DNA of 64,000 nucleotides from Leucoraja erinacea (GCF_028641065.1 NC_073406.1:15252001-15316000), one strand, 5' to 3'. Numbered from the stretch's first letter, positions 1 to 64,000 are shown. Notes: generated from the letters alone by a model not told the origin. Program-made: numbers and translations.

Positions 1-120
1 GGGAGGGGTGGGGGGGATAAAGATAAATCTCTTCTGCACCCTCTCCAAAGCTGCCACATCTTCCTGTAGAACTACACACAATATTCCAAATGTGGCCTAA
101 CCAAAGCTGCAAAATACTTG

Positions 121-470
121 CTGATGTTCCTCCAATTTGCGCTGGGCCTCACTCTGACAATGGAGGAGTCTCAGGACAGAAAGGTCAGATTGGGAATGGG
201 AGGGGAATGGCGTGAATTCACAGCTTTATCCTGCGCTACTTAATCCAAAGGCGAGCGGACAGACGGACGAAAGCAACGATCATAGAGTGGAATAGATGAC
301 ATTTCGGGTCGAGACCCTTCTTCAGACTGAGTCAGCGGAAAGAGGAACAAGAGATATAGACGGTACTAAGGACAAATGAATGGAAGATATGCCTATATCT
401 ACTCTTTCCCTTTCCCTTGACTGTCAGTCTGAAGAAGGGTCTCGACCCAAAATGTCATCTATTTCCACTC
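121..470. mobile_element. Penelope-like element (PLE) fragments: endonuclease C-terminus (minus strand) and an inverted pseudo-LTR pair
   Basis: Minus strand 121-205 reads PSHSQSDLSVLRLLHCQSEAQRKLEEHQ, resembling the C-terminal part of a GIY-YIG endonuclease. The motif ctgaagaagggtctcgaccc occurs on both strands (about 300-330 minus, 429-460 plus). Confidence 0.65.
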
Positions 471-475
471 TATGA

Positions 476-605
476 NNNNNNNNNNNNNNNNNNNNNNNNN
501 NNNNNNNNNNNNNNNNNNNNNNNNNNNNNNNNNNNNNNNNNNNNNNNNNNNNNNNNNNNNNNNNNNNNNNNNNNNNNNNNNNNNNNNNNNNNNNNNNNNN
601 NNNNN
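476..605. other. Assembly gap (130 N)
   Basis: Run of N bases. Confidence 1.
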
Positions 606-894
606 CATATAATACACAATAAACTATATTATAAATACACAAGAAACAAGTTATGTATTCTTGTACTCTTACATGGGTATGACTGCACATAAAAAATCCC
701 CCCTCCCCCCTTCCTTCCCAACCTCAGATTCACGGACCTTAGAGTGCCCCTAGTTCCTAAAACCCATTTCCATCACTGCTGATACTCAATGTCCTGACTG
801 AGCAAGACAGGCATACCATGCCTTTTGTACATTCTATATACTCATGGAACCACTTTCAAGGAGTAATGAGGGAGAGGCAGTAGAGGGAGCACCG

Positions 895-1062
895 CACAGT
901 GACGGATTCAATAAATTCTTGATTAGTTAGGGTGTCAGGGGTTATGGGGAGTAGGCATGAGAATGGGGTTGAGGGGGAAAGGTAGATTAGCCATGATTGA
1001 ATGGCGGAGTAGACTTGATGGGTCCAATGGCCTCATTTTTCTCCTAGAACTTATGATTTATG
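895..1062 (+). mobile_element. CR1 LINE 3' end fragment
   Basis: ggttatggggagtaggc...agccatgattgaatggcggagtagacttgatgggtccaatggcct matches the 3' UTR of the long CR1 at 33115-35305. Confidence 0.7.
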
Positions 1063-1289
1063 AACTTCGACCCCACGACCCCTCTGCGCATGAATGCTCT
1101 TCACGGTCTTGTATCACAAACCACAGTTGACAGAGCACAGATCCTGTGGAACATCACTGAGCACAGAACTGCAGGAATAACACCCTTCTATCACAACCCA
1201 CGACTGGTTCAAGAGTGGGGTACAGGGAGTAAAATAAGTTCATAAGTGATAGGAGAAGAATTAGGCCGTTCGGCCCATCAATCATAATT

Positions 1290-1458
1290 TCTGTGTCTTT
1301 TTTTTCTTTTTTTTTCTTTTTTCTCTTTTTTGTTTTGTATGGATATATTGACATTTGGTCTGTTCTATTAATTTAATCAAACTCTGTAAAGCACTTTGGT
1401 TCAAATACTGGTTTTGTTGAAAAGTGCTATATAAATAAAGATTATTATTATTATTTAT
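1290..1458 (+). mobile_element. L2-like LINE 3' tail with (ATT)n end
   Basis: tgtaaagcactttg...aaaagtgctatataaataaag followed by (att)n. Confidence 0.45.
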
Positions 1459-1544
1459 TAATCATGGCTGATCTATCAAAAGGCATGTATTGGACATGCA
1501 ATAAATACCAAGAGTGCCGTGCATGAATGAAATATCGAGTAATT

Positions 1545-1710
1545 GTTCTCCAGAGTAAAACACAGCGGGACCGGCAGCATCTTTGGAGAGAAGGAATGGG
1601 TGACGGTTCGGGTCGAGACTCTTCTTCAGACCCCGAAACGTCACCCATTCCTTCTCTCCAGGGATGCTGCCTGTCCCGCTGAATCACTGTGCTATTTTGT
1701 GTACATCTTC
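1545..1710. mobile_element. Inverted pair of PLE pseudo-LTR fragments
   Basis: gcagcatctttggagagaaggaatgggtgac (1576-1604) is answered by gtcacccattccttctctccagggatgctgc on the other arm. Confidence 0.7.
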
Positions 1711-2479
1711 GGCGCAGCTTCTGTCATCACAACCGTTCTCCAGAGTTCAGAACGCAAACCAAGTGGATAGCTTTCCATCTTCCCTGTAGGACAATTTGCA
1801 GCCTTCATTTAAAATCCTTATTTTTCTCAGCAGTGGCAAAGGTGGACTCGCCGACTGCTCCAGTCATCAGCATTGCATGACGAGGCGGCAAGGAAACCCA
1901 CAAAGTGACAGCTACAGCTCCGACCACTGCTGGTAATGTCACCTCAACCCTCCACGTCATTCCGTGAGTGATGCCTCATGATCTGTTCCCGGACATTCAG
2001 CGGAGTTTCCACGGATGGATCCCGTGCCCATGGCCCCAGGCAGCTCCGCCAAATGTCAGCCGGGGTGGGTGGCTGACTGGCAACATGGCATCTTGCAACA
2101 AGACCTACTGATATATTTGCACAATTTCAGTCGTTGGATTAACTCGTGCCTTCAAATCACCAGTGGTTTAAAATCAGCAATGTCCGAAGACTTTTACCTC
2201 CAGAAAAAAAAATGTCGAGACAGTAAATCAATAGACAATAGGTGCAGGAGTTGGCCATTCGGCCCTTCGAGCCAGCACCACCATTCAATGTGATCATGGC
2301 TGATCATCCCCAATCAGTTCCCCGTTCCTGCCCTCTCCCCATATCCCCTGACTCCGCTATCTCCCCACCACATGCCGATGCTTCAGAGATGGGTCAGAAT
2401 TCCACGTATAATTTGATGGTGTGGGACATCCAACATTTCAAACAAACCCACGATAATCATTGTTCATTATAATAATTCG

Positions 2480-2735
2480 CAATGTGCGGCGCTCCCTCAG
2501 TGTCGCCCCTCCCACAATGCGGCGCTCCCTCAGTTGCTGCTCCTCCCACTGTGCGGCGCTCCCTCGTGTTGTTTGTGGTAGGTGACGTGAGGCTGACGCC
2601 CGGCTCTGGGCTGTGTCCGGATGCCGCCTCCGCCATCTATCTATGTGCCACCGCTAAGTCTCAGGAGCAAAGTTCTTATTGCGGAGCTTTGGTCAGAAGC
2701 TCAGGCGCCGCATTCCGATTGTCCGCGCTGCGCCC
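2480..2735 (+). promoter_or_regulatory. CpG-rich promoter/5' UTR of the TNFRSF4-like gene
   Basis: CpG-dense island in an otherwise CpG-poor background. CRE-like TGACGTGA at 2583 and TGACG at 2594; three copies of TGCGGCGCTCCCTC; good Kozak context (gcgcccATGG) at 2736. Confidence 0.6.
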
Positions 2736-2862
2736 ATGGGGTCCCCGGCGCTCCTCCTGTCTGTGCTGGCAACTGTGTGTGCGGCGCTACCCCAGGACTG
2801 TCCGCCGAAGTTCAGGCTCGATCGAGTCGGGGATGATCCCTGCTGTTCAGGCTGCCCGGCAG
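2736..2862 (+). CDS. TNFRSF4: TNFRSF4-like exon 1 (signal peptide + start of CRD1)
   Basis: MGSPALLLSVLATVCAALPQDCPPKFRLDRVGDDPCCSGCPA; donor cag|gtgaga, phase 1. Confidence 0.85.
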
Positions 2863-5800
2863 GTGAGACCGCGGCCGCGATATTCATGAAGGTCGGGTGA
2901 CTTGATCCAGCCACTGGTAGGTGAGGGAAGGAGAGAGGAAGAGAGGGAGAGAGGGGGGTGGGGGGGAAGAGAGAGAGTTTAACATAGGTGCTGCATAGAT
3001 CGTTTCAGGTCGGTGGGGCTGACATCACCTGGGGGGGAAGGTACACAAAAATGCTGGAGAGAAACTCAGCGGGTGCAGCAGCATCTATGGAGCGAAGGAG
3101 ATAGGCAACGTTTCTGGCCGAAACCCTTCTTGGAGATGTGGCTGGGCAGTGATTGAAGTGTCAGTGGAGCCACAGTCGTTATTATTAGATTTTAAATATT
3201 ATGGAAAAGGATAGGACTGCTCCACAAGTTAAAGCCCGGGTTCACCGGTGCTGCATTCGCTGTAAGGCAGCAACTCCTGGCTCTTGGTTTTCTTGGTCAT
3301 CCAAAATATTCCAAGTGGAATTTAAACTGGAGGTGGTGGAGGGAGGACTTAAGCCAGAAAGGGTTTTTGGGAAGAAAGTTTTCGGGAAGAACTCAACCGC
3401 TACGCCACCGTGAAAGGACAAGTCTCTGAGGCTCAGCAGAGCATTAGTAATAAATAGAGCCAGGATTTTGCCATGTCATGTGCCTTTTCATGTCTTTTTT
3501 GATGATTTCAAAAAATCACGATCAAGTACCTAAATCAGCCTTTTTTTTTGCCGTTTTGCTAAAAGGTCATGCTATTTTCTCTAGTTGTACCGTGATTACA
3601 ATGACGTTTTCTATGTTAACACGTTAATTTTAATGTTATTATTAATGTGTTAACATAGTATAACTTACAAGAAAACTTCCACCACCGGGGCAAAACCTGG
3701 CGCGCCACCGTTGGTCGTTCATTCGTTCGTGCCTCTGCCCGCTGGTTCAGTCTTCTCCAAGATCTATTTAAGAAAGAACTGATGGAAAAATCGAAGGTAG
3801 ACAAAAAATGCTGGAGAAACTCAGCGGGTGAGGCAGCATCTATGGAGAGAAGGAATAGGCGACGTTTCGGATCGAGACTATTCCTCAGACTGATGGGGGG
3901 GGGGGCAGGAAAAAAAGGAAGAGGCGGAGACAGTGGGACTAGGAGAGCTGGGACGTGGAGGGGGAGGAGGGAGAAGACAAGGGTTATATAAAATTAGAGA
4001 AGCCAATGTTGATACTGCTGAGGTATAGACTAAACAAACGAAATACCCAAGCTTGTCTTCTCACTACATTTACTGCTGGCTCCAGTCACAAATCTGAGTT
4101 TTCGAGTGGTCTGTGCAAGGCATTTATCGATGCTGGAATTCCACTGTGGAAATTGGAAAACAAATCCCTCACAGGCTTTTTTAGAGTAATACACAGAGGA
4201 ACATATACTAAGCAAATCATCATTACGGAAAAATTATGTTGACAGCAACTTCAACATTGTGCAGAAAATTAGAGATGAAGTTGTATGTGACAAAATATGG
4301 ATCTCAATAGACGATACAACCGATGCTGTGGGCAGATATGTTGCCAATGTGGTCATCGGTACACTGGAGGCAGGTCAACCATCAAAGGAGTATTTGTTGA
4401 CATTGAAAGTATTGGGGAAGTCAAACAGCTCAGTTGTTTATATCTTCACTTGCTGTACTTTGGCCAGAAGGTATAAACGCGAGAATGTTCTTCTGTTTGT
4501 GACTTACAGTTTTATTCCCCAAAATGTCGCATTTGGCATGCTTAGTCAAGGACTTCATAGAATTGCCAAGCATATATGTAGCTTGTTTCCAAATTTCGAT
4601 CGCCTACTTTCCAATGTCAAGAAAATCTTCCTCAAAGCATCGTCATGTGTGCAGCTGTTCAAGGAAATGGCACCTGAGATTCCGCTACCTCCTCAGCCCG
4701 TTTTGACTAGGTGGGATACATGGCTCTCTGCTGTACTCTACTATGCTGCAAATTTTGAAAAGATAAAATAAATCGTCAACTGTTTTGAAGAAGAAGAATC
4801 TGCTGCAGTCAGGATAGTCAGTGAAATCATGCAGAAACAGTCCCTCCACCGTGATCTTGTGTTTATTGTTTCCAATTTTGCAAACTTCCCACAAGCTACC
4901 ACTTCCCTTGAGAAACATGGCGAAACATTAGTGAATAACTTGCAGGTTTTCAACAAAGTAACTGACGATATTTGTAAAGTTCCTGGCGATGTAGGTAAAG
5001 ACATACAAGGGGAATGTGAGAGAGTGATTTTAGCTAACAAAGATCTTGAAGAAATACAAAACATAGCTAAAGTTCTCAAAGGTAGTTCTAATACACAAGA
5101 TATCGACATGAATATAGAGTCTGTAGCTTGTTTTGGGTATGCTCTAGTGACCTCAGCTGGGGTAGAAATAAGTTTTTCACAACTTAAGCATATTCTGTCT
5201 GACAGACGACATTTTAACACCAGATAATTTGAAAAAAAATGCTAGTAATTATGTGCAACCAGGCAACTTTGGTCATTTAATTATTTTGATGGGTGGAAAT
5301 AAATGCCTTTTTATGCCTATGTTTGTCAATAAATGCCTTTTTTGTAATTTTATTATGCCTTTTTGCCTGCCTATTTCAGTTATTTAGTGCCTAAACATCC
5401 TGGCTCTAGTAATAAGAAACTCAATAGTTGGGATTATGTCCAGGGAGGTAGATTTGCTAGTACCTGTACAACTTTGGAGGTTTAAAGCTAGATTGTCAGG
5501 AGGCAATAAGGAGGCAGATGAGAAACTGAGGGCAAAAAAGTAGTCAATGTCCTGCATTACTTGCAAGATTGTCAGATGGGGAGCACAGCAAAAAGAGAGG
5601 AAAGACCAGTGGGTTAAACAGCATTTACCTTCATGCAAGAAGGTTAACAGGTAAAGCAGTTCATTTCAGGCTCGGACTCCAACTGGTTTGTTTCTCTGTC
5701 CGTACAGAACTGGCTATCACATCCATGATATCGCCTCAGTTTTTCTTCGCACTTCATTAACACATCCTGCTATTTGCAACATCTCACGTTTCAGTGCCCA

Positions 5801-8800
5801 TTCACCCACTATTAGAGCTAAGGGCATTACCAGAGCCCCCACACACCCACAATTTGGACTGTTCATACTGCTTAACTCTGGGAGGAGGTACCGCAGCATG
5901 AAGAGCGGGACAACCAGGTTCTGCAACAGCTTCATCCCCCAGGCCATAAGATTACTGAACAATCAAAAAAACCGAGGCTAGAACTTTTTAAATATCGACA
6001 CTTTTTTAAAACTTTTTTATATATATTTATTTTACAGAACCATGCGTATGAGGCATTTTTATGGACGCACCTAGAACTTTTAACTATTACTTGATTTTGG
6101 AGAGTAAAATGCAACAAAATTTCGTTCAAGGTGCACTGTGTCTAGGCGTATATCTGAATGACAATAAAGTTTTCATTCAATCATACTTTCATTCAATCAT
6201 TCATTCATTCATACATTCATCCATACATTCATCCATACATTCATCCATTCATTCATTCATTCATTCATTCATTCACACACCTACCTTTTCCTGCAACTCA
6301 ACATTATTTTATTTCACCTATCACGGTGAAGACTCTTCAACCTGAAAGGTTAACTAGGTTTTTTCCCCCACAGCCTGTAGCATTGATACTTAAGCCCCTG
6401 TCCCACTTTCACGACCTAATTGACGACCTCTGCCGAGTTTGCCCTCGACTCATACTCGCAGCATGGTCGCCACGAGGTCATAGGAGGTCTTCGTAACTCT
6501 TCCTCATGCTCGTGAGTGGTCTCCACGTACTCGTGGCCTCAAGTAGGTCTCAGGCATTTTTCCAGCCTGATAAAAAATGTCCACGAGTAAAAAAAAAGTC
6601 GGCGTGGAAGAAATTGATGCCTTTTACTTGTAGGTAGGTCGTAGTAGGTCGTGATGGTAGTCGTAGGTCGTCGTAGATAGTCGTAGATAGTCGTACGTAG
6701 TTGTAGGTCGGTAACTGGCCCAAGAAAAAAAATGCAAACATGGCATCATTTTATCATGTGATCATTTTCCACTCTTAGCTAGTCGTAGTTGGTCTTAGGT
6801 GTAGAAGACTGAGGTCAAGGGAGGTCGTAAGAGGTCGTACACATAGTCATAGGAGGTCGTAGACATAGTCGTAGGAGGTCTTTTACTTCAGCGTGTCAAC
6901 ACGACCTTGACATTTTTTTCAACTCGTTTAGGGTCTTCTAAACTCATGGATTAAGTCGTCCAAGTGGGACAGGCCCTTTAATGGTTCTTTTATTTTCCAG
7001 GTAACTATTTGGAAAAGGAATGTACTGCTCACTCTGATTCCACGTGTGCAACATGTCCAAAAGGATCATATTCCGAGCAATGGAACAACATTTATTCCTG
7101 CTTCCGCTGTGATGAGTGTGGATACGGTAATGTCACATTTACTCAAATTGTCAATGTTCTCACTGTGTGTTAATGCAAATGTAACACCTCCTGATAAACA
7201 GAGACATCCTATGTGAGGCAGCATCTATGGAGCAAAGGAAATAGGCAACGTTTTGGGCCGAAACCCTTCTTCAGACCGAAACGTTGCCCATTTCCTTTGC
7301 TCCATTGTTGCTGCCTCACCCACTGAGTTTCTCCAGCATTTTTGTCTACCTTCGATTTTCAAGCATCTGCAGTTCCTTCTTTAACATCATATGTGAGGAT
7401 ATTGGATAAGGTCATCAGAGGCCAATGCAATGCTTATCAAAGCAATTGCATTGACAAAGGATCTCGCCTTTGAAGGTTTAAAAAAAGGATAGCAGCTGAA
7501 GGAGATAACAGTTCTTTATTAAAATGATACTAGTGGACTTGTTTTAATGTATCAACTGAAGGACAAACCCCTCTGACTGTGCAACTCTCCCTCAGTATTA
7601 CACTGTTGTCTCAGTCTGTAGTTTCTGCTCACATGTCTGATAGACATAGGATCATAGTATCATACAGAATGGAAACAGGACGTGCGGCCCAACTTGTACA
7701 CACCAACTAACATCTCCCATCTACACTAGTCCCACCTGCCTGCGTTTGGCTCATATTCCTCTAAACCTGTCCTATCCATGTACCTGTCCAAATATTGCTT
7801 TGAATCCACAACATTAACTAAAGGCTGATACAGTACATTTCCAGATGCTTAATTTGACATCCTAGGTTAGATATTGCAGTGCAAATGATGATTTGTCTAA
7901 AAGTTTTCTGGTGAGATGAGTAGATTGTCCTGCCCTGTCGCGCAACAAATCCCAGACACCGTGGGTTGAGTGATGTCAACAACCAACCGGCATCACAGGA
8001 CGTTACTAAAAACAGAATCAACGCAACCGCCTGGACTACGGATTGCGAGTGGTGGGTAGGAACATGGCCATTGGGGACAGAAAATCAGCGCTACCTCAAC
8101 TTCAGACAAAGAAGGGAAATTTAACTATGCCTTGAGTCCAATTGGATAATATGACCCCCCCAGAGTTCAAACCCATACTACATCCCCACCACTCACAATC
8201 TCGCTTTGATGTCAATGGATGTTGATTTAATTCTGTTTTGTGGTTATTGTATTTAGAGAGTTTAGTTAAGAGTTTAGAGATACAGTGCGGAACCAGGCCC
8301 TTCGGCCCACCGAGTCCATGCCGACCAGCGATCCCCATACACAAGCATTATTCTACACAGTAGGGACAATTTACAATTTTACCTTGCCAATTAACCAACA
8401 AACCTGTATGTCTTTGGAGGAAACCGGAGCACCCAGAGAAATCCCACGTGGTCACGGGGAGAGCATACAAACTCCGTACAGACAGCACCCGCAGTCAGGA
8501 CCGAATCCGAGTCTGTGGGACTTTGTCTAAGGCAGCAACTCTAGCGCTGCGCCTCCGCGCCACTCTTGTACTAAAGTACCTTCTGTTCTTGCAGCAGGGA
8601 TGAAGTATAAGAGAAATTGCACGTCCATCTCCAATGCCCAGTGTGAATGCAGTGACGGCTATGTTTGCAAAGACAGCAACTGCAGAAGCTGCATCTTACC
8701 AGGTAAACGTTCCTACTGACCTGCAAGCAACTGTGTGCTCAATGTAAACCAATCGATTGAAAGGTGGGTGCTGGCTGTCAGTATCGTGCTTCTGATCATC

Positions 8801-11800
8801 ATTTTAACGCTTGTCTAATCAATTAAATGAACTGCCTGCGGTGCCTGTGTAACTGGAAGACACCCCTGTCCACCTGGCTGCCACAACAACTGGGGAAACA
8901 TATAAAATGCAATCACTCATAGAAACTTATTGAATAGTGAAAGGCCTGGGTGGAGAGGATATTGAGAGGATGTTTCCACTAGAGGGAGAGTCAGAGGCCA
9001 CATCCTCAGAATAAATATATGTATTTTTAGAAACGTGATGAGGATTGTTTTTTTTAGTCAGAGGGTGGTGAATCTGTGGAATTCATTGCCACAGACGCCT
9101 GTGGAGGCCAAGTCAATGGATATTGTTATGGCAGAGATTGACAGATTCTTGATTGATAAGGGTGTCACAGGTTATGGGGAGAAGGCAGGAGAATGGATTT
9201 GAGAGGGAAAGATAGATCAGCCACGATTGAATGAACAGATTGATTAAGGCCATGACAAGATGACTCAAAACCGTCCACCATCTGAAGTCTGAAGAAGGGT
9301 CTTGACCCGAAACGTCACCTATTCCTTCTCTCCAAAAATACTGCCTGTCCTGCCTGCTGCCCGAGTTATTCCAGCTTTTTGTGTCTACCTCCACCATCTT
9401 TCTTTTTGGGATCTTAGCGTCATTAACACCATTGTTTTTTTTCTACTACTAAAAACTCTTGAGGAGTTGATGTCGGGAGTGGGCGGGACAGAGGTAGAAT
9501 GTAGTCGGAGACAGTAAGACTGGTGGGAGAACTGTGAAGGGGAGGGGATGGAGAGGGAAAGCTTTCCCTCTCTCTCTCCATCCACTCCCCATCCCAGTTC
9601 TCCCACCAGTCTTACTGTCTCCGACTACATTCTATCTCTGTCCCGCCCACTCCCCTGACATCAGTCTGAAGAAGTTTTGGCCTAAAACGTCACCCATTCC
9701 TTCGCTTCAGAGATGTTCCCTGTCCCGCTGAGTTACTCTAGCATTTTGTGTCCAATTTAAACCAGCATCTGCAATTCTTTCCTACACATCTTAGAAACAT
9801 AGAAACATAGAAAATAGGTGCAGGAGTAGGCCATTCAGCCCTTCGAGACTGCACCGCCATTCAATATGATCATGGCTGATCATCCAACTCAGTATCCTGT
9901 ACCTGCCTTCTCTCCATACCCCCTGATCCCTTTAGCCACAAGGGCCACATCTAACTCACTCTTAAATATAGCCAATGAACTGGCCTCAACTACCTTCTGT
10001 GGCAGAGAATTCCACAGATTCACCACTCTCTATGGAAAAAATTATTTTCTCATCTCGGTCCTAAAAGACTTCCCCCTTATCCTTAAACTGTAACCCCTTG
10101 TTCTGGACTTCCCCAACATCGGGAATAATCTTCCTGCATCTAGCCTGCCCGACCCCTTAAGAATTTTGTAAGTTTCTATAAGATCCCCCCTCAATCTTCT
10201 AAATTCTAGAGAGTACAAGCCAAGTCTATCTAGTCTCCTGTATGTTTAGTAATATGGTAGCTGTATGATGTTTGTTCTATTGGCATTCATGTCATGACCA
10301 ACCTCTCCTTTATTGCAGGTGTGGAAAGCATTCCTTGCTCAACAGGGACATTTTCCACCACAGGAACCAGGCCCTGCCAACTATGGACCAAGTAAGGGTG
10401 GAGATCTGCTTCAATGGTTGTCCTTGACTCTTCTGCTATTACTTCCAGAAATTTGCTGAGTGACACTAGAAGAGGACATTGTGAACATTGGCAATTTCCT
10501 GGAATCCAGGATGCACGTTAATGTTCCCTTTTCACATAATTGATTTAAATCAAACTTCAGCCCAGCAATTTCCTGCTCTGACACATCTGCTCTGTTTGAT
10601 TACTCAAAATTGCAACAAATATTCATTATTTCCAGGACATTCACAGTCATTGAGTCATGAGCGTTGTCCCACCTTGTTCATGCTGACCACGTTTGCATGC
10701 TGAGCTAGTTCTATTTCCCTCCATTGGCATTGCAGTTGTAATTTATCTGCTTCTATAGTTTGGCGGATGTAAGAACGCCAACCACGTTTTTGTGAACTTA
10801 TTTAATTCAGAAATAACTCTTTGGTTTACAGGTCCTCACAAACACGTCAGCTACACAACTGTGGCGCTAAAGCAAAACCGTGCGAAAACAGTAGCCCCTC
10901 CCGAGTCACGTGACTGCGGCTGCTGAACGCCGGGTTCGACACCTGCGTGCGCCAGCAGGCGACACTACAATAGCTTCCTCCGGCAGCTAGTTCAGACACG
11001 GACAATCTTCAGCGCAAAAGTTGCCCCAGAGGTCCCTCTTAAATCTCCCCTCTTTCGCCATAAGCCTACGCTCTCTAGTTTTAGAATCCTCTACCCTGGA
11101 AAAAAGTCTATGAGAGTTCACTTTATCCATGTTCCTCATGATTTTATCCACCTCAATACAGTCACCCCTCAGCGTCTTATACTCCAAAGAAACAAGGAAT
11201 AAAAGCCATGGGGCAAAGGATTCCTCTGGCCATATGCATTCCTCCTCCCTTACAGTCCCACACCTTGCTCCACTATTTTGGCCTCTGTGAAGGACCTTGA
11301 CTGGAAACATGAACTGTCCAATTCCCTCCATGAATGCTTTGACCCGCTGAGTCCCTCCAGCTGGTCAAGTCTCTCTTTGGCTATAGGGTTTTCAGTGTCC
11401 TGTGCCTTTGGTTCAGAGGAGAACTTGAATAAGACAATGGTGATTCAGTGTGGCCATGTTACTCTGGGGTGCGGGGAGGGGTGGGGATGAGCGGGGAAAG
11501 GAGACTGTTGGCTCGAGTCTATTGTTGCATTGTGTAAATACTTCCCCCAATCTTCTCAGTAATGCTGTTGTCTCTGTACTTTTACAAGTTGCACCAGTCT
11601 GGGTCAAGTCGAAATAGTACCTGCCAATCAAACCAGTGATGCCATCTGCGATTATATCCATCACACACAAATCAGGCAGAAATGTAAGCGGTGACTCAGG
11701 TATTTTATTTGGTGTATTTAAACAGTCTTCATGCTCAAGTCAGTACCAGCTCTTGGTTATTATTTTCCTAAGTGTCTCATAATTGATGCTGCAGTAAACT

Positions 11801-14800
11801 TGAAATGAGAGATGTATGCAATTGTTTTACAGCCTGTGGTTTAAGAAAGTCCCATTATAGAAAATATGAAACTGAAACAGTAGGCCATTTCACCTCACAC
11901 TTGCTTCAACATTCTGTAAGATCATGGCTGATCATTACGTCTCACAGTATGATATAGTAGTACACTTCTCTCAGAGTAACCCTAGATTGCCTGGTTCTTC
12001 AACATCCAGTTGGTGCCACAGTCCCGGGTTTTCATCCATGGTTAAGATACGACCAAGATAGGAGCAGAATTAGGCCATTCGGCCCATCGAGTCTACTCTG
12101 CCATTCGATTATGTGACAGAACAGAATGATCTGCAAAGAGCTCAAAGGTTATTGTGCACTTCCCTCGTTTCTCCAAGACAGCGCTCAGAGTCAATAGTCT
12201 GAGTGTACTTGCTCTTTCTTGGCTGCTGACTACAGGAGTTGACAAAACACTCTTTAGGCAGGATGAGAAAAGGAATGTATACATCCAATTACAACTTAAA
12301 AACAAACTTTTATTTGGAACGTGGAAAAACAAAAGAACAAACTTTCTCTTTTAAACTTTGCACCTTTCACCTTAAAGCTGGGCCTTTAATATTTGACATT
12401 TCCACCCTGGGAAACAGATTCTGACTACCTACTGTATCTATGCCTCTCATGATTGTATATACTTCTATCAGGTCTTCCCTCAGTATCGAACGTTCCATAG
12501 GAAACAATCCGAGTTTGTCCAAGCTCTCCTTGCAGCTAATACCCTCTAATGCAGGCAGCACTTTGGTAAACCTCTTCTGCACCCTCATCGAAACCTCCGC
12601 ACCATTCCTAAAATGGGTGGCCAAATCTGCACACAGTACTCCAAATGACAGTGCTATCCACGTCGACCATGATAGCCCTTACAAGGACATGGGTGAATTT
12701 CTTTCTGTGGCAAACTTTCAACAAAATGTCTAATTGATTGCTTTTTCTCTGCCCAACGATTCAGCTCTCACTTTGGAAGTTATAATGAGCATCATTGTCT
12801 TCATCAGCCTCATCCTGCTCTGTCTATCAATTGGAGTGCACATCGTGAAGTGCAGGAGGAAAAGGATGGTAGAATTTGTGTTGTTACCAGGTAAATAAAA
12901 TGATGACTTGGTTGTCGAGTTTCCTTTTAATCTGGAACTGGTCTCCTGGCTGCAGTGAAGAGAGGGCACACGGCAGGTGGGGCTTCACTCAGTCATTTGA
13001 CAGAGAAACAGGAGAACAATGATCACTGGCACTGACTGATTTGTAGCCTGTGGCCTGACTGAAGTGGTGCAGAAGGCAGAAGTGGATGAGCGCACACCCA
13101 GATATCCCATTATCACGTGGGCCTGTAATGTAGTTTGAGACCAACTTCCGTGGGGCGTGGGGCAGTGGACATATTGTTCTGAGGATGGGAAACCTCCATT
13201 AGTTTCCACAAGGTCGTGCTACTTGACAGGCTGGAGCAGATTGGATCAGAAAACCTGGGAACTGTAGTGGTCTGGGATGTCGGGGGGGGTTGCAATGGAT
13301 GCCCTCTGATTGTTCTGCTCCTTTCACCCACTGTTTACCGAACCCCTGAAAGCGGCAATCAGTCAAATATAGAATAGTTCATAATAAGTTCATGATCATA
13401 AGCGCAGAAGTCTACGCTGCCGCTCAGTCATGGCTGATCTATCTTTTTCTCTCAAGTTATTAGATGTAGGCAGTATCTTAGTTTACAGGCTACTGAATAT
13501 ATTTTAGTTAAATGCCCATCTTAACACTAATGAATAGCATCATCATTGGCTTCCATTAAGTAGGGAGTGGGGCCCTGTTTTAGACATCTTGAATGTAAGT
13601 GTCAGCGCTATCTATGTCTGCCTCTCCAATGGCGCTGTGCCCTCCTCTCCTCCAGCGGCACCATGCATTCCCTGTGTACTCCCGCCTCCTTTGCCGCTAT
13701 GCACTCCATCTCCTCCTCTGGTGCTATGTGCTCCCTATACTCTGGCATTGAGTGCTCCCTCTGCTCCTCTGGTGTCATGGCTTCCTCCACCTCCGGCTCT
13801 GCATTCTCTCATCGTCCGACATGTTGTACACTCTATCCTCTGCACTTTACTCTCCCTCTCCTCCTGCGTGCTGGGTGCTCCCTCCTCTTCTGCTGCTGTG
13901 CACTCTCTTCTCTGGTGCTGTGTGCTCCCTCCACCAACCCTCTGCTGATGCTGTGTAGAGGACCCCAGGCCTCAGTCTTCAGTTGTTTACTATTTATTTC
14001 ATTGAACAGGAGAAGGGGCCAAACTGTAAGCTTTCTAAGTTTGCCAATGATGTGATATTCAGTGTTGGGGCATTGTAATAGAATGCTACTAGAATGTAGT
14101 AGCACATAGGGAGATTCCCCAGTTTGTTCCTGGAATAAATGGGTCCTATCAAGAGACGTTAGACAGTTTGGGTCTGTATTGCTCATAGTTTAGAAAAATG
14201 AGGTGTGACATTAAGATATATAAAATGAAGATGAAGCATGGCAGCTTAGATGTTGAGGTTTTTCATGAGGGAGAATCTTGAAAAAGTGGGCATAATTAAA
14301 AGATGAGGGGCCAGTTGAGGGGTATTGAATCTTTGAAATTCCCCACAGAGTTGTAGAGGCCAGATCATTGTAAATATTTAAGGTAGGGGTAGTTACGTAA
14401 AATTGGAGAATTCAATTGTTCATACCATTCGGTTAGAAACTACCTAAGCAGAATGAGTGGAATACTCTTAATGTCCTGTGTTCCACCTGCCTTTCCACCA
14501 CATTCCCCCTTCGTGCCACTGTGTAGATCAAGACCATTCTATGCACACTGCTCTGGAGTGGAACTTGAATCCAGAACCTTTGACCTCCTGTGAGCATGAG
14601 TACCACCGAGCCCTGGCAGCTGATCATAATGTTATTTCGGAAGGGAAATAAGTGAATGGATAATCATTATTTACTGTTATTTTCTTATTATTTTAAACTT
14701 TCCCAGTGACAGATAAAACACAAGCAGCACTTCCTACATTGTCTGAAGACACCATCACCATCCGCCACCCAGAACAGGAATGTGGAGGGCCGCCTCAGCC

Positions 14801-14852
14801 ACAAAAATTGTGCAAGGAGCACACCAGTGTGGAAGACCCTTGTGGATGCTGA
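2736..14852 (+). CDS. TNFRSF4: TNF receptor superfamily member, OX40/TNFRSF4-like, 265 aa; join(2736..2862,7001..7126,8598..8702,10319..10391,11589..11683,12765..12890,14707..14852)
   Basis: Seven GT-AG exons with consistent phases (1,1,1,2,1,1) total 798 nt with no stop. Encodes signal peptide, Cys-rich domains with 20 Cys in the mature ectodomain, TM helix, basic stop-transfer KCRRKR and TRAF-type motif PEQE. GVESIPCSTGTFS..PCQLWTNCTSLGQVEIVPANQTSDAICD resembles OX40 GVDCAPCPPGHFS..CKPWTNCT..PASNSSDAICED. The symbol is tentative; TNFRSF9 or TNFRSF18 are not excluded. Confidence 0.8.
3785..4046 (-). mobile_element. PLE 3' fragment nested in the hAT element
   Basis: Pseudo-LTR motif (gacgtttcgg...cagact on +). 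Minus strand about 3990-4045 reads FRLFSLYLSSINIGFSNL, similar to the end of a PLE endonuclease. Confidence 0.65.
4050..5260 (+). pseudogene. hAT transposase remnant (frameshifts and stops)
   Basis: ORFs 3955-4242, 4259-4771 and 4829-5227 are successive pieces of one transposase. Confidence 0.8.
5815..6275 (+). mobile_element. Rex1/Babar LINE 3' fragment ending in a (CATT)n microsatellite
   Basis: THPQFGLFILLNSGRRYRSMKSGTTRFCNSFIPQAIRLLN matches the C-terminus of the 41469-42893 ORF. (CATT)n tract at about 6173-6275. Confidence 0.75.
6393..6977. mobile_element. PIF/Harbinger-type MITE
   Basis: TIRs AGCCCCTGTCCCACTT and AAGTGGGACAGGCCCT (14/16 match), TTA TSD on both sides (6390-6392, 6978-6980), internal GTCGTA arrays. 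Confidence 0.8.
7001..7126 (+). CDS. TNFRSF4: TNFRSF4-like exon 2 (CRD1/CRD2)
   Basis: ttttccag|GNYLEKECTAHSDSTCATCPKGSYSEQWNNIYSCFRCDECGY|gtaatg. Confidence 0.9.
7213..7385. mobile_element. Inverted pair of PLE pseudo-LTR fragments
   Basis: gtgaggcagcatctatggagcaaaggaaataggcaacgtt is answered by aacgttgcccatttcctttgctccattgttgctgcctcac. Confidence 0.7.
8275..8565 (-). mobile_element. HE1-like V-SINE (tRNA-derived)
   Basis: Reverse complement of the SINE at 15105-15395 (gagttgctgcctt...ctgtctgtacggagtttgt), with a CR1-like 3' tail. Confidence 0.7.
8598..8702 (+). CDS. TNFRSF4: TNFRSF4-like exon 3 (end of CRD2 + 4-Cys CRD3 module)
   Basis: ttgcagcag|GMKYKRNCTSISNAQCECSDGYVCKDSNCRSCILP|gtaaac. 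The alternative acceptor at 8595 is also in frame. Confidence 0.88.
8915..10235. mobile_element. Cluster of CR1 3' fragments (8915-9240 plus; 9795-10235 minus) and PLE fragments (9285-9790)
   Basis: CR1 3' UTR with (GAAACATA)n tail on the minus strand; PLE ctgaagaaggg...gaaacgtc motifs; internal inverted repeat between 9466-9560 and 9575-9665. Confidence 0.7.
10319..10391 (+). CDS. TNFRSF4: TNFRSF4-like exon 4 (start of CRD4)
   Basis: tattgcag|GVESIPCSTGTFSTTGTRPCQLWT(N)|gtaagg, phase 1 to 2. Confidence 0.88.
11589..11683 (+). CDS. TNFRSF4: TNFRSF4-like exon 5 (end of CRD4 + short stalk)
   Basis: ttttacaag|(N)CTSLGQVEIVPANQTSDAICDYIHHTQIRQK|gtaagc, phase 2 to 1. Confidence 0.85.
12355..12648 (-). 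mobile_element. CR1 LINE ORF2 C-terminal fragment
   Basis: RVQKRFTKVLPALEGISCKESLDKLGLFPMERSILREDLIEVY... Confidence 0.75.
12765..12890 (+). CDS. TNFRSF4: TNFRSF4-like exon 6 (transmembrane helix)
   Basis: ttcag|SLTLEVIMSIIVFISLILLCLSIGVHIVKCRRKRMVEFVLLP|gtaaat. Confidence 0.85.
13615..13950. repeat. Degenerate CT-rich minisatellite (unit about 20-25 bp, gctgtgtgctccctcctcc-like)
   Basis: Recurrent ctgtg(c/t)gctc(c/t)ctcctc motifs. The same repeat occurs at about 17700-17900, 19845-20045 and 20440-21490. Confidence 0.6.
14707..14852 (+). CDS. TNFRSF4: TNFRSF4-like exon 7 (cytoplasmic tail, TRAF-binding motif)
   Basis: tttcccag|VTDKTQAALPTLSEDTITIRHPEQECGGPPQPQKLCKEHTSVEDPCGC*. Confidence 0.82.
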
Positions 14853-15104
14853 CCCTGGGCATTTGTGCAGCTTCACTGACCTTGGGTTCCATGTTCGCTG
14901 TTGCTTGAATTGCACTATAATTTGCTAGAATGCTGAATGGGAATGTCATATCACATTCATGAACTCTTGGCTACTGTTTCTAATAGCTGATTTCTAATGG
15001 CAAGGAATGATGGAAGAAAAGCAGTTGAGAGAGGGAATTAAGGATTAGGGCAATGGTTCATTAAATGTACTGACATACTCATGAGTAGAATGGAAGGAAA
15101 AACA

Positions 15105-15398
15105 AAGTCAGAGGTAGAGTTGCTGCCTTACAGCGCCAGAGACATGGGTTTGATCCAGACGACAGGTGCTGTCTGTATGGAGTTTGTACATTCTCCTGGT
15201 GACCTGCGTGGGTTTTCTCCGGGTGCTCTGGTTTCCTCCTACACTCCAAACACGTACAGGTTTGTGGGCTAATTGGCTTGGTAAAATTGTACATTGTCCC
15301 TAGTGTGCAGGATAGTGCTAGTGTATGGGGTGATCACTGGTCAGTATGGACTTGATGGGGCGAAGGGCCTGTTTCTGCACCATATCTCTCAACTAAAA
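15105..15398 (+). mobile_element. HE1-like V-SINE
   Basis: ggtagagttgctgccttacagcgccagagac head with B-box-like gggtttgatcc; V-domain-like gcgtgggttttctccgggtgctctggtttcctcc; CR1-like tail gaagggcctgtttctg. Confidence 0.75.
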
Positions 15399-17281
15399 AA
15401 ATGCGGTCTGGATGATAAGTAACTGACAGAATGGATTAAACAAATAAAGGAGGCACATGACCAACGTCAGGTGAGAATGAGACTATTTATTGTAAGCAGA
15501 GGCACTGAATATGTTAGCAGGGAAGTAAAGATGGAACACCAGTCTGTACACTAGCTTGGCCACAGCCTGAGCACCGTCGACAGTTCTGCTCGTATCATTT
15601 GAATGTGCAATTTCATGGAAGAGTCTGCAGTGAATGCCCAGTTGCTCTATCCAAGGTCCTCAACATTTTATTCACCTGAATTGTCTTTCCTTGGACTCCT
15701 CCGTCCTCAGCCGATCTGAGCCTTCTCATAGCGACAGTTTTCCAGTCTGTGGAGATTGTGGGAGGATCCAGTTCTGTTTCCAGGGGGATTTCAAACCAGG
15801 AATGTAGGTTTAAAGTAATTGGCAAAGGACCAGATTGGAACAAAGAAAATCACCCAAGGATGGTGGGGCAAAACATTTGTGACATTTGTATAAATAACCC
15901 ACATTAGAGACTAATTGTCCAAATTGTGGAATGAAGTGTTTGTTGGCAACATGGGTTAAAAAATGGTGGTTCAACATCAGAGGGTCATGGTACACAATTA
16001 TCTGGTGTTCCCCAAATGTTTGTTCTAGGACTACAACTTTGATATATAGTAATTAGTTAGTTAAGGTATGTAGGGTAAAGTTTCTAAATTTGCAGATGGA
16101 AGTCTGGTAAACCATGAAGAGGATGATGGATCAAAGGGGCAAGGCTGGAATAGGCACACAAGTGGCAGATTAAGTTTCATGGAGAGAAATGATACATTTG
16201 GCAGAAGGAAGAGATGATATAGACCAGTTTTACAGGGTGTGTGGAAACAGAGGAAATGTGTGGAACCAGAAATGTGTGAAAGATCTACCATTTGTGGAAC
16301 AAGTTCATCGGGCAATGGTCTGTGTGGGATGTCCTCGAGACGTGGTGAATCCTACTGAGTGGGAAGGAACTGCAGATGCTGGTTTAGATCGAAGATAGAC
16401 ACAAAATGCTGGAGTAACTCAGCGGGACAGGCAGCATCCCTGGAGAGAAAGAATGGGTGATGTTTCGGGTCTGTGGAACGGTCTTGACCCGAAACATCAC
16501 CCATTCCTTTTCTCCAGAGATGCTGCCTGTCCCGCCGAGTTACTCCAGCATCTTGTGTCTATCTTTGGTGAATCCTACTGATAGTCACTTGGTAGAATGC
16601 CTCATTATTAGGTCACTCAAACAATCTAAGACCGTGGGAAAGGTCCTTCCCCTCAGAGCCTTCGTGCAGTAGGAATCTCACCACCGTTATGAGCTGAGTT
16701 ATAATGGTAGAGTACCAAACTTTCCCGTCGCACCGCAAGACCAGAAACTGCGGCTTTCTGCAAGGACAATGTCTACATTGGAAAGTGTGTTTGGAATGTA
16801 AATGTCAGTTCCGTATTCTCAGTGGAGTGAGACATGCTGATGTCATACAATGTCTGTACTTGAACAAGATGAAGCATGTTGACCTTTATGACCTGTAACA
16901 ATTTGTCTACTGTAACATAATCTGACAAATTTGATAAATTAAATAAAGTTTTGGACAAAATATCATTCACTTGGGTCCAGTCCATGCACTCGGCCTGTTG
17001 GAGCAGCACCCGATCCAGCTGAGCCCCAGCACTGTGGGGCCTCCAACAGCCCAGTCCACCATCGATGCAGTGCGCTCCCTCCCGTCGCCAGTCTGCTCAC
17101 TGGCTGTCTGTCCGACTCCTTCCACCCTTCAGCGGCATGGGTCTTCGATCCGCGGCGAGCGAACTGGGGCTTCAGGGCAGTTCCAGGACCGTGGCAATTC
17201 CTGGGCGACCCGGGCGACTCCTCCATCTGCAGCGGGCGCGTCCTCAGCCCTCGGCGGGTGAACCAGGCCGGTCCTTGGACC

Positions 17282-17640
17282 CAAAGATCTTATAGCGAAG
17301 CTTCGCTATAAGATCTTTGCTTGTTATATACATTTATATAATTTTCATGTATGTGTGTTTATAAACATTTTATTCCTTAACAAGAATCAACAGAATTATA
17401 AACTAACAGAATTATGAATCTAACCCTATAATCACGCACAAAAAGTCCCCCCTGTCAATCACCCTGCGAGTCGGGTCGGTTCCGGTTACTACAAACACTG
17501 CTTGTGAGCCATTGAAAAAGAAATGATTTAAAAAACATTAAAAAAGACAATTACCAGAATCAAATTTTGTTCTTGACAAGAAGTTTGAACTGACAGATTT
17601 ATGAATCTGACCCACACAAACTGTCGCTATAAGATCTTTG
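17282..17640. mobile_element. Non-autonomous TIR element (hAT- or P-like) starting with a perfect 38-bp palindrome
   Basis: TIRs CAAAGATCTTATAGCGA and TCGCTATAAGATCTTTG; exact 8-bp TSD CTTGGACC (17274-17281, 17641-17648). Confidence 0.85.
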
Positions 17641-19414
17641 CTTGGACCGTGGCTCAGTTCCCTCCTCCGCCCGAAGCCACGTGCTCTTTGTCCTCCAACA
17701 CCTCGGGTCACGACCGTTCCCTCTCCACTGACGCTGTGCACTCTCGTCTAGGGCACCGTGTGCTCTCTCTTCCGGAGCTGTGCGCGCACTCTCCGCCAGC
17801 ACAGAGTGAGTGCGTTCTCTCCGCCAGCAGTGGGTACGCGCTCTCCCCTCCACTGTGACTACTCCCCTCCAGTACTGTACGCGCTCTCGTCACCAGCACT
17901 CGGGTGAAGAGAGATTGCACGGATGTTCTGCGGTCTCTCAGTAGAGGCGATGGTTGTCTCGGGCTTCGTGCCACCAACCCACTCTTGAGTTTGTCCCAGT
18001 GGCTCAGTCTTGCTCAAACTTGTGGAATGAAGTGTGGAATGAAGTGTTTGTTGGCAACATGGGTTAAAAAATGGTGGTTCAACATCAGAGGGTCATGGTA
18101 CACAATTATCTGGTGTTCCCCAAATGTTTGTTCTAGCACTACAACTTTGATATATAGTAATTAGTTAGTTAAGGTATGTAGGGTAAAGTTTCTAAGTTTG
18201 CAGATGGAAGTCTGGTAAACCATGAAGAGGATGATGGATCAAAGGGGCAAGGCTGGATGGAATAGGCACGCAAGTGGCAGATGAAGTTTCATGGAGAGAA
18301 ATTATACATTTGGCAGAAGGAAGAGATGATATAGACCAGTTTTATAAGGTGTGCGGAAACAGAGGGAATATGTGGAACCAGAAATGTGTAAAAGATCTAC
18401 CATTTGTGGAACAAGTTCATCGGGCAATGGTCTGTGTGGGATGTCCTCAAGACGTGGTGAATCCTACTGAGTAGGAAGGAACTGCAGATGCTGGTTTAAA
18501 TCGAAGATAGACACAAAATGCTGGAGTAACTCAGCGGGACAGGCAGCATCCCTGGAGAGAAAGGATGGGTGATGTTTCGGGTCTGTGGAACGGTCTTGAA
18601 CCGAAACATCACCCATTCCTTTTCTCCAGAGATGCTGCCTGTCCCGCTGAGTTACTCCAGCATCTTGTGTCTATCTTTGGTGAATCCTACTGATAGTCAC
18701 TTGGTAGAATGCCTCATTATTAGGTCACTCAAACAATCTAAGACCGTGGGAAAGGTCCTTCCCCTCAGAGCCTTCGTGCAGTAGGAATCTCACCACCGTT
18801 ATGAGCTGAGTTATAATGGTAGAGTACCAAACTTTCCAGTCGCACCGCAAGACCAGAAACTGCGGCTTTCTGCAAGGACAATGTCTACATTGGAAAGTGT
18901 GTTGGAATGTAAATGTCAGTTCCGTTTTCTCAGTGGAGTGAGACATGCTGATGTCATACAATGTCTGGACTTGAACAAGATGAAGCATGTTGACCTTTAT
19001 GACCTGTAACAATGTGTCTACTGTAACATAATCTGACAAATTTGATAAATTAAATAAAGTTTTGGACAAAATATCATTCACTTGGGCCCAGTCCATGCAC
19101 TCGGCCTGTTGGAGCAGCACCCGATCCAGCTGAGTCCCAGCCTTGTGGGGCCTCCAACAGCCCAGTCCACCATCGATGCAGTGCGCTTCCTCCCGTCGCC
19201 AGTCTGCTCACTGGCCGTCTGTCCGACTCCTTGCACCCTTCAGCGGCATGGGTCTTCGATCCGCGGCGAGCGAACGGGGGCTTCAGGGCAGTTCCAGGAC
19301 CGTGGCAATTCCTGGGCAACCCGGGCGACTCCTCCATCTGCAGCGGACGAGTCCTCGGTCTGCAGCGGGCGCGTCCTCAGCCCTCGGCGGGTGAACCAGG
19401 CCGGTCCTTGGACC

Positions 19415-19785
19415 CAAAGATCTTATAGCGAAGCTTCGCTATAAGATCTTTGCTTGTTATATACATTTATATAATTTTCATGTATGTGTGTTTATAAACA
19501 TTTTATTCCTTAACAAGAATCAACAGAATTATGAACTAACAGAATTATGAATCTAACCCTATAATCACGCACAAAAAGTCCCCCCCTGTCAATCACCCTG
19601 CGAGTCGGGTCGGTTCCGGTTACTACAAAATCAACTCAAACACTGTTTGTGAGCCATTTAAAAAGAAATGATTTAAAAAACATTAAAAAAGACAATTACC
19701 AGAATCAAATTTTGTTCTTGACAAGAAGTTTGAACTGACAGATTTATGAATCTGACCCACACAAACTGTCGCTATAAGATCTTTG
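19415..19785. mobile_element. Duplicate copy of the CAAAGATCTTATAGCGA TIR element
   Basis: Same TIRs and CTTGGACC TSD (19407-19414, 19786-19793), inside duplication copy B. Confidence 0.85.
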
Positions 19786-20439
19786 CTTGGACCGTGGCTC
19801 AGTTCCCTCCTCCGCCCGAAGCCACGTGCTCTTTGTCCTCCAACACCTCGGGTCACGACCGTTCCCTCTCCACTGACGCTGTGCACTCTCGTCTAGGGCA
19901 CCGTGTGCTCTCTCTTCCGGAGCTGTGTGTGTACTCTCCGCCAACACAGAGTGAGTGCGTTCTCTCCGCCAGCAGTGGGTACGCGCTCTCCCCTCCACTG
20001 TGACTACTCCCCTCCAGTACTGTACGCGCTCTCGTCACCAGCACTCGGGTGAAGAGAGATTGCACGGATGTTCTGCGGTCTCTCAGTAGAGGCGATGGTT
20101 GTCTCGGGCTTCGTGCCACCAACCCACTCTTGAGTTTGTCCCAGTGGCTCAGTCTTGCTCAAACATGCGACAGAAGAACATAGCTAGCAGGGAGGCATCC
20201 CACTTCCTATCCATTCCTCTCTCTTCTTTCTTTCTTCCTTCTTTCTTTCATGTTTTGTCTCTCACCTTCTTCCTTCTCTCCTCTGGCTGGACTGCCTGGG
20301 TTTTACAAGGTGTGAACTAATGAAGTTTGGCATAATGGACCTACTGTTACCAATGATGCCGGGAATTAGCCTCTCAGGCAACTGTCAGGCAGTGAAGGGG
20401 ATCAGAGTGGCATCCAATGGAAGGGGCAGTATCACAATG

Positions 20440-21490
20440 CGCCCGCTCTCTTTTGGATGTGCGTGTGCTCCCTCCACAAAGGCTGGCACTCTACCAGTGC
20501 TGTGCGCTCCCTCTACCGACGACATACGCTCCATCCACAGATAATGTGTGCTGTCTCCTCCGGCAAGGTGTGAACACTCTCATCCAACAACTGCGTGCGC
20601 GCTATCCATTGGCGTTGTGTGCTCCCTGCGCCAACACAATGTGTGCTCTCTCATTCTGCATTGTGCGCTCCATCTTCTAGCGCTGTGCTCTCTCTCCCCT
20701 CAGGAGCGGCGTGCTCTCTACTCCAGCGCTATATCCCTCAATAGGAGGAACAGTGTTATCCCTTCTACAGGAAGGCCATCTACAAATTGCTTTGGAAAAC
20801 TTTCCTGGACACAATTAACACATTCCAGCTCGTGCAAGCCCTTAGCACTATAACACTCCCAGTCAATATCCGGGACGTTAAAATCATTTGATAAAACAGC
20901 CCTATTAATCTTACAGCTAATCCCCTGTTGGAGTGTGCACCATTCTGTTCCAGCACTGTGTGCTACCTCTCCTCCAGTGCTGTGTGCACACTCCACCGTG
21001 CAGTATAGTCTCTCCGACACTGTGTACCTTCTCTCCTCCAACAATGTGCGCTCTTTCTTAAGCACTGGGTGCATTCTCTCCTCCACCAAAGCATACACCC
21101 TCTCCTCTGGCGCTGTGCACTCTCTGCTTCAGCACTGTACACTCCCTCCACTGTGTATGCTTTCTCTTCTGGCACAGTCAGTGTGTGCTCTCTCCTCTGG
21201 CTTTACGTGTTCCCTCTCCTCTGGCGCTTTGTGCTCGCTCTCCTCCGGCATTGGACGCTTCTTGCGCTCTATCCTCTGCACAGCGTGCAATCTCTCCTCG
21301 GTGACTGTGTGCTCTCTCTCTCTCTCCACTGACACTGCGCACTCCATCTAGTTGCCATGGACGCCCTGACCACCAGCACTGTGTGTGCTCTCCCTTTAGG
21401 CACTGTATGTTCTCTCTCTCTCCTCCAACACAGCACTCCAATGACATTGTGTGCTCCCTCCACCAGCGCTGTATGCTCGTTTTATGGATG
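20440..21490. repeat. Degenerate CT-rich minisatellite interrupted by a CR1 endonuclease fragment (about 20730-20930, minus)
   Basis: Repeated ctgtgtgctctctcctcc variants. Minus strand reads NDFNVPDIDWECYSAKGLHELECVNCVQESF (CR1 endonuclease-like). Confidence 0.6.
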
Positions 21491-21544
21491 CTGCGAGCTC
21501 ACATCTATGGATGCTGAAATCTCACCTTCCCGATCGGCCCTCCC

Positions 21545-22240
21545 CACTCCCTGCCCTTTCCCCCTGGAATCAGGAAAGCTATACAGCATCGTGAACTCTA
21601 GTGCATGGCCAATGCAAGGCTTATATCTGCACCAATGACGATGGAGTCCCCTCTAACTATTGATCGCCCAGACATTTCCTTATTACGTCAACCAACACGT
21701 AGAACCGGTCGTGCTGGTTGTTCTGGCTGTTCCTGAGAAACCATCTAGCCAACAGGATACAAAATGATATATATATTCTGATTGAGGAACAACCACAGGA
21801 GAGGCTTGCACTACTTGCCTGGCCCTTCTGATGGTCAATCGTCTAACTGATTCAACATTTGGCATAACCACGGCTCTGAAACTCCTGTCTGTCTCACTCT
21901 CTGCCTCCTGTACGCTCCTCTGTGAGTACAACTGCCGGTCTAACCAATCCATCTAGACTGAGAGGAGTGGTAGACACACTTCCTGCAGACATAGTTGTCA
22001 GGGAGAGTTGACTGTCACCTGATCTTCCACATCTCACAGGAGCTGTCCGCACCTTTGAAGTCCCTTTAACAAAGAGCAAACTTAAGGAAAAGGAAAAATC
22101 TTACTTCGACTTACATAAATGCTGCTCGTCTTCCTAACCGAAGCCCACTCTTCACCAAAGCTCGCTCTTTAATCTACCAGCAGCCCTTCGCCCTCAAAAC
22201 AGTCCATCCCAAAATAGCTGCCTCACTGCAGGCCACCTTG
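21545..22240 (-). mobile_element. Decayed CR1 5' region/ORF1
   Basis: QEAESETDRSFRAVVMPNVESVRRLTIRRARQVVQASPVVVP resembles elasmobranch CR1 ORF1. Confidence 0.55.
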
Positions 22241-23569
22241 TTTTTCTTTGCTGCCATACCTGTTCATGTGCATCAGATGTTTGAAACCTACAGAAAGATA
22301 ATGAAAAAATAGCACAGTGTAAAGTTTAATAAAATAAAAGTAGACTTAATTGATCATTATGTGGTTACAAAACACCTGGACATTCATGGCACTCCAGCTA
22401 AAGTTAATGGGTTTTAAAAGATAAAGTGCTTCATTCTGATAATTACCTTTGGTGAGGTATTTAGAAATGCTGCTCCAAACCTTAACCTTAACCTATCTTG
22501 AGTCCTGCACTAAACATAACCTTAGAATGAATCTCTATTCAGTTGAAGGATAAGACAATGAGAAAATATGAAGTCTAATAAAGACGTGGATTTGGGCAAT
22601 GGTAACGATGATGAGGGCTAGATCACAGTGGCTGCATAGAGTGAAACCGAATCTCCTAACTCGCTCAGTGAGCTAAAGAGGGATGATTATCCCACTGCCC
22701 ACACACTGACGCCCTGACCCAAATGCAAGAAGTACTTTTGCTCCATATTTCAGGTAGTTTTGCTGCAATTTCATTAAATGAACACAGTGGAGTGGGATTA
22801 AGCAGGAGGCAGACATTAAATATTTAATTCCACTTGTGAATTCGTCTCCTTGACTTTTTCTGCAGTTCTACGTGCTCTAAGAAAGTTTGGGAAACTTACT
22901 GACTAGTAAGTCTTTGTTTAAAAGTCTGTCCTTTTGCTTAAGGTAAAGAAGTACAATGTAATTCCATATTCACATTTCAAGTGCAGAAGCTGCACTCGGG
23001 GTCAGATATTATCACATTAGGTCTTGATTCCATCCTGGACGTTGATGTCTGCAGGAAAAGGATGGCATGAAGCAATCAACATTCTGCTTGTTGACCCAGC
23101 CTCACACACTGCCCACGTTTCTATATGACAAACACATCAACATTTTCAAGTAATTTTCGCTTCTTCTCTTCCAAACTATGAGCAAATTAAAACCAAATTA
23201 CAGAACCTGTTTTCAATGAACAGAAATGAACCCTGGCCTTTGCAATGGATAGTTTTATTGTAAGTTCTTTATTTAAATGAGTATTATTCTCATATTTAAT
23301 TTATGACTGGTGGCTGTCAAGCAAAGAACATTGTTGCAAAAACCAAGGCTGGCTAATGCCAATAAGGACATGCTGGTTCTTGTTAAAACACTGAGTTCTA
23401 TTCTGCATTTAACAGGTCTGGGGACATTTTGTTTGTAATCTTATTGGGAATGTGGTAATTTTATCAACAATAATTATTTTTGAACTATTAGAAAGTACTA
23501 GTAGTCACTGTCCAGTAGAATTTTGCATCCCATTGATGTCTTGGAGTTATAACCGCCTATATCCTGTCC

Positions 23570-23995
23570 CGACGGATGCCACCCAGTCCATCATGGGTAC
23601 TGATCTCCCCACCATGGAAGGGAATTATAGGAGGCATTACTTCTAAAAGACAGCCAGCATCGTCAAAGAACTACACCAACCTGGCCACATTCTAATTTCA
23701 TGCCAACCATCGGGAAGAAGGTATAGAAGTCTGAAAACCATGACCACCGGTTTCAAGAATAGTTTCTGCCCAACAATCATCAGATTCTTGAACTAAACAA
23801 CCTCTAACACTACAAAATCACTTGGACTGCCTTCAGTTGCACTAAGGACTTTGGGTGTTTTTGCACTATTATTGAGATCATTAATTATGTTTTTTTTATC
23901 ATGTATTATTTATGAGGATTGTATTTACAGGCCTGTTATTCTGCAACATAATAATTTCATTGTTCCTTTGTCGGTACAATAAAACACTCTTGACT
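23570..23995 (+). mobile_element. Old Rex1/Babar 3' fragment
   Basis: ATQSIMGTDLPTMEG...caccaacctggccac...ccatcgggaagaaggtatagaagtctgaaaacc, ending aataaaacactcttgact. Confidence 0.6.
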
Positions 23996-25860
23996 GGTTG
24001 TAGAACAATGATAATAATATTTGTGCTAAAATGGAAATTATTTGAATAGATTTTACATCTTGGGGAATATTCCTATTCATAACGATGTTGTCTTTGTGTT
24101 TATTGTAAAACCTTATTTCATCCAGGGATTAGAATAGTTGAAATTAGTCTTTCTGCTTCTCGTTACTCTTGGAAAGTATCCAGGAAGTGTGTAACATCAT
24201 GTTGAACCTATCTAACTGTGAACAAGGAATGGGTGTTGTTTCGAGTCACGACCCTTCTTCAGATCTGACCTGACCCAGTCTCGATGTGAAATGTCACCCA
24301 TTCCTTCTCTCCAGAGATGTTGTCTGTGCCGCTGACTTACTCCAGCATTGTCTATCTTCAGTTTAAACCAGCATCTGTAGTTCCTTCCTACATATAACTG
24401 TGAAAATTTCTGATTCCCACTGTGATCAATGAATACGATAAAGTGGGGAGAGATTTGGAATCAAAAACGTTAGTTCATAATAAACTTCAATCGATGAAAG
24501 TAAAGTAGGTTAACATGTACAATTATTGAGTAGGACTTGGCGTAGTTTAATTTATAAAATAATTATACACTATCGCAAGCACTGAGCACCGTGGCAGCAA
24601 TCAGCATCATCTATATGGTGTTTACTGCAGCAACCAACCAAGGCTCCCTTAAAAGCATCTCACATGCCCATAACCTCAATACGGCCTCTTCTGCTTCCCA
24701 GAAGGAGGCAAATGGAAAACCCACCTTCTTCATACTCTGCTACCAGTCGCACACCATCCTACATTGCTGTGATTCATTAGACATGCATTGTCTGTACATC
24801 AACATGGTTGGATTCAACTCCTGGAACTCCATGCCAACCATTAGTGAAGCAGAGGTTTGGCCACAGTTTTAATATTGTATATATTTCTGGGTTCCACACT
24901 TTGATAAGATGTTTTCAAAAGTGAATTTGAATTTGAATCCATAGCCTTTCAAATTTTCTTCCTTTGAGTATTCACTTAAAAGTGAATGGGAAAGACTCTG
25001 TACACTCCCTACCCAACCTCACTACCCAATGAGTATCTTCATCACAAACGACTGCACTGATTCAAGAAGAAGGTGAATGATTATCTTGTCAAGGACAAGT
25101 AGGTATGGAAGTTAAATGGAGGCCTCACCAGTAACACCCTTGTAAAGATTGTCAATTTATAAAGTTAGGATAACTTATTTACTTCTGTCAATATCCCATA
25201 TGCTTTATAATCATGTTATCTAACCATGCTGCTACCTTCAAGTGTCTTGTTCTTCAAGATCCGGCTGTCTCTCATAACTCCACAGGAACATACCTTGCAT
25301 GGAGTGTGCCTTAACCTATGTACTTCCAAAATGCATCACCCCACACTTATTCGGATTAGACTCCTTCTGCCATTTCAAGGCTCATATATCTAATTAGCTA
25401 TCAACATATAGCCTGACTACCCTGTATCACCAACTCCACCAATCTTATTGATTATGCCCCCTACATCCACAACCAAATCATTCACTAATCCCACTCGGCA
25501 GACATTCAATCACAAAAACCCTCTCCCATCACCCTCTGTCTACTCGTGCCAACCCATTTTTCGATCCAACCTATCTGTAAAAAGCTTTCTCAATGACATG
25601 CAGTTCGTGAATACTGACTGTAACATAATAACAAAGGAGTTCAAGAATGTCCTAAATTTAACTTTTCAGAAGAAACGTAATTTCCAACACAAGAGAACTA
25701 CAAGTCAGCAAAGGCACTGACCTAGAGCTCTGAACTGAAAATGAGGAAGATGAAATTTGCTACTAAAAGCTGCAACTCTCATTTCAAGTGAAGCACTAAC
25801 AATCTGCGTCCAATATTCAACGAGGTGGAGTGCAATATAATTTTAATAATTGCATTTTAG

Positions 25861-25921
25861 CTTGGAGTTTGAACTGACGCCTGGGTTCCTGGCACACACG
25901 TGAAAGATGGGATATCCTGAG
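25861..25921 (+). CDS. HVEM-like candidate first coding exon (5' UTR + MGYPE; ATG at 25907)
   Basis: Acceptor gcattttag at 25860, Kozak-like aagATGG and strong donor gag|gtgagt. Phase 0 fits the next exon and completes a signal peptide MGYPEVCCILLLIFNLQLVTS. Confidence 0.55.
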
Positions 25922-28900
25922 GTGAGTTCTTTGGTGCAGTAAACCTCAACAGTTTGTTTCATTACTTTCCTGACTGTAATTGCAGCAGTACTATGATTTG
26001 AATCGGTCTATGTATCATTGTTAAAATTAAATATTTAAATTAAATTAAGAAATGCCATTATATTTGGATGACTTGTCAGGCAACTTTCTCCTGGCTAAGT
26101 ATTAAGAACATCCCATGTCGTGTAACTCTGCCTAGATCAGGTAACAATCCCTCACCATTCTGATAGTAGAACTCAGTAGCAGCTTTGATCAAGATGCTGA
26201 AATGGAGATGCAAGTTGCAGTATAGTGAGGACTGATTGGCTTTTTCAGTTACAGTCCTGTTGTCATATATTCTGCTTCCTTCCCAAAACCTCTGCCCTTT
26301 TCTAATTTCAGTTCATTCTTCTAATTATATTACACGCATCTCTTTGACATGCTCAGAATTTGTCATTTCACTTATGCAGTCTGATTTATACGGATTTATG
26401 GAACATCTCTGCCGCTGCATGATTGTGAAATTTTCAATCAACCTCTTAAATGGTTAAAGATTCAATTGTTATATCTACAGTTTCATAACTTCATGCCTAT
26501 TCCTTGCATACACAGAAAGAAATCTAATCATTTCTTTAAATGGAAAGGATTTGTTTAACTACAGATGGTGATAAAGTGGAATGCTTTAGAAATGCAGGAA
26601 GGCAGAAAAATGGCAAATGGAATATATTGCAGGGAAGTGATGGAGAAGGCAATGGAAGGTTCCCTACAGATCCCCAGATAACAGGACAACACAATAAGAT
26701 AGTTAAAATGGTACATGGGATGTTTTGCTTTGTCAGTCAAAGCAAAGAATATAAGAAGAAGGGTCTGAAGAAGGGTTTCGGCCCGAAACGTTGCCTATTT
26801 CCTTCGCTCCATAGATGCTGCTGCACCCGCTGAGTTTCTCCAGCATTTTTGTGTACCTTCGATTTTCCAGCATCTGCAGTTCCTTCTTAAACAAAGAATA
26901 TTCTTAAGAAGAAGGGTCTGAAGAGGGGGTTTCTACAAGGACCCGAACAGACGTTTTTACCCCATTATCCTTCGCCGCCAAGGAACGAGGGGCTACAGCT
27001 AAGGGACTGTGGTACCCGACTGGAGGGTTTGTGCTCCGTGAGCTTTATTTTTTACCGTGTACTTTCGATTTTACAGTATCTGCAGTTCCTTCTTAAACAA
27101 AGAATATAAGAGTTCGGAAGTGTGCATAAAATCCTGGTCACCATATTACAGGAGAAATGCAATTTCACTGGAGGAAAGTTACAAAAATCATGCTGGGTCT
27201 GTAAAGTTGTAGCTATGGGGAAAGATTGGATAAGAAAATAGAGGCACAAGGAACCGCAGATGCTGGAATTGTGAGCAAAACACAAAGTGCTGGAGTAACT
27301 CAGTGGGTAAGGCAGCATCTGTGGAAGGAATAGACAGGTGATGTTTCTTGTTGAGAATTTTCTTCAGTCTGAAGTAACTCCAGCACTTTGGGTTGTTTGA
27401 TAAGCAAGTGTTGCTTTCTATAGAATAGCTGAAGGGAAACTTAATTAAGCTATAGAAAATGACGAGGGGCTTAGATATGGTGAATAGAGAAGACCCACTT
27501 CCCTAAGCAGAGGGGGTCATAAACCAAGGGCTGAGAATTGTTAAAGGATTAGAAGTGGGTCGAGGAAAACATATTTCACTGAAAATAGCATATAACATTC
27601 ACCTCCTTAAAAGGCTTTAGAGACAGAGGGCCTCCTCAGATTCAAGCAGTACTGGATGTGTACTTAAAGCTGCAAACGTAGTGTTGGAAAATGGGATAAG
27701 ATTGGGGAGTTTTTTTTGAACGACCAAGACATTATGGGCTAAAAGAGATGTCCACATGATGGATTCCTCTGAGTCTCAAGTTTACCATGATTCTAACATA
27801 ATTTGAATATTGCTCAACTTAAAATCTTTTACATCTTATGCAATATATTTTACAACTCTTCCATCATGCTTGTTCAACAAATTTACAATTGCTGTAAATA
27901 TTTTTTAGGTTGACAGAGCTAATATGCAAAAAGCCCTTTACATTAATAGCATATTTAGTGAGCACAAGAGGGGGAGGGGCTAAGAAACAAAACAGCTGGC
28001 ATTTTAGCACCATCCATAACTAGTGATTGTCCAAAGCTCTTTTAACATAGAAATGTACAGCACAGGAACAGGCCCTTCAGCACATAATGTCCATAATGAG
28101 CATGATGCCAGGTTAAACTAATCTTCTCTGCGTGCTTGCACATTATTATTGTATTACTGCCACCAGGCATTATTGCTATTTCTATCTCAATGGTTTGAAT
28201 GTACATTTGACAAATTAATTTTACTGACCATTTTAGCTGTAGTTTTCATAACAAAGTTTAATATTAACCTAAATTATCATCAATTGTTGTGGACTTAGTG
28301 GGCCAAAGACCCTCTTTCTGTGTGGTGCAACTCTGGCTTCTTAGATAGACACAAAATGCTGGAGTAACTCAGTGGGACATGCAGCATTTCTGGAATGACG
28401 TTTCAAGTCAAGACCCTTCTTCAGACTGAGAGTCAGGGGAGAGGGAGTCTAGAGATATGAAGGGGTAAGGTGTGGAACAACATATCAAAGCAGACGTTAA
28501 GGAAATGTAGAATGGTTCATTGTTAACTGAATGGTGACAAGGAGGCATATAATCAGTAAAATTAATCAGTACCGTGAAACTAGTCGGAGAACTAGGGTGA
28601 GCTTCTTGGAGTTGACATGTCAACATTGACTACCGTATGTACAACTTTACTTCAGTAACTAGACCACTCTTACTTGATTATAACTTAAAGTACTTTCAGA
28701 TGCCTTGAGATTGTGGAAGGTGCTGAATAAATGCAGGAATTTCTTTCTACAGTCCAGCTTTACGCAGTCTTCTTTTGATAAAGTAACAGTGGCAAATTGT
28801 TATTTGATGAGTGGAAATGTACAACGCAATAAAATCCAAAAGGAATAATTTTGGGCTAAGTCAAACTCTACAAGGTCAGCACACAAACATAGGTCCACTG

Positions 28901-31900
28901 ATTGCTGTACATAAAAAAATTTGCATCATAAATCAGCATCCTGTATTTAGCAAGCTCCTCTTCCCTTTCTTCAGCCAGACAATGTGGACAGTTATGGTAT
29001 GTTGTTTCTGGATACTAACCCACATTGAACAAAAATTGTTAAGGAACATAATTGGCAACTAGTTTTAAATCTGAAATGTCAACACAATGACTGTCAGTTA
29101 TATGTAAAAATGTAAAGAATTCTGCCATCATTTAATATTTACTACTGATGCTAAATTGTCCCACTGTGCACTATCCTCCAACTACGCTTTCATTCCAATA
29201 ACAAATGTCAGGAGCTCATGGTCTTTATCACATACCTTAAAGCCATCTACTCTGCTGCTTCCCTTCCCTTGATACTGAGCCTAACCTTTTCCAATGTTCC
29301 TCACAGCCCTGCCCTGAACTTCCTTCTTTGCCTAATGTCTTAGGGACTCAGCAACTCCTGATCCTACAAACCTTTTTGCTGATCATTTGGTTCCTCTTTC
29401 TACCCTCCTTGGTCCTGTCCCACTTAGGTGACTCTTTAGGCCAGGGGTCGGCAACCTATGGCCCCCGGGTCGAATGTGGCCCGTAACCTGAAATCATCCG
29501 CTGACGCTGCTCTGAGACCAGTCTGAAGAAGGGTCTCGACCCAAAACGTCGCCTATTACATCACTCCATAGATACCGCCTCACCCGCTAAGTTTCTCCAG
29601 CTTTTTTGTCTACCGTCTTTTCCAGCATCTGCAGTTATTTCGTAAACACACTGTCGGGATTGGGTTGTCAATAGGCCAGGGATGAGTGAGTATGAGTATT
29701 TGAGAAACCACCTTCAGGACAGAGTAGGTGCACCATGTTCATGAGCGCCCGTAACCATCTTTGCCCGTAACTAGGGGCCGGTTCCCCCGGGTGGCGTCCT
29801 CGAATGGGCGGGATCTATGTGAACACGGGATTTGATGCTTGCCATGCGGGGGCGGGATGGAGGCGGAATCCATGTGTACACGTGATAGATGTGGCCCGCC
29901 ATCCGCACACAGACATACATCCCGGCCCCTATGCAGAACATGGTTGTTGACCCCTAGGCGACTGCCAGAGACTAGTTTTAATGGAATTCACCTACGACAA
30001 CCTACGACAGCAAATATTGTCACACTGTCGCCGAAAATTTTTAACGGCAGTCGTCTATAGTCGCCCAAAAAAATCGCCTAAGTGCGACAGGGTCACAAAC
30101 TTTGTTCCCCAGACTATTCCTCACCCTTGTGAGTATATGAATCTGAAGAGGTTTGTTCACATACCATCCAATTCTGACTGAGTTGCAATTTGTTCCACTT
30201 ATGGGCCTGTCCCACTTTGGGGATTTTTCAGGTGTCTACCGACGACTGTCAAGTTGCCGGCAGTCGCCTGAAACAACGGCAACTGGAACAGCGACTGTCA
30301 GAGTGGAGCACACACACACACACAAACACATCGCAAAGGTGGGGGATAGGGCCAGCGGGGGGAGCGCTGTCTGAGCAAAGCCAAGGTGATACAGACACAC
30401 ACCACGATGAACAGAAGGTTGGCGCTGTAATTAAGACGGCTGAAGCACAGTGTACGGTAAGTCCTTTAAAAGAGGGGGGGGGGTAAGAAGGGGGGAGAAG
30501 GAGTGGAGACAGAAGGCAGACAACTTTTATTAAGCCAGAGATACATGGCTGTGAAGCTCGGCGGACATTTAACATTATCGGTCGGTTATCCTTGATTCTG
30601 AAAACTCGTCGATAGCAAAAACAAATCTTCCATTCGTTACTTCTTGATTAATTGGTCTTTAATTGAAGAAATACAAAACAAATAAATAATTCATAACTTT
30701 TCGTTCTTACTGTTTATTCCATGTGGCGTCTTGCGAACATGAACGTGGACGTGGTAAAAAACTGTTGTCCTCACCATCCCTCTACTAAAAATTAAAACTA
30801 AACTAAAAAACTAAAACTAAAATACTTCCAATCTATGAGTCTGTGCTAGCCTCCACAAATGTAGACATGCCCATCTACGTATATAATCCAACCCACAAGC
30901 TAGGAAAAAGGTCCAGAAATACTAACAGTAACTAACCTAAGCATTAATGGCTCCTACAATGTATTTTAAATGATGTCAATGTACTAATCTCAACTACTTC
31001 CTCTGGCAGCTCGTTCCCTCTGCATGAAAAGATTATCCTTCAGTTTCCTATTAAATTTTTCCCTTCTCAAACCTTTGCCTTCCAGTTCATGATTCCACTA
31101 CCTTGTGAAAAAAGACTATGTATTCACCCTATCCATTCGCCCCATGATTTAATACACCCCTTTATGATCACCCCTCCACTTCAGGGCCATGAGTGTGGGA
31201 GGGCTGTGAGAGTGTTTTTGTTAAACTATTCTTCTTTCTATTTAGGTTTGTTGCATTCTATTATTGATTTTTAACTTGCAACTGGTGACAAGCTGTGGCT
31301 CAGATGAATATAATTTTCAAGACCTGTGTTGCTCCATGTGTCAGCCAGGTAAGTGACAACCTTTGCAAATGAATGTTGCACTGCAAACTTCTTACTCTTA
31401 AGCTGTTTAAAAAGTGGATAAGCTATAGTTTTTCTAATACAATTTAATTACATATTTCCCCTTTCAAGCTTTAGCTAAAGTAGTGTTTTTGCACAGATTA
31501 GCATTTCAATATGGGTGCTTTGAAAACAATAAGGTAGAATGATGAAAAGTCCTGGTTTAAAGAATGCCACAACACTGCAACACTAAATCAGACCAAGTAA
31601 GGCTATTATAAAATGCTAACTGCTGGAAGTTTAAAGAAACAATAGAAAATGCTATAAATGCTTAGATGGTCAAGCAGCATATTTAGAGTTGATATAGATT
31701 TAATTTTTGCAGTGGCATCAAATGAATATTTCTCCACAGATGTTGTCTGACTTACTGAGTCTTTCAAGTAATGCGCCAGCATTTTTCTTCTTCTTTTCAT
31801 TACAGGTACACGTGTCTTAAAACACTGCACTGCCACATTAGAGACTATGTGCATTTCCTGTACTCATGGAACTTACATGGATCGTTCAAATGGTTTAGAA

Positions 31901-34900
31901 AAATGCATGAAGTGTAAATATTGTGATGCAGGTAAATATTCATTAACAATTCTTTTATCATGTTTTAATTCAAATGCATTCCCACAAAAGTTCTGTCCGA
32001 CGGTTCGAAGGAATATCTATTTGAATAAAATAAATTATTCATCCAGTCTTTAAAGTTTATTCCTCAACTACTTTGCATGTTTTAGAAAATTTTAACGATC
32101 ATATAGCTGAATGTTTTATAGACGGCAATGGGATGGCAGAGAATATGTAGATTTAGCTTGGCATGTTCAACACGCAGAAATCAAGTTACTGTTAAATTTT
32201 GTTGTTTACAATTGTATGAAATTAGTGTATAGGGTTCTACAGCACAGAAACAGCCCATTTGGCCCATCGCATGCATGCTGACCTTATTGCCCATCTATAT
32301 TAATAACATTTGTCTGCATTAGATCAGATTCAGATTCAATTTTAATTGTCATTGTCAGTGTACAGTACAGAGACAACGAAATGCATTTAGCATCTCCATT
32401 GAAGAGCGACATAGCAAACGATTTGAATAAATAATAATAAGTGTCCGGGGGGGGGGGGGGGGGTGGGTGATTGGCAGTCACCGAGGTACGTTGTTGAGTA
32501 GAGTGACAGCCGCCGGAAAGAAGCTGTTCCTCGACCTGCTGGTTCGGCAACGGAGAGACCTGTAGCGCCTCCCGGATGGTAGGAGGGTAAACAGTCCATG
32601 ATTGGGGTGAGAGCAGTCCTTGGCGATGCTGAGTGCCCTCCGCAGACAGCGCTTGCTTTGGACAGACTCAATGGAGGGGAGCGAGGAACCGGTGATGCGT
32701 TGGGCAATTTTCACCACCCTCTGCAATGCCTTCCGGTCGGAGACAGAGCAGTTGCCATACCATACCGTGATGCAGTTGGTAAGGATGCTCTCGATGGTGC
32801 AGCGGTAGAAGTTCAGGACCATATACTTCCATGCTTTGACTATTCAAGTGCCTATCTAAATGTCTCTCAAAAGTAGTAATTGTTTCTAATTGCATCACTT
32901 CCTCCGGTAACAAGTTCTAGTATCTGTCGAGTGACATGAGAAGTCCATGTTTTGGGTTGGGACCCTTCCTATAAATTGAAAAAGTAGAGAGAAGTGTCCA
33001 GTAGAAAGCGATGTTGGGTGGGAGTGGGTCAAGTGCAACCGAGTGATAAAAAAGCAAAAAAGCAGAATGAAACTGCTAGATTCCAGTATCCACAGTCTCC
33101 TGGCACCACCACATGTAATAAGGGAACTCAAGGTAAGCGAACTGCGAGGAGGTGGTGACCATAATATGATAAGTTTTAATTTGCCATTTGAGAGGGAGGT
33201 TAAATCAGAAGTGTCAGTGTTGCAGTTGAACAAAGGGGACTATGAAGGCACGAGGGAGCAGCTTTCCAAGGTCGACTGGAAAAGGACCCCAGCAGGAATG
33301 ACGGTGGAACAGCAATGGCAGGAATTTTGGGGCATAATCCAGAAGATGCAGGATCATTTCATTCCAACGAGGAAGAAAGATTCTAAGGGGAGTAAGAGGC
33401 AATCGTGGCTGACAAGGGAAGTTAAGGATGGAATAAAATTATAAGAAAAGGTGTATAACATAGCAAAAAGTAGTGGCAAGCCAGAGGATTGGGAAATTTT
33501 CAAATGACAATAGAAGGTAACAAAAAGGGCAATACAGGGTGAAAAGATGAAGTACGAGGGTAAGCTGACCAAGAATATAAAGAAGAATAGTAAAAGCTTC
33601 TTTAGGTATGTTAAAAGAAAAAAATTAGTAAAGACAAATGTGGATCCCTTGAAGGCAGAAACAGGTGAAATTATTATGGGGAACAAGGAAATGGCAGAAG
33701 AGTTGAACAGGTACTTTGGTTCTGTCTTCACTTAGGAATTCACAAACAATCTCCCAGATGTACTCGAGGACAGAGAATCTAGGGAGTCAGAGGAACTGAA
33801 GAAATTTGCATTAGACGAGAAATAGTATTGGGTAGACTGATGGGACTAAAGGCTGATAAATCCCCAGGGCCTGATGGTCTACATCCGTGTACTCAAGGAG
33901 GTGGCTCTAGAAATTGTGTACGCATTGGTGATCATTTTCCAATGTTCTATAGATTCAGGAACAGTTCCTGTGGATTGGAGGATAGCTAATGTTATCCCAC
34001 TTTTCAAGAAAAGAGCGAGAGAGAAAACGGGAAATGATAGACCAGTTAGCCTGACATCGGTGGTGGGGAAGATGCTGGAGTCAATTATGAAAGAAGTAAT
34101 AACGGTGTATTTGGATAGCAGTAAAAGGATTGGTCCAAGTCAGCAAGGATTTATGAAGGGGAAATCCTGCTTGACTAATCTTCTGGAATTTTTTGAGGAT
34201 GTGACAGGTAAAATGGTTGAAGGAGAGCCAGTGGATGTAGTGTATCTGGACTTTCAGAAAGCCTTTGATAAGGTCCAATGCAGGAGATTAGCGGGCAAAA
34301 TTAGACCACATGGTATTGGGGGAAGGGTATTGATATGGATGGGGAATTGGTTGGCAGATAGGAAACAAAGAGTAGGAATAAACGGGTTCCCGTCAGAATG
34401 GCAGGCAGTGGCGAGTGGAGTGCCGTAAGGTTCAGTGCTGGGGCCGCAACATTTTACAATATATATTAATGATTTAGATGATGGGATTAAAAGTAACACT
34501 AGCAAATTTGCAGACACAAAGCTGGGTGGCAGTGTGAACTGTGAGGAGGATGCTATGATAATGCAGGGTGACTTGGACAGGTTGAGTGAGTGGGCAGATG
34601 CATGGCAGATGCAATATAATGTAGATAAATGTGAGGTTATCGACTTTGGTGGCAAGAACAAGGAGGCAAATTATTATCTCAATTATGTCAGATTAGGAAA
34701 AAGGGAAGTGCAACGAGACCTGGGTGTCCTTGTACACCAGTCACTCAAAGAAAACATGCAGGTACAGCAGGCAATGAATAAAGCTAATGGCATTTTGGCC
34801 TTCATAACGACAAGATTTGAGTTTAGGAGTAAAGAGGACCTTCCACAGTTGTACAGGGCCCTGGTGAGACCACATTGTGTGCAGTTTTGGTCTCCTAATT

Positions 34901-37900
34901 TGAGGAAGGACATCCTTGCTATTGAGGCAGTGCAGCGTAGGTTCACAAGGTTATTCCCCGGGATGGCGGGACTGTCATATGAGCAAAGATTCGAAAAACT
35001 GGGCTTGTATTTACTGGAATTTAGAAGGCTGAGAGGGGATCTTATGGAGAGTTGTGAATTTGTGGAATTCTCTGAGTTCTGAATTTGTGGAATTCTCTGC
35101 CACAGAAGGCAGTAGAGGTCAATTCACTGGATGAATTTAAAAGAGAGTTAGACAGAGCTCTAGGGGCTAGCAGAATCAAGGGATTTGGGGAGAAGGCAGG
35201 CACAGGTTACTGATTGTGGATGATCAGCCATGATCACATTGAATGGTGGTGCTGGCTCGAAGGGCCAAATGGCCTCCTCCTACACATATTTTCTGTTTTT
35301 ATGTTTCGGTGTTTCACTCAGTTACACCTTTTTGTCCTATCAGAATCCACAATCTGCAGCCTCTTGTTCTCCAACTATCACCTCCCAGCCCCCTATTGCT
35401 ATCCCCATCCTTCCCTCCTCCATGTGTTTTCTGCTAATCTACCATTCCGACGCAAGAAACTGCAAATGCTCGAATCTTGAGCAAAAAACAAGATGGCGGA
35501 GGAACTTGTCGGGTCAGGCAGCATCTGTGGAGGGAACTGATGTTTTGGATCGGAACCCTTCTTCAGACTGATTCTCACCCGTGTCCACCTATCACTTGCT
35601 AGTTCTTGTCCCACCCCTATCAGCACCCCTTCCCCTTCACCTCTTACACTGACTACTTCTCCTCTACTGACAGTCTAGATGTAGGCTCGAAATGCCAATT
35701 GTCTATTTCCCTCCACAGATGCTACCTGACCCACTGAGTTCCTCCAGCTGCTCTTAATTTGCTGCAAAAAAAACACCAGGTTCTTCTAGCCATTAATTCT
35801 AAGAGCTAAACTTTTGTTCTTTCATGTTTTTTGCAATGTACAGTTTTTAATACAATGTTTGATATGGGCTGACAGAAAATTTAATTTGAACCTGATTGTG
35901 TTTTAAATTTTAGAGTTGGGACTTGAAACTCAACGAGAGTGCAGTGAAACTCAGGACACTGGGTGTGAGTGCAAAGAAGGATATTTCTGCTTGGCAAAAA
36001 CAAAGGACAAATGCCACATGTGTACAAAATATATCACACATTTTTTGAATGACAGTAAAACTGATAAAGGTATGTTACTAAATTGGTGATTTGTCAGGCA
36101 AGTCACACAGTAACTGGATATGCATGTCGAACTGGTGCAAATAGATTCTGGACCCCTTCTGGTGCCAATTAGCAGAAATGTACAGGGGAAAGCCCAAATC
36201 CACCGCAGAATTCAGGTCAATTAAAAACAAATTGCCTATGCTATGCTAAACAAAATTCACATTTCAGTGCCATAGATGCAAAGTAAATGCAAAGTGCTGC
36301 TATCTCTTTAAAAAGCATAGCTGAGAATGGAGCATTATGAAAACCTGGTTTCCTGTGATTGCCCACAATATTCACAAAGCAGAGAAGTAACCTAATTTCA
36401 CATGCAACTGCTCCAAAGGAGATGTGCAGAAGTATGTGAGCTTTTGATGTGCATGCGAAATACATAACTTCTTATATGCACAATTGTACCCTGTAGAATT
36501 TCCTGATTAAATTTTGTGAATACACAAGTCACCCAGAATTACTCTGTTTCCACAACTACAACTGTGCGATATTTATAAATGTGGAGCCAAGAAAATACAT
36601 TTCTAGACCGTTGTTTGTTTTCCTGCATCTCTCAAACAGCGCGACTCAAATTTACAGGGATTACTTTCCATTTGAAACATAAAAGCATTACACGAGAATA
36701 CATTTCCTTCATCAGTCCTTCTAGAAAAATGGTTAACACCCACTCACATAGAAGGGCACATATAATCGAGTTTAATGACAGTCACAATATTAAGTAGCAA
36801 TACTGATATTTAGATACATATAACACAATAGGATTAGGAAATTGTAAAGAGAAATCTAACTATCATAACCAATTAAAAAAAAGTTGGTTTCCAGACATGA
36901 TACGTCATATTACCTAGTAATACTGATCATTTGGAGGCACAAGGAACTGCAGATCGTGGTATCTTGCGTAGAACACAACATGCTGGACTAACACAATGAG
37001 TCGGGCAGCATCTCTGGTAAAACATGAATAGGCGATGTTTCAGCTCGATACCCTTCTTCAGACTCCTCCGAATGATAACATTGTGTTATTGGTTATCATA
37101 TATTTATTTGTTGTATTCTTGTGTTAATGTGCCTGTAAAGCTGCAACAAGAATTTTATTTTATCATTAGGCTCAATTCTACTTGCTTTACATTAATTTTT
37201 TTTTAATTCCAATCTAGGTGAATATGACAATTGACTATATGAAAATTAAATACCCTTAACTCTATGTGTTAGATACCATTTACAACGGGCGTTGTACAAT
37301 AGGTTCAATTAATGGGTGTACAGACTGAACTTATTATCTTTTTCTAATTTGGTGTTTTTATAATCCTGATTAAAATATCCAGAATGATAAAATTGCCTTC
37401 AGGGATAGCAAGAAAAGATATTCCGATGTCCAAATTTACACCAAATATTGGTCAACTAAACATGTCACAATGAAAGCTTAATGAGTTAACATAGTGCACT
37501 GCAGAAATAGTTTATTTGAAAATATTGGTCGGTGTCGGCCGCTACACTTATTAATTATGAACTAAAAACCTGGAAGAGGACTGCTCATCCGCCCAGCTTA
37601 CCCTTGAGTAAATCTGCATCATGATGGATGGCCAACACATCTAATGCTGATTAGTGTGTTCATTTCAAAGTATGCTTTGCGACAGATATTGATCCCAAAT
37701 ATTGTCAATTAATCAACACAAGGATAAAGACAGCAAGAGCCAAGAGTGTTTAATTGTCATATGCACCATGAAGAGAACAATATAAATTCTTACCAGCTGC
37801 AACTTTACAGGCACATTAATGCAATAACACAAAGTGTATAATCAATAATAACAATAAAATATCAGTTATACTAAGTAACTAGACCATAATAGTTCAAACT

Positions 37901-39662
37901 GCATAGTGCAATCTATTAAAAAGTTTATTGTACTTCATTGCTGAGTTAAGGTTGCGCCCTGTAGTTTGAGAGCCTGATGGCTGAAAGGAAGAAACTATTC
38001 TTGAACCTGGAGGTAGCAGATCTCAGCATCTTGTTCCTTCTACACTATGGTAGCAGCAAGATAAGGCCATGGTCAGGGTGATACAGGTCTTTGATGATAT
38101 TAGCTGCCTTCTGGAAGCAGCACTTCCTGTAGATTCCATTGACAGCCGTGAAGTTGGTGCAGACGGTGGATTAGACAATGTTTACATTTTTGGCAGCCTG
38201 CTTTCTTTGTAACCTTTGTGTTACCGTGCCAGGCCGTGATAGAATCAGTCAGTATGCTTTGTACTGTACACCTATAGAAGTTCAATAGAGTATTCAGTGA
38301 CAAGCCAAATCTTCTCAAACCTGAGGAAGTAGAGGTGTTGGTAAAATTTATTTGTGCATCAATGTGCTTGGCCCAGGATGGACCGTCAGATATGTGCATA
38401 CCCAGGAGCATAAAGATGTTGGCTCACTCCATCGCCGTCCTCCATACTGTATGCGACCATCCTCACTCATTGCAATTTTCTGGAGAAACAATTCTACTCT
38501 AACAGGTTTATAGTGGTCCCACCTCATTAGTTGCAATATTCAATATTCAGACTGTAAAGAAAATTAACAGCATGACAATATTGTCTTCACAATATTTCAG
38601 TAATTTCTGACCTATAAATACAGAAATGCATTTATACAATTGGTTTTGATCCCAAAATGCATTACAGTCAATGAAGTGTAATTGAAATAGAAAAAGCTAA
38701 ATTAATAATGATATGAAGTTGCATGAGGAATATATAATGTCCAGGTAACCTGGGATATCTCCCTTCTTTTTCTCCAAAATATTAGAATGTATTTGCTTAC
38801 ATTCTCTCAGTAGGACCTCAATTTAACATTGTATTAACCATACCATTCATATTGGTAACACGATCATAATTTTAGTGCACATTACTAACTTTACTGCTTT
38901 CTTTAACCAAACGTAGGTGACCTCAAACAACAAGCAGCGAAACCAACAGCACAGTCTGTACTTACTCAAGCCAATGTTAAACCTATGGAGCCAGATGGTA
39001 CACAGAATCCATTGCAACCTGTGAACAAAACCGTGAGAAGGAAAACTATTCCTAAATCAGAAACAGACAAACTCCTGAAATGGGAGTTAGCTCCAGAAAC
39101 ATCCGCAGGAAAGTCCAAGGTTGCACGTGTGCAGGAGCCGGCAACAATAAGAAAGACACTAATGACACTGATACAATCAATTGATCAGACATTTCCTAAA
39201 GAATCTTTAAAGCTTCAGGAGGCAGGAAACAAAGTTCTTACAGAATTTCAAAATAGTGTGCAGACCAACTTGGGGAACATGCAGAATGTAATGCAGGTTG
39301 GGCTGGCAGATATACAAAATTCTATTCAATCTAGCATGGCTGGCTTGCAGGGCACTATAAAAACAGGCATGGAAGAGATTAAGAGTGCACTGCAGACAGG
39401 AATGACTGGCATTCAAGAAGCTTTAATTTCCGGGATGACTGAAGTCAAAGGCATAAAAATTGGTCTCACTCTGACTGATAATACTCTGAAACAAATACAG
39501 GCAAATTCACAATCTAACTTGGTACTGATGACCAAACAGCTTGGTTCACTCGTCAATGTATTGACCAAGTCTCCCTCAAACCAGACCATCCCCTTCATCC
39601 AGTTTAAGGATATTATTTGTAATAAAGCTGAGACAATAGAGCAAACAACAAAGCAACCTTAA
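25907..39662 (+). CDS. TNFRSF14/HVEM-like protein, predicted secreted, with hendecad coiled-coil tail, 381 aa; join(25907..25921,31246..31348,31806..31931,35914..36069,38917..39662)
   Basis: GT-AG exons with phases 0,1,1,1 give 1146 nt open. HVEM-type CRDs (CGSDEY..CCSMCQPG; GTYMDRSNGLEKCMKCKYCD; ECKEGYFC...CHMC). No transmembrane exon was found. The first and last exon assignments are inferred from splice signals and frame only. Confidence 0.7.
26755..27105 (+). mobile_element. PLE pseudo-LTR insertion followed by a heavily degraded tandem copy, within a CR1 fragment
   Basis: Clean copy at 26762-26895; indel-riddled copy at 26910-27100; caaagaatat(aag) occurs at about 26743, 26892 and 27098. 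Confidence 0.65.
29410..30095. mobile_element. Harbinger-type MITE containing a nested hAT element
   Basis: TIRs TGGTCCTGTCCCACTTAGG and CCTAAGTGCGACAGGGTCA, interrupted at 29442. Confidence 0.65.
29442..29956. mobile_element. hAT (Charlie-like) non-autonomous element with nested PLE fragment (about 29519-29650)
   Basis: TIRs CAGGGGTCGGCAACC and GGTTGTTGACCCCTA; subterminal tggcccg repeats. Confidence 0.65.
30202..30610. mobile_element. Truncated Harbinger-type MITE
   Basis: TTA followed by TGGGCCTGTCCCACTT left end. The body is related (reverse complement) to the interior of 52095-52788. Right end not found. Confidence 0.55.
31246..31348 (+). CDS. HVEM-like exon (signal peptide + start of CRD1)
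   Basis: ctttctatttag|VCCILLLIFNLQLVTSCGSDEYNFQDLCCSMCQP|gtaagt. Confidence 0.9.
31806..31931 (+). CDS. HVEM-like exon (CRD1/CRD2)
   Basis: cattacag|GTRVLKHCTATLETMCISCTHGTYMDRSNGLEKCMKCKYCDA|gtaaat; resembles HVEM GTY..NGL.KC..C..CD. Confidence 0.92.
32323..32817 (-). mobile_element. Rex1/Babar LINE 3' fragment
   Basis: [23 protein letters not shown]...[19 protein letters not shown]; (TCTGAA)n tail. Confidence 0.85.
33115..35305 (+). mobile_element. 5'-truncated CR1 LINE (decayed ORF2 with reverse transcriptase)
   Basis: GDHNMISF, DRPVSLTSVVGKMLE, VDVVYLDFQKAFDKV, GVP*GSVLGP, SKFADTKLGG; multiple stops and frameshifts; CR1 3' UTR. Confidence 0.92.
35914..36069 (+). CDS. HVEM-like exon (end of CRD2 + first module of CRD3)
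   Basis: aattttag|ELGLETQRECSETQDTGCECKEGYFCLAKTKDKCHMCTKYITHFLNDSKTDK|gtatgt; 156 nt, phase 1 to 1. Confidence 0.9.
37735..38470 (-). mobile_element. Old Rex1/Babar fragment
   Basis: LLGMHISDGPSW...LRRFGLSLNTLLNFYRCTVQSILTDSITAWHGN. Confidence 0.7.
38917..39662 (+). CDS. Terminal exon of the HVEM-like gene: linker + 11-residue-repeat amphipathic helix
   Basis: Branch-like tactaac, pyrimidine tract and tag acceptor at 38916. Phase 1 is in frame with the 225-aa ORF 38985-39662, and the frame stays open for 746 nt in AT-rich surroundings. Confidence 0.72.
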
Positions 39663-40584
39663 GTCACCTTTCTAGCCCATGAGACAGAGTTCAGTTCAGT
39701 TTCCAGCTGTGCATAATGTAATATACTGAGCCGCTGATGTATTTTACAGTGGCTCAGCCTGCAAGCCAAAGCATGCATCCAACACATTTCAAAAATGAAA
39801 AAAAAAGCATAATCCTTTCATTTGCATCCTGGTATATACTTGACTTTCATTTTTGCAGTTTTTTTTACAATATTACTAAACTATAAAACTTCCTTTTGTC
39901 AACATTTTTCTTTCAGTTGCCATACTAAAAATAACACGTTAATGAAACCACATACTTGAAGAAATAATTATCTTGATTATCTAAACATCAAGCTGATAAT
40001 CATGGCAATGTTTTCTAAATTTATATTTCTTTCTTTTTGATTTTTCATAATGAAGCATTTAATTACACATTCTACTTACATTTCTAATTATACACATATA
40101 ATTACATTTTTCTAGTGTAAGAAGAATTTAAATTCCCAGTTTGGCAGCATAACTTCATCTTTAATGAAACATGGGATTCGAAAAGACTACCAAGAGCAGG
40201 ATTGCTGCATAAATGTGACTGAGCCAATGTTCAGAACAAGGTCAGTTTAGTTATTTGGAATGTAAGACTGGGATAGGAGTATAGGAGGGATTTCTCTTTG
40301 CAAACAAAATATTCTCACACCAATCATTAATTACCAAGGACACCATGTCTAGTTTGTTTCAAAACAACCCGAAGTGTGGACCATCTCAATCATTGGAAGT
40401 TTTACAGGATAGGGATAGGGATGATTTTCCAGAGCTCGAGAAAAGCTAGAAGTCTTGTCATTATATTTATCCAGCCTTGAAACTGGACAACCGATATGGT
40501 GGATTTAATTTATTTAGTCTTTATGGTAAAGGCAGACCAATCTCAAAAACAAAAGCTACTTTTCTCAGAAAGGAGAGAAAGATA

Positions 40585-40665
40585 CAAAGGCAGAGAGAGA
40601 TGGAGAGAGATAAAGAGAGACAGAGACAGAGACAGAGAGACAGACGGAGACAAAATCAGAGAGGG
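40585..40665. repeat. GA/GACA-rich microsatellite
   Basis: gagagagatggagagagataaagagagacagagacagagacagagaga... Confidence 0.8.
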
Positions 40666-41315
40666 AGCCGAACATGAGTTTTATGGTTACTCTGTGGAGG
40701 CCAAGTTAATGGATATTTTTACTGCGGAGATTGACAGATTTTTGATTAGTAAAGGTGTCGGGAGTTTTGGGGCGAAGGCAGGAGAATGGAATTGAGAGGG
40801 AAAGATAGATCAGCTATGATTGAATGGCAGAGTAGACATGATGGGACGAATGGTCTTATTCTGCTTCTAGAACATGAGTTTTTGAGTGCGTGTCAATAAT
40901 ACATAAATGATCATAATAACTCGTGTGCTGTGCTGTTTCACATATGATTTTCCTATATTGGAGGCATATCTTCAATTCAATACAATTTAATACCAGAATA
41001 ATATAGTTGCCATATCATGATTAAAATATAAATCTTAAAATGGCATAGCCCAAGAATGTACTTTGTTACATGAAATCATGTTTAGCATGATGTAATAAAA
41101 ACTTGCTTGCACTGTACAACAAGCAAGAGAGGAATATTGCCTGATAATATGTGCTTATAATAAACCCGATTAGTCCATCATGTGTCTTATGCATTCTATT
41201 CTAACCTGAAGAAACTGTAAAATTAAAAGCAAAAGCAAAATGTTCAGCATGTCTGCATGTTATTACATTTTTATTGTAATTTTGGATTTATAGTCAAGCA
41301 CCTACTGCACGGCAC

Positions 41316-42857
41316 ATTCAATTCAATTCAACTTTAATGTCATTGCACATATACGAGTATGGGTACAACGAAATGCAGTTTAGCGTCAGTCCATAGTATA
41401 GTGCAATATAGAAATAAAAATAAAAATACGGAATAATCAAACAATGTGGACAGAGAGACTGGAGAAGTCTATCGGCGGGACTCCGAGTTCAGCAATGTGA
41501 TGGCATTATTGTAGAAGCTGTTCCTCATCCTACTGGTACGAGACCTGAGGCTCCTATACCGCCTCCCTGATGGGAGGAGGGCAAACAGTCCATGGTTGGG
41601 GTGGGAGTCTTTAATGATCTTCCCGGCCCGTCTCAGACACCATTTTCGGTGGAGGGCATCCATGGCAGGGAGCGGGGCACCGATGATGTACTGCGCGGTT
41701 TTCACCACCCGTTGTAGTGCCTTCCTGTCCGCTACGGTGCAACTGCTGTACCATACCGTGAAGCAGGTGGTCAGGATGCTTTCGATAGTACAGCGGTAAA
41801 AGTTGGTCAGGATCTGGGGGGACAGGTAAGCTTTCTTGAGCCTCCTCAGGAAGTAAAGGCGCTGCTGCGCCTTTTTGATCAGCTTGGAGGTGTTGAGGGA
41901 CCAGGACAGATCCTCCGAGATGTTTACCCCGAGGAATTTGCAGTTGGAGACGCGCTCCACCTCGGTCCCGTTTATATGGATGGGGATATGTCTGCCCCCT
42001 CTGACCTTCCTGAAGTCAACAATAATTTCCTTCGTCTTCTTGGAGTTGAGGACGAGGTTATTGTTGGCACACCAGGTTGTCAGGTGCTGGACCTCATCCC
42101 TGTAGGCTGACTCGTCGTTGTCACTGATCAGTCCTACCACCGTGGTGTCGTCGGCAAACTTAATGATGGCGTTGGAGCCATTCTTAGGGATGCAGTCATG
42201 GGTGAAGAGGGAGTAGAGGAGAGGGCTGAGCACACAGCCCTGAGGCACGCCGGTGTTCAGTGTTATAGTGGAGGAGGTGAGGTTGTTGACCCTAACAGAC
42301 TGCGGTCTGTTGGTGAGGAAATCCAGTGTCCAATTGCAGAGGAAGGTGGAGATGCCAAGTCCGCTGAGTTTGGTGATCAAGCTGGCGGGGATGACAGTGT
42401 TAAAGGCGGAGCTGAAATCAATGAACAGCATCCTGATGTAGGTGTTATTGCTGTCCAGGTGGGTCAGGGCCGATATGGCATCCTCTGTAGACCTGTTGGT
42501 CCGGTAGGCAAACTGATGGGGGTCCAGTGTGGGGGGGAGGCTTGCTTTGAGGTGAGCCAAGATCAGCCACTCAAAGCACTTAGCAATGACAGGGGTGAGT
42601 GCCACTGGGCGGAAATCGTTGAGACTCCCTGTGGCTGCTTGTTTGGGCACTGGCACAATGGTTGATGTCTTGAGGCAAGTGGGGACAACACCCTGGGCCA
42701 GTGACAGATTGAAAATGTCAGTGAGGACTGGGGATAGTTGTCCAGCACATGCCCTGAGCACCCGCCCGGGGATGCCATCGGGGCCGGCAGCTTTGTGCTC
42801 ATTCACCTTGCTCAGTGCATCTTGTACAGCAGCGGTGGAGAGACTGAGGGGTTGTGC
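41316..42857 (-). mobile_element. 5'-truncated Rex1/Babar LINE with open reverse transcriptase ORF
   Basis: 474-aa ORF 41469-42893 with [42 protein letters not shown] and [10 protein letters not shown]; (TGAAT)n tail. Confidence 0.93.
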
Positions 42858-45800
42858 AGAAATAATGATGAAGGATTGCAAAAACAAACTCAACCTTGCC
42901 TCGTCTCTTTTCCACTGTTCTCCCCCACCCCTCTAATGGCAATGGTGTATTATTTATCCAATGGGTTGAAGATCAAATGATTTTGTGAACAGAGTGCCAC
43001 TCCTTCAACTTCACTTCACAGACGAGAAAAAAAAGGATCAATGCTGTTACAGCGTGAACGTAGTAGTTTGAAACTGCTTAGCCATTTCATATATCTGTCA
43101 AGTCAAACGATAATGGCGCAAATTTGAAATCACCTGTAGCCCAGACCATGTAAACTTGATAGGTCTGAACTTGATAGGTCATCCGTCTGAAGAAGGATTT
43201 TGGCCCGAAACGTTGCCTATTTCCTTCGCTCCATAGATGCTGCTGCACCCGCTGAGTTTCTCCAGCTTTTTTGTGTAACCTAAACTTGATAGGTATCTGA
43301 AGGACAATTTGATGTTTTTAATACATCTTCTATGCTATGTCTTTCATGGAGGATATGATTGGACCAGCTGTTAAGGTCTTAAATAAACACTTCACCCAAC
43401 CATTGCAAAGATAACAATTCCTTGATCTCAGCTAGAGGATAGCTAGAGAAAGTGTACCTTCCCACAGGGACTAATGGGGAAATATATGTGTGGAGTCACA
43501 GGTTATGAGTGAGGTCCTAAATGTCTCAACAGTATTCACTTGGAAGAAGATATGGAAATAGAGTTATGGGAGGGAAATGCTGATATTAAGCTAGATAAAT
43601 CAACAGGACCTAATGCTATTTTTGAATGCTTCAGTAAGCAAGGTAGGAGATTGCTAGGGTTCTTAGGCAGAATATTTTCATCTTTGATAGTCTCGGAAAA
43701 TGTCCAAGAAAAATTGAGGCGATCAAATGCTGTCCCCTCTTCTGATACTGTACAACAAACAGGAGAAGAATGTTGCTTGATATGTACTCATAGCAATAAA
43801 CCATATATAAGGTGTCTTCTGTAAAGTCCCAGACTATCCAAACTCTTGCTGTAACTCAAGCACAGGTAAAATCCTGATGAATTTCTTCTGCACCCTTTCC
43901 AACCTAAAGACATCCTTCCTGTAGTTGGGTGTCCAGAAATGCAAAAAAGTGTGGTCTCACCAACGACTTGACCAGCTGCATCATGATGTCCCAATACTTG
44001 TACTAAATCTCCTTCCCAATGAAGGCAAGCAATCCAAAAGCCTTCTTCACCACACTCCCCACCCGACATGATTTTTACGAAACCATGATGCACCTGTACT
44101 CTTAGATCTCTCTGCTCTGCTCTGCAACACTCTCCATTTTCTATGTAAGTTCATCCCTGGCTCAACATTTCATACCTGGCAGAGTTAAATTCAATTTGCC
44201 ATTCCTTAGCCATCTTTGCAACTGATCTAGATCTTGTAGTCCAACAAAAAGACGGCCCTGCTGAGCTTTAAGGGGACCTATTCTTTCTCCCGTCACCTTT
44301 TCTTTCTTAATATACTTGTAGAATTTCTTGGACATTTTGCTTCACCTTGCCTGCCTGCCCCATGTCATGTCTACCTTTTGCCTCCCAACTGCTTTCTTAA
44401 GTGTACTCTGACACTTTTCATATTTGCGGATTCACTTGCCTAAATCTGACATGGGCCTTCTTTTTCCTGACCAGTGTCAACATTCTCATCAACCAGGGTT
44501 TTCTAAACTTACCAGTCTTGCACTTCATAGACTGCCCCTATACTCTTGCTATCTCACTTTTGATATTCTCCAACTTGCCAGATGTCCCCTTTACTTGTAA
44601 ATAGGCTCTTTCACTGAACCTCTGCAAGTTCCTGCCTAATGTTTTCAAAATTGATCTTGCCCAATTTAAGACTTTAACATCTGGACCAATCCTATCGTGC
44701 TCCATGAATTACAGTTATTGGTTCCAAAGTGCACCCCTGACAATGACACTATCGTCAAGGACGCCCACTATCCAGGCCATGCCTTCTTCTTGCTACTACT
44801 GTCAGGTTGTGGGTAGATGTCTTTAGTCCCACACAACTAGACACAACTGCTTTCCTACAACCATCAGGTTTGTGAACCGTCCTACACAACCCTAATCCTA
44901 CTTTGGCAGAAGAACACCACAGAGAACCTTTTACATTATGGTGAATCAGCATGAAGAAGGGTCTCGACCCGAAACGTCACCCATTCCTTCTCTCCAGAGA
45001 TGCTCCCTGTCCTGCTGAGTTACTCCAGCATTTTGTGTCTACCTTCAATTTAAACCAGCATCTGCAGTTCTTTCCTATATATTATGATGGACTTGCCTTT
45101 CAATTGTGTTTTGAATTGTCTTTTTTATTGAAGTCATTTTTCCCCACTGTCTTTTATGTGTAATTTATGTGCAATTTATCTTTTTGCGTATATCTGAGAC
45201 TCTTACTGCTACATGTAAGATTTTAATTGTACCTGTACCTCGACATGAGGTATTTATTAAATTTAAAATATATATTTATTAAAATGTGTTTACTATATAG
45301 TATCTACATGTATTACAGACCAATTATGTTGCCACAAGTAATAATTTCATTGTTCTGTTGTTGACACATGACAGTTAAGCGCTCTTGACTAGAGGACGGG
45401 GAGGGAACAGAGCGACAGGAGTGTAGTAAGAAAGGTGTACGCGGACGTGGAAAGAAAATGTGTGGGGGTGGCTGGGTTGATGAGAAGGAGGGGTAGATGA
45501 AAAGGACATGGACTGTTTAATTGAAATTGGAGGCATTCATTGGTGGGTACAGCAACATTGAAGTGGTGAAATTTAATGCAGGCTACCCAAATGTAATACA
45601 AGATGGGTGTTCTACCAGTTTGCTTATGCCTTAACTCTGGCAGTAGAGGATGTCAAGGTCAGACAGGTCAGTACAGGAAGAGGAACTAAACTTTTGTGGT
45701 AGCAGTTGCCCAGTCTGCACTTGGGAGTCATAATCATTTAGCATGGAAACAGGCCCATTGGCCAACTTGCTCACACAGACCAAGATGTCCCATCTACACT

Positions 45801-46599
45801 TATCCCATCTACCTGTGTTTTGGTCCATATCCTTCTAAACCACTCCTGTCCAAATGTCTTTGAAATGCTGTTAAAGTACTTGTCTCACCTACTCACTATC
45901 CTCCCTCTGTGCCTCAGATTCCCTTTACATTTCCCCCTCTCTCCTTAAACGAATGTTCCCTGGTTCTTGATTTCCCTACTCTGTACATTCACCCTATCTA
46001 TTCCCCTCATGATCTAATACCCCTCTATAAGATCATCCTTCATTGTTCCATGCTCCAAGGAATGTAGTCCTAGCCCACCCAATCTCTTCCTATAACTCGG
46101 GACCTCAAATTCTGCAAACATCCTCATCAAAAATTGAGGGAGCCACATTTAAGAGCAATGGGCGAAATTGGAGGAGGTTCATGTAAACTCCCAACAGGGA
46201 GAATGTTTCCCCTGGCTGAACAATCTAGAACCAGGATGACAGCAACAAAATAAAGAGTATTCCTTTGATCTGACGTGAGGAGAAATTTCTTCCGAGGGTG
46301 GCGAATCACACTGCATGTGGAAAGTTGTGGTGGAAGCGAAGTCACCGATTACATTCAAAGTTTAGATCAATAGATTACTACGTAACAAGAGTTTGATGAG
46401 ATGTATGGAAAGTGCGGGGAGACTGTACTGAAGTAAATCACCATCTTGGTGGATAATGGCGGCGGCGGCGGCTCCTCATTCTTACACAATGATGCCCAGC
46501 GGACACTTCCTCTGACTAATTTATCGCCTTTACCTGAAAGGCATCGTTCACGTCAGGTCTTTTCCAACTTTTCCGTTTCCCGTAATATGCGCATTAAAC

Positions 46600-46826
46600 T
46601 AATTTAACACTTTGCGCTCCTCTCAGTCCGCCCAAAGTGGTGTCGACATCACAAGAGTAAAGAAGGGTGATTGTGATTGACAGCTTCCCGGCCATCACGC
46701 AGCCAATCCCCAGACACGGACACGGCGGAAATGCACGGGTGAACCAATCGCAGAGGGTCTGGGCGGGACTTCCGGCACCGGCAGACTGACGGAAGGCGCG
46801 CGGATCGAGGAGACAGAAGATGGCGG
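46600..46826 (+). promoter_or_regulatory. CCNL2 CpG-island promoter
   Basis: CCAAT at 46703 and 46744; GC box GGGCGGGA at 46761 next to ETS-type ACTTCCGG; CGGAAG at 46790; YY1-type AAGATGGCGG spanning the ATG. Confidence 0.75.
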
Positions 46827-47020
46827 CTAGTGGGATTTTGATCGGCGACAAGTTATACTCTAGTATTGCTCTCACCCTAGAAAACTGCCTGATTTCCGAT
46901 GAAAAACTTTCTCTAACTGCTTCAATTACGGATGGATTGGATCGGGAGGTGGAAACCGACCTGCGAATCGTGGGATGCGAGTTAATCCAAGCCGCCGGCA
47001 TTTTGCTGAAACTACCTCAG
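46820..47020 (+). CDS. CCNL2: CCNL2 exon 1
   Basis: [14 protein letters not shown]...[23 protein letters not shown]|gtaggc. Confidence 0.95.
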
Positions 47021-50000
47021 GTAGGCCGCAGCAGCAGGGCAGCGCCTCCAAACGCAGGCCGTGCCTGTTCGCAGACATTTCGCCAAAAGTGGTTGTGTTA
47101 GGATATAAATATGTCCAGGTCAGCACTAGTGAGGGGTAGGTTTGTTCCATTTAGCGCCTGTATCAAGGAGGGTTCGGAATCGGTGCCACATGCGAAGAAA
47201 CGGGAATTACGAAATCGGTCGGGGTTGCGCTGGCAGATTGAAGGGTCACACGTTGTTGTACATTGGCGACATTTTCTATTGTCCACAAACGGCCCTCACT
47301 TGCAATGTGGGAATGATGGGTTAGTGGCGGAAGGGCGGTGAACAGGAAATCGGGTCAAGGCCGCTACTTGACGTAGATCTTCACTGCCTGGACAAAATAC
47401 AACATCCATATCAATATTTATATCTATTGAGATTGTGAATTGGTTTCTAGAGTTAATTTGATTGTTTAGAATTTTTTTATGTGTTTATATGGATGGGAAC
47501 TTATTTTCACTCGTTTCCACCAAAAATAACTTGGATCGTAGTTGAGATTTTGACGATTCTCCTCTCGCTGAATCAATATTTCATATAATATGCATAATGG
47601 TAACGTCAACTCCATGTTCCATTTTATTTGTCGTCACCATTCGTCCTTTATCTAATATCTACTGTATTTACCTCTGCCTTTTTAAGAACAAAGAAGCTAA
47701 GTCTACTCCAAATTAAAATCAAGAACAAAGCTGGATAGTGTAAATCTGAAATAAAACAGCCAGCAGGTCATGCATCATCTCATCCAGAACCGTTCAACAG
47801 ATAGCTGTGCCTATCTTATCAATTTGGGGTTTTTTTTAAGTGAAAATGACACTCCTCATATTTGAAAACATTGCCAATTTTTATCTGCAAATTTAAAAAT
47901 CATGCTTTTTCATCAACATTCCAATCGTTAACATGTACACATGGATCCCAGTACAATTTTTTCCCATGGCATACTCCTGGTCATAGGATTCCAATTTCAA
48001 AACGTCCCACAAACATCACCTATCACTGTGTCTTTGTCATACATTAATTCTACAGAGATGTCTTGTTACGTGTAGAGAATATTAAGAGACTTTCTTATTG
48101 TGTGGGTCTAATGGAGGCTATTGCCGATAGTGATGGCAATTTTGATTTCCTGGAGGACATTATGAACTTACTGAGAGTTCCAAGATAACCCATTGGCTTT
48201 CAATTATTGGATTGCATGACATTCAATATTGCAATGCCTTGTGGGTGGGTTTACATTTGATCCTATTTCAAGTTTAGTTTTGTAACTAGTTTACTAGGAT
48301 TTATACATTTCTTGGAACATACACATTGGAATTGGAGTGAATCTTAAGTGTTCATTTATCGGGGATTTCCATCGACTTTAATAAATTATTCTAAATTAAA
48401 CAAGCTGTAAATGTAATGTATCATTACAAGTTTTATTAAAGTAGAAGGCACACTGGATTTGTTAGATAATTACAATTTCTTTGATTTAGGTGGCAATGGC
48501 AACTGGGCAAGTTTTATTTCAGCGGTTCTTCTATTCAAAATCCTTTGTGAAACATCCCATGGAGGTAAGAATTATACAATTTTCTATGTTATTGGGTTAC
48601 AGAAAGATATTCAATCATAAATGCAAAGATACTTCCATGTAATGTGGCCATGTAAATTTTAAATGTTGCCTGGAGAAATATGAAATGAAATGAAATGATT
48701 CAATTTATTGTCTTATCTGACAGCCAATGTACTTTCTAACGAACAACAGCTAACTATGAGATAAACCTTTCTTGTGACAGAAGTGAAATAGACTATTTAA
48801 GATTGACAGGAATTTGAGTGTAATCTGTCATCTGACCGTGTCCACTTTCCTTTTTGGAATTGTGTTAATTATTGGAATAATTACAAAGTAATTATAAGAG
48901 TATTTGTCGTGTAGGGGAAGTTTGCGTGATTTCTGAAATCCTGTAGTCCACTTAAGGTCGCTTACTTTTCCATGAGTTTAATCATGTTTGAAGTATGGTT
49001 CAGGTTTAAATCTGCGTTATAATGTAAATTCCAATGGAGTCCCATCAGATATATCAAAACAACTTGCTGTTATAACTGCAATCTCTTCAGACCTTCTATG
49101 ATTAAAGCGGGTATTTTTGATTTGAGAATGTAAAAAACTCATGTAGCCCTCCCCAAAAACGTCTCTGGAATTTCACACTGTATTTGCAGTGCAAATCTAG
49201 AAGCATCAGGAAATCCTGTGTTGGCAAATCCTGAAGTATCATTGGCTAGCAAAGGTGAAAGTTAAACATCCTACCGCTCTTTGAGGAGCATGTATGACCT
49301 TTGATTTTAATATAGGACATTAACAACACAAAAACAGATTCTGTTAACCGTTTTATCATTGTTAAAATGTGATAATTGATTGCCTTTGTAACAGATGTGG
49401 CTATTTATAAGTATATATAAATAACCTATTAGTGTAGCCCCTGGTTTCTGTTTGAAATCCATCTAATCGATGTTTGCAGCAGTTTAGCCATTGATCAAAG
49501 GCTTTCTTTAAAGTGTTTCTGTTAAAAAACAAAGGCATTTTTTTTTTTTTTTTTTTTGATGAATTGGGGGTGGGAAAGGCAAACGCCCAGATACATGGCC
49601 TGGGAAATAATTAGAAATTAGTCATGTGTAATTAAATATATAACTTGAAAGTTAATGCTTTTTCTTCCACCATAGATATTATCGATGGCTTGTGTTCATT
49701 TGGCCTCCAAAATCGAGGAAGATCCCAGGCGCATTCGAGACGTTATCAATGTGTTTCATCATTTAAGAAAACTCAGGGAGAAGAAGTAAGTTATGCACAT
49801 TTATAGATTTGCAAGAATAAAAACAATTTAATACAAAAGGTGAGTTGCAGAAGAAGCTGCTAACTTCAGCAACCTTGTAGTTGAAAACGTTTGGGCACTA
49901 ATTAAAATTGGAGAAAATGGACCACTGCCTCATGAAATATGCTGCTCTGCTAAGGTAAAACTCTTCAGTGATAAATTTGTTATTGAAATTGCATGAACAT

Positions 50001-53000
50001 CCTAATCTGTTTTAACATTTTTGAAATGGGTGATTAATACTTTGGTTATTTAAGCCATTTTTTTCTAGCAGATAAATAACTAGTTATTTTCTTACAATGC
50101 CCAGGATAAGAGATGGAGGAATTGTCCTAAGCGACAACAATAAACAGACTGGGCTTTTCACATCAAACGGATACAGGAATGAGGGTTTATTTAACTAAAA
50201 CATAAACGTTCCTTCAGGACTAGACTGGTTAGATGTGGAATTAACGTTTCTTTTGGCTGGTGTATCTCTTGAGGTTCTACTATGTAAATAAGAGGATATT
50301 GATGTCAGGAAACCTCTTGGCTGGAAATTAATGAATTACTAGAATTTCCTATCCAAAAGAGAATCAGTGATTGAGTATGTTCAAGATGGATTGATATATT
50401 TGTAGATATTAAGGGAATCAAGGTGGAGGTTCAATGCAGGAAAGTGGTGCTAAAGTAAGAGATACGTCAAGATCATATGGCAGGATAGAGCTGGAATGAA
50501 GGGCAAATTCCAACTTTGTTGTTCTATCTAATTGCATACACATCATTTATGGATAGATTTGAGTTATACTTGTTAGAATGCCTGATAACTTTAATAGTAA
50601 ACCAAGTTTCTGGACTGAATTGACATATTTTGACATGATAGGCATGTCATTGAAATTAATATGACTGTCTGAAGTAATTTCTTAAAGTACTTCTTGAAGA
50701 AACTGATGCAAGTATTACAGGGGCTCAAAAATGTATTAAGATTTAAGGTTCACTGGTTGAATGTGTCCCCAAATTAAACGTCTTGCTTATTAATATGGTC
50801 ATGCAAGGATAATTATAGCTAATGTTTACAGTTTGAGTACAGGACCAGTATTTATTTAAGCTGATGTTTTTCTGTTTTGTTAAAGGCCTCCTGTGCCACT
50901 TCTTTTGGATCAGAGTTATGTCAACCTAAAGAACCAAGTCATCAAGGCAGAAAGACGAGTGCTAAAGGAGCTGGGATTCTGTGTTCATGTCAAGCATCCA
51001 CATAAGGTCTGTTGAGTTAATCTGCTATTTGAGATGATTGAAATGGTTAACAAATTCAGTTTACTCCAGCATTAATTTGGATATAAAAGTTGATCTGTTA
51101 CCTGTTCTTCCTTTAATCAACATCAAGCCATCAAAGAGATGGACATAATTTATTTTCAACTTTTTGGCCTCTCTTGAGTGTGTAGATTTTCGTAAATAGT
51201 TGAAGTCCAGAGGATAATCAAGCCCAAATTTTACTGCAATATTTTCCATGCGATTTGCACTTTCTATTAGGATGTCAGAAATTCTCTTGTTTATTTTCTC
51301 TGGCTGTATCCCTTCAAAGGGAAAACAGCAAATTTGTTTAAACACAATATATTACAGTGGTAATAATGAGGCACTGAAGATTGATAGTCTTGGTAGTTCT
51401 AGTTTGCCCTTTGACTCATCGGGTTACATCTTCTGATAAAACGGACTCTTGCGAGTTTCAAATGTTCTTAAACATGTCTGGATGGTGAATGTAATTAAAG
51501 TCTTGATTAAAAAAAAAAAATGCTAATCACAGAAATCTGAAATTAAAACGCAATGCACAACATTCAACAGGTCAGGCAGCAGTGGAAAAGGGAATGAATA
51601 TAAGAAATAGATGTGGAAATCGGCCCTTGTATCTCTCTGCCACTTAATAAAGTTGTAGTTGATCTTCCATCTTGGTGCTTTCCTGCATCAACATATCCTA
51701 TTATTCCATTAGTTTCTATAATTAAGCCACCTTGGAGAGAATTCCAGGAAGATTTATTACCCTTTTGGTAAATAGGTTTATCTCTACCCTGGATGGCTAC
51801 CTCCTTTCATTGAGATTGTGGCTCTTGAATATAATATAGATTTTGAATTAAATGGCCCTTGGTTTTAATTGGAATTCATTACCTCCTTTTGCTGGGTCAG
51901 ATAATGGTAATCACTGCAAAAATTTTAGGGGCTGGGTTGAAATATGTATTCTAAATCAATGGCCAGATTTGAGCAATGATATTGAAATGGACTAAAAATC
52001 ACAAGATTTGGACATGCTTTTATAAATGTTGCAGTGAAAAATTTAAGACTTGTTTAATTTTGGGCTAGCCATTTTGTTGCATCTTTTCGTGTAATGCCCC
52101 TGTCCCACTTAGGAAACCTGAACGGAAACCTCTGGTGATCTTGCACCCCACCCAAGGTTTGCTTGGGGTTCCCGGAGGTTTTGGTCACTCTCCCTAATGG
52201 TTGAAAGTGATTTCCGCATAGTCGAGGCTTCTATGTTCCTGCAATTATTTCAACAATATCAAAACCGGCCTCGACTAAAAATAGGTTGCCGTTTGGTCGA
52301 AGCCAGTGGAGTGGGGTCATTATTTACTTACAGGCAGTCGAAGGCAATCTCCTTCGCTGACCGGCCATTTTGATTGGCTCATTGGAGTTTTCAGCAACGA
52401 TCCTATAGGATCTTTGGTTTTCAGGACCTAGAAGATCCGCCGGAAGGTAAAATGCCAGCTAACTTTATTAAACTTCTTAAAATTGTCTCCACTCCTTCTC
52501 CCACCTCTTCTTTCCCCTTCTCTCCCACGCTCTCTAAAGGACTTACCGTGCTCTGTCGCAGCCGTTTAACTTCCTCTTCATCGCGCAGACAGCGCTCCTC
52601 CGCTGTCCCTGGCCCCCACCTTCGCGATGTGTGTGTGTGTGCGCAGTCAGTAGCAAAGATCCTGTGGGATCTTTGGTCAGTAGATGCAGCTCGCGCTTTC
52701 CAGGGGAGTGACCAAAACCTCTGGCGACTCATGGAAACCTTGGGTGGGGCGCAAGGACAGCAGAGGTTTCCTAAGTGGGACAGGGGCATAAGGCTTGTTG
52801 TTCCATTCCAGAAACACACTCTACGAAGCCAAATACATCCGCATTAGAAGCGGAAATGCCAATGTATTGGTTACCAGAAGCGCCAAATAATATGCATATG
52901 GAAATCTATATGTTTATGTTGGTTTTTTTTGAGTTTTGTTGGATGTCAAAACAATTAAATGCAACATCTGAAATGAAAAGCAATTACTAACATTGGAATG

Positions 53001-56000
53001 TCAATGGATGTGCCATCTGGATCAGAATATAATCTTGCTGTTCTCCATTCCCATCCATTACTTGTACATATCTACTTGCTAGATAAGTGGGGCTCCACTG
53101 CAGAAATGCTGTGGCATGCTTATTACTGAATATTTATGAAAAAGTACAGATTTTGATGTGAGCATTTAAATGCAAACTGAACCACAAGTGGTTTATCGTG
53201 ATAGGCACAGATGTGGTGAGGTACAAGCACCATGAAGATTTTGCTTACAAGAGTATCAAAGATATAGACAGCAAACACAAATTGAACAAATTCTACAAAG
53301 ATAGTGAAAAGAACAAACACTAGCACAAAACATAATTGGAAGGCAAGTCCACGGAAGAGCAAGAGGCGATCCACAGTGTTCAATTGCTGAGGTGGATTAG
53401 GATTGTGCAAGTAGGTTCAAGAACCTGATGGTTGTAGGAAAGTACCTGTTCCTGAACCTGGTGGTGGAGCACTTTAGGTTTCAGTATCTCTTGCCCTGAC
53501 TGAGCAGTGAGAATGGCTGGATGGTGATGAGAGAGAATGCCTTCATGAGCCATTGTCTCCATGTAGATGTTTTTAATGGCGGACCAGATGGAGATTAGGA
53601 CTCTGCAGCATATTGTTTTCTGTGTGATGAACTTGTTGTACCTGGCAATGATGCAACCAGTCAGAATTATTTTTAGGGTACACCTGTTTCATCAATGCAT
53701 GGAGGGAGAAAACATATCTACTGTTATCTGTCCATGAGGTATTATTTATCCAGGCTAGCAAACTTGCATTCCAAAATATTTTACTAAATAGAACACAGCA
53801 GATGACGAAGATGACTGGATGACTGAATATAAGAGGCTGAAAATCTCAAAGTTCACTGTCTACTCATTTTATTAACCTTTCTGCAATGTGAAAATTGCTT
53901 TACTTCCCAGCAGTTCTGAGGGAAATTACTGAAGTACAAGCAAATACATGTGAGGAAGAAGGACTTGACTCAACTTGCATTTAACTCTACTGACATCAAC
54001 ACAAAAATCCCATGGTTGTTTAGCAATTGATTAAATGAACTTTATTTCCCCAGGACAACTTTTGGTCACTATTTTTCCTCTTGCAATTCAAATGAGGAAA
54101 GCCGAGGTAAATATTCAAGACTATGGCTGGAACTCGTTAAGATTGAGAATTCAGTGTTTTGCTGCCAGAGTTATGGTCCATTGTAGTGGACCAGAGCTAC
54201 TGTGTGCTAACAAAAAGTGTAGTTTATTTTTGATGTATTTACCTGAAAAATCTGTACGGCTCATGCGAGAGATATATTTGGTTGTTTAAAACCACAGTGT
54301 TAATGACTGACTGAGGTTCAGTTGTAACTCTGTAACCTGTATCTTCCAGATTATCGTAATGTACCTTCAGGTGTTAGAATGTGAACGTAACCGGCCTCTG
54401 GTCCAGACTGCATGGTAAGTTTATCTTCTGTTTTTATAAGATAACCAGCGAAGACAGTGGCAGAAATATGTATCCATGTTTCTCTCTTCTCCCTCCCAGC
54501 ACTTCACCGTGCACCATTTCCTAGTTCAGAGGTTTCCAAACCCCACTTCAGACATTTGATTTTGCTGCCTAACACCTTCCTGCCCACATTCTCCATTATG
54601 GTAAAACATTATCATTTGTTTTTTATTTGTGCAGTCCCCAAGTTTGGAAAACCTATGATGCTTATGGGAGGTTGCAACCTTTAACAGGATGCAAGAGAGT
54701 ACTTGGGGTGGCTGCTCCAAATTTATGAATGTATAAAATGAAAATCTTTTGGGTGGAGAGGCACTTTTATCTTTCTGATAGCCTCATGACATGAGGCCAA
54801 GGTCAGAAGGTTACCATGTGGGAAACACGGCAAACAAATTAAGCCTTATTTCTGCCCAGGAATATTATGCTATTACACCCTGTAATGACATCTATTCATT
54901 GGCATTAATTCCAAAAATCAGACGAATACTGTGCTTTGTTCACTTTTATAGGTGGGAATGATGTGATTTATTGAATTGTTGTCAAATATAGTGTCTAATT
55001 TATGTAAAAATCAAAATTGGATAATGTTTCATATTTCTGCTTACTCGTCTTTTTTGGCTGGTGTAGCATTTGCTTAATCGAGAACCCATTTTAACTTCTC
55101 TTTTTTTCTACTCTTTCGATCAAAGGGTAGACCCTGATGGTAAGTGACTAAGACTTCTGAACTGCCCTCCAAGCACTTTGATGCCAGGATGGCCCTAACT
55201 GGCTGCCACTTTGAACCAATCCATTGCAGGTTCTTCTCCAAGAAGGCTGACTGTCTAGTGAGAGGTGGTATATAGTAACTGGCCAACTGCTTCTTGTGTT
55301 AAACAAATATTTCTTTAATTAATGGAATTTTAAAATACGTATTGTTTTATAAATAGTAAACTATTAAATTTTAAAATAATAATTTATCTAATTTTAATGT
55401 GTACATGTCATTTGATTAGAAGAAAGTGTAACTTATTAATTGCTGTAACAGAAGAAAACCTAATCAAAGACTGTTGATGAGACTGTTGAAACCCTTCTGA
55501 CTGTTGTGCAGCAACTGTGATATCTTGCAGCTTCTCGATTTCTGATTTGGCTGAATCTTGATTACTGGAACTGTCAAGAAGAATGATTCTCTGCCATTAT
55601 TCCTGAAGAAGCCTGGGGAGAATTGAACGTGCTGTCACGAGTATTTGGATCAAATGTGACAATTACTAACGAGCACATCCGTGATAATCTGATTATGTGG
55701 CCCATAAAATGGGATAAGGACTACTACCAAGTGTACAAAAAAAATGGTCATGTCAATCTTTATTCTGTACAGATGTGAGAAGATGACTCGAATATTGTGA
55801 CAAGAACAATGCCAGTGCATGGAAAGTTATTTATTTTGTAGATTACATGCATTGTGATCAAGGATACCAGCTATTTCAAGATTTTCATTAAATGTGGTTA
55901 TTTTAAGTATGTCTTAATTTTACATTGCATGTCTTGAGTTGTATTGGTTTATCACATGAGAGCAGGCCAGTGTCAGCTCCGAGGTTAAAATGGGTTCTCT

Positions 56001-59000
56001 GCAGTTTACTTTTATTTTGTGTTCATTACCATACAGGGCTCAAAATGCTTTATGTAATATCTGTTGATAATTGTTAGATTACTTATTCAATCTGATTACA
56101 GAAAAATAAACTTCTGATCATACTTTTTAACTAAGAGTTTACAGCAAAAAGTAATTGTGGAAATTTAGTAAAAAATGTAATCATTTACAAATAATGCATT
56201 GTAAGCAGCAACCTGGTCTCCAGTGACTAATGGTATTGGAAACCTGGCATTTAATTTACAATGTTATAGGCAATTCAGGAAATCAGTTTGAACACCTGTG
56301 GAAATTATTTGGATTCCAGAGAATTTTGGAACAAATTTTTCAGTATGATATATGTGTGATATTTTTCAGTATGATTTAAAATAGCTCAGCAAATGTTCAA
56401 TTCACTGTATAATATTGATAAATCTATTTCATATCTGCTTAATCTAAAGATTAACTAGTGCGTTGGAACTGTAAAAGGTTGGATCCGTATGTCCCAGAGT
56501 AATTTAATTTGTATTTTAAGAATCTGCCAAGTACACAGATATTATTTGCTTATACCATAAAACTCCTAGAGGATACAGATATTGTACGGGTATTTTGTCC
56601 GAATGAGCAAATATTATGTCGATCTGCATCTTTGAAAAGCATTGGTCATCCCCAGATTTTTTAGTTAATCAACGTTGTTGGTTGAGTTAAAACAGTAGCA
56701 GAAAATTGAGCATTTTGAACCCTGTTTGGCTCTTTAATTTTCGATTTAAACCAGTTATTCTGAGAAACTAGTAGTATATTGGGTGGGCTGCCGCAACGTT
56801 TTTATTATCTATTTCAGGAATTATATGAATGACAGTCTGCGGACAGATGTGTTTGTCCGGTACCATCCAGAGACCATTGCCTGTGCCTGTATCTACTTGT
56901 CTGCTAGGGCACTTGAGGTTGGTGAACATTTGCTTTTTCTTGCAAACGTAGACCATTCTCGCATATGTTTTTGCAGATGCAGCATCTGCTGATAGTTCAG
57001 TATTGCAGACATTATTTGTGAGTCAGGCTGATGGAAAAATCACCATCCAGTTGCTGGTTAGAAACCGTGACTCCATAAAAAAGACCCTTTCACTTCACTG
57101 CAGCCTTGAAACAATAGTATAATCTGGAAAAGACAAGGACTCATAAATGCTGCAGGGTCCTTCCCGTTTCTATGGCTCACTGATTCTCTGGCTGGTGCTA
57201 CATGCCTTCAGAGGAATTGATACTGGTTTAAAGGCATTTTTTAAATATGTGATCACATTGCTTAGTTATGAGTCATTGTGGATTTAATCGTGGAAAACCT
57301 AGAATTGATTTTGCCAATGTTAATGCAAAGGAAAAACAAATGAAGCAGCATTTCATACACAAAATCTGACTGCTCTTTCCGGAAGTATGAAGATGTGCTG
57401 TTTAGTTATAATGATTATTTTCAGTTGCACTAAGAATAGTAAATTCTGCTAAGTTAATGTAATGGCTATGTAATTTAGCTCAACTCTTTTTCAGATCCCA
57501 CTTCCAAATCGTCCCCATTGGTTTTTATTATTTGGGACCAGTGAAGAAGAAATGAGGGAGATCTGTGTTAAAATCTTAAAGCTCTACACCAGGAAAAAGG
57601 TATGGACCTTTTGGGTGTAAATTGGTTGGATAGCTTAAACTAGTTTGTCTATCATTGAAATTAAATCCAATGAAACTTGTTGCTAAATTTGGATGTTGAT
57701 TATACTTGTAGGCAAACTTGGACTTCCTTGACAGTGAAGTTGAAAAGCGGAAAGTGGCTCTTCAAGAAGCAAAAGCAAAAGCTAAGGGCCTTTTGCCAGA
57801 TGGTACCCCTGCTTTAGAGGCCCCACCTGGCTTCTCTCCATCTTCAAAGCCAGGTCTGAACTTTCATGGAACACTAAAACTAACTTAAATTATTTTTTAT
57901 TTAAACTCCACCTAATCATGTTTTTAGTATTTGAAAATTACTTCAAACTTTTTATAATTTCTTTGAACTGCTCATTTATCTGTGGCCTTACGACATCCAC
58001 TATTTTGGGGAAATTATTTGTTTTGTCTTCTTTGGGGCCAAGCAGAAAATTTGTTTCGTTTATCTGCTTTTTTTCCCCAATATGATTTCTGTGTCACTTT
58101 TTGTGGGGTTCCCAAGATGTATTTATTAAAGTTACTGGTTATACAAAGATAGAAAGTAGTGAGGAGGACATGGATGTTACAAAAAATAAAGTCAGTTGAG
58201 TAAGCAAAGATTTGGCGAATAGAGTATAATGTTGGATAAATAAAGTATCTTACCTAAATGGTAAGAGATTGTAGGGGATCTGGGTTGTATATGCATTGTT
58301 CATAAACGGCTCTTTTGTAGTATAGCAAATAATTTGGGAATCCCAACAAAATTGTGTTTGTTGCCAGGGAATGGGAAGCAAAAGTAGGAAGACTATGCTT
58401 GTTATGTAGGGCTTTGGCGAAGCCACATCTGGAGAAACATGTATGATATTGGTCATCTTATTTGAGGAAGGATGCAAGTGTGTTGGAAGCGGGTTGGAGA
58501 ACGTTTAGTAGACTGTTACGTGGAATAAGTGGGTTATTTTAGAACGCGAGGTTGGACAGGCTGGTTTACAGTGCCCTCCATAATGTTTGGGACAAAGACC
58601 CATCATATATTTATTTCCCTCTGAACTCCACAATTTGAGATTAGTAATAGAAAAAAATCACATGTGGTTAAAGTGCACAGTGTCAGATTTTATTAAACGG
58701 TATTTTTATACATTTTGGTTTCACCGTGTAGAAATTACAGCTGTGTTTATACATAGTCTCCCCTTCACCCCCCCCCCCCCCATTTCAGGGCAGCATAATG
58801 TTTGGGACACCGCAATGTCATGTAAATGAAAGTAGTCATGTTCAGTATTTTGTTGCATATCCTTTGCATGCAATGACTGTTTGAGGTCAGCGATTCATGG
58901 ACTCACCAGTTGCTGGGTGTCTTCTCTGGTGAGAAATAAATAAAATGTAGAGGCAAATAAATAAATGATGAGTCTTTGTCCCAAACATTATGGAGGGCAC

Positions 59001-61730
59001 TGTTTATCCATGGGAGTTGAGCCGTTAGAGGGCCTTTGACTGAAGCAAAGCAGACCCTGAGTGATCTGATTGAAGAGGTTGTTTCCTCTTGTAGAGAGAA
59101 TAAAGAAATAAAATCACTGTTTAAAAATAAAGAGTTACTCATTTGAGAGATTAGGCAGAATTTTTCTTCAGTGTTGTGGATTTTGGTGAAATGTTCTTGC
59201 ATTGGGAGTGGTGCATGGAAGGTTCATTAAGAGATGAAGGGTTGACTAATCTGGAATGAATGTGAAATTTCGTCCTTTTTTAAGAGTTCTGAAGAATAAA
59301 ACAAGTAATCACATTGAAAAGCACAAGATGTTAATGGGTCAACTGAAAATCTCAAAGCTAATGGACCTTTGTTTGCAATGTTTATTAAAGGTTCTGGAGC
59401 CAACATGAGTTAATGAAGTTAGAATGAAATCATGATCTAATTTAATGACAGAATAAGATTGAGGGGCTTAATATTATTTCCCTGTTCTATTTTGATTCAT
59501 TTCCTAATCCATTATTTTCAGATTCTCCAAAGGATGGTAAATTTGAAAAACCTTCACCACTGTCCATTCAAGCAATGAAGAATGCTCGAAGAAAACTGGA
59601 TGAGGAAGAAAAATGGCCCCGATCTACTAGTCCGTTAAATGGGTGAGCAAGATCCTCTTTAATGAAGTTTGTTAAAGTTATTATTAATGACTTTATGGAC
59701 AGTAATAAATTCAGTAACAACCTAAAATTATATCTTCAAATTACTTCCTGTACAAATATCGTAGCTTTCCCAAAAATTCATTAACGACAGCAGTTTGTCA
59801 ATAGACTTTCAAATAAAATCTTTCTTGTTATGCGTGCAACTCCTGAGGTGTTTTTTTGGGTTTCTAGTGTTCAAAAAGGGAAAAGCAGCCGAAGTCGAAG
59901 CAGAAGCAAAGATCGTAGTTATTCGCGATCTCGCTCCAGGTCGCATTCCCCGAGGAGGCGGTGAGTTCAAAACTTGAAATGTCAGTACTTTGCTAGTTTT
60001 CTGTCATATAATTCTCTTGATTGTCTCTTAGGACATTTGAATAAGCAAAATGTAAAAAGTCAAGTCCGTGTGACTGTGTGGGTCCCCTCAGCGTTCTGTC
60101 ATACTGTAATCTGCTCACATTAGAAGAGCAATCACTTGAGATTTATCATTTCAATGAATTGTAGGAAATGTCATAATTTTAAAGGTACATGTGGCCTTGG
60201 AATTGAACAGGTTTCTTATTTCTCCCATTCCTCTCCTTGCATTCATAAATTTACTTTTAAAACAATATTGCTTGTGCAATAGCAATAAGAAACGGTTAAA
60301 TCCTACGTGGAGAATCCAATTGGATAAAGTCAATCATTTTGACATGAATACAGTGGATTAAACATGGACCAGGGGTTTGACTTTGAATATAAAATTCTTG
60401 CTTCTGTTTATAAAGGTTTGCTATTCTTGCTTTTGCTATTTAACATTTTAATTATTTTTATGAGACTTGGTTAAATATATTTAACAAAGTTTTAGATCTT
60501 AGCACAAACTTGGGCATGCTGCAGCTTTTCAATTTTTGAAACTTTGATCAATTTCCATGCTGGTGGAACTGCTATTTATGTATTCTGACCTATGCTTCCT
60601 TATGCTACACAAAATGCTATTACCTATTATGTGTTGTATGTGAATTTTAGCTGCTGCTGCTGTTTGTTAATCAGAAATCGTTTTGAATGATTTCCCCAAT
60701 AACGCTAAAGTGGCCATGTATTTTTGAAGTCTGGTTAATCTGACCATGAGACAAAGCATGAGATTCTGGCACAGATGAACATAGTTTGTGGGGCTGTCTT
60801 CACAACAGCCTGTTGCAAACTGAATACCAAAGTGCTGGTGTTCATAGCATCCTCTGGACATGTTGAAACAACAGGAAATTACATTTTGAGAGCAGGAATT
60901 CTCTCGTTTTCTGGGCATTAAGTAGGCATTCATAACTTATGAAGGACATCTCTGCTCAAAGCCAAACCTGAGCTTGTGTGCAAACTGCTGGAGTTAAATT
61001 TTTCCAACCTCCCTCCTCCTCTTGGACCAATTTGTTGGTATATTTTAGAATGTAAATCCCCTCCATAGGAGATTCGGAAATACTATAGGACTGTAAGAGA
61101 TTGCAACCTCCCGGTAAATTTAAAACATTGAGCAGACGTTCAGGCTTCAGGAGTAAGCATTAACATGGTTAGATGAACTGGTTGGTTTGTGCTACTGTTA
61201 CACACAATATTACCTGTCCTCTGATATGTTACTAACTGCTATTGACTTCACTGGACCACTAAGATGAGGGCATTTGCTCTTGAACGCATTCATTTATATT
61301 TTTACATTAATATTAATGAGGATAAACTATTAATTTATTTAAACAAGTGTCCTTTGTCTGCAGAAGAACGAGAAGTCGCTCAGGATCTAACAGCTCTCAA
61401 TCCCACAGCCATTCAAGAAGTCGCAGTGATTCCCCTCCACAACGACACAAACGAAACTCTCCTTACATTGGCAGGCAAAAAGCAAAGGAATATGATGATA
61501 TACGAGAATACAAATATAATTCCCACAAACGCAGGCGATCACACAGCAGGAGCTTCAGTAAAAGTTTGTCAAGATCCAGAAGCAGATCCAGAGAGCGTTT
61601 GGATTTTCCTCGGAAGCACAAGGAAAGTCGAAGTCACCATAGAGAACGAAGGCATGATCCATCTCGATCTTATGAAAGATCCGCAAAACATCACAACAGT
61701 CACTCTAGTCATACTAGACACAGACGGTGA
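46820..61730 (+). CDS. CCNL2: Cyclin L2, 499 aa; join(46820..47020,48490..48564,49676..49785,50886..51006,54350..54414,56818..56917,57495..57599,57712..57853,59522..59642,59868..59960,61364..61730)
   Basis: Eleven GT-AG exons, 1500 nt open, two cyclin boxes plus a C-terminal RS domain. TLENCL, LFQRFF, KH.ME and [14 protein letters not shown] are CCNL2-type rather than CCNL1-type residues. Confidence 0.93.
48490..48564 (+). CDS. CCNL2: CCNL2 exon 2
   Basis: [25 protein letters not shown]|gtaaga. Confidence 0.95.
49676..49785 (+). CDS. CCNL2: CCNL2 exon 3
   Basis: [36 protein letters not shown]|gtaagt. Confidence 0.95.
50886..51006 (+). CDS. CCNL2: CCNL2 exon 4
   Basis: [40 protein letters not shown]. 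Confidence 0.95.
52095..52788. mobile_element. PIF/Harbinger-type MITE in CCNL2 intron 4
   Basis: Perfect 25-bp TIR TGCCCCTGTCCCACTTAGGAAACCT, TAA TSD on both sides, further imperfect subterminal inverted similarity. Confidence 0.9.
54350..54414 (+). CDS. CCNL2: CCNL2 exon 5
   Basis: [21 protein letters not shown](W)|gtaagt. Confidence 0.95.
55126..55267 (+). other. CCNL2: CCNL2 alternative poison exon (truncated beta-type isoform ending WVDPDGK*)
   Basis: Pyrimidine tract + caaag acceptor; GGTAGACCCTGATGGTAAGTGACTAAGACTTCT; stop at 55145-55147; donors after 55139 (gtaagt) and 55267 (gtatat). Matches the recalled human CCNL2 short-isoform end WVASEGK*. Confidence 0.75.
56818..56917 (+). CDS. 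CCNL2: CCNL2 exon 6
   Basis: [33 protein letters not shown]. Confidence 0.95.
57495..57599 (+). CDS. CCNL2: CCNL2 exon 7
   Basis: [35 protein letters not shown]|gtatgg. Confidence 0.95.
57712..57853 (+). CDS. CCNL2: CCNL2 exon 8
   Basis: [47 protein letters not shown]. Confidence 0.93.
58569..59002. mobile_element. Internally deleted Tc1/mariner element inserted in a CR1 fragment
   Basis: TA + CAGTGCCCTCCATAATGTTTGGGACAAAGAC, a perfect 31-bp TIR extending imperfectly to about 55 bp; inner direct repeat CATAATGTTTGGGAC at about 58794. Confidence 0.85.
59522..59642 (+). CDS. CCNL2: CCNL2 exon 9
   Basis: [41 protein letters not shown]|gtgagc. Confidence 0.9.
59868..59960 (+). CDS. CCNL2: CCNL2 exon 10 (start of RS domain)
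   Basis: [30 protein letters not shown]|gtgagt. Confidence 0.92.
61364..61730 (+). CDS. CCNL2: CCNL2 exon 11 (RS domain, stop)
   Basis: [11 protein letters not shown]...SHTRHRR*. Confidence 0.93.
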
Positions 61731-62508
61731 TGGACTCGGCCTGCATCTTTGTTGTTGGCATTGCCTTGTATTACTCCAGGATTTATACATAATCTCTAAA
61801 CTGTTAGAGATTTAAATAGGTTCTTTTCTGTAAATTGCACTGCTAATTTTGTAGTTTTCTGAAGGCAGATGCAGTGGCTCCTGCTGACAATAGTGTCTCG
61901 CCTAGAGCTGATCACTTTCATATTCAATTTTCTGAAACTTTGGTGATGTACAGGTTTACAGTCTTGTGTTATTTCAGGGTTTATTTATTTTTAATTTGCC
62001 AGTGTTAAATGTGATTTCAAATTTGCTTTCTGATTGTATATAAGGCCATAAACATGTATGTACATGTTTCTGTGTTGGGGCAAGAGCAAGAGAGAGAGTG
62101 AGAGTGTCCTTTATGTTTCTTTCAGTTCATTGCACATTTTTGGCACTTTTAAAGGTGTGCCCAGTCAGGTGCCAATTTCATATAAAAAATAATTTAAAGT
62201 CCCTTTTAAATGTGTAATTACTTACCATCTGTTATCTTATACTCAGTCCCAGCTATAATACTTGGATTGCTGTTATATTTTTAAGGATTCATGGCTACTT
62301 CTCATTGCTGCTGCATATATACATTTTTTAAAGAAAGTAGCCATGCTCTTTGCAGTTATGTAAAATACCATAATATTTTTATTTGGGAAATAATGTACCT
62401 GAGTGGTTATTTGTTTTTTGTAAAGAGATTTTCTTTTTTTTTGAGGGGATTGGTTATTCACCACTGATAATTGTCTATTCAAGTGTATATGTTCTGTTCT
62501 ATTAATAG

Positions 62509-62638
62509 AATAAATTGCTTAACCAGGAGATACTGTACATAGGCCTTTTAATGTAGTGCAGTGAACATACATGTGCCTTGAATATGTACGTTTTATGAAC
62601 TACAACTGGGATTTGAATATGCATATACTGTAAATAAA
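62509..62638 (+). terminator. Candidate CCNL2 polyadenylation signals
   Basis: AATAAA at 62509-62514 and 62633-62638, at the end of an AT-rich, TGTA-rich 3' UTR. Confidence 0.6.
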
Positions 62639-62959
62639 TTTTTTAACAAACAAATCGCCAGTGAAATGAAATTATACCAATTGATGTTCACCATCATTAC
62701 CAGCTCAAACTATTACTTCAGCCTGGAAATGAGGTTTACTTGAAGTGCGCAACCAATCCTGCTCAGTAAATAATTAGGCAAATTACCGCATGCTTGTTGC
62801 CGAAAAGGTTGGAGAGATTCAATGTTTTCCTGTCATGTTTCTTTTATTTAATATTTGTACTCTACCATCTGGCAAAGTCTGAATAGGATGCAGTTTTTTA
62901 GTCCAGAAGCACGATCCATTGTTTTCCTTACAATTAGGATTGAGTATTTAATTAGAAAT

Positions 62960-63250
62960 AACACGGCTGGTAGAGCAGCTGCTTCAGCGCCACAGACCTG
63001 TGTTCGATCCTAACTGTAGGTGCTGTCTGTGGAGTTTGCACATTCTCCCTGTGACTGGATTTCATCTGCATGCTAAATCCTAAAGACATGTGGGTTTGTA
63101 GGTTTATTGGCGTCTGTAAATGGTTTCTAGTGTAGGGAATGGATGTGAAAGCAGGATAACATGGATCTAGTGCGAATGGATGATTGATGGTCAGCATGGA
63201 CTCGGTGGGACGAAGGACTTGTTTCAATGGTGTATCATTCAATCAATCAA
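62960..63250 (+). mobile_element. HE1-like V-SINE (diverged)
   Basis: ggtagagcagctgc...gttcgatcc...gtgctgtctgtggagtttgcacattctccctgtgac...gaaggacttgtttc with (ATCA)n tail. Confidence 0.7.
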
Positions 63251-64000
63251 GCCACATGTTCCACATTCAAAGTTCTGTGACAAAGGGCATTCTCAAACAT
63301 GATTTTTTTTTTTTTTCCCCCCCCCCCCCCCCCCCCCCTCATTTCTATTCCCTGGAGCCACCCTGCCAGTGCTGACAGTTATCATTTGTTAATTCCATCA
63401 AGCTCTTCTGCACAGCACCTGACAGTGGTACAACATGCCCTGTACTCCATTCAGACCCAATCCCAAGTCCTTGTGTTATTTTTGTCCTTTAACATAATTT
63501 GACATGTCTTCACAACTCCTGTCTCCAAGATACTGAGTTACTTCAAGCAGGTAAAATGCAATCCTTCATTTTGTCAATTTACAGCTTGCCGTTTTGATTA
63601 GCTTACAAATCTGAATGGAATTATCAGTGTTCAGTACACTAAATGAGTAGAGAAATTAAAAACGTATTTCTTCGGCATCTTTTAGAAAGCCACAATGCCA
63701 TCTAAACAAAGTCCATAGCAGAAGAAGGGTTGTGCATGGAGTTTTGTGTTGGAATGTTAAATGAGCTTTCAATAGTATTTTCTGGGCCAAATGCACCAGT
63801 GCTGCTCGGTAACCGATGTTTCTCTGCCGGATTGCAGTCTAGTGGGGTTGTGAATGAAAAAAACGATGAGAGGGGCATTCAGTGAGATGATGGAAATGTG
63901 TTAGTGCCACAGACTTGCCTTTCCCTAAATCTGCCTTTTTCGAGGGTAGATGAGTCCTGAACTAGAAGGCTAGGTGAGGGGGGTAAGATTTAAATGAAGG

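Follow-up and report, generated by a model that had tools for sequence, protein, structure and literature searches.

Can an HVEM-like TNF receptor gene end in a coiled coil rather than in a membrane anchor, and what might such a protein do? This question is raised by a locus of Leucoraja erinacea (NC_073406.1) lying in a stretch of 64,000 nucleotides, all of which was analysed and which is referred to below as the window. A sequence-only reading of this DNA had proposed a chimeric protein of 381 residues, in which the head of an HVEM-like receptor is followed by an 11-mer repeat tail. The exon chain bears this architecture out: five exons with AG/GT borders join in frame to 381 codons and one stop codon, the last of them (38917-39662, 746 nt) being entered in phase 1. 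The resulting protein is identical to RefSeq XP_055514990.1 (Leucoraja erinacea), labelled TNFRSF11B-like, a record that was predicted from the same DNA and thus provides no independent support. The locus comprises the following features:

25907..25921, + strand: exon 1, with the start codon, residues 1-5 and a phase 0 donor; shark orthologs have the same N-terminus
31246..31348, + strand: exon 2 (103 nt), with the hydrophobic core of the predicted signal peptide and the start of CRD1
31806..31931, + strand: exon 3 (126 nt), which completes CRD1 and encodes the greater part of CRD2
35914..36069, + strand: exon 4 (156 nt), with the end of CRD2, the four-cysteine first module of CRD3, a cysteine-free end and a phase 1 donor
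38917..39137, + strand: exon 5, linker, residues 134-207, Ser/Thr/Pro-rich and predicted to be disordered
39024-39032, + strand: conserved linker sequon N170, with a basic cluster after it
39138..39569, + strand: exon 5, helix, residues 208-351, predicted to be continuous
39258-39455, + strand: six clear 11-residue repeats, hydrophobic at a, e and h, with d mostly glycine
39570..39662, + strand: exon 5, polar C-terminal part, which contains sequon N355, the stop codon and, as the one unpaired cysteine, Cys368 (39618-39620)
41094..41164, + strand: candidate poly(A) signals, the first two downstream AATAAA hexamers

Exon 2 matches exon 2 of the membrane-bound skate paralogs in size, phase and N-terminal hydrophobic run and is 74% identical to its shark counterparts; we infer cleavage of the signal peptide near residue 21/22. 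Exon 4 carries the four-cysteine CRD3 module and ends in phase 1, as had been read, but the accompanying view that this exon is cut short did not hold, because its donor (AAAG/gt) is the same as that of exon 4 in the paralogs. In its last 15 codons the next cysteine is lost and the N-glycan sequon N127 is present. The absence of a membrane anchor was confirmed by hydropathy: the Kyte-Doolittle 19-residue mean after residue 30 peaks at only 0.92, so that the 381-aa protein has no membrane helix, and a window above 1.29 after residue 35 occurred in none of the 26 family proteins. Likewise, as the sequence-only reading had stated, no further CRD or membrane exon follows exon 4, since none resembling the CRD4 and membrane exons of the skate membrane paralogs was detected in 36070-46820 (best tblastn E 0.93); the next gene downstream of exon 5, presumably CCNL2, is located at 46820. 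A hydrophobic run at about 37068-37125 was rejected as a membrane exon, because the acceptor at 37062 is in phase 0 and unreachable from the phase 1 donor, and the hydrophobic windows at 39822 and 45115 were rejected for showing no likeness to the membrane exons of the paralogs. The combination of a predicted signal peptide with no membrane anchor, which marks a decoy TNF receptor, was found by hydropathy in the 26 family proteins and by homology of the N-terminal exon to that of the membrane paralogs.

The acceptor at 38917 had been described as the next strong one, which proved incorrect: with 9/15 pyrimidines it is moderate, and it is preceded by seven acceptors with at least 11/15 pyrimidines, each opening a phase 1 frame of at most 19 codons. 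The splice therefore needed outside support. As judged from sequence comparison, the evidence for the 36069^38917 junction comes from orthologous and transcript-derived sequences and not from the strength of the site. Two Logan contigs (1578 and 2456 nt) each carry a frame of 349 residues that starts at Met36, runs to the stop codon and covers exons 2-5 with the junction residues intact. Among the 24 sequencing runs listed, no RNA run was recognised as containing the locus and three presumed RNA runs had small shares, which bears on expression in neither direction. Since exons 2-5 span 8326 nt in the genome, these contigs must be spliced; exon 1 lies outside their coverage, because they begin at Met36. 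Their proteins are 98-99% identical relatives of the skate protein, and the gene has a single locus in the Leucoraja genome, which argues against a retrocopy. In addition, the CRD3-to-tail junction is present in 22 of the 26 family proteins. The acceptor at 37218, considered as the entry to an alternative exon and even as the only partner of exon 4, was rejected because only five codons are open behind it and it is used in none of the family proteins.

Linkage of the tail to the HVEM-like exons in other chondrichthyans, which the sequence-only reading had named as a check, was found in the form of the same layout in 13 named species, namely two skates and eleven sharks (Pristiophorus, Heptranchias, Heterodontus, two Chiloscyllium, Hemiscyllium, Rhincodon, Cetorhinus, Carcharodon, and two Scyliorhinus); the frame is open across seven orders of sharks and skates. 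Identities between the skate protein and 9-10 shark proteins amounted to 65% for CRD1, 64% for CRD2, 83% for the CRD3 module, which is the best-conserved part, 41% for the linker, and 60-73% for the helix, indicating that the tail helix is about as conserved as the CRDs. Cys368 is kept in all 11 aligned proteins that reach that position. Sequons N127 (10/11) and N170 (N-x-T; 12/12) are kept amid poorly conserved surroundings, a pattern that is expected for a secreted chain, while sequon N355 also occurs in three out of four probably cytosolic relatives of the tail module and is therefore no sign of secretion. Both lamniform models are incomplete: that of Carcharodon departs from the layout by ending inside the helix (315 aa), and neither Cetorhinus isoform contains the full CRD set, one of them skipping exon 4 and thereby losing CRD3 while keeping the tail. 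A chimaera or bony-fish version was found neither in two tail searches nor among 1.84 billion representatives, only one of which passed 1e-30; these representatives being clustered at 50%, such a version could be hidden among them. Altogether, the comparisons indicate that the gene is real, old, and constrained across sharks and skates.

By analogy with OPG, whose action would here be achieved with different parts, we lean, by a modest preference, towards a secreted oligomeric decoy for a ligand of the TNF family. The signal peptide would route the chain into the secretory pathway, and no segment would anchor it in the membrane. With eight disulfides, residues 22-118 are expected to adopt the folds of CRD1, CRD2 and the first module of CRD3, corresponding to the whole footprint of HVEM for LIGHT, whereas residues 208-351 would form a parallel 11-mer coiled-coil rod of about 21 nm, probably of two to four chains and perhaps locked by Cys368. 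Given a flexible linker, several CRD heads could then grip one ligand trimer and withhold it from the membrane-bound HVEM-like receptors. The rival readings are taken up below in falling order of probability.

The linker comprises 74 residues, and the 11-mer amphipathic repeat behind it, which the sequence-only reading had recognised, was recovered quantitatively. Over residues 247-312, the hydrophobicity period peaks at 3.67, with an amplitude of 1.03 vs. 0.20 at 3.5; repeat positions a, e, and h are hydrophobic in 90-100%, k in 37%, and the other seven in at most 12% of cases, and position d is occupied by glycine in 57 out of 71 cells. The tail thus shows the hendecad pattern, with its 3.67 period and a core of a, d, e, and h. 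In the AlphaFold monomer a single helix extends over residues 208-351 (144 residues) with low confidence (mean pLDDT 41, helix blocks 48-71, pTM 0.20), and a three-copy complex prediction for residues 200-375, run without an alignment, yielded a score of 0.13 and a mark of 0.32 and was given no weight on either side. The mature chain has 16 other cysteines, Cys368 being its seventeenth. Neither the tail nor the related module of an Ig-domain membrane protein described below had a usable feature match in the protein atlas, all structure rows having a TM below 0.5; weak PDB matches of the tail profile to PI-SceI/V-ATPase and to a helicase were taken as chance.

Narrow hydrophobic stripes are typical of 11-mer coiled coils, and 11-mer helices also bind lipids, the 11/3 periodicity being shared with the helices of apolipoproteins, perilipins, and synucleins. 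The tail might accordingly be an amphipathic helix of the apolipoprotein type, through which the head attaches to lipoprotein particles, vesicles, or membranes, and multivalency would then come from display instead of a coiled coil. We consider this improbable. Besides the periodicity, it can draw on a helix rich in small residues with a net charge of +2 and on the best Pfam match of the tail, Apolipoprotein (PF01442; E 7e-6), but this match reaches only 26.3 bits against a cut-off of 90, the narrowness of the stripe suits helix-helix packing better, and the module has relatives within the gene of a TRIM ligase and following a multi-pass membrane protein.

The HVEM-like nature of the N-terminus, also claimed from the sequence, is well founded. 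The PF00020 match scores 44.3 bits (cut-off 29.4), and all 55 PDB sequence matches are TNFR-type proteins or viral TNFR homologues. Human HVEM is the relative of known structure that matches best, with 87 bits, an ungapped alignment over residues 20-123, and the same cysteine spacing, followed by CD40 (70 bits), OPG (46 bits), and DcR3 (43 bits). In this alignment residue n of the skate protein corresponds to HVEM n+20, and the HVEM fragment crystallised in 2aw2 (108 residues) has the same extent as the skate head. The available passages of PMC8558838 place the LIGHT contacts of HVEM between CRD1 and residue 139, exon 3 including the stretch that matches contact residues 85-100. As HVEM residue 139 corresponds to residue 119 here, the whole LIGHT-contact span lies inside the kept part.

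Within this span, the LIGHT-side residues N88, G89, L90, and D100 of HVEM are kept in 9, 7, 8, and 7 out of nine orthologs, respectively. H86 is kept in only four of the nine and the positions of Q95 and Q97 are lysine in 12/12, so that LIGHT binding is not to be assumed. On the side facing BTLA and CD160, G72 is kept in one and V74 in none of the nine orthologs. With the LIGHT side partly kept and the BTLA/CD160 side mostly lost, a ligand of the TNF family, which need not be LIGHT, appears more likely than an Ig-family partner. According to the accessible part of PMC11762692, TNFSF14 exists in sharks; the same part describes the TNF ligand set of Leucoraja as reduced, which counts against the decoy reading.

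The oligomer might, on the other hand, act as an activator, either cross-linking membrane TNF ligands in the sense of reverse signalling or engaging a BTLA/CD160-like Ig partner. Agonism of such partners had been put forward by the sequence-only reading and is poorly supported by the residues just described; we regard an activator as distinctly improbable. CRD1 is intact, having all six cysteines, and conserved to the degree given above, and the contact of HVEM with BTLA and CD160 is, in the passages of PMC8558838, largely a main-chain strand pairing that tolerates side-chain change. However, changing both G72 and V74 abolished BTLA and CD160 binding in mouse HVEM according to these passages, BTLA and CD160 appeared as mammal-specific by the method of a genome survey (PMC13262535, in part), and shark BTLA or CD160 was not found in the literature passages. 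A title cited in a reference line of PMC11599192 states that BTLA-like genes are present more widely.

Membrane-bound HVEM-like receptors of the skate are encoded by a cluster on the same contig at 23.15-23.44 Mb, about 8 Mb from the window (15.25-15.32 Mb). The cluster contains at least five gene starts, three of them with CRD4 and membrane exons in the stretches examined, and has exon sizes of 103 and 126, exon phases and the exon 4 donor in common with the gene studied here; exon 3 of these paralogs also has HVEM as its best match. The CRDs of the skate gene are only 39-47% identical to those of the cluster, and in a CRD tree of 16 rows, which contained no mammalian reference, the four membrane paralogs formed a clade of their own (99/100), with five out of 13 inner branches open. 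These data point to a separate, slowly evolving paralog, in which the CRD4, membrane, and TRAF exons were replaced. The simplest history that we infer is a duplication followed by the replacement of everything after exon 4: an HVEM-like duplicate likely captured a phase 1 last exon at the existing exon 4 donor, before the split of sharks and rays.

Pre-ligand assembly through CRD1 is known for several TNF receptors, and the paralogs would offer partners for it. The product could thus be a ligand-free dominant-negative, whose CRD1 pairs with membrane paralogs or which is retained in the secretory pathway and holds a receptor or ligand there. The number of paralog starts on the contig and the Cetorhinus isoform that lacks exon 4 and CRD3 and retains the tail are in keeping with such a role, to which we give a slim chance, because the CRD3 module, which contacts ligand in HVEM, is the best-conserved part and because the 381-aa protein has no KDEL-like or hydrophobic C-terminus. 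Finally, an artefact of the gene model or a decaying pseudogene, with the last exon as a separate unit, is very improbable and largely refuted, since the modest acceptor, the known tail-only products (two Logan proteins of 225 aa and one Cetorhinus model), the incomplete lamniform models, and the predictive nature of RefSeq XP records are outweighed by spliced contigs and family proteins that carry the junction, by a frame open across sharks and skates, and by a helix more conserved than the linker.

The preferred decoy reading leaves the source of the tail to be considered. A representative search with the tail returned 45 proteins, of which 17 were scanned with Pfam and 10 looked up by name. 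Among those examined, the matches in many stretches came from 11-mer repeats without relation to the tail, for instance those of phage tape measures and paralemmin-3. An Ig-domain protein of sharks and rays, which has about five hydrophobic segments, accounts for four single-stretch matches (59-68 bits); the module would be cytosolic in this protein and is absent from one Narcine isoform. A third relative was found in an extended reading of one exon of a TRIM8/MID2-like gene (the skate and two shark models). These relatives of the tail helix in unrelated shark genes, encoding an Ig-domain membrane protein and a TRIM ligase, are new here; like the existing RefSeq model, the membrane-bound genes elsewhere on the contig and the conserved spare cysteine, they had escaped the sequence-only reading. 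The register-shuffle control proved lenient, three out of eight unrelated 11-mer controls beating all 200 shuffles, and reliance was therefore placed on the non-repeating C-terminal third of the tail. With a profile of this third, six relatives scored 7.5-17.9 bits, values reached by 0-2 of 200 shuffles and by one out of eight unrelated controls. Homology of the three modules, in the receptor, the Ig-domain protein, and the TRIM gene, is thus suggested with moderate confidence.

A similar build is seen in the Myb/SANT-like genes of the skate, whose last exons are large, mostly in phase 1, and encode an amphipathic helix behind a Ser/Thr/Pro linker. Such genes (Harbinger Myb-like, of the MSANTD/NAIF1 kind) derive from Harbinger transposons and were repeatedly domesticated in jawed vertebrates, as stated in the available passages of PMC9392472. 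Their last exons share the build and mostly the phase of the tail exon, but in sequence they resemble it only weakly (10-18 bits; hhalign 42%), to no greater degree than unrelated 11-mer proteins do: the similarity lies above most shuffles, yet is matched by unrelated controls. A module match under E 0.01 was obtained in one out of 15 Myb/SANT loci, a Myb domain was detected neither upstream of the C16 exon, which is related to the tail exon (60 kb covered), nor upstream of the C3 exon (40 kb covered), and none of 40 neighbourhoods (at most 10 kb each), chosen among the 151 matches listed, had the module beside a Harbinger transposase. Origin of the tail module from a Harbinger transposon is thus conceivable, though doubtful. 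The wider account, in which at least three unrelated genes of the shark-ray ancestor (those of the HVEM-like receptor, the TRIM ligase, and the Ig-domain multi-pass protein) each acquired on their own the same mobile, transposon-derived exon for an 11-mer coiled coil, and in which this exon turned the receptor into a secreted, disulfide-locked, multivalent checkpoint decoy, seems to us unlikely; if true, the immune system of elasmobranchs, and no other, would possess a natural fusion of receptor and zipper. A putative oligomerisation exon that otherwise unrelated genes of sharks would have in common offers a testable case of exon capture.

In comparison with known systems, HVEM (TNFRSF14) resembles the skate protein most closely in sequence, cysteine spacing, and LIGHT-footprint span, but the latter has no CRD4, membrane helix, or TRAF tail and differs in several contact residues. 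DcR3 (TNFRSF6B), likewise a secreted decoy, consists of four CRDs and a short tail that binds heparin, with no long coiled coil, and is only a distant match to the skate head. Its ligands in the available text of PMC6001812 are LIGHT, FasL, and TL1A, the class expected for HVEM-like CRDs. The second comparison concerns OPG (TNFRSF11B), described in part of PMC9464236 as a secreted TNFR decoy that forms a disulfide-linked dimer via its C-terminal part and Cys400. A signal peptide, CRDs, the lack of a membrane anchor, and a late C-terminal cysteine are common to OPG and the skate protein; however, the skate CRDs are much closer to HVEM, amount to two and a half against four in OPG, and, unlike in OPG, no death domain was found in the skate protein by Pfam. 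The RefSeq label TNFRSF11B-like is, by these comparisons, misleading. Engineered receptor-Fc and receptor-zipper fusions (HVEM-Fc; PMC11841141, in part) likewise combine an ectodomain with an oligomerising unit, from which the skate gene differs in being natural and old and in using an 11-mer helix. The protein is one that would act like OPG or DcR3, is a member of neither, and is not HVEM proper.

No description of this architecture was found in the full-text literature covered, which leaves out most subscription papers. OPG and DcR3 are the two secreted TNF receptors of mammals, according to the accessible part of PMC6001812. If the decoy reading is true, an HVEM-like head with a coiled-coil tail, kept across sharks and skates, would be a third secreted TNFR design, and the oldest living adaptive immune systems would have evolved a soluble brake of their own on TNF-family signalling. 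With the misleading label corrected, a concrete protein is available for expression and testing. In the plasma proteome of the nurse shark, the available passages of PMC9207270 list one uncharacterised protein with TNFRSF3-like as its top match, and this TNFR-like plasma protein may bear on the secretion proposed here.

The predicted helical tail of the probably secreted HVEM-like protein, encoded by its last exon, also has a homologue in a skate TRIM8/MID2-like gene, one exon of which continues in frame into this sequence, and weaker relatives were found in two long open exons elsewhere in the skate genome (G000):

L002:1297-2253 (contig C11), minus strand: TRIM8/MID2-like gene exon with the tail-helix homologue
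L049:1114-2097 (contig C16): long open exon, linker and weakly related helix, 29 bits
L025:133-1896 (contig C3): long open exon, linker and weakly related helix, 28 bits

Two sharks conserve the TRIM-borne homologue at 56-58%. In the TRIM isoform annotated for the skate, just the first part of the module-bearing exon is used. In the 60 kb upstream of the C16 open exon and the 40 kb upstream of the C3 one, no Myb domain was found. A further module copy, optional and C-terminal, is carried by an undescribed shark and ray protein (P0035-P0038 and P0075-P0077) encoded outside the window, featuring one Ig domain and about five hydrophobic segments in an arrangement that, judged by eye, suggests a CD47-like layout. 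A skate ortholog of this protein's module was looked for and not found.

Several Myb/SANT-like genes of the skate (loci L053/L072, L054/L073, L057/L076, L059/L087, and L060/L079) form a small family; their last exons have in common a G-P-A-F-K-R-R-like motif before a helix, and no Pfam family match was obtained for the four out of five scanned. In the Scyliorhinus orthologs of the HVEM-like protein (P0019-P0026), a charged four-residue repeat of varying length extends the C-terminus beyond the conserved cysteine.

At least five tandem HVEM-like genes were located on the same contig as the window (C30, 23.147-23.44 Mb; loci L003-L011 and L026-L039), the second of them containing a stop inside exon 2. 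The window itself contains a second TNF-receptor gene, together with transposon remnants recognized by eye:

about 2736-14852, plus strand: complete membrane-type TNF-receptor gene, upstream of the HVEM-like gene
7001-7126, 8599-8701, 10319-10391, plus strand: its CRD exons
near 12766-12890, plus strand: its TM exon
4190-5227, plus strand: broken transposase-like frames, in its first intron
33850-35082, plus strand: reverse-transcriptase-like LINE fragment, intron 3 of the HVEM-like gene
41469-42932, minus strand: reverse-transcriptase-like LINE fragment, downstream of the HVEM-like gene

The upstream gene encodes a signal peptide and, in its last exon, a P-E-Q-E motif; it presumably resembles the TNFRSF9/18/4 kind, and a search with one exon gave no clear family assignment. 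Two almost identical tandem copies of about 2.1 kb lie at about 15900-18000 and 18040-20160, visible both as paired ORFs and by eye.
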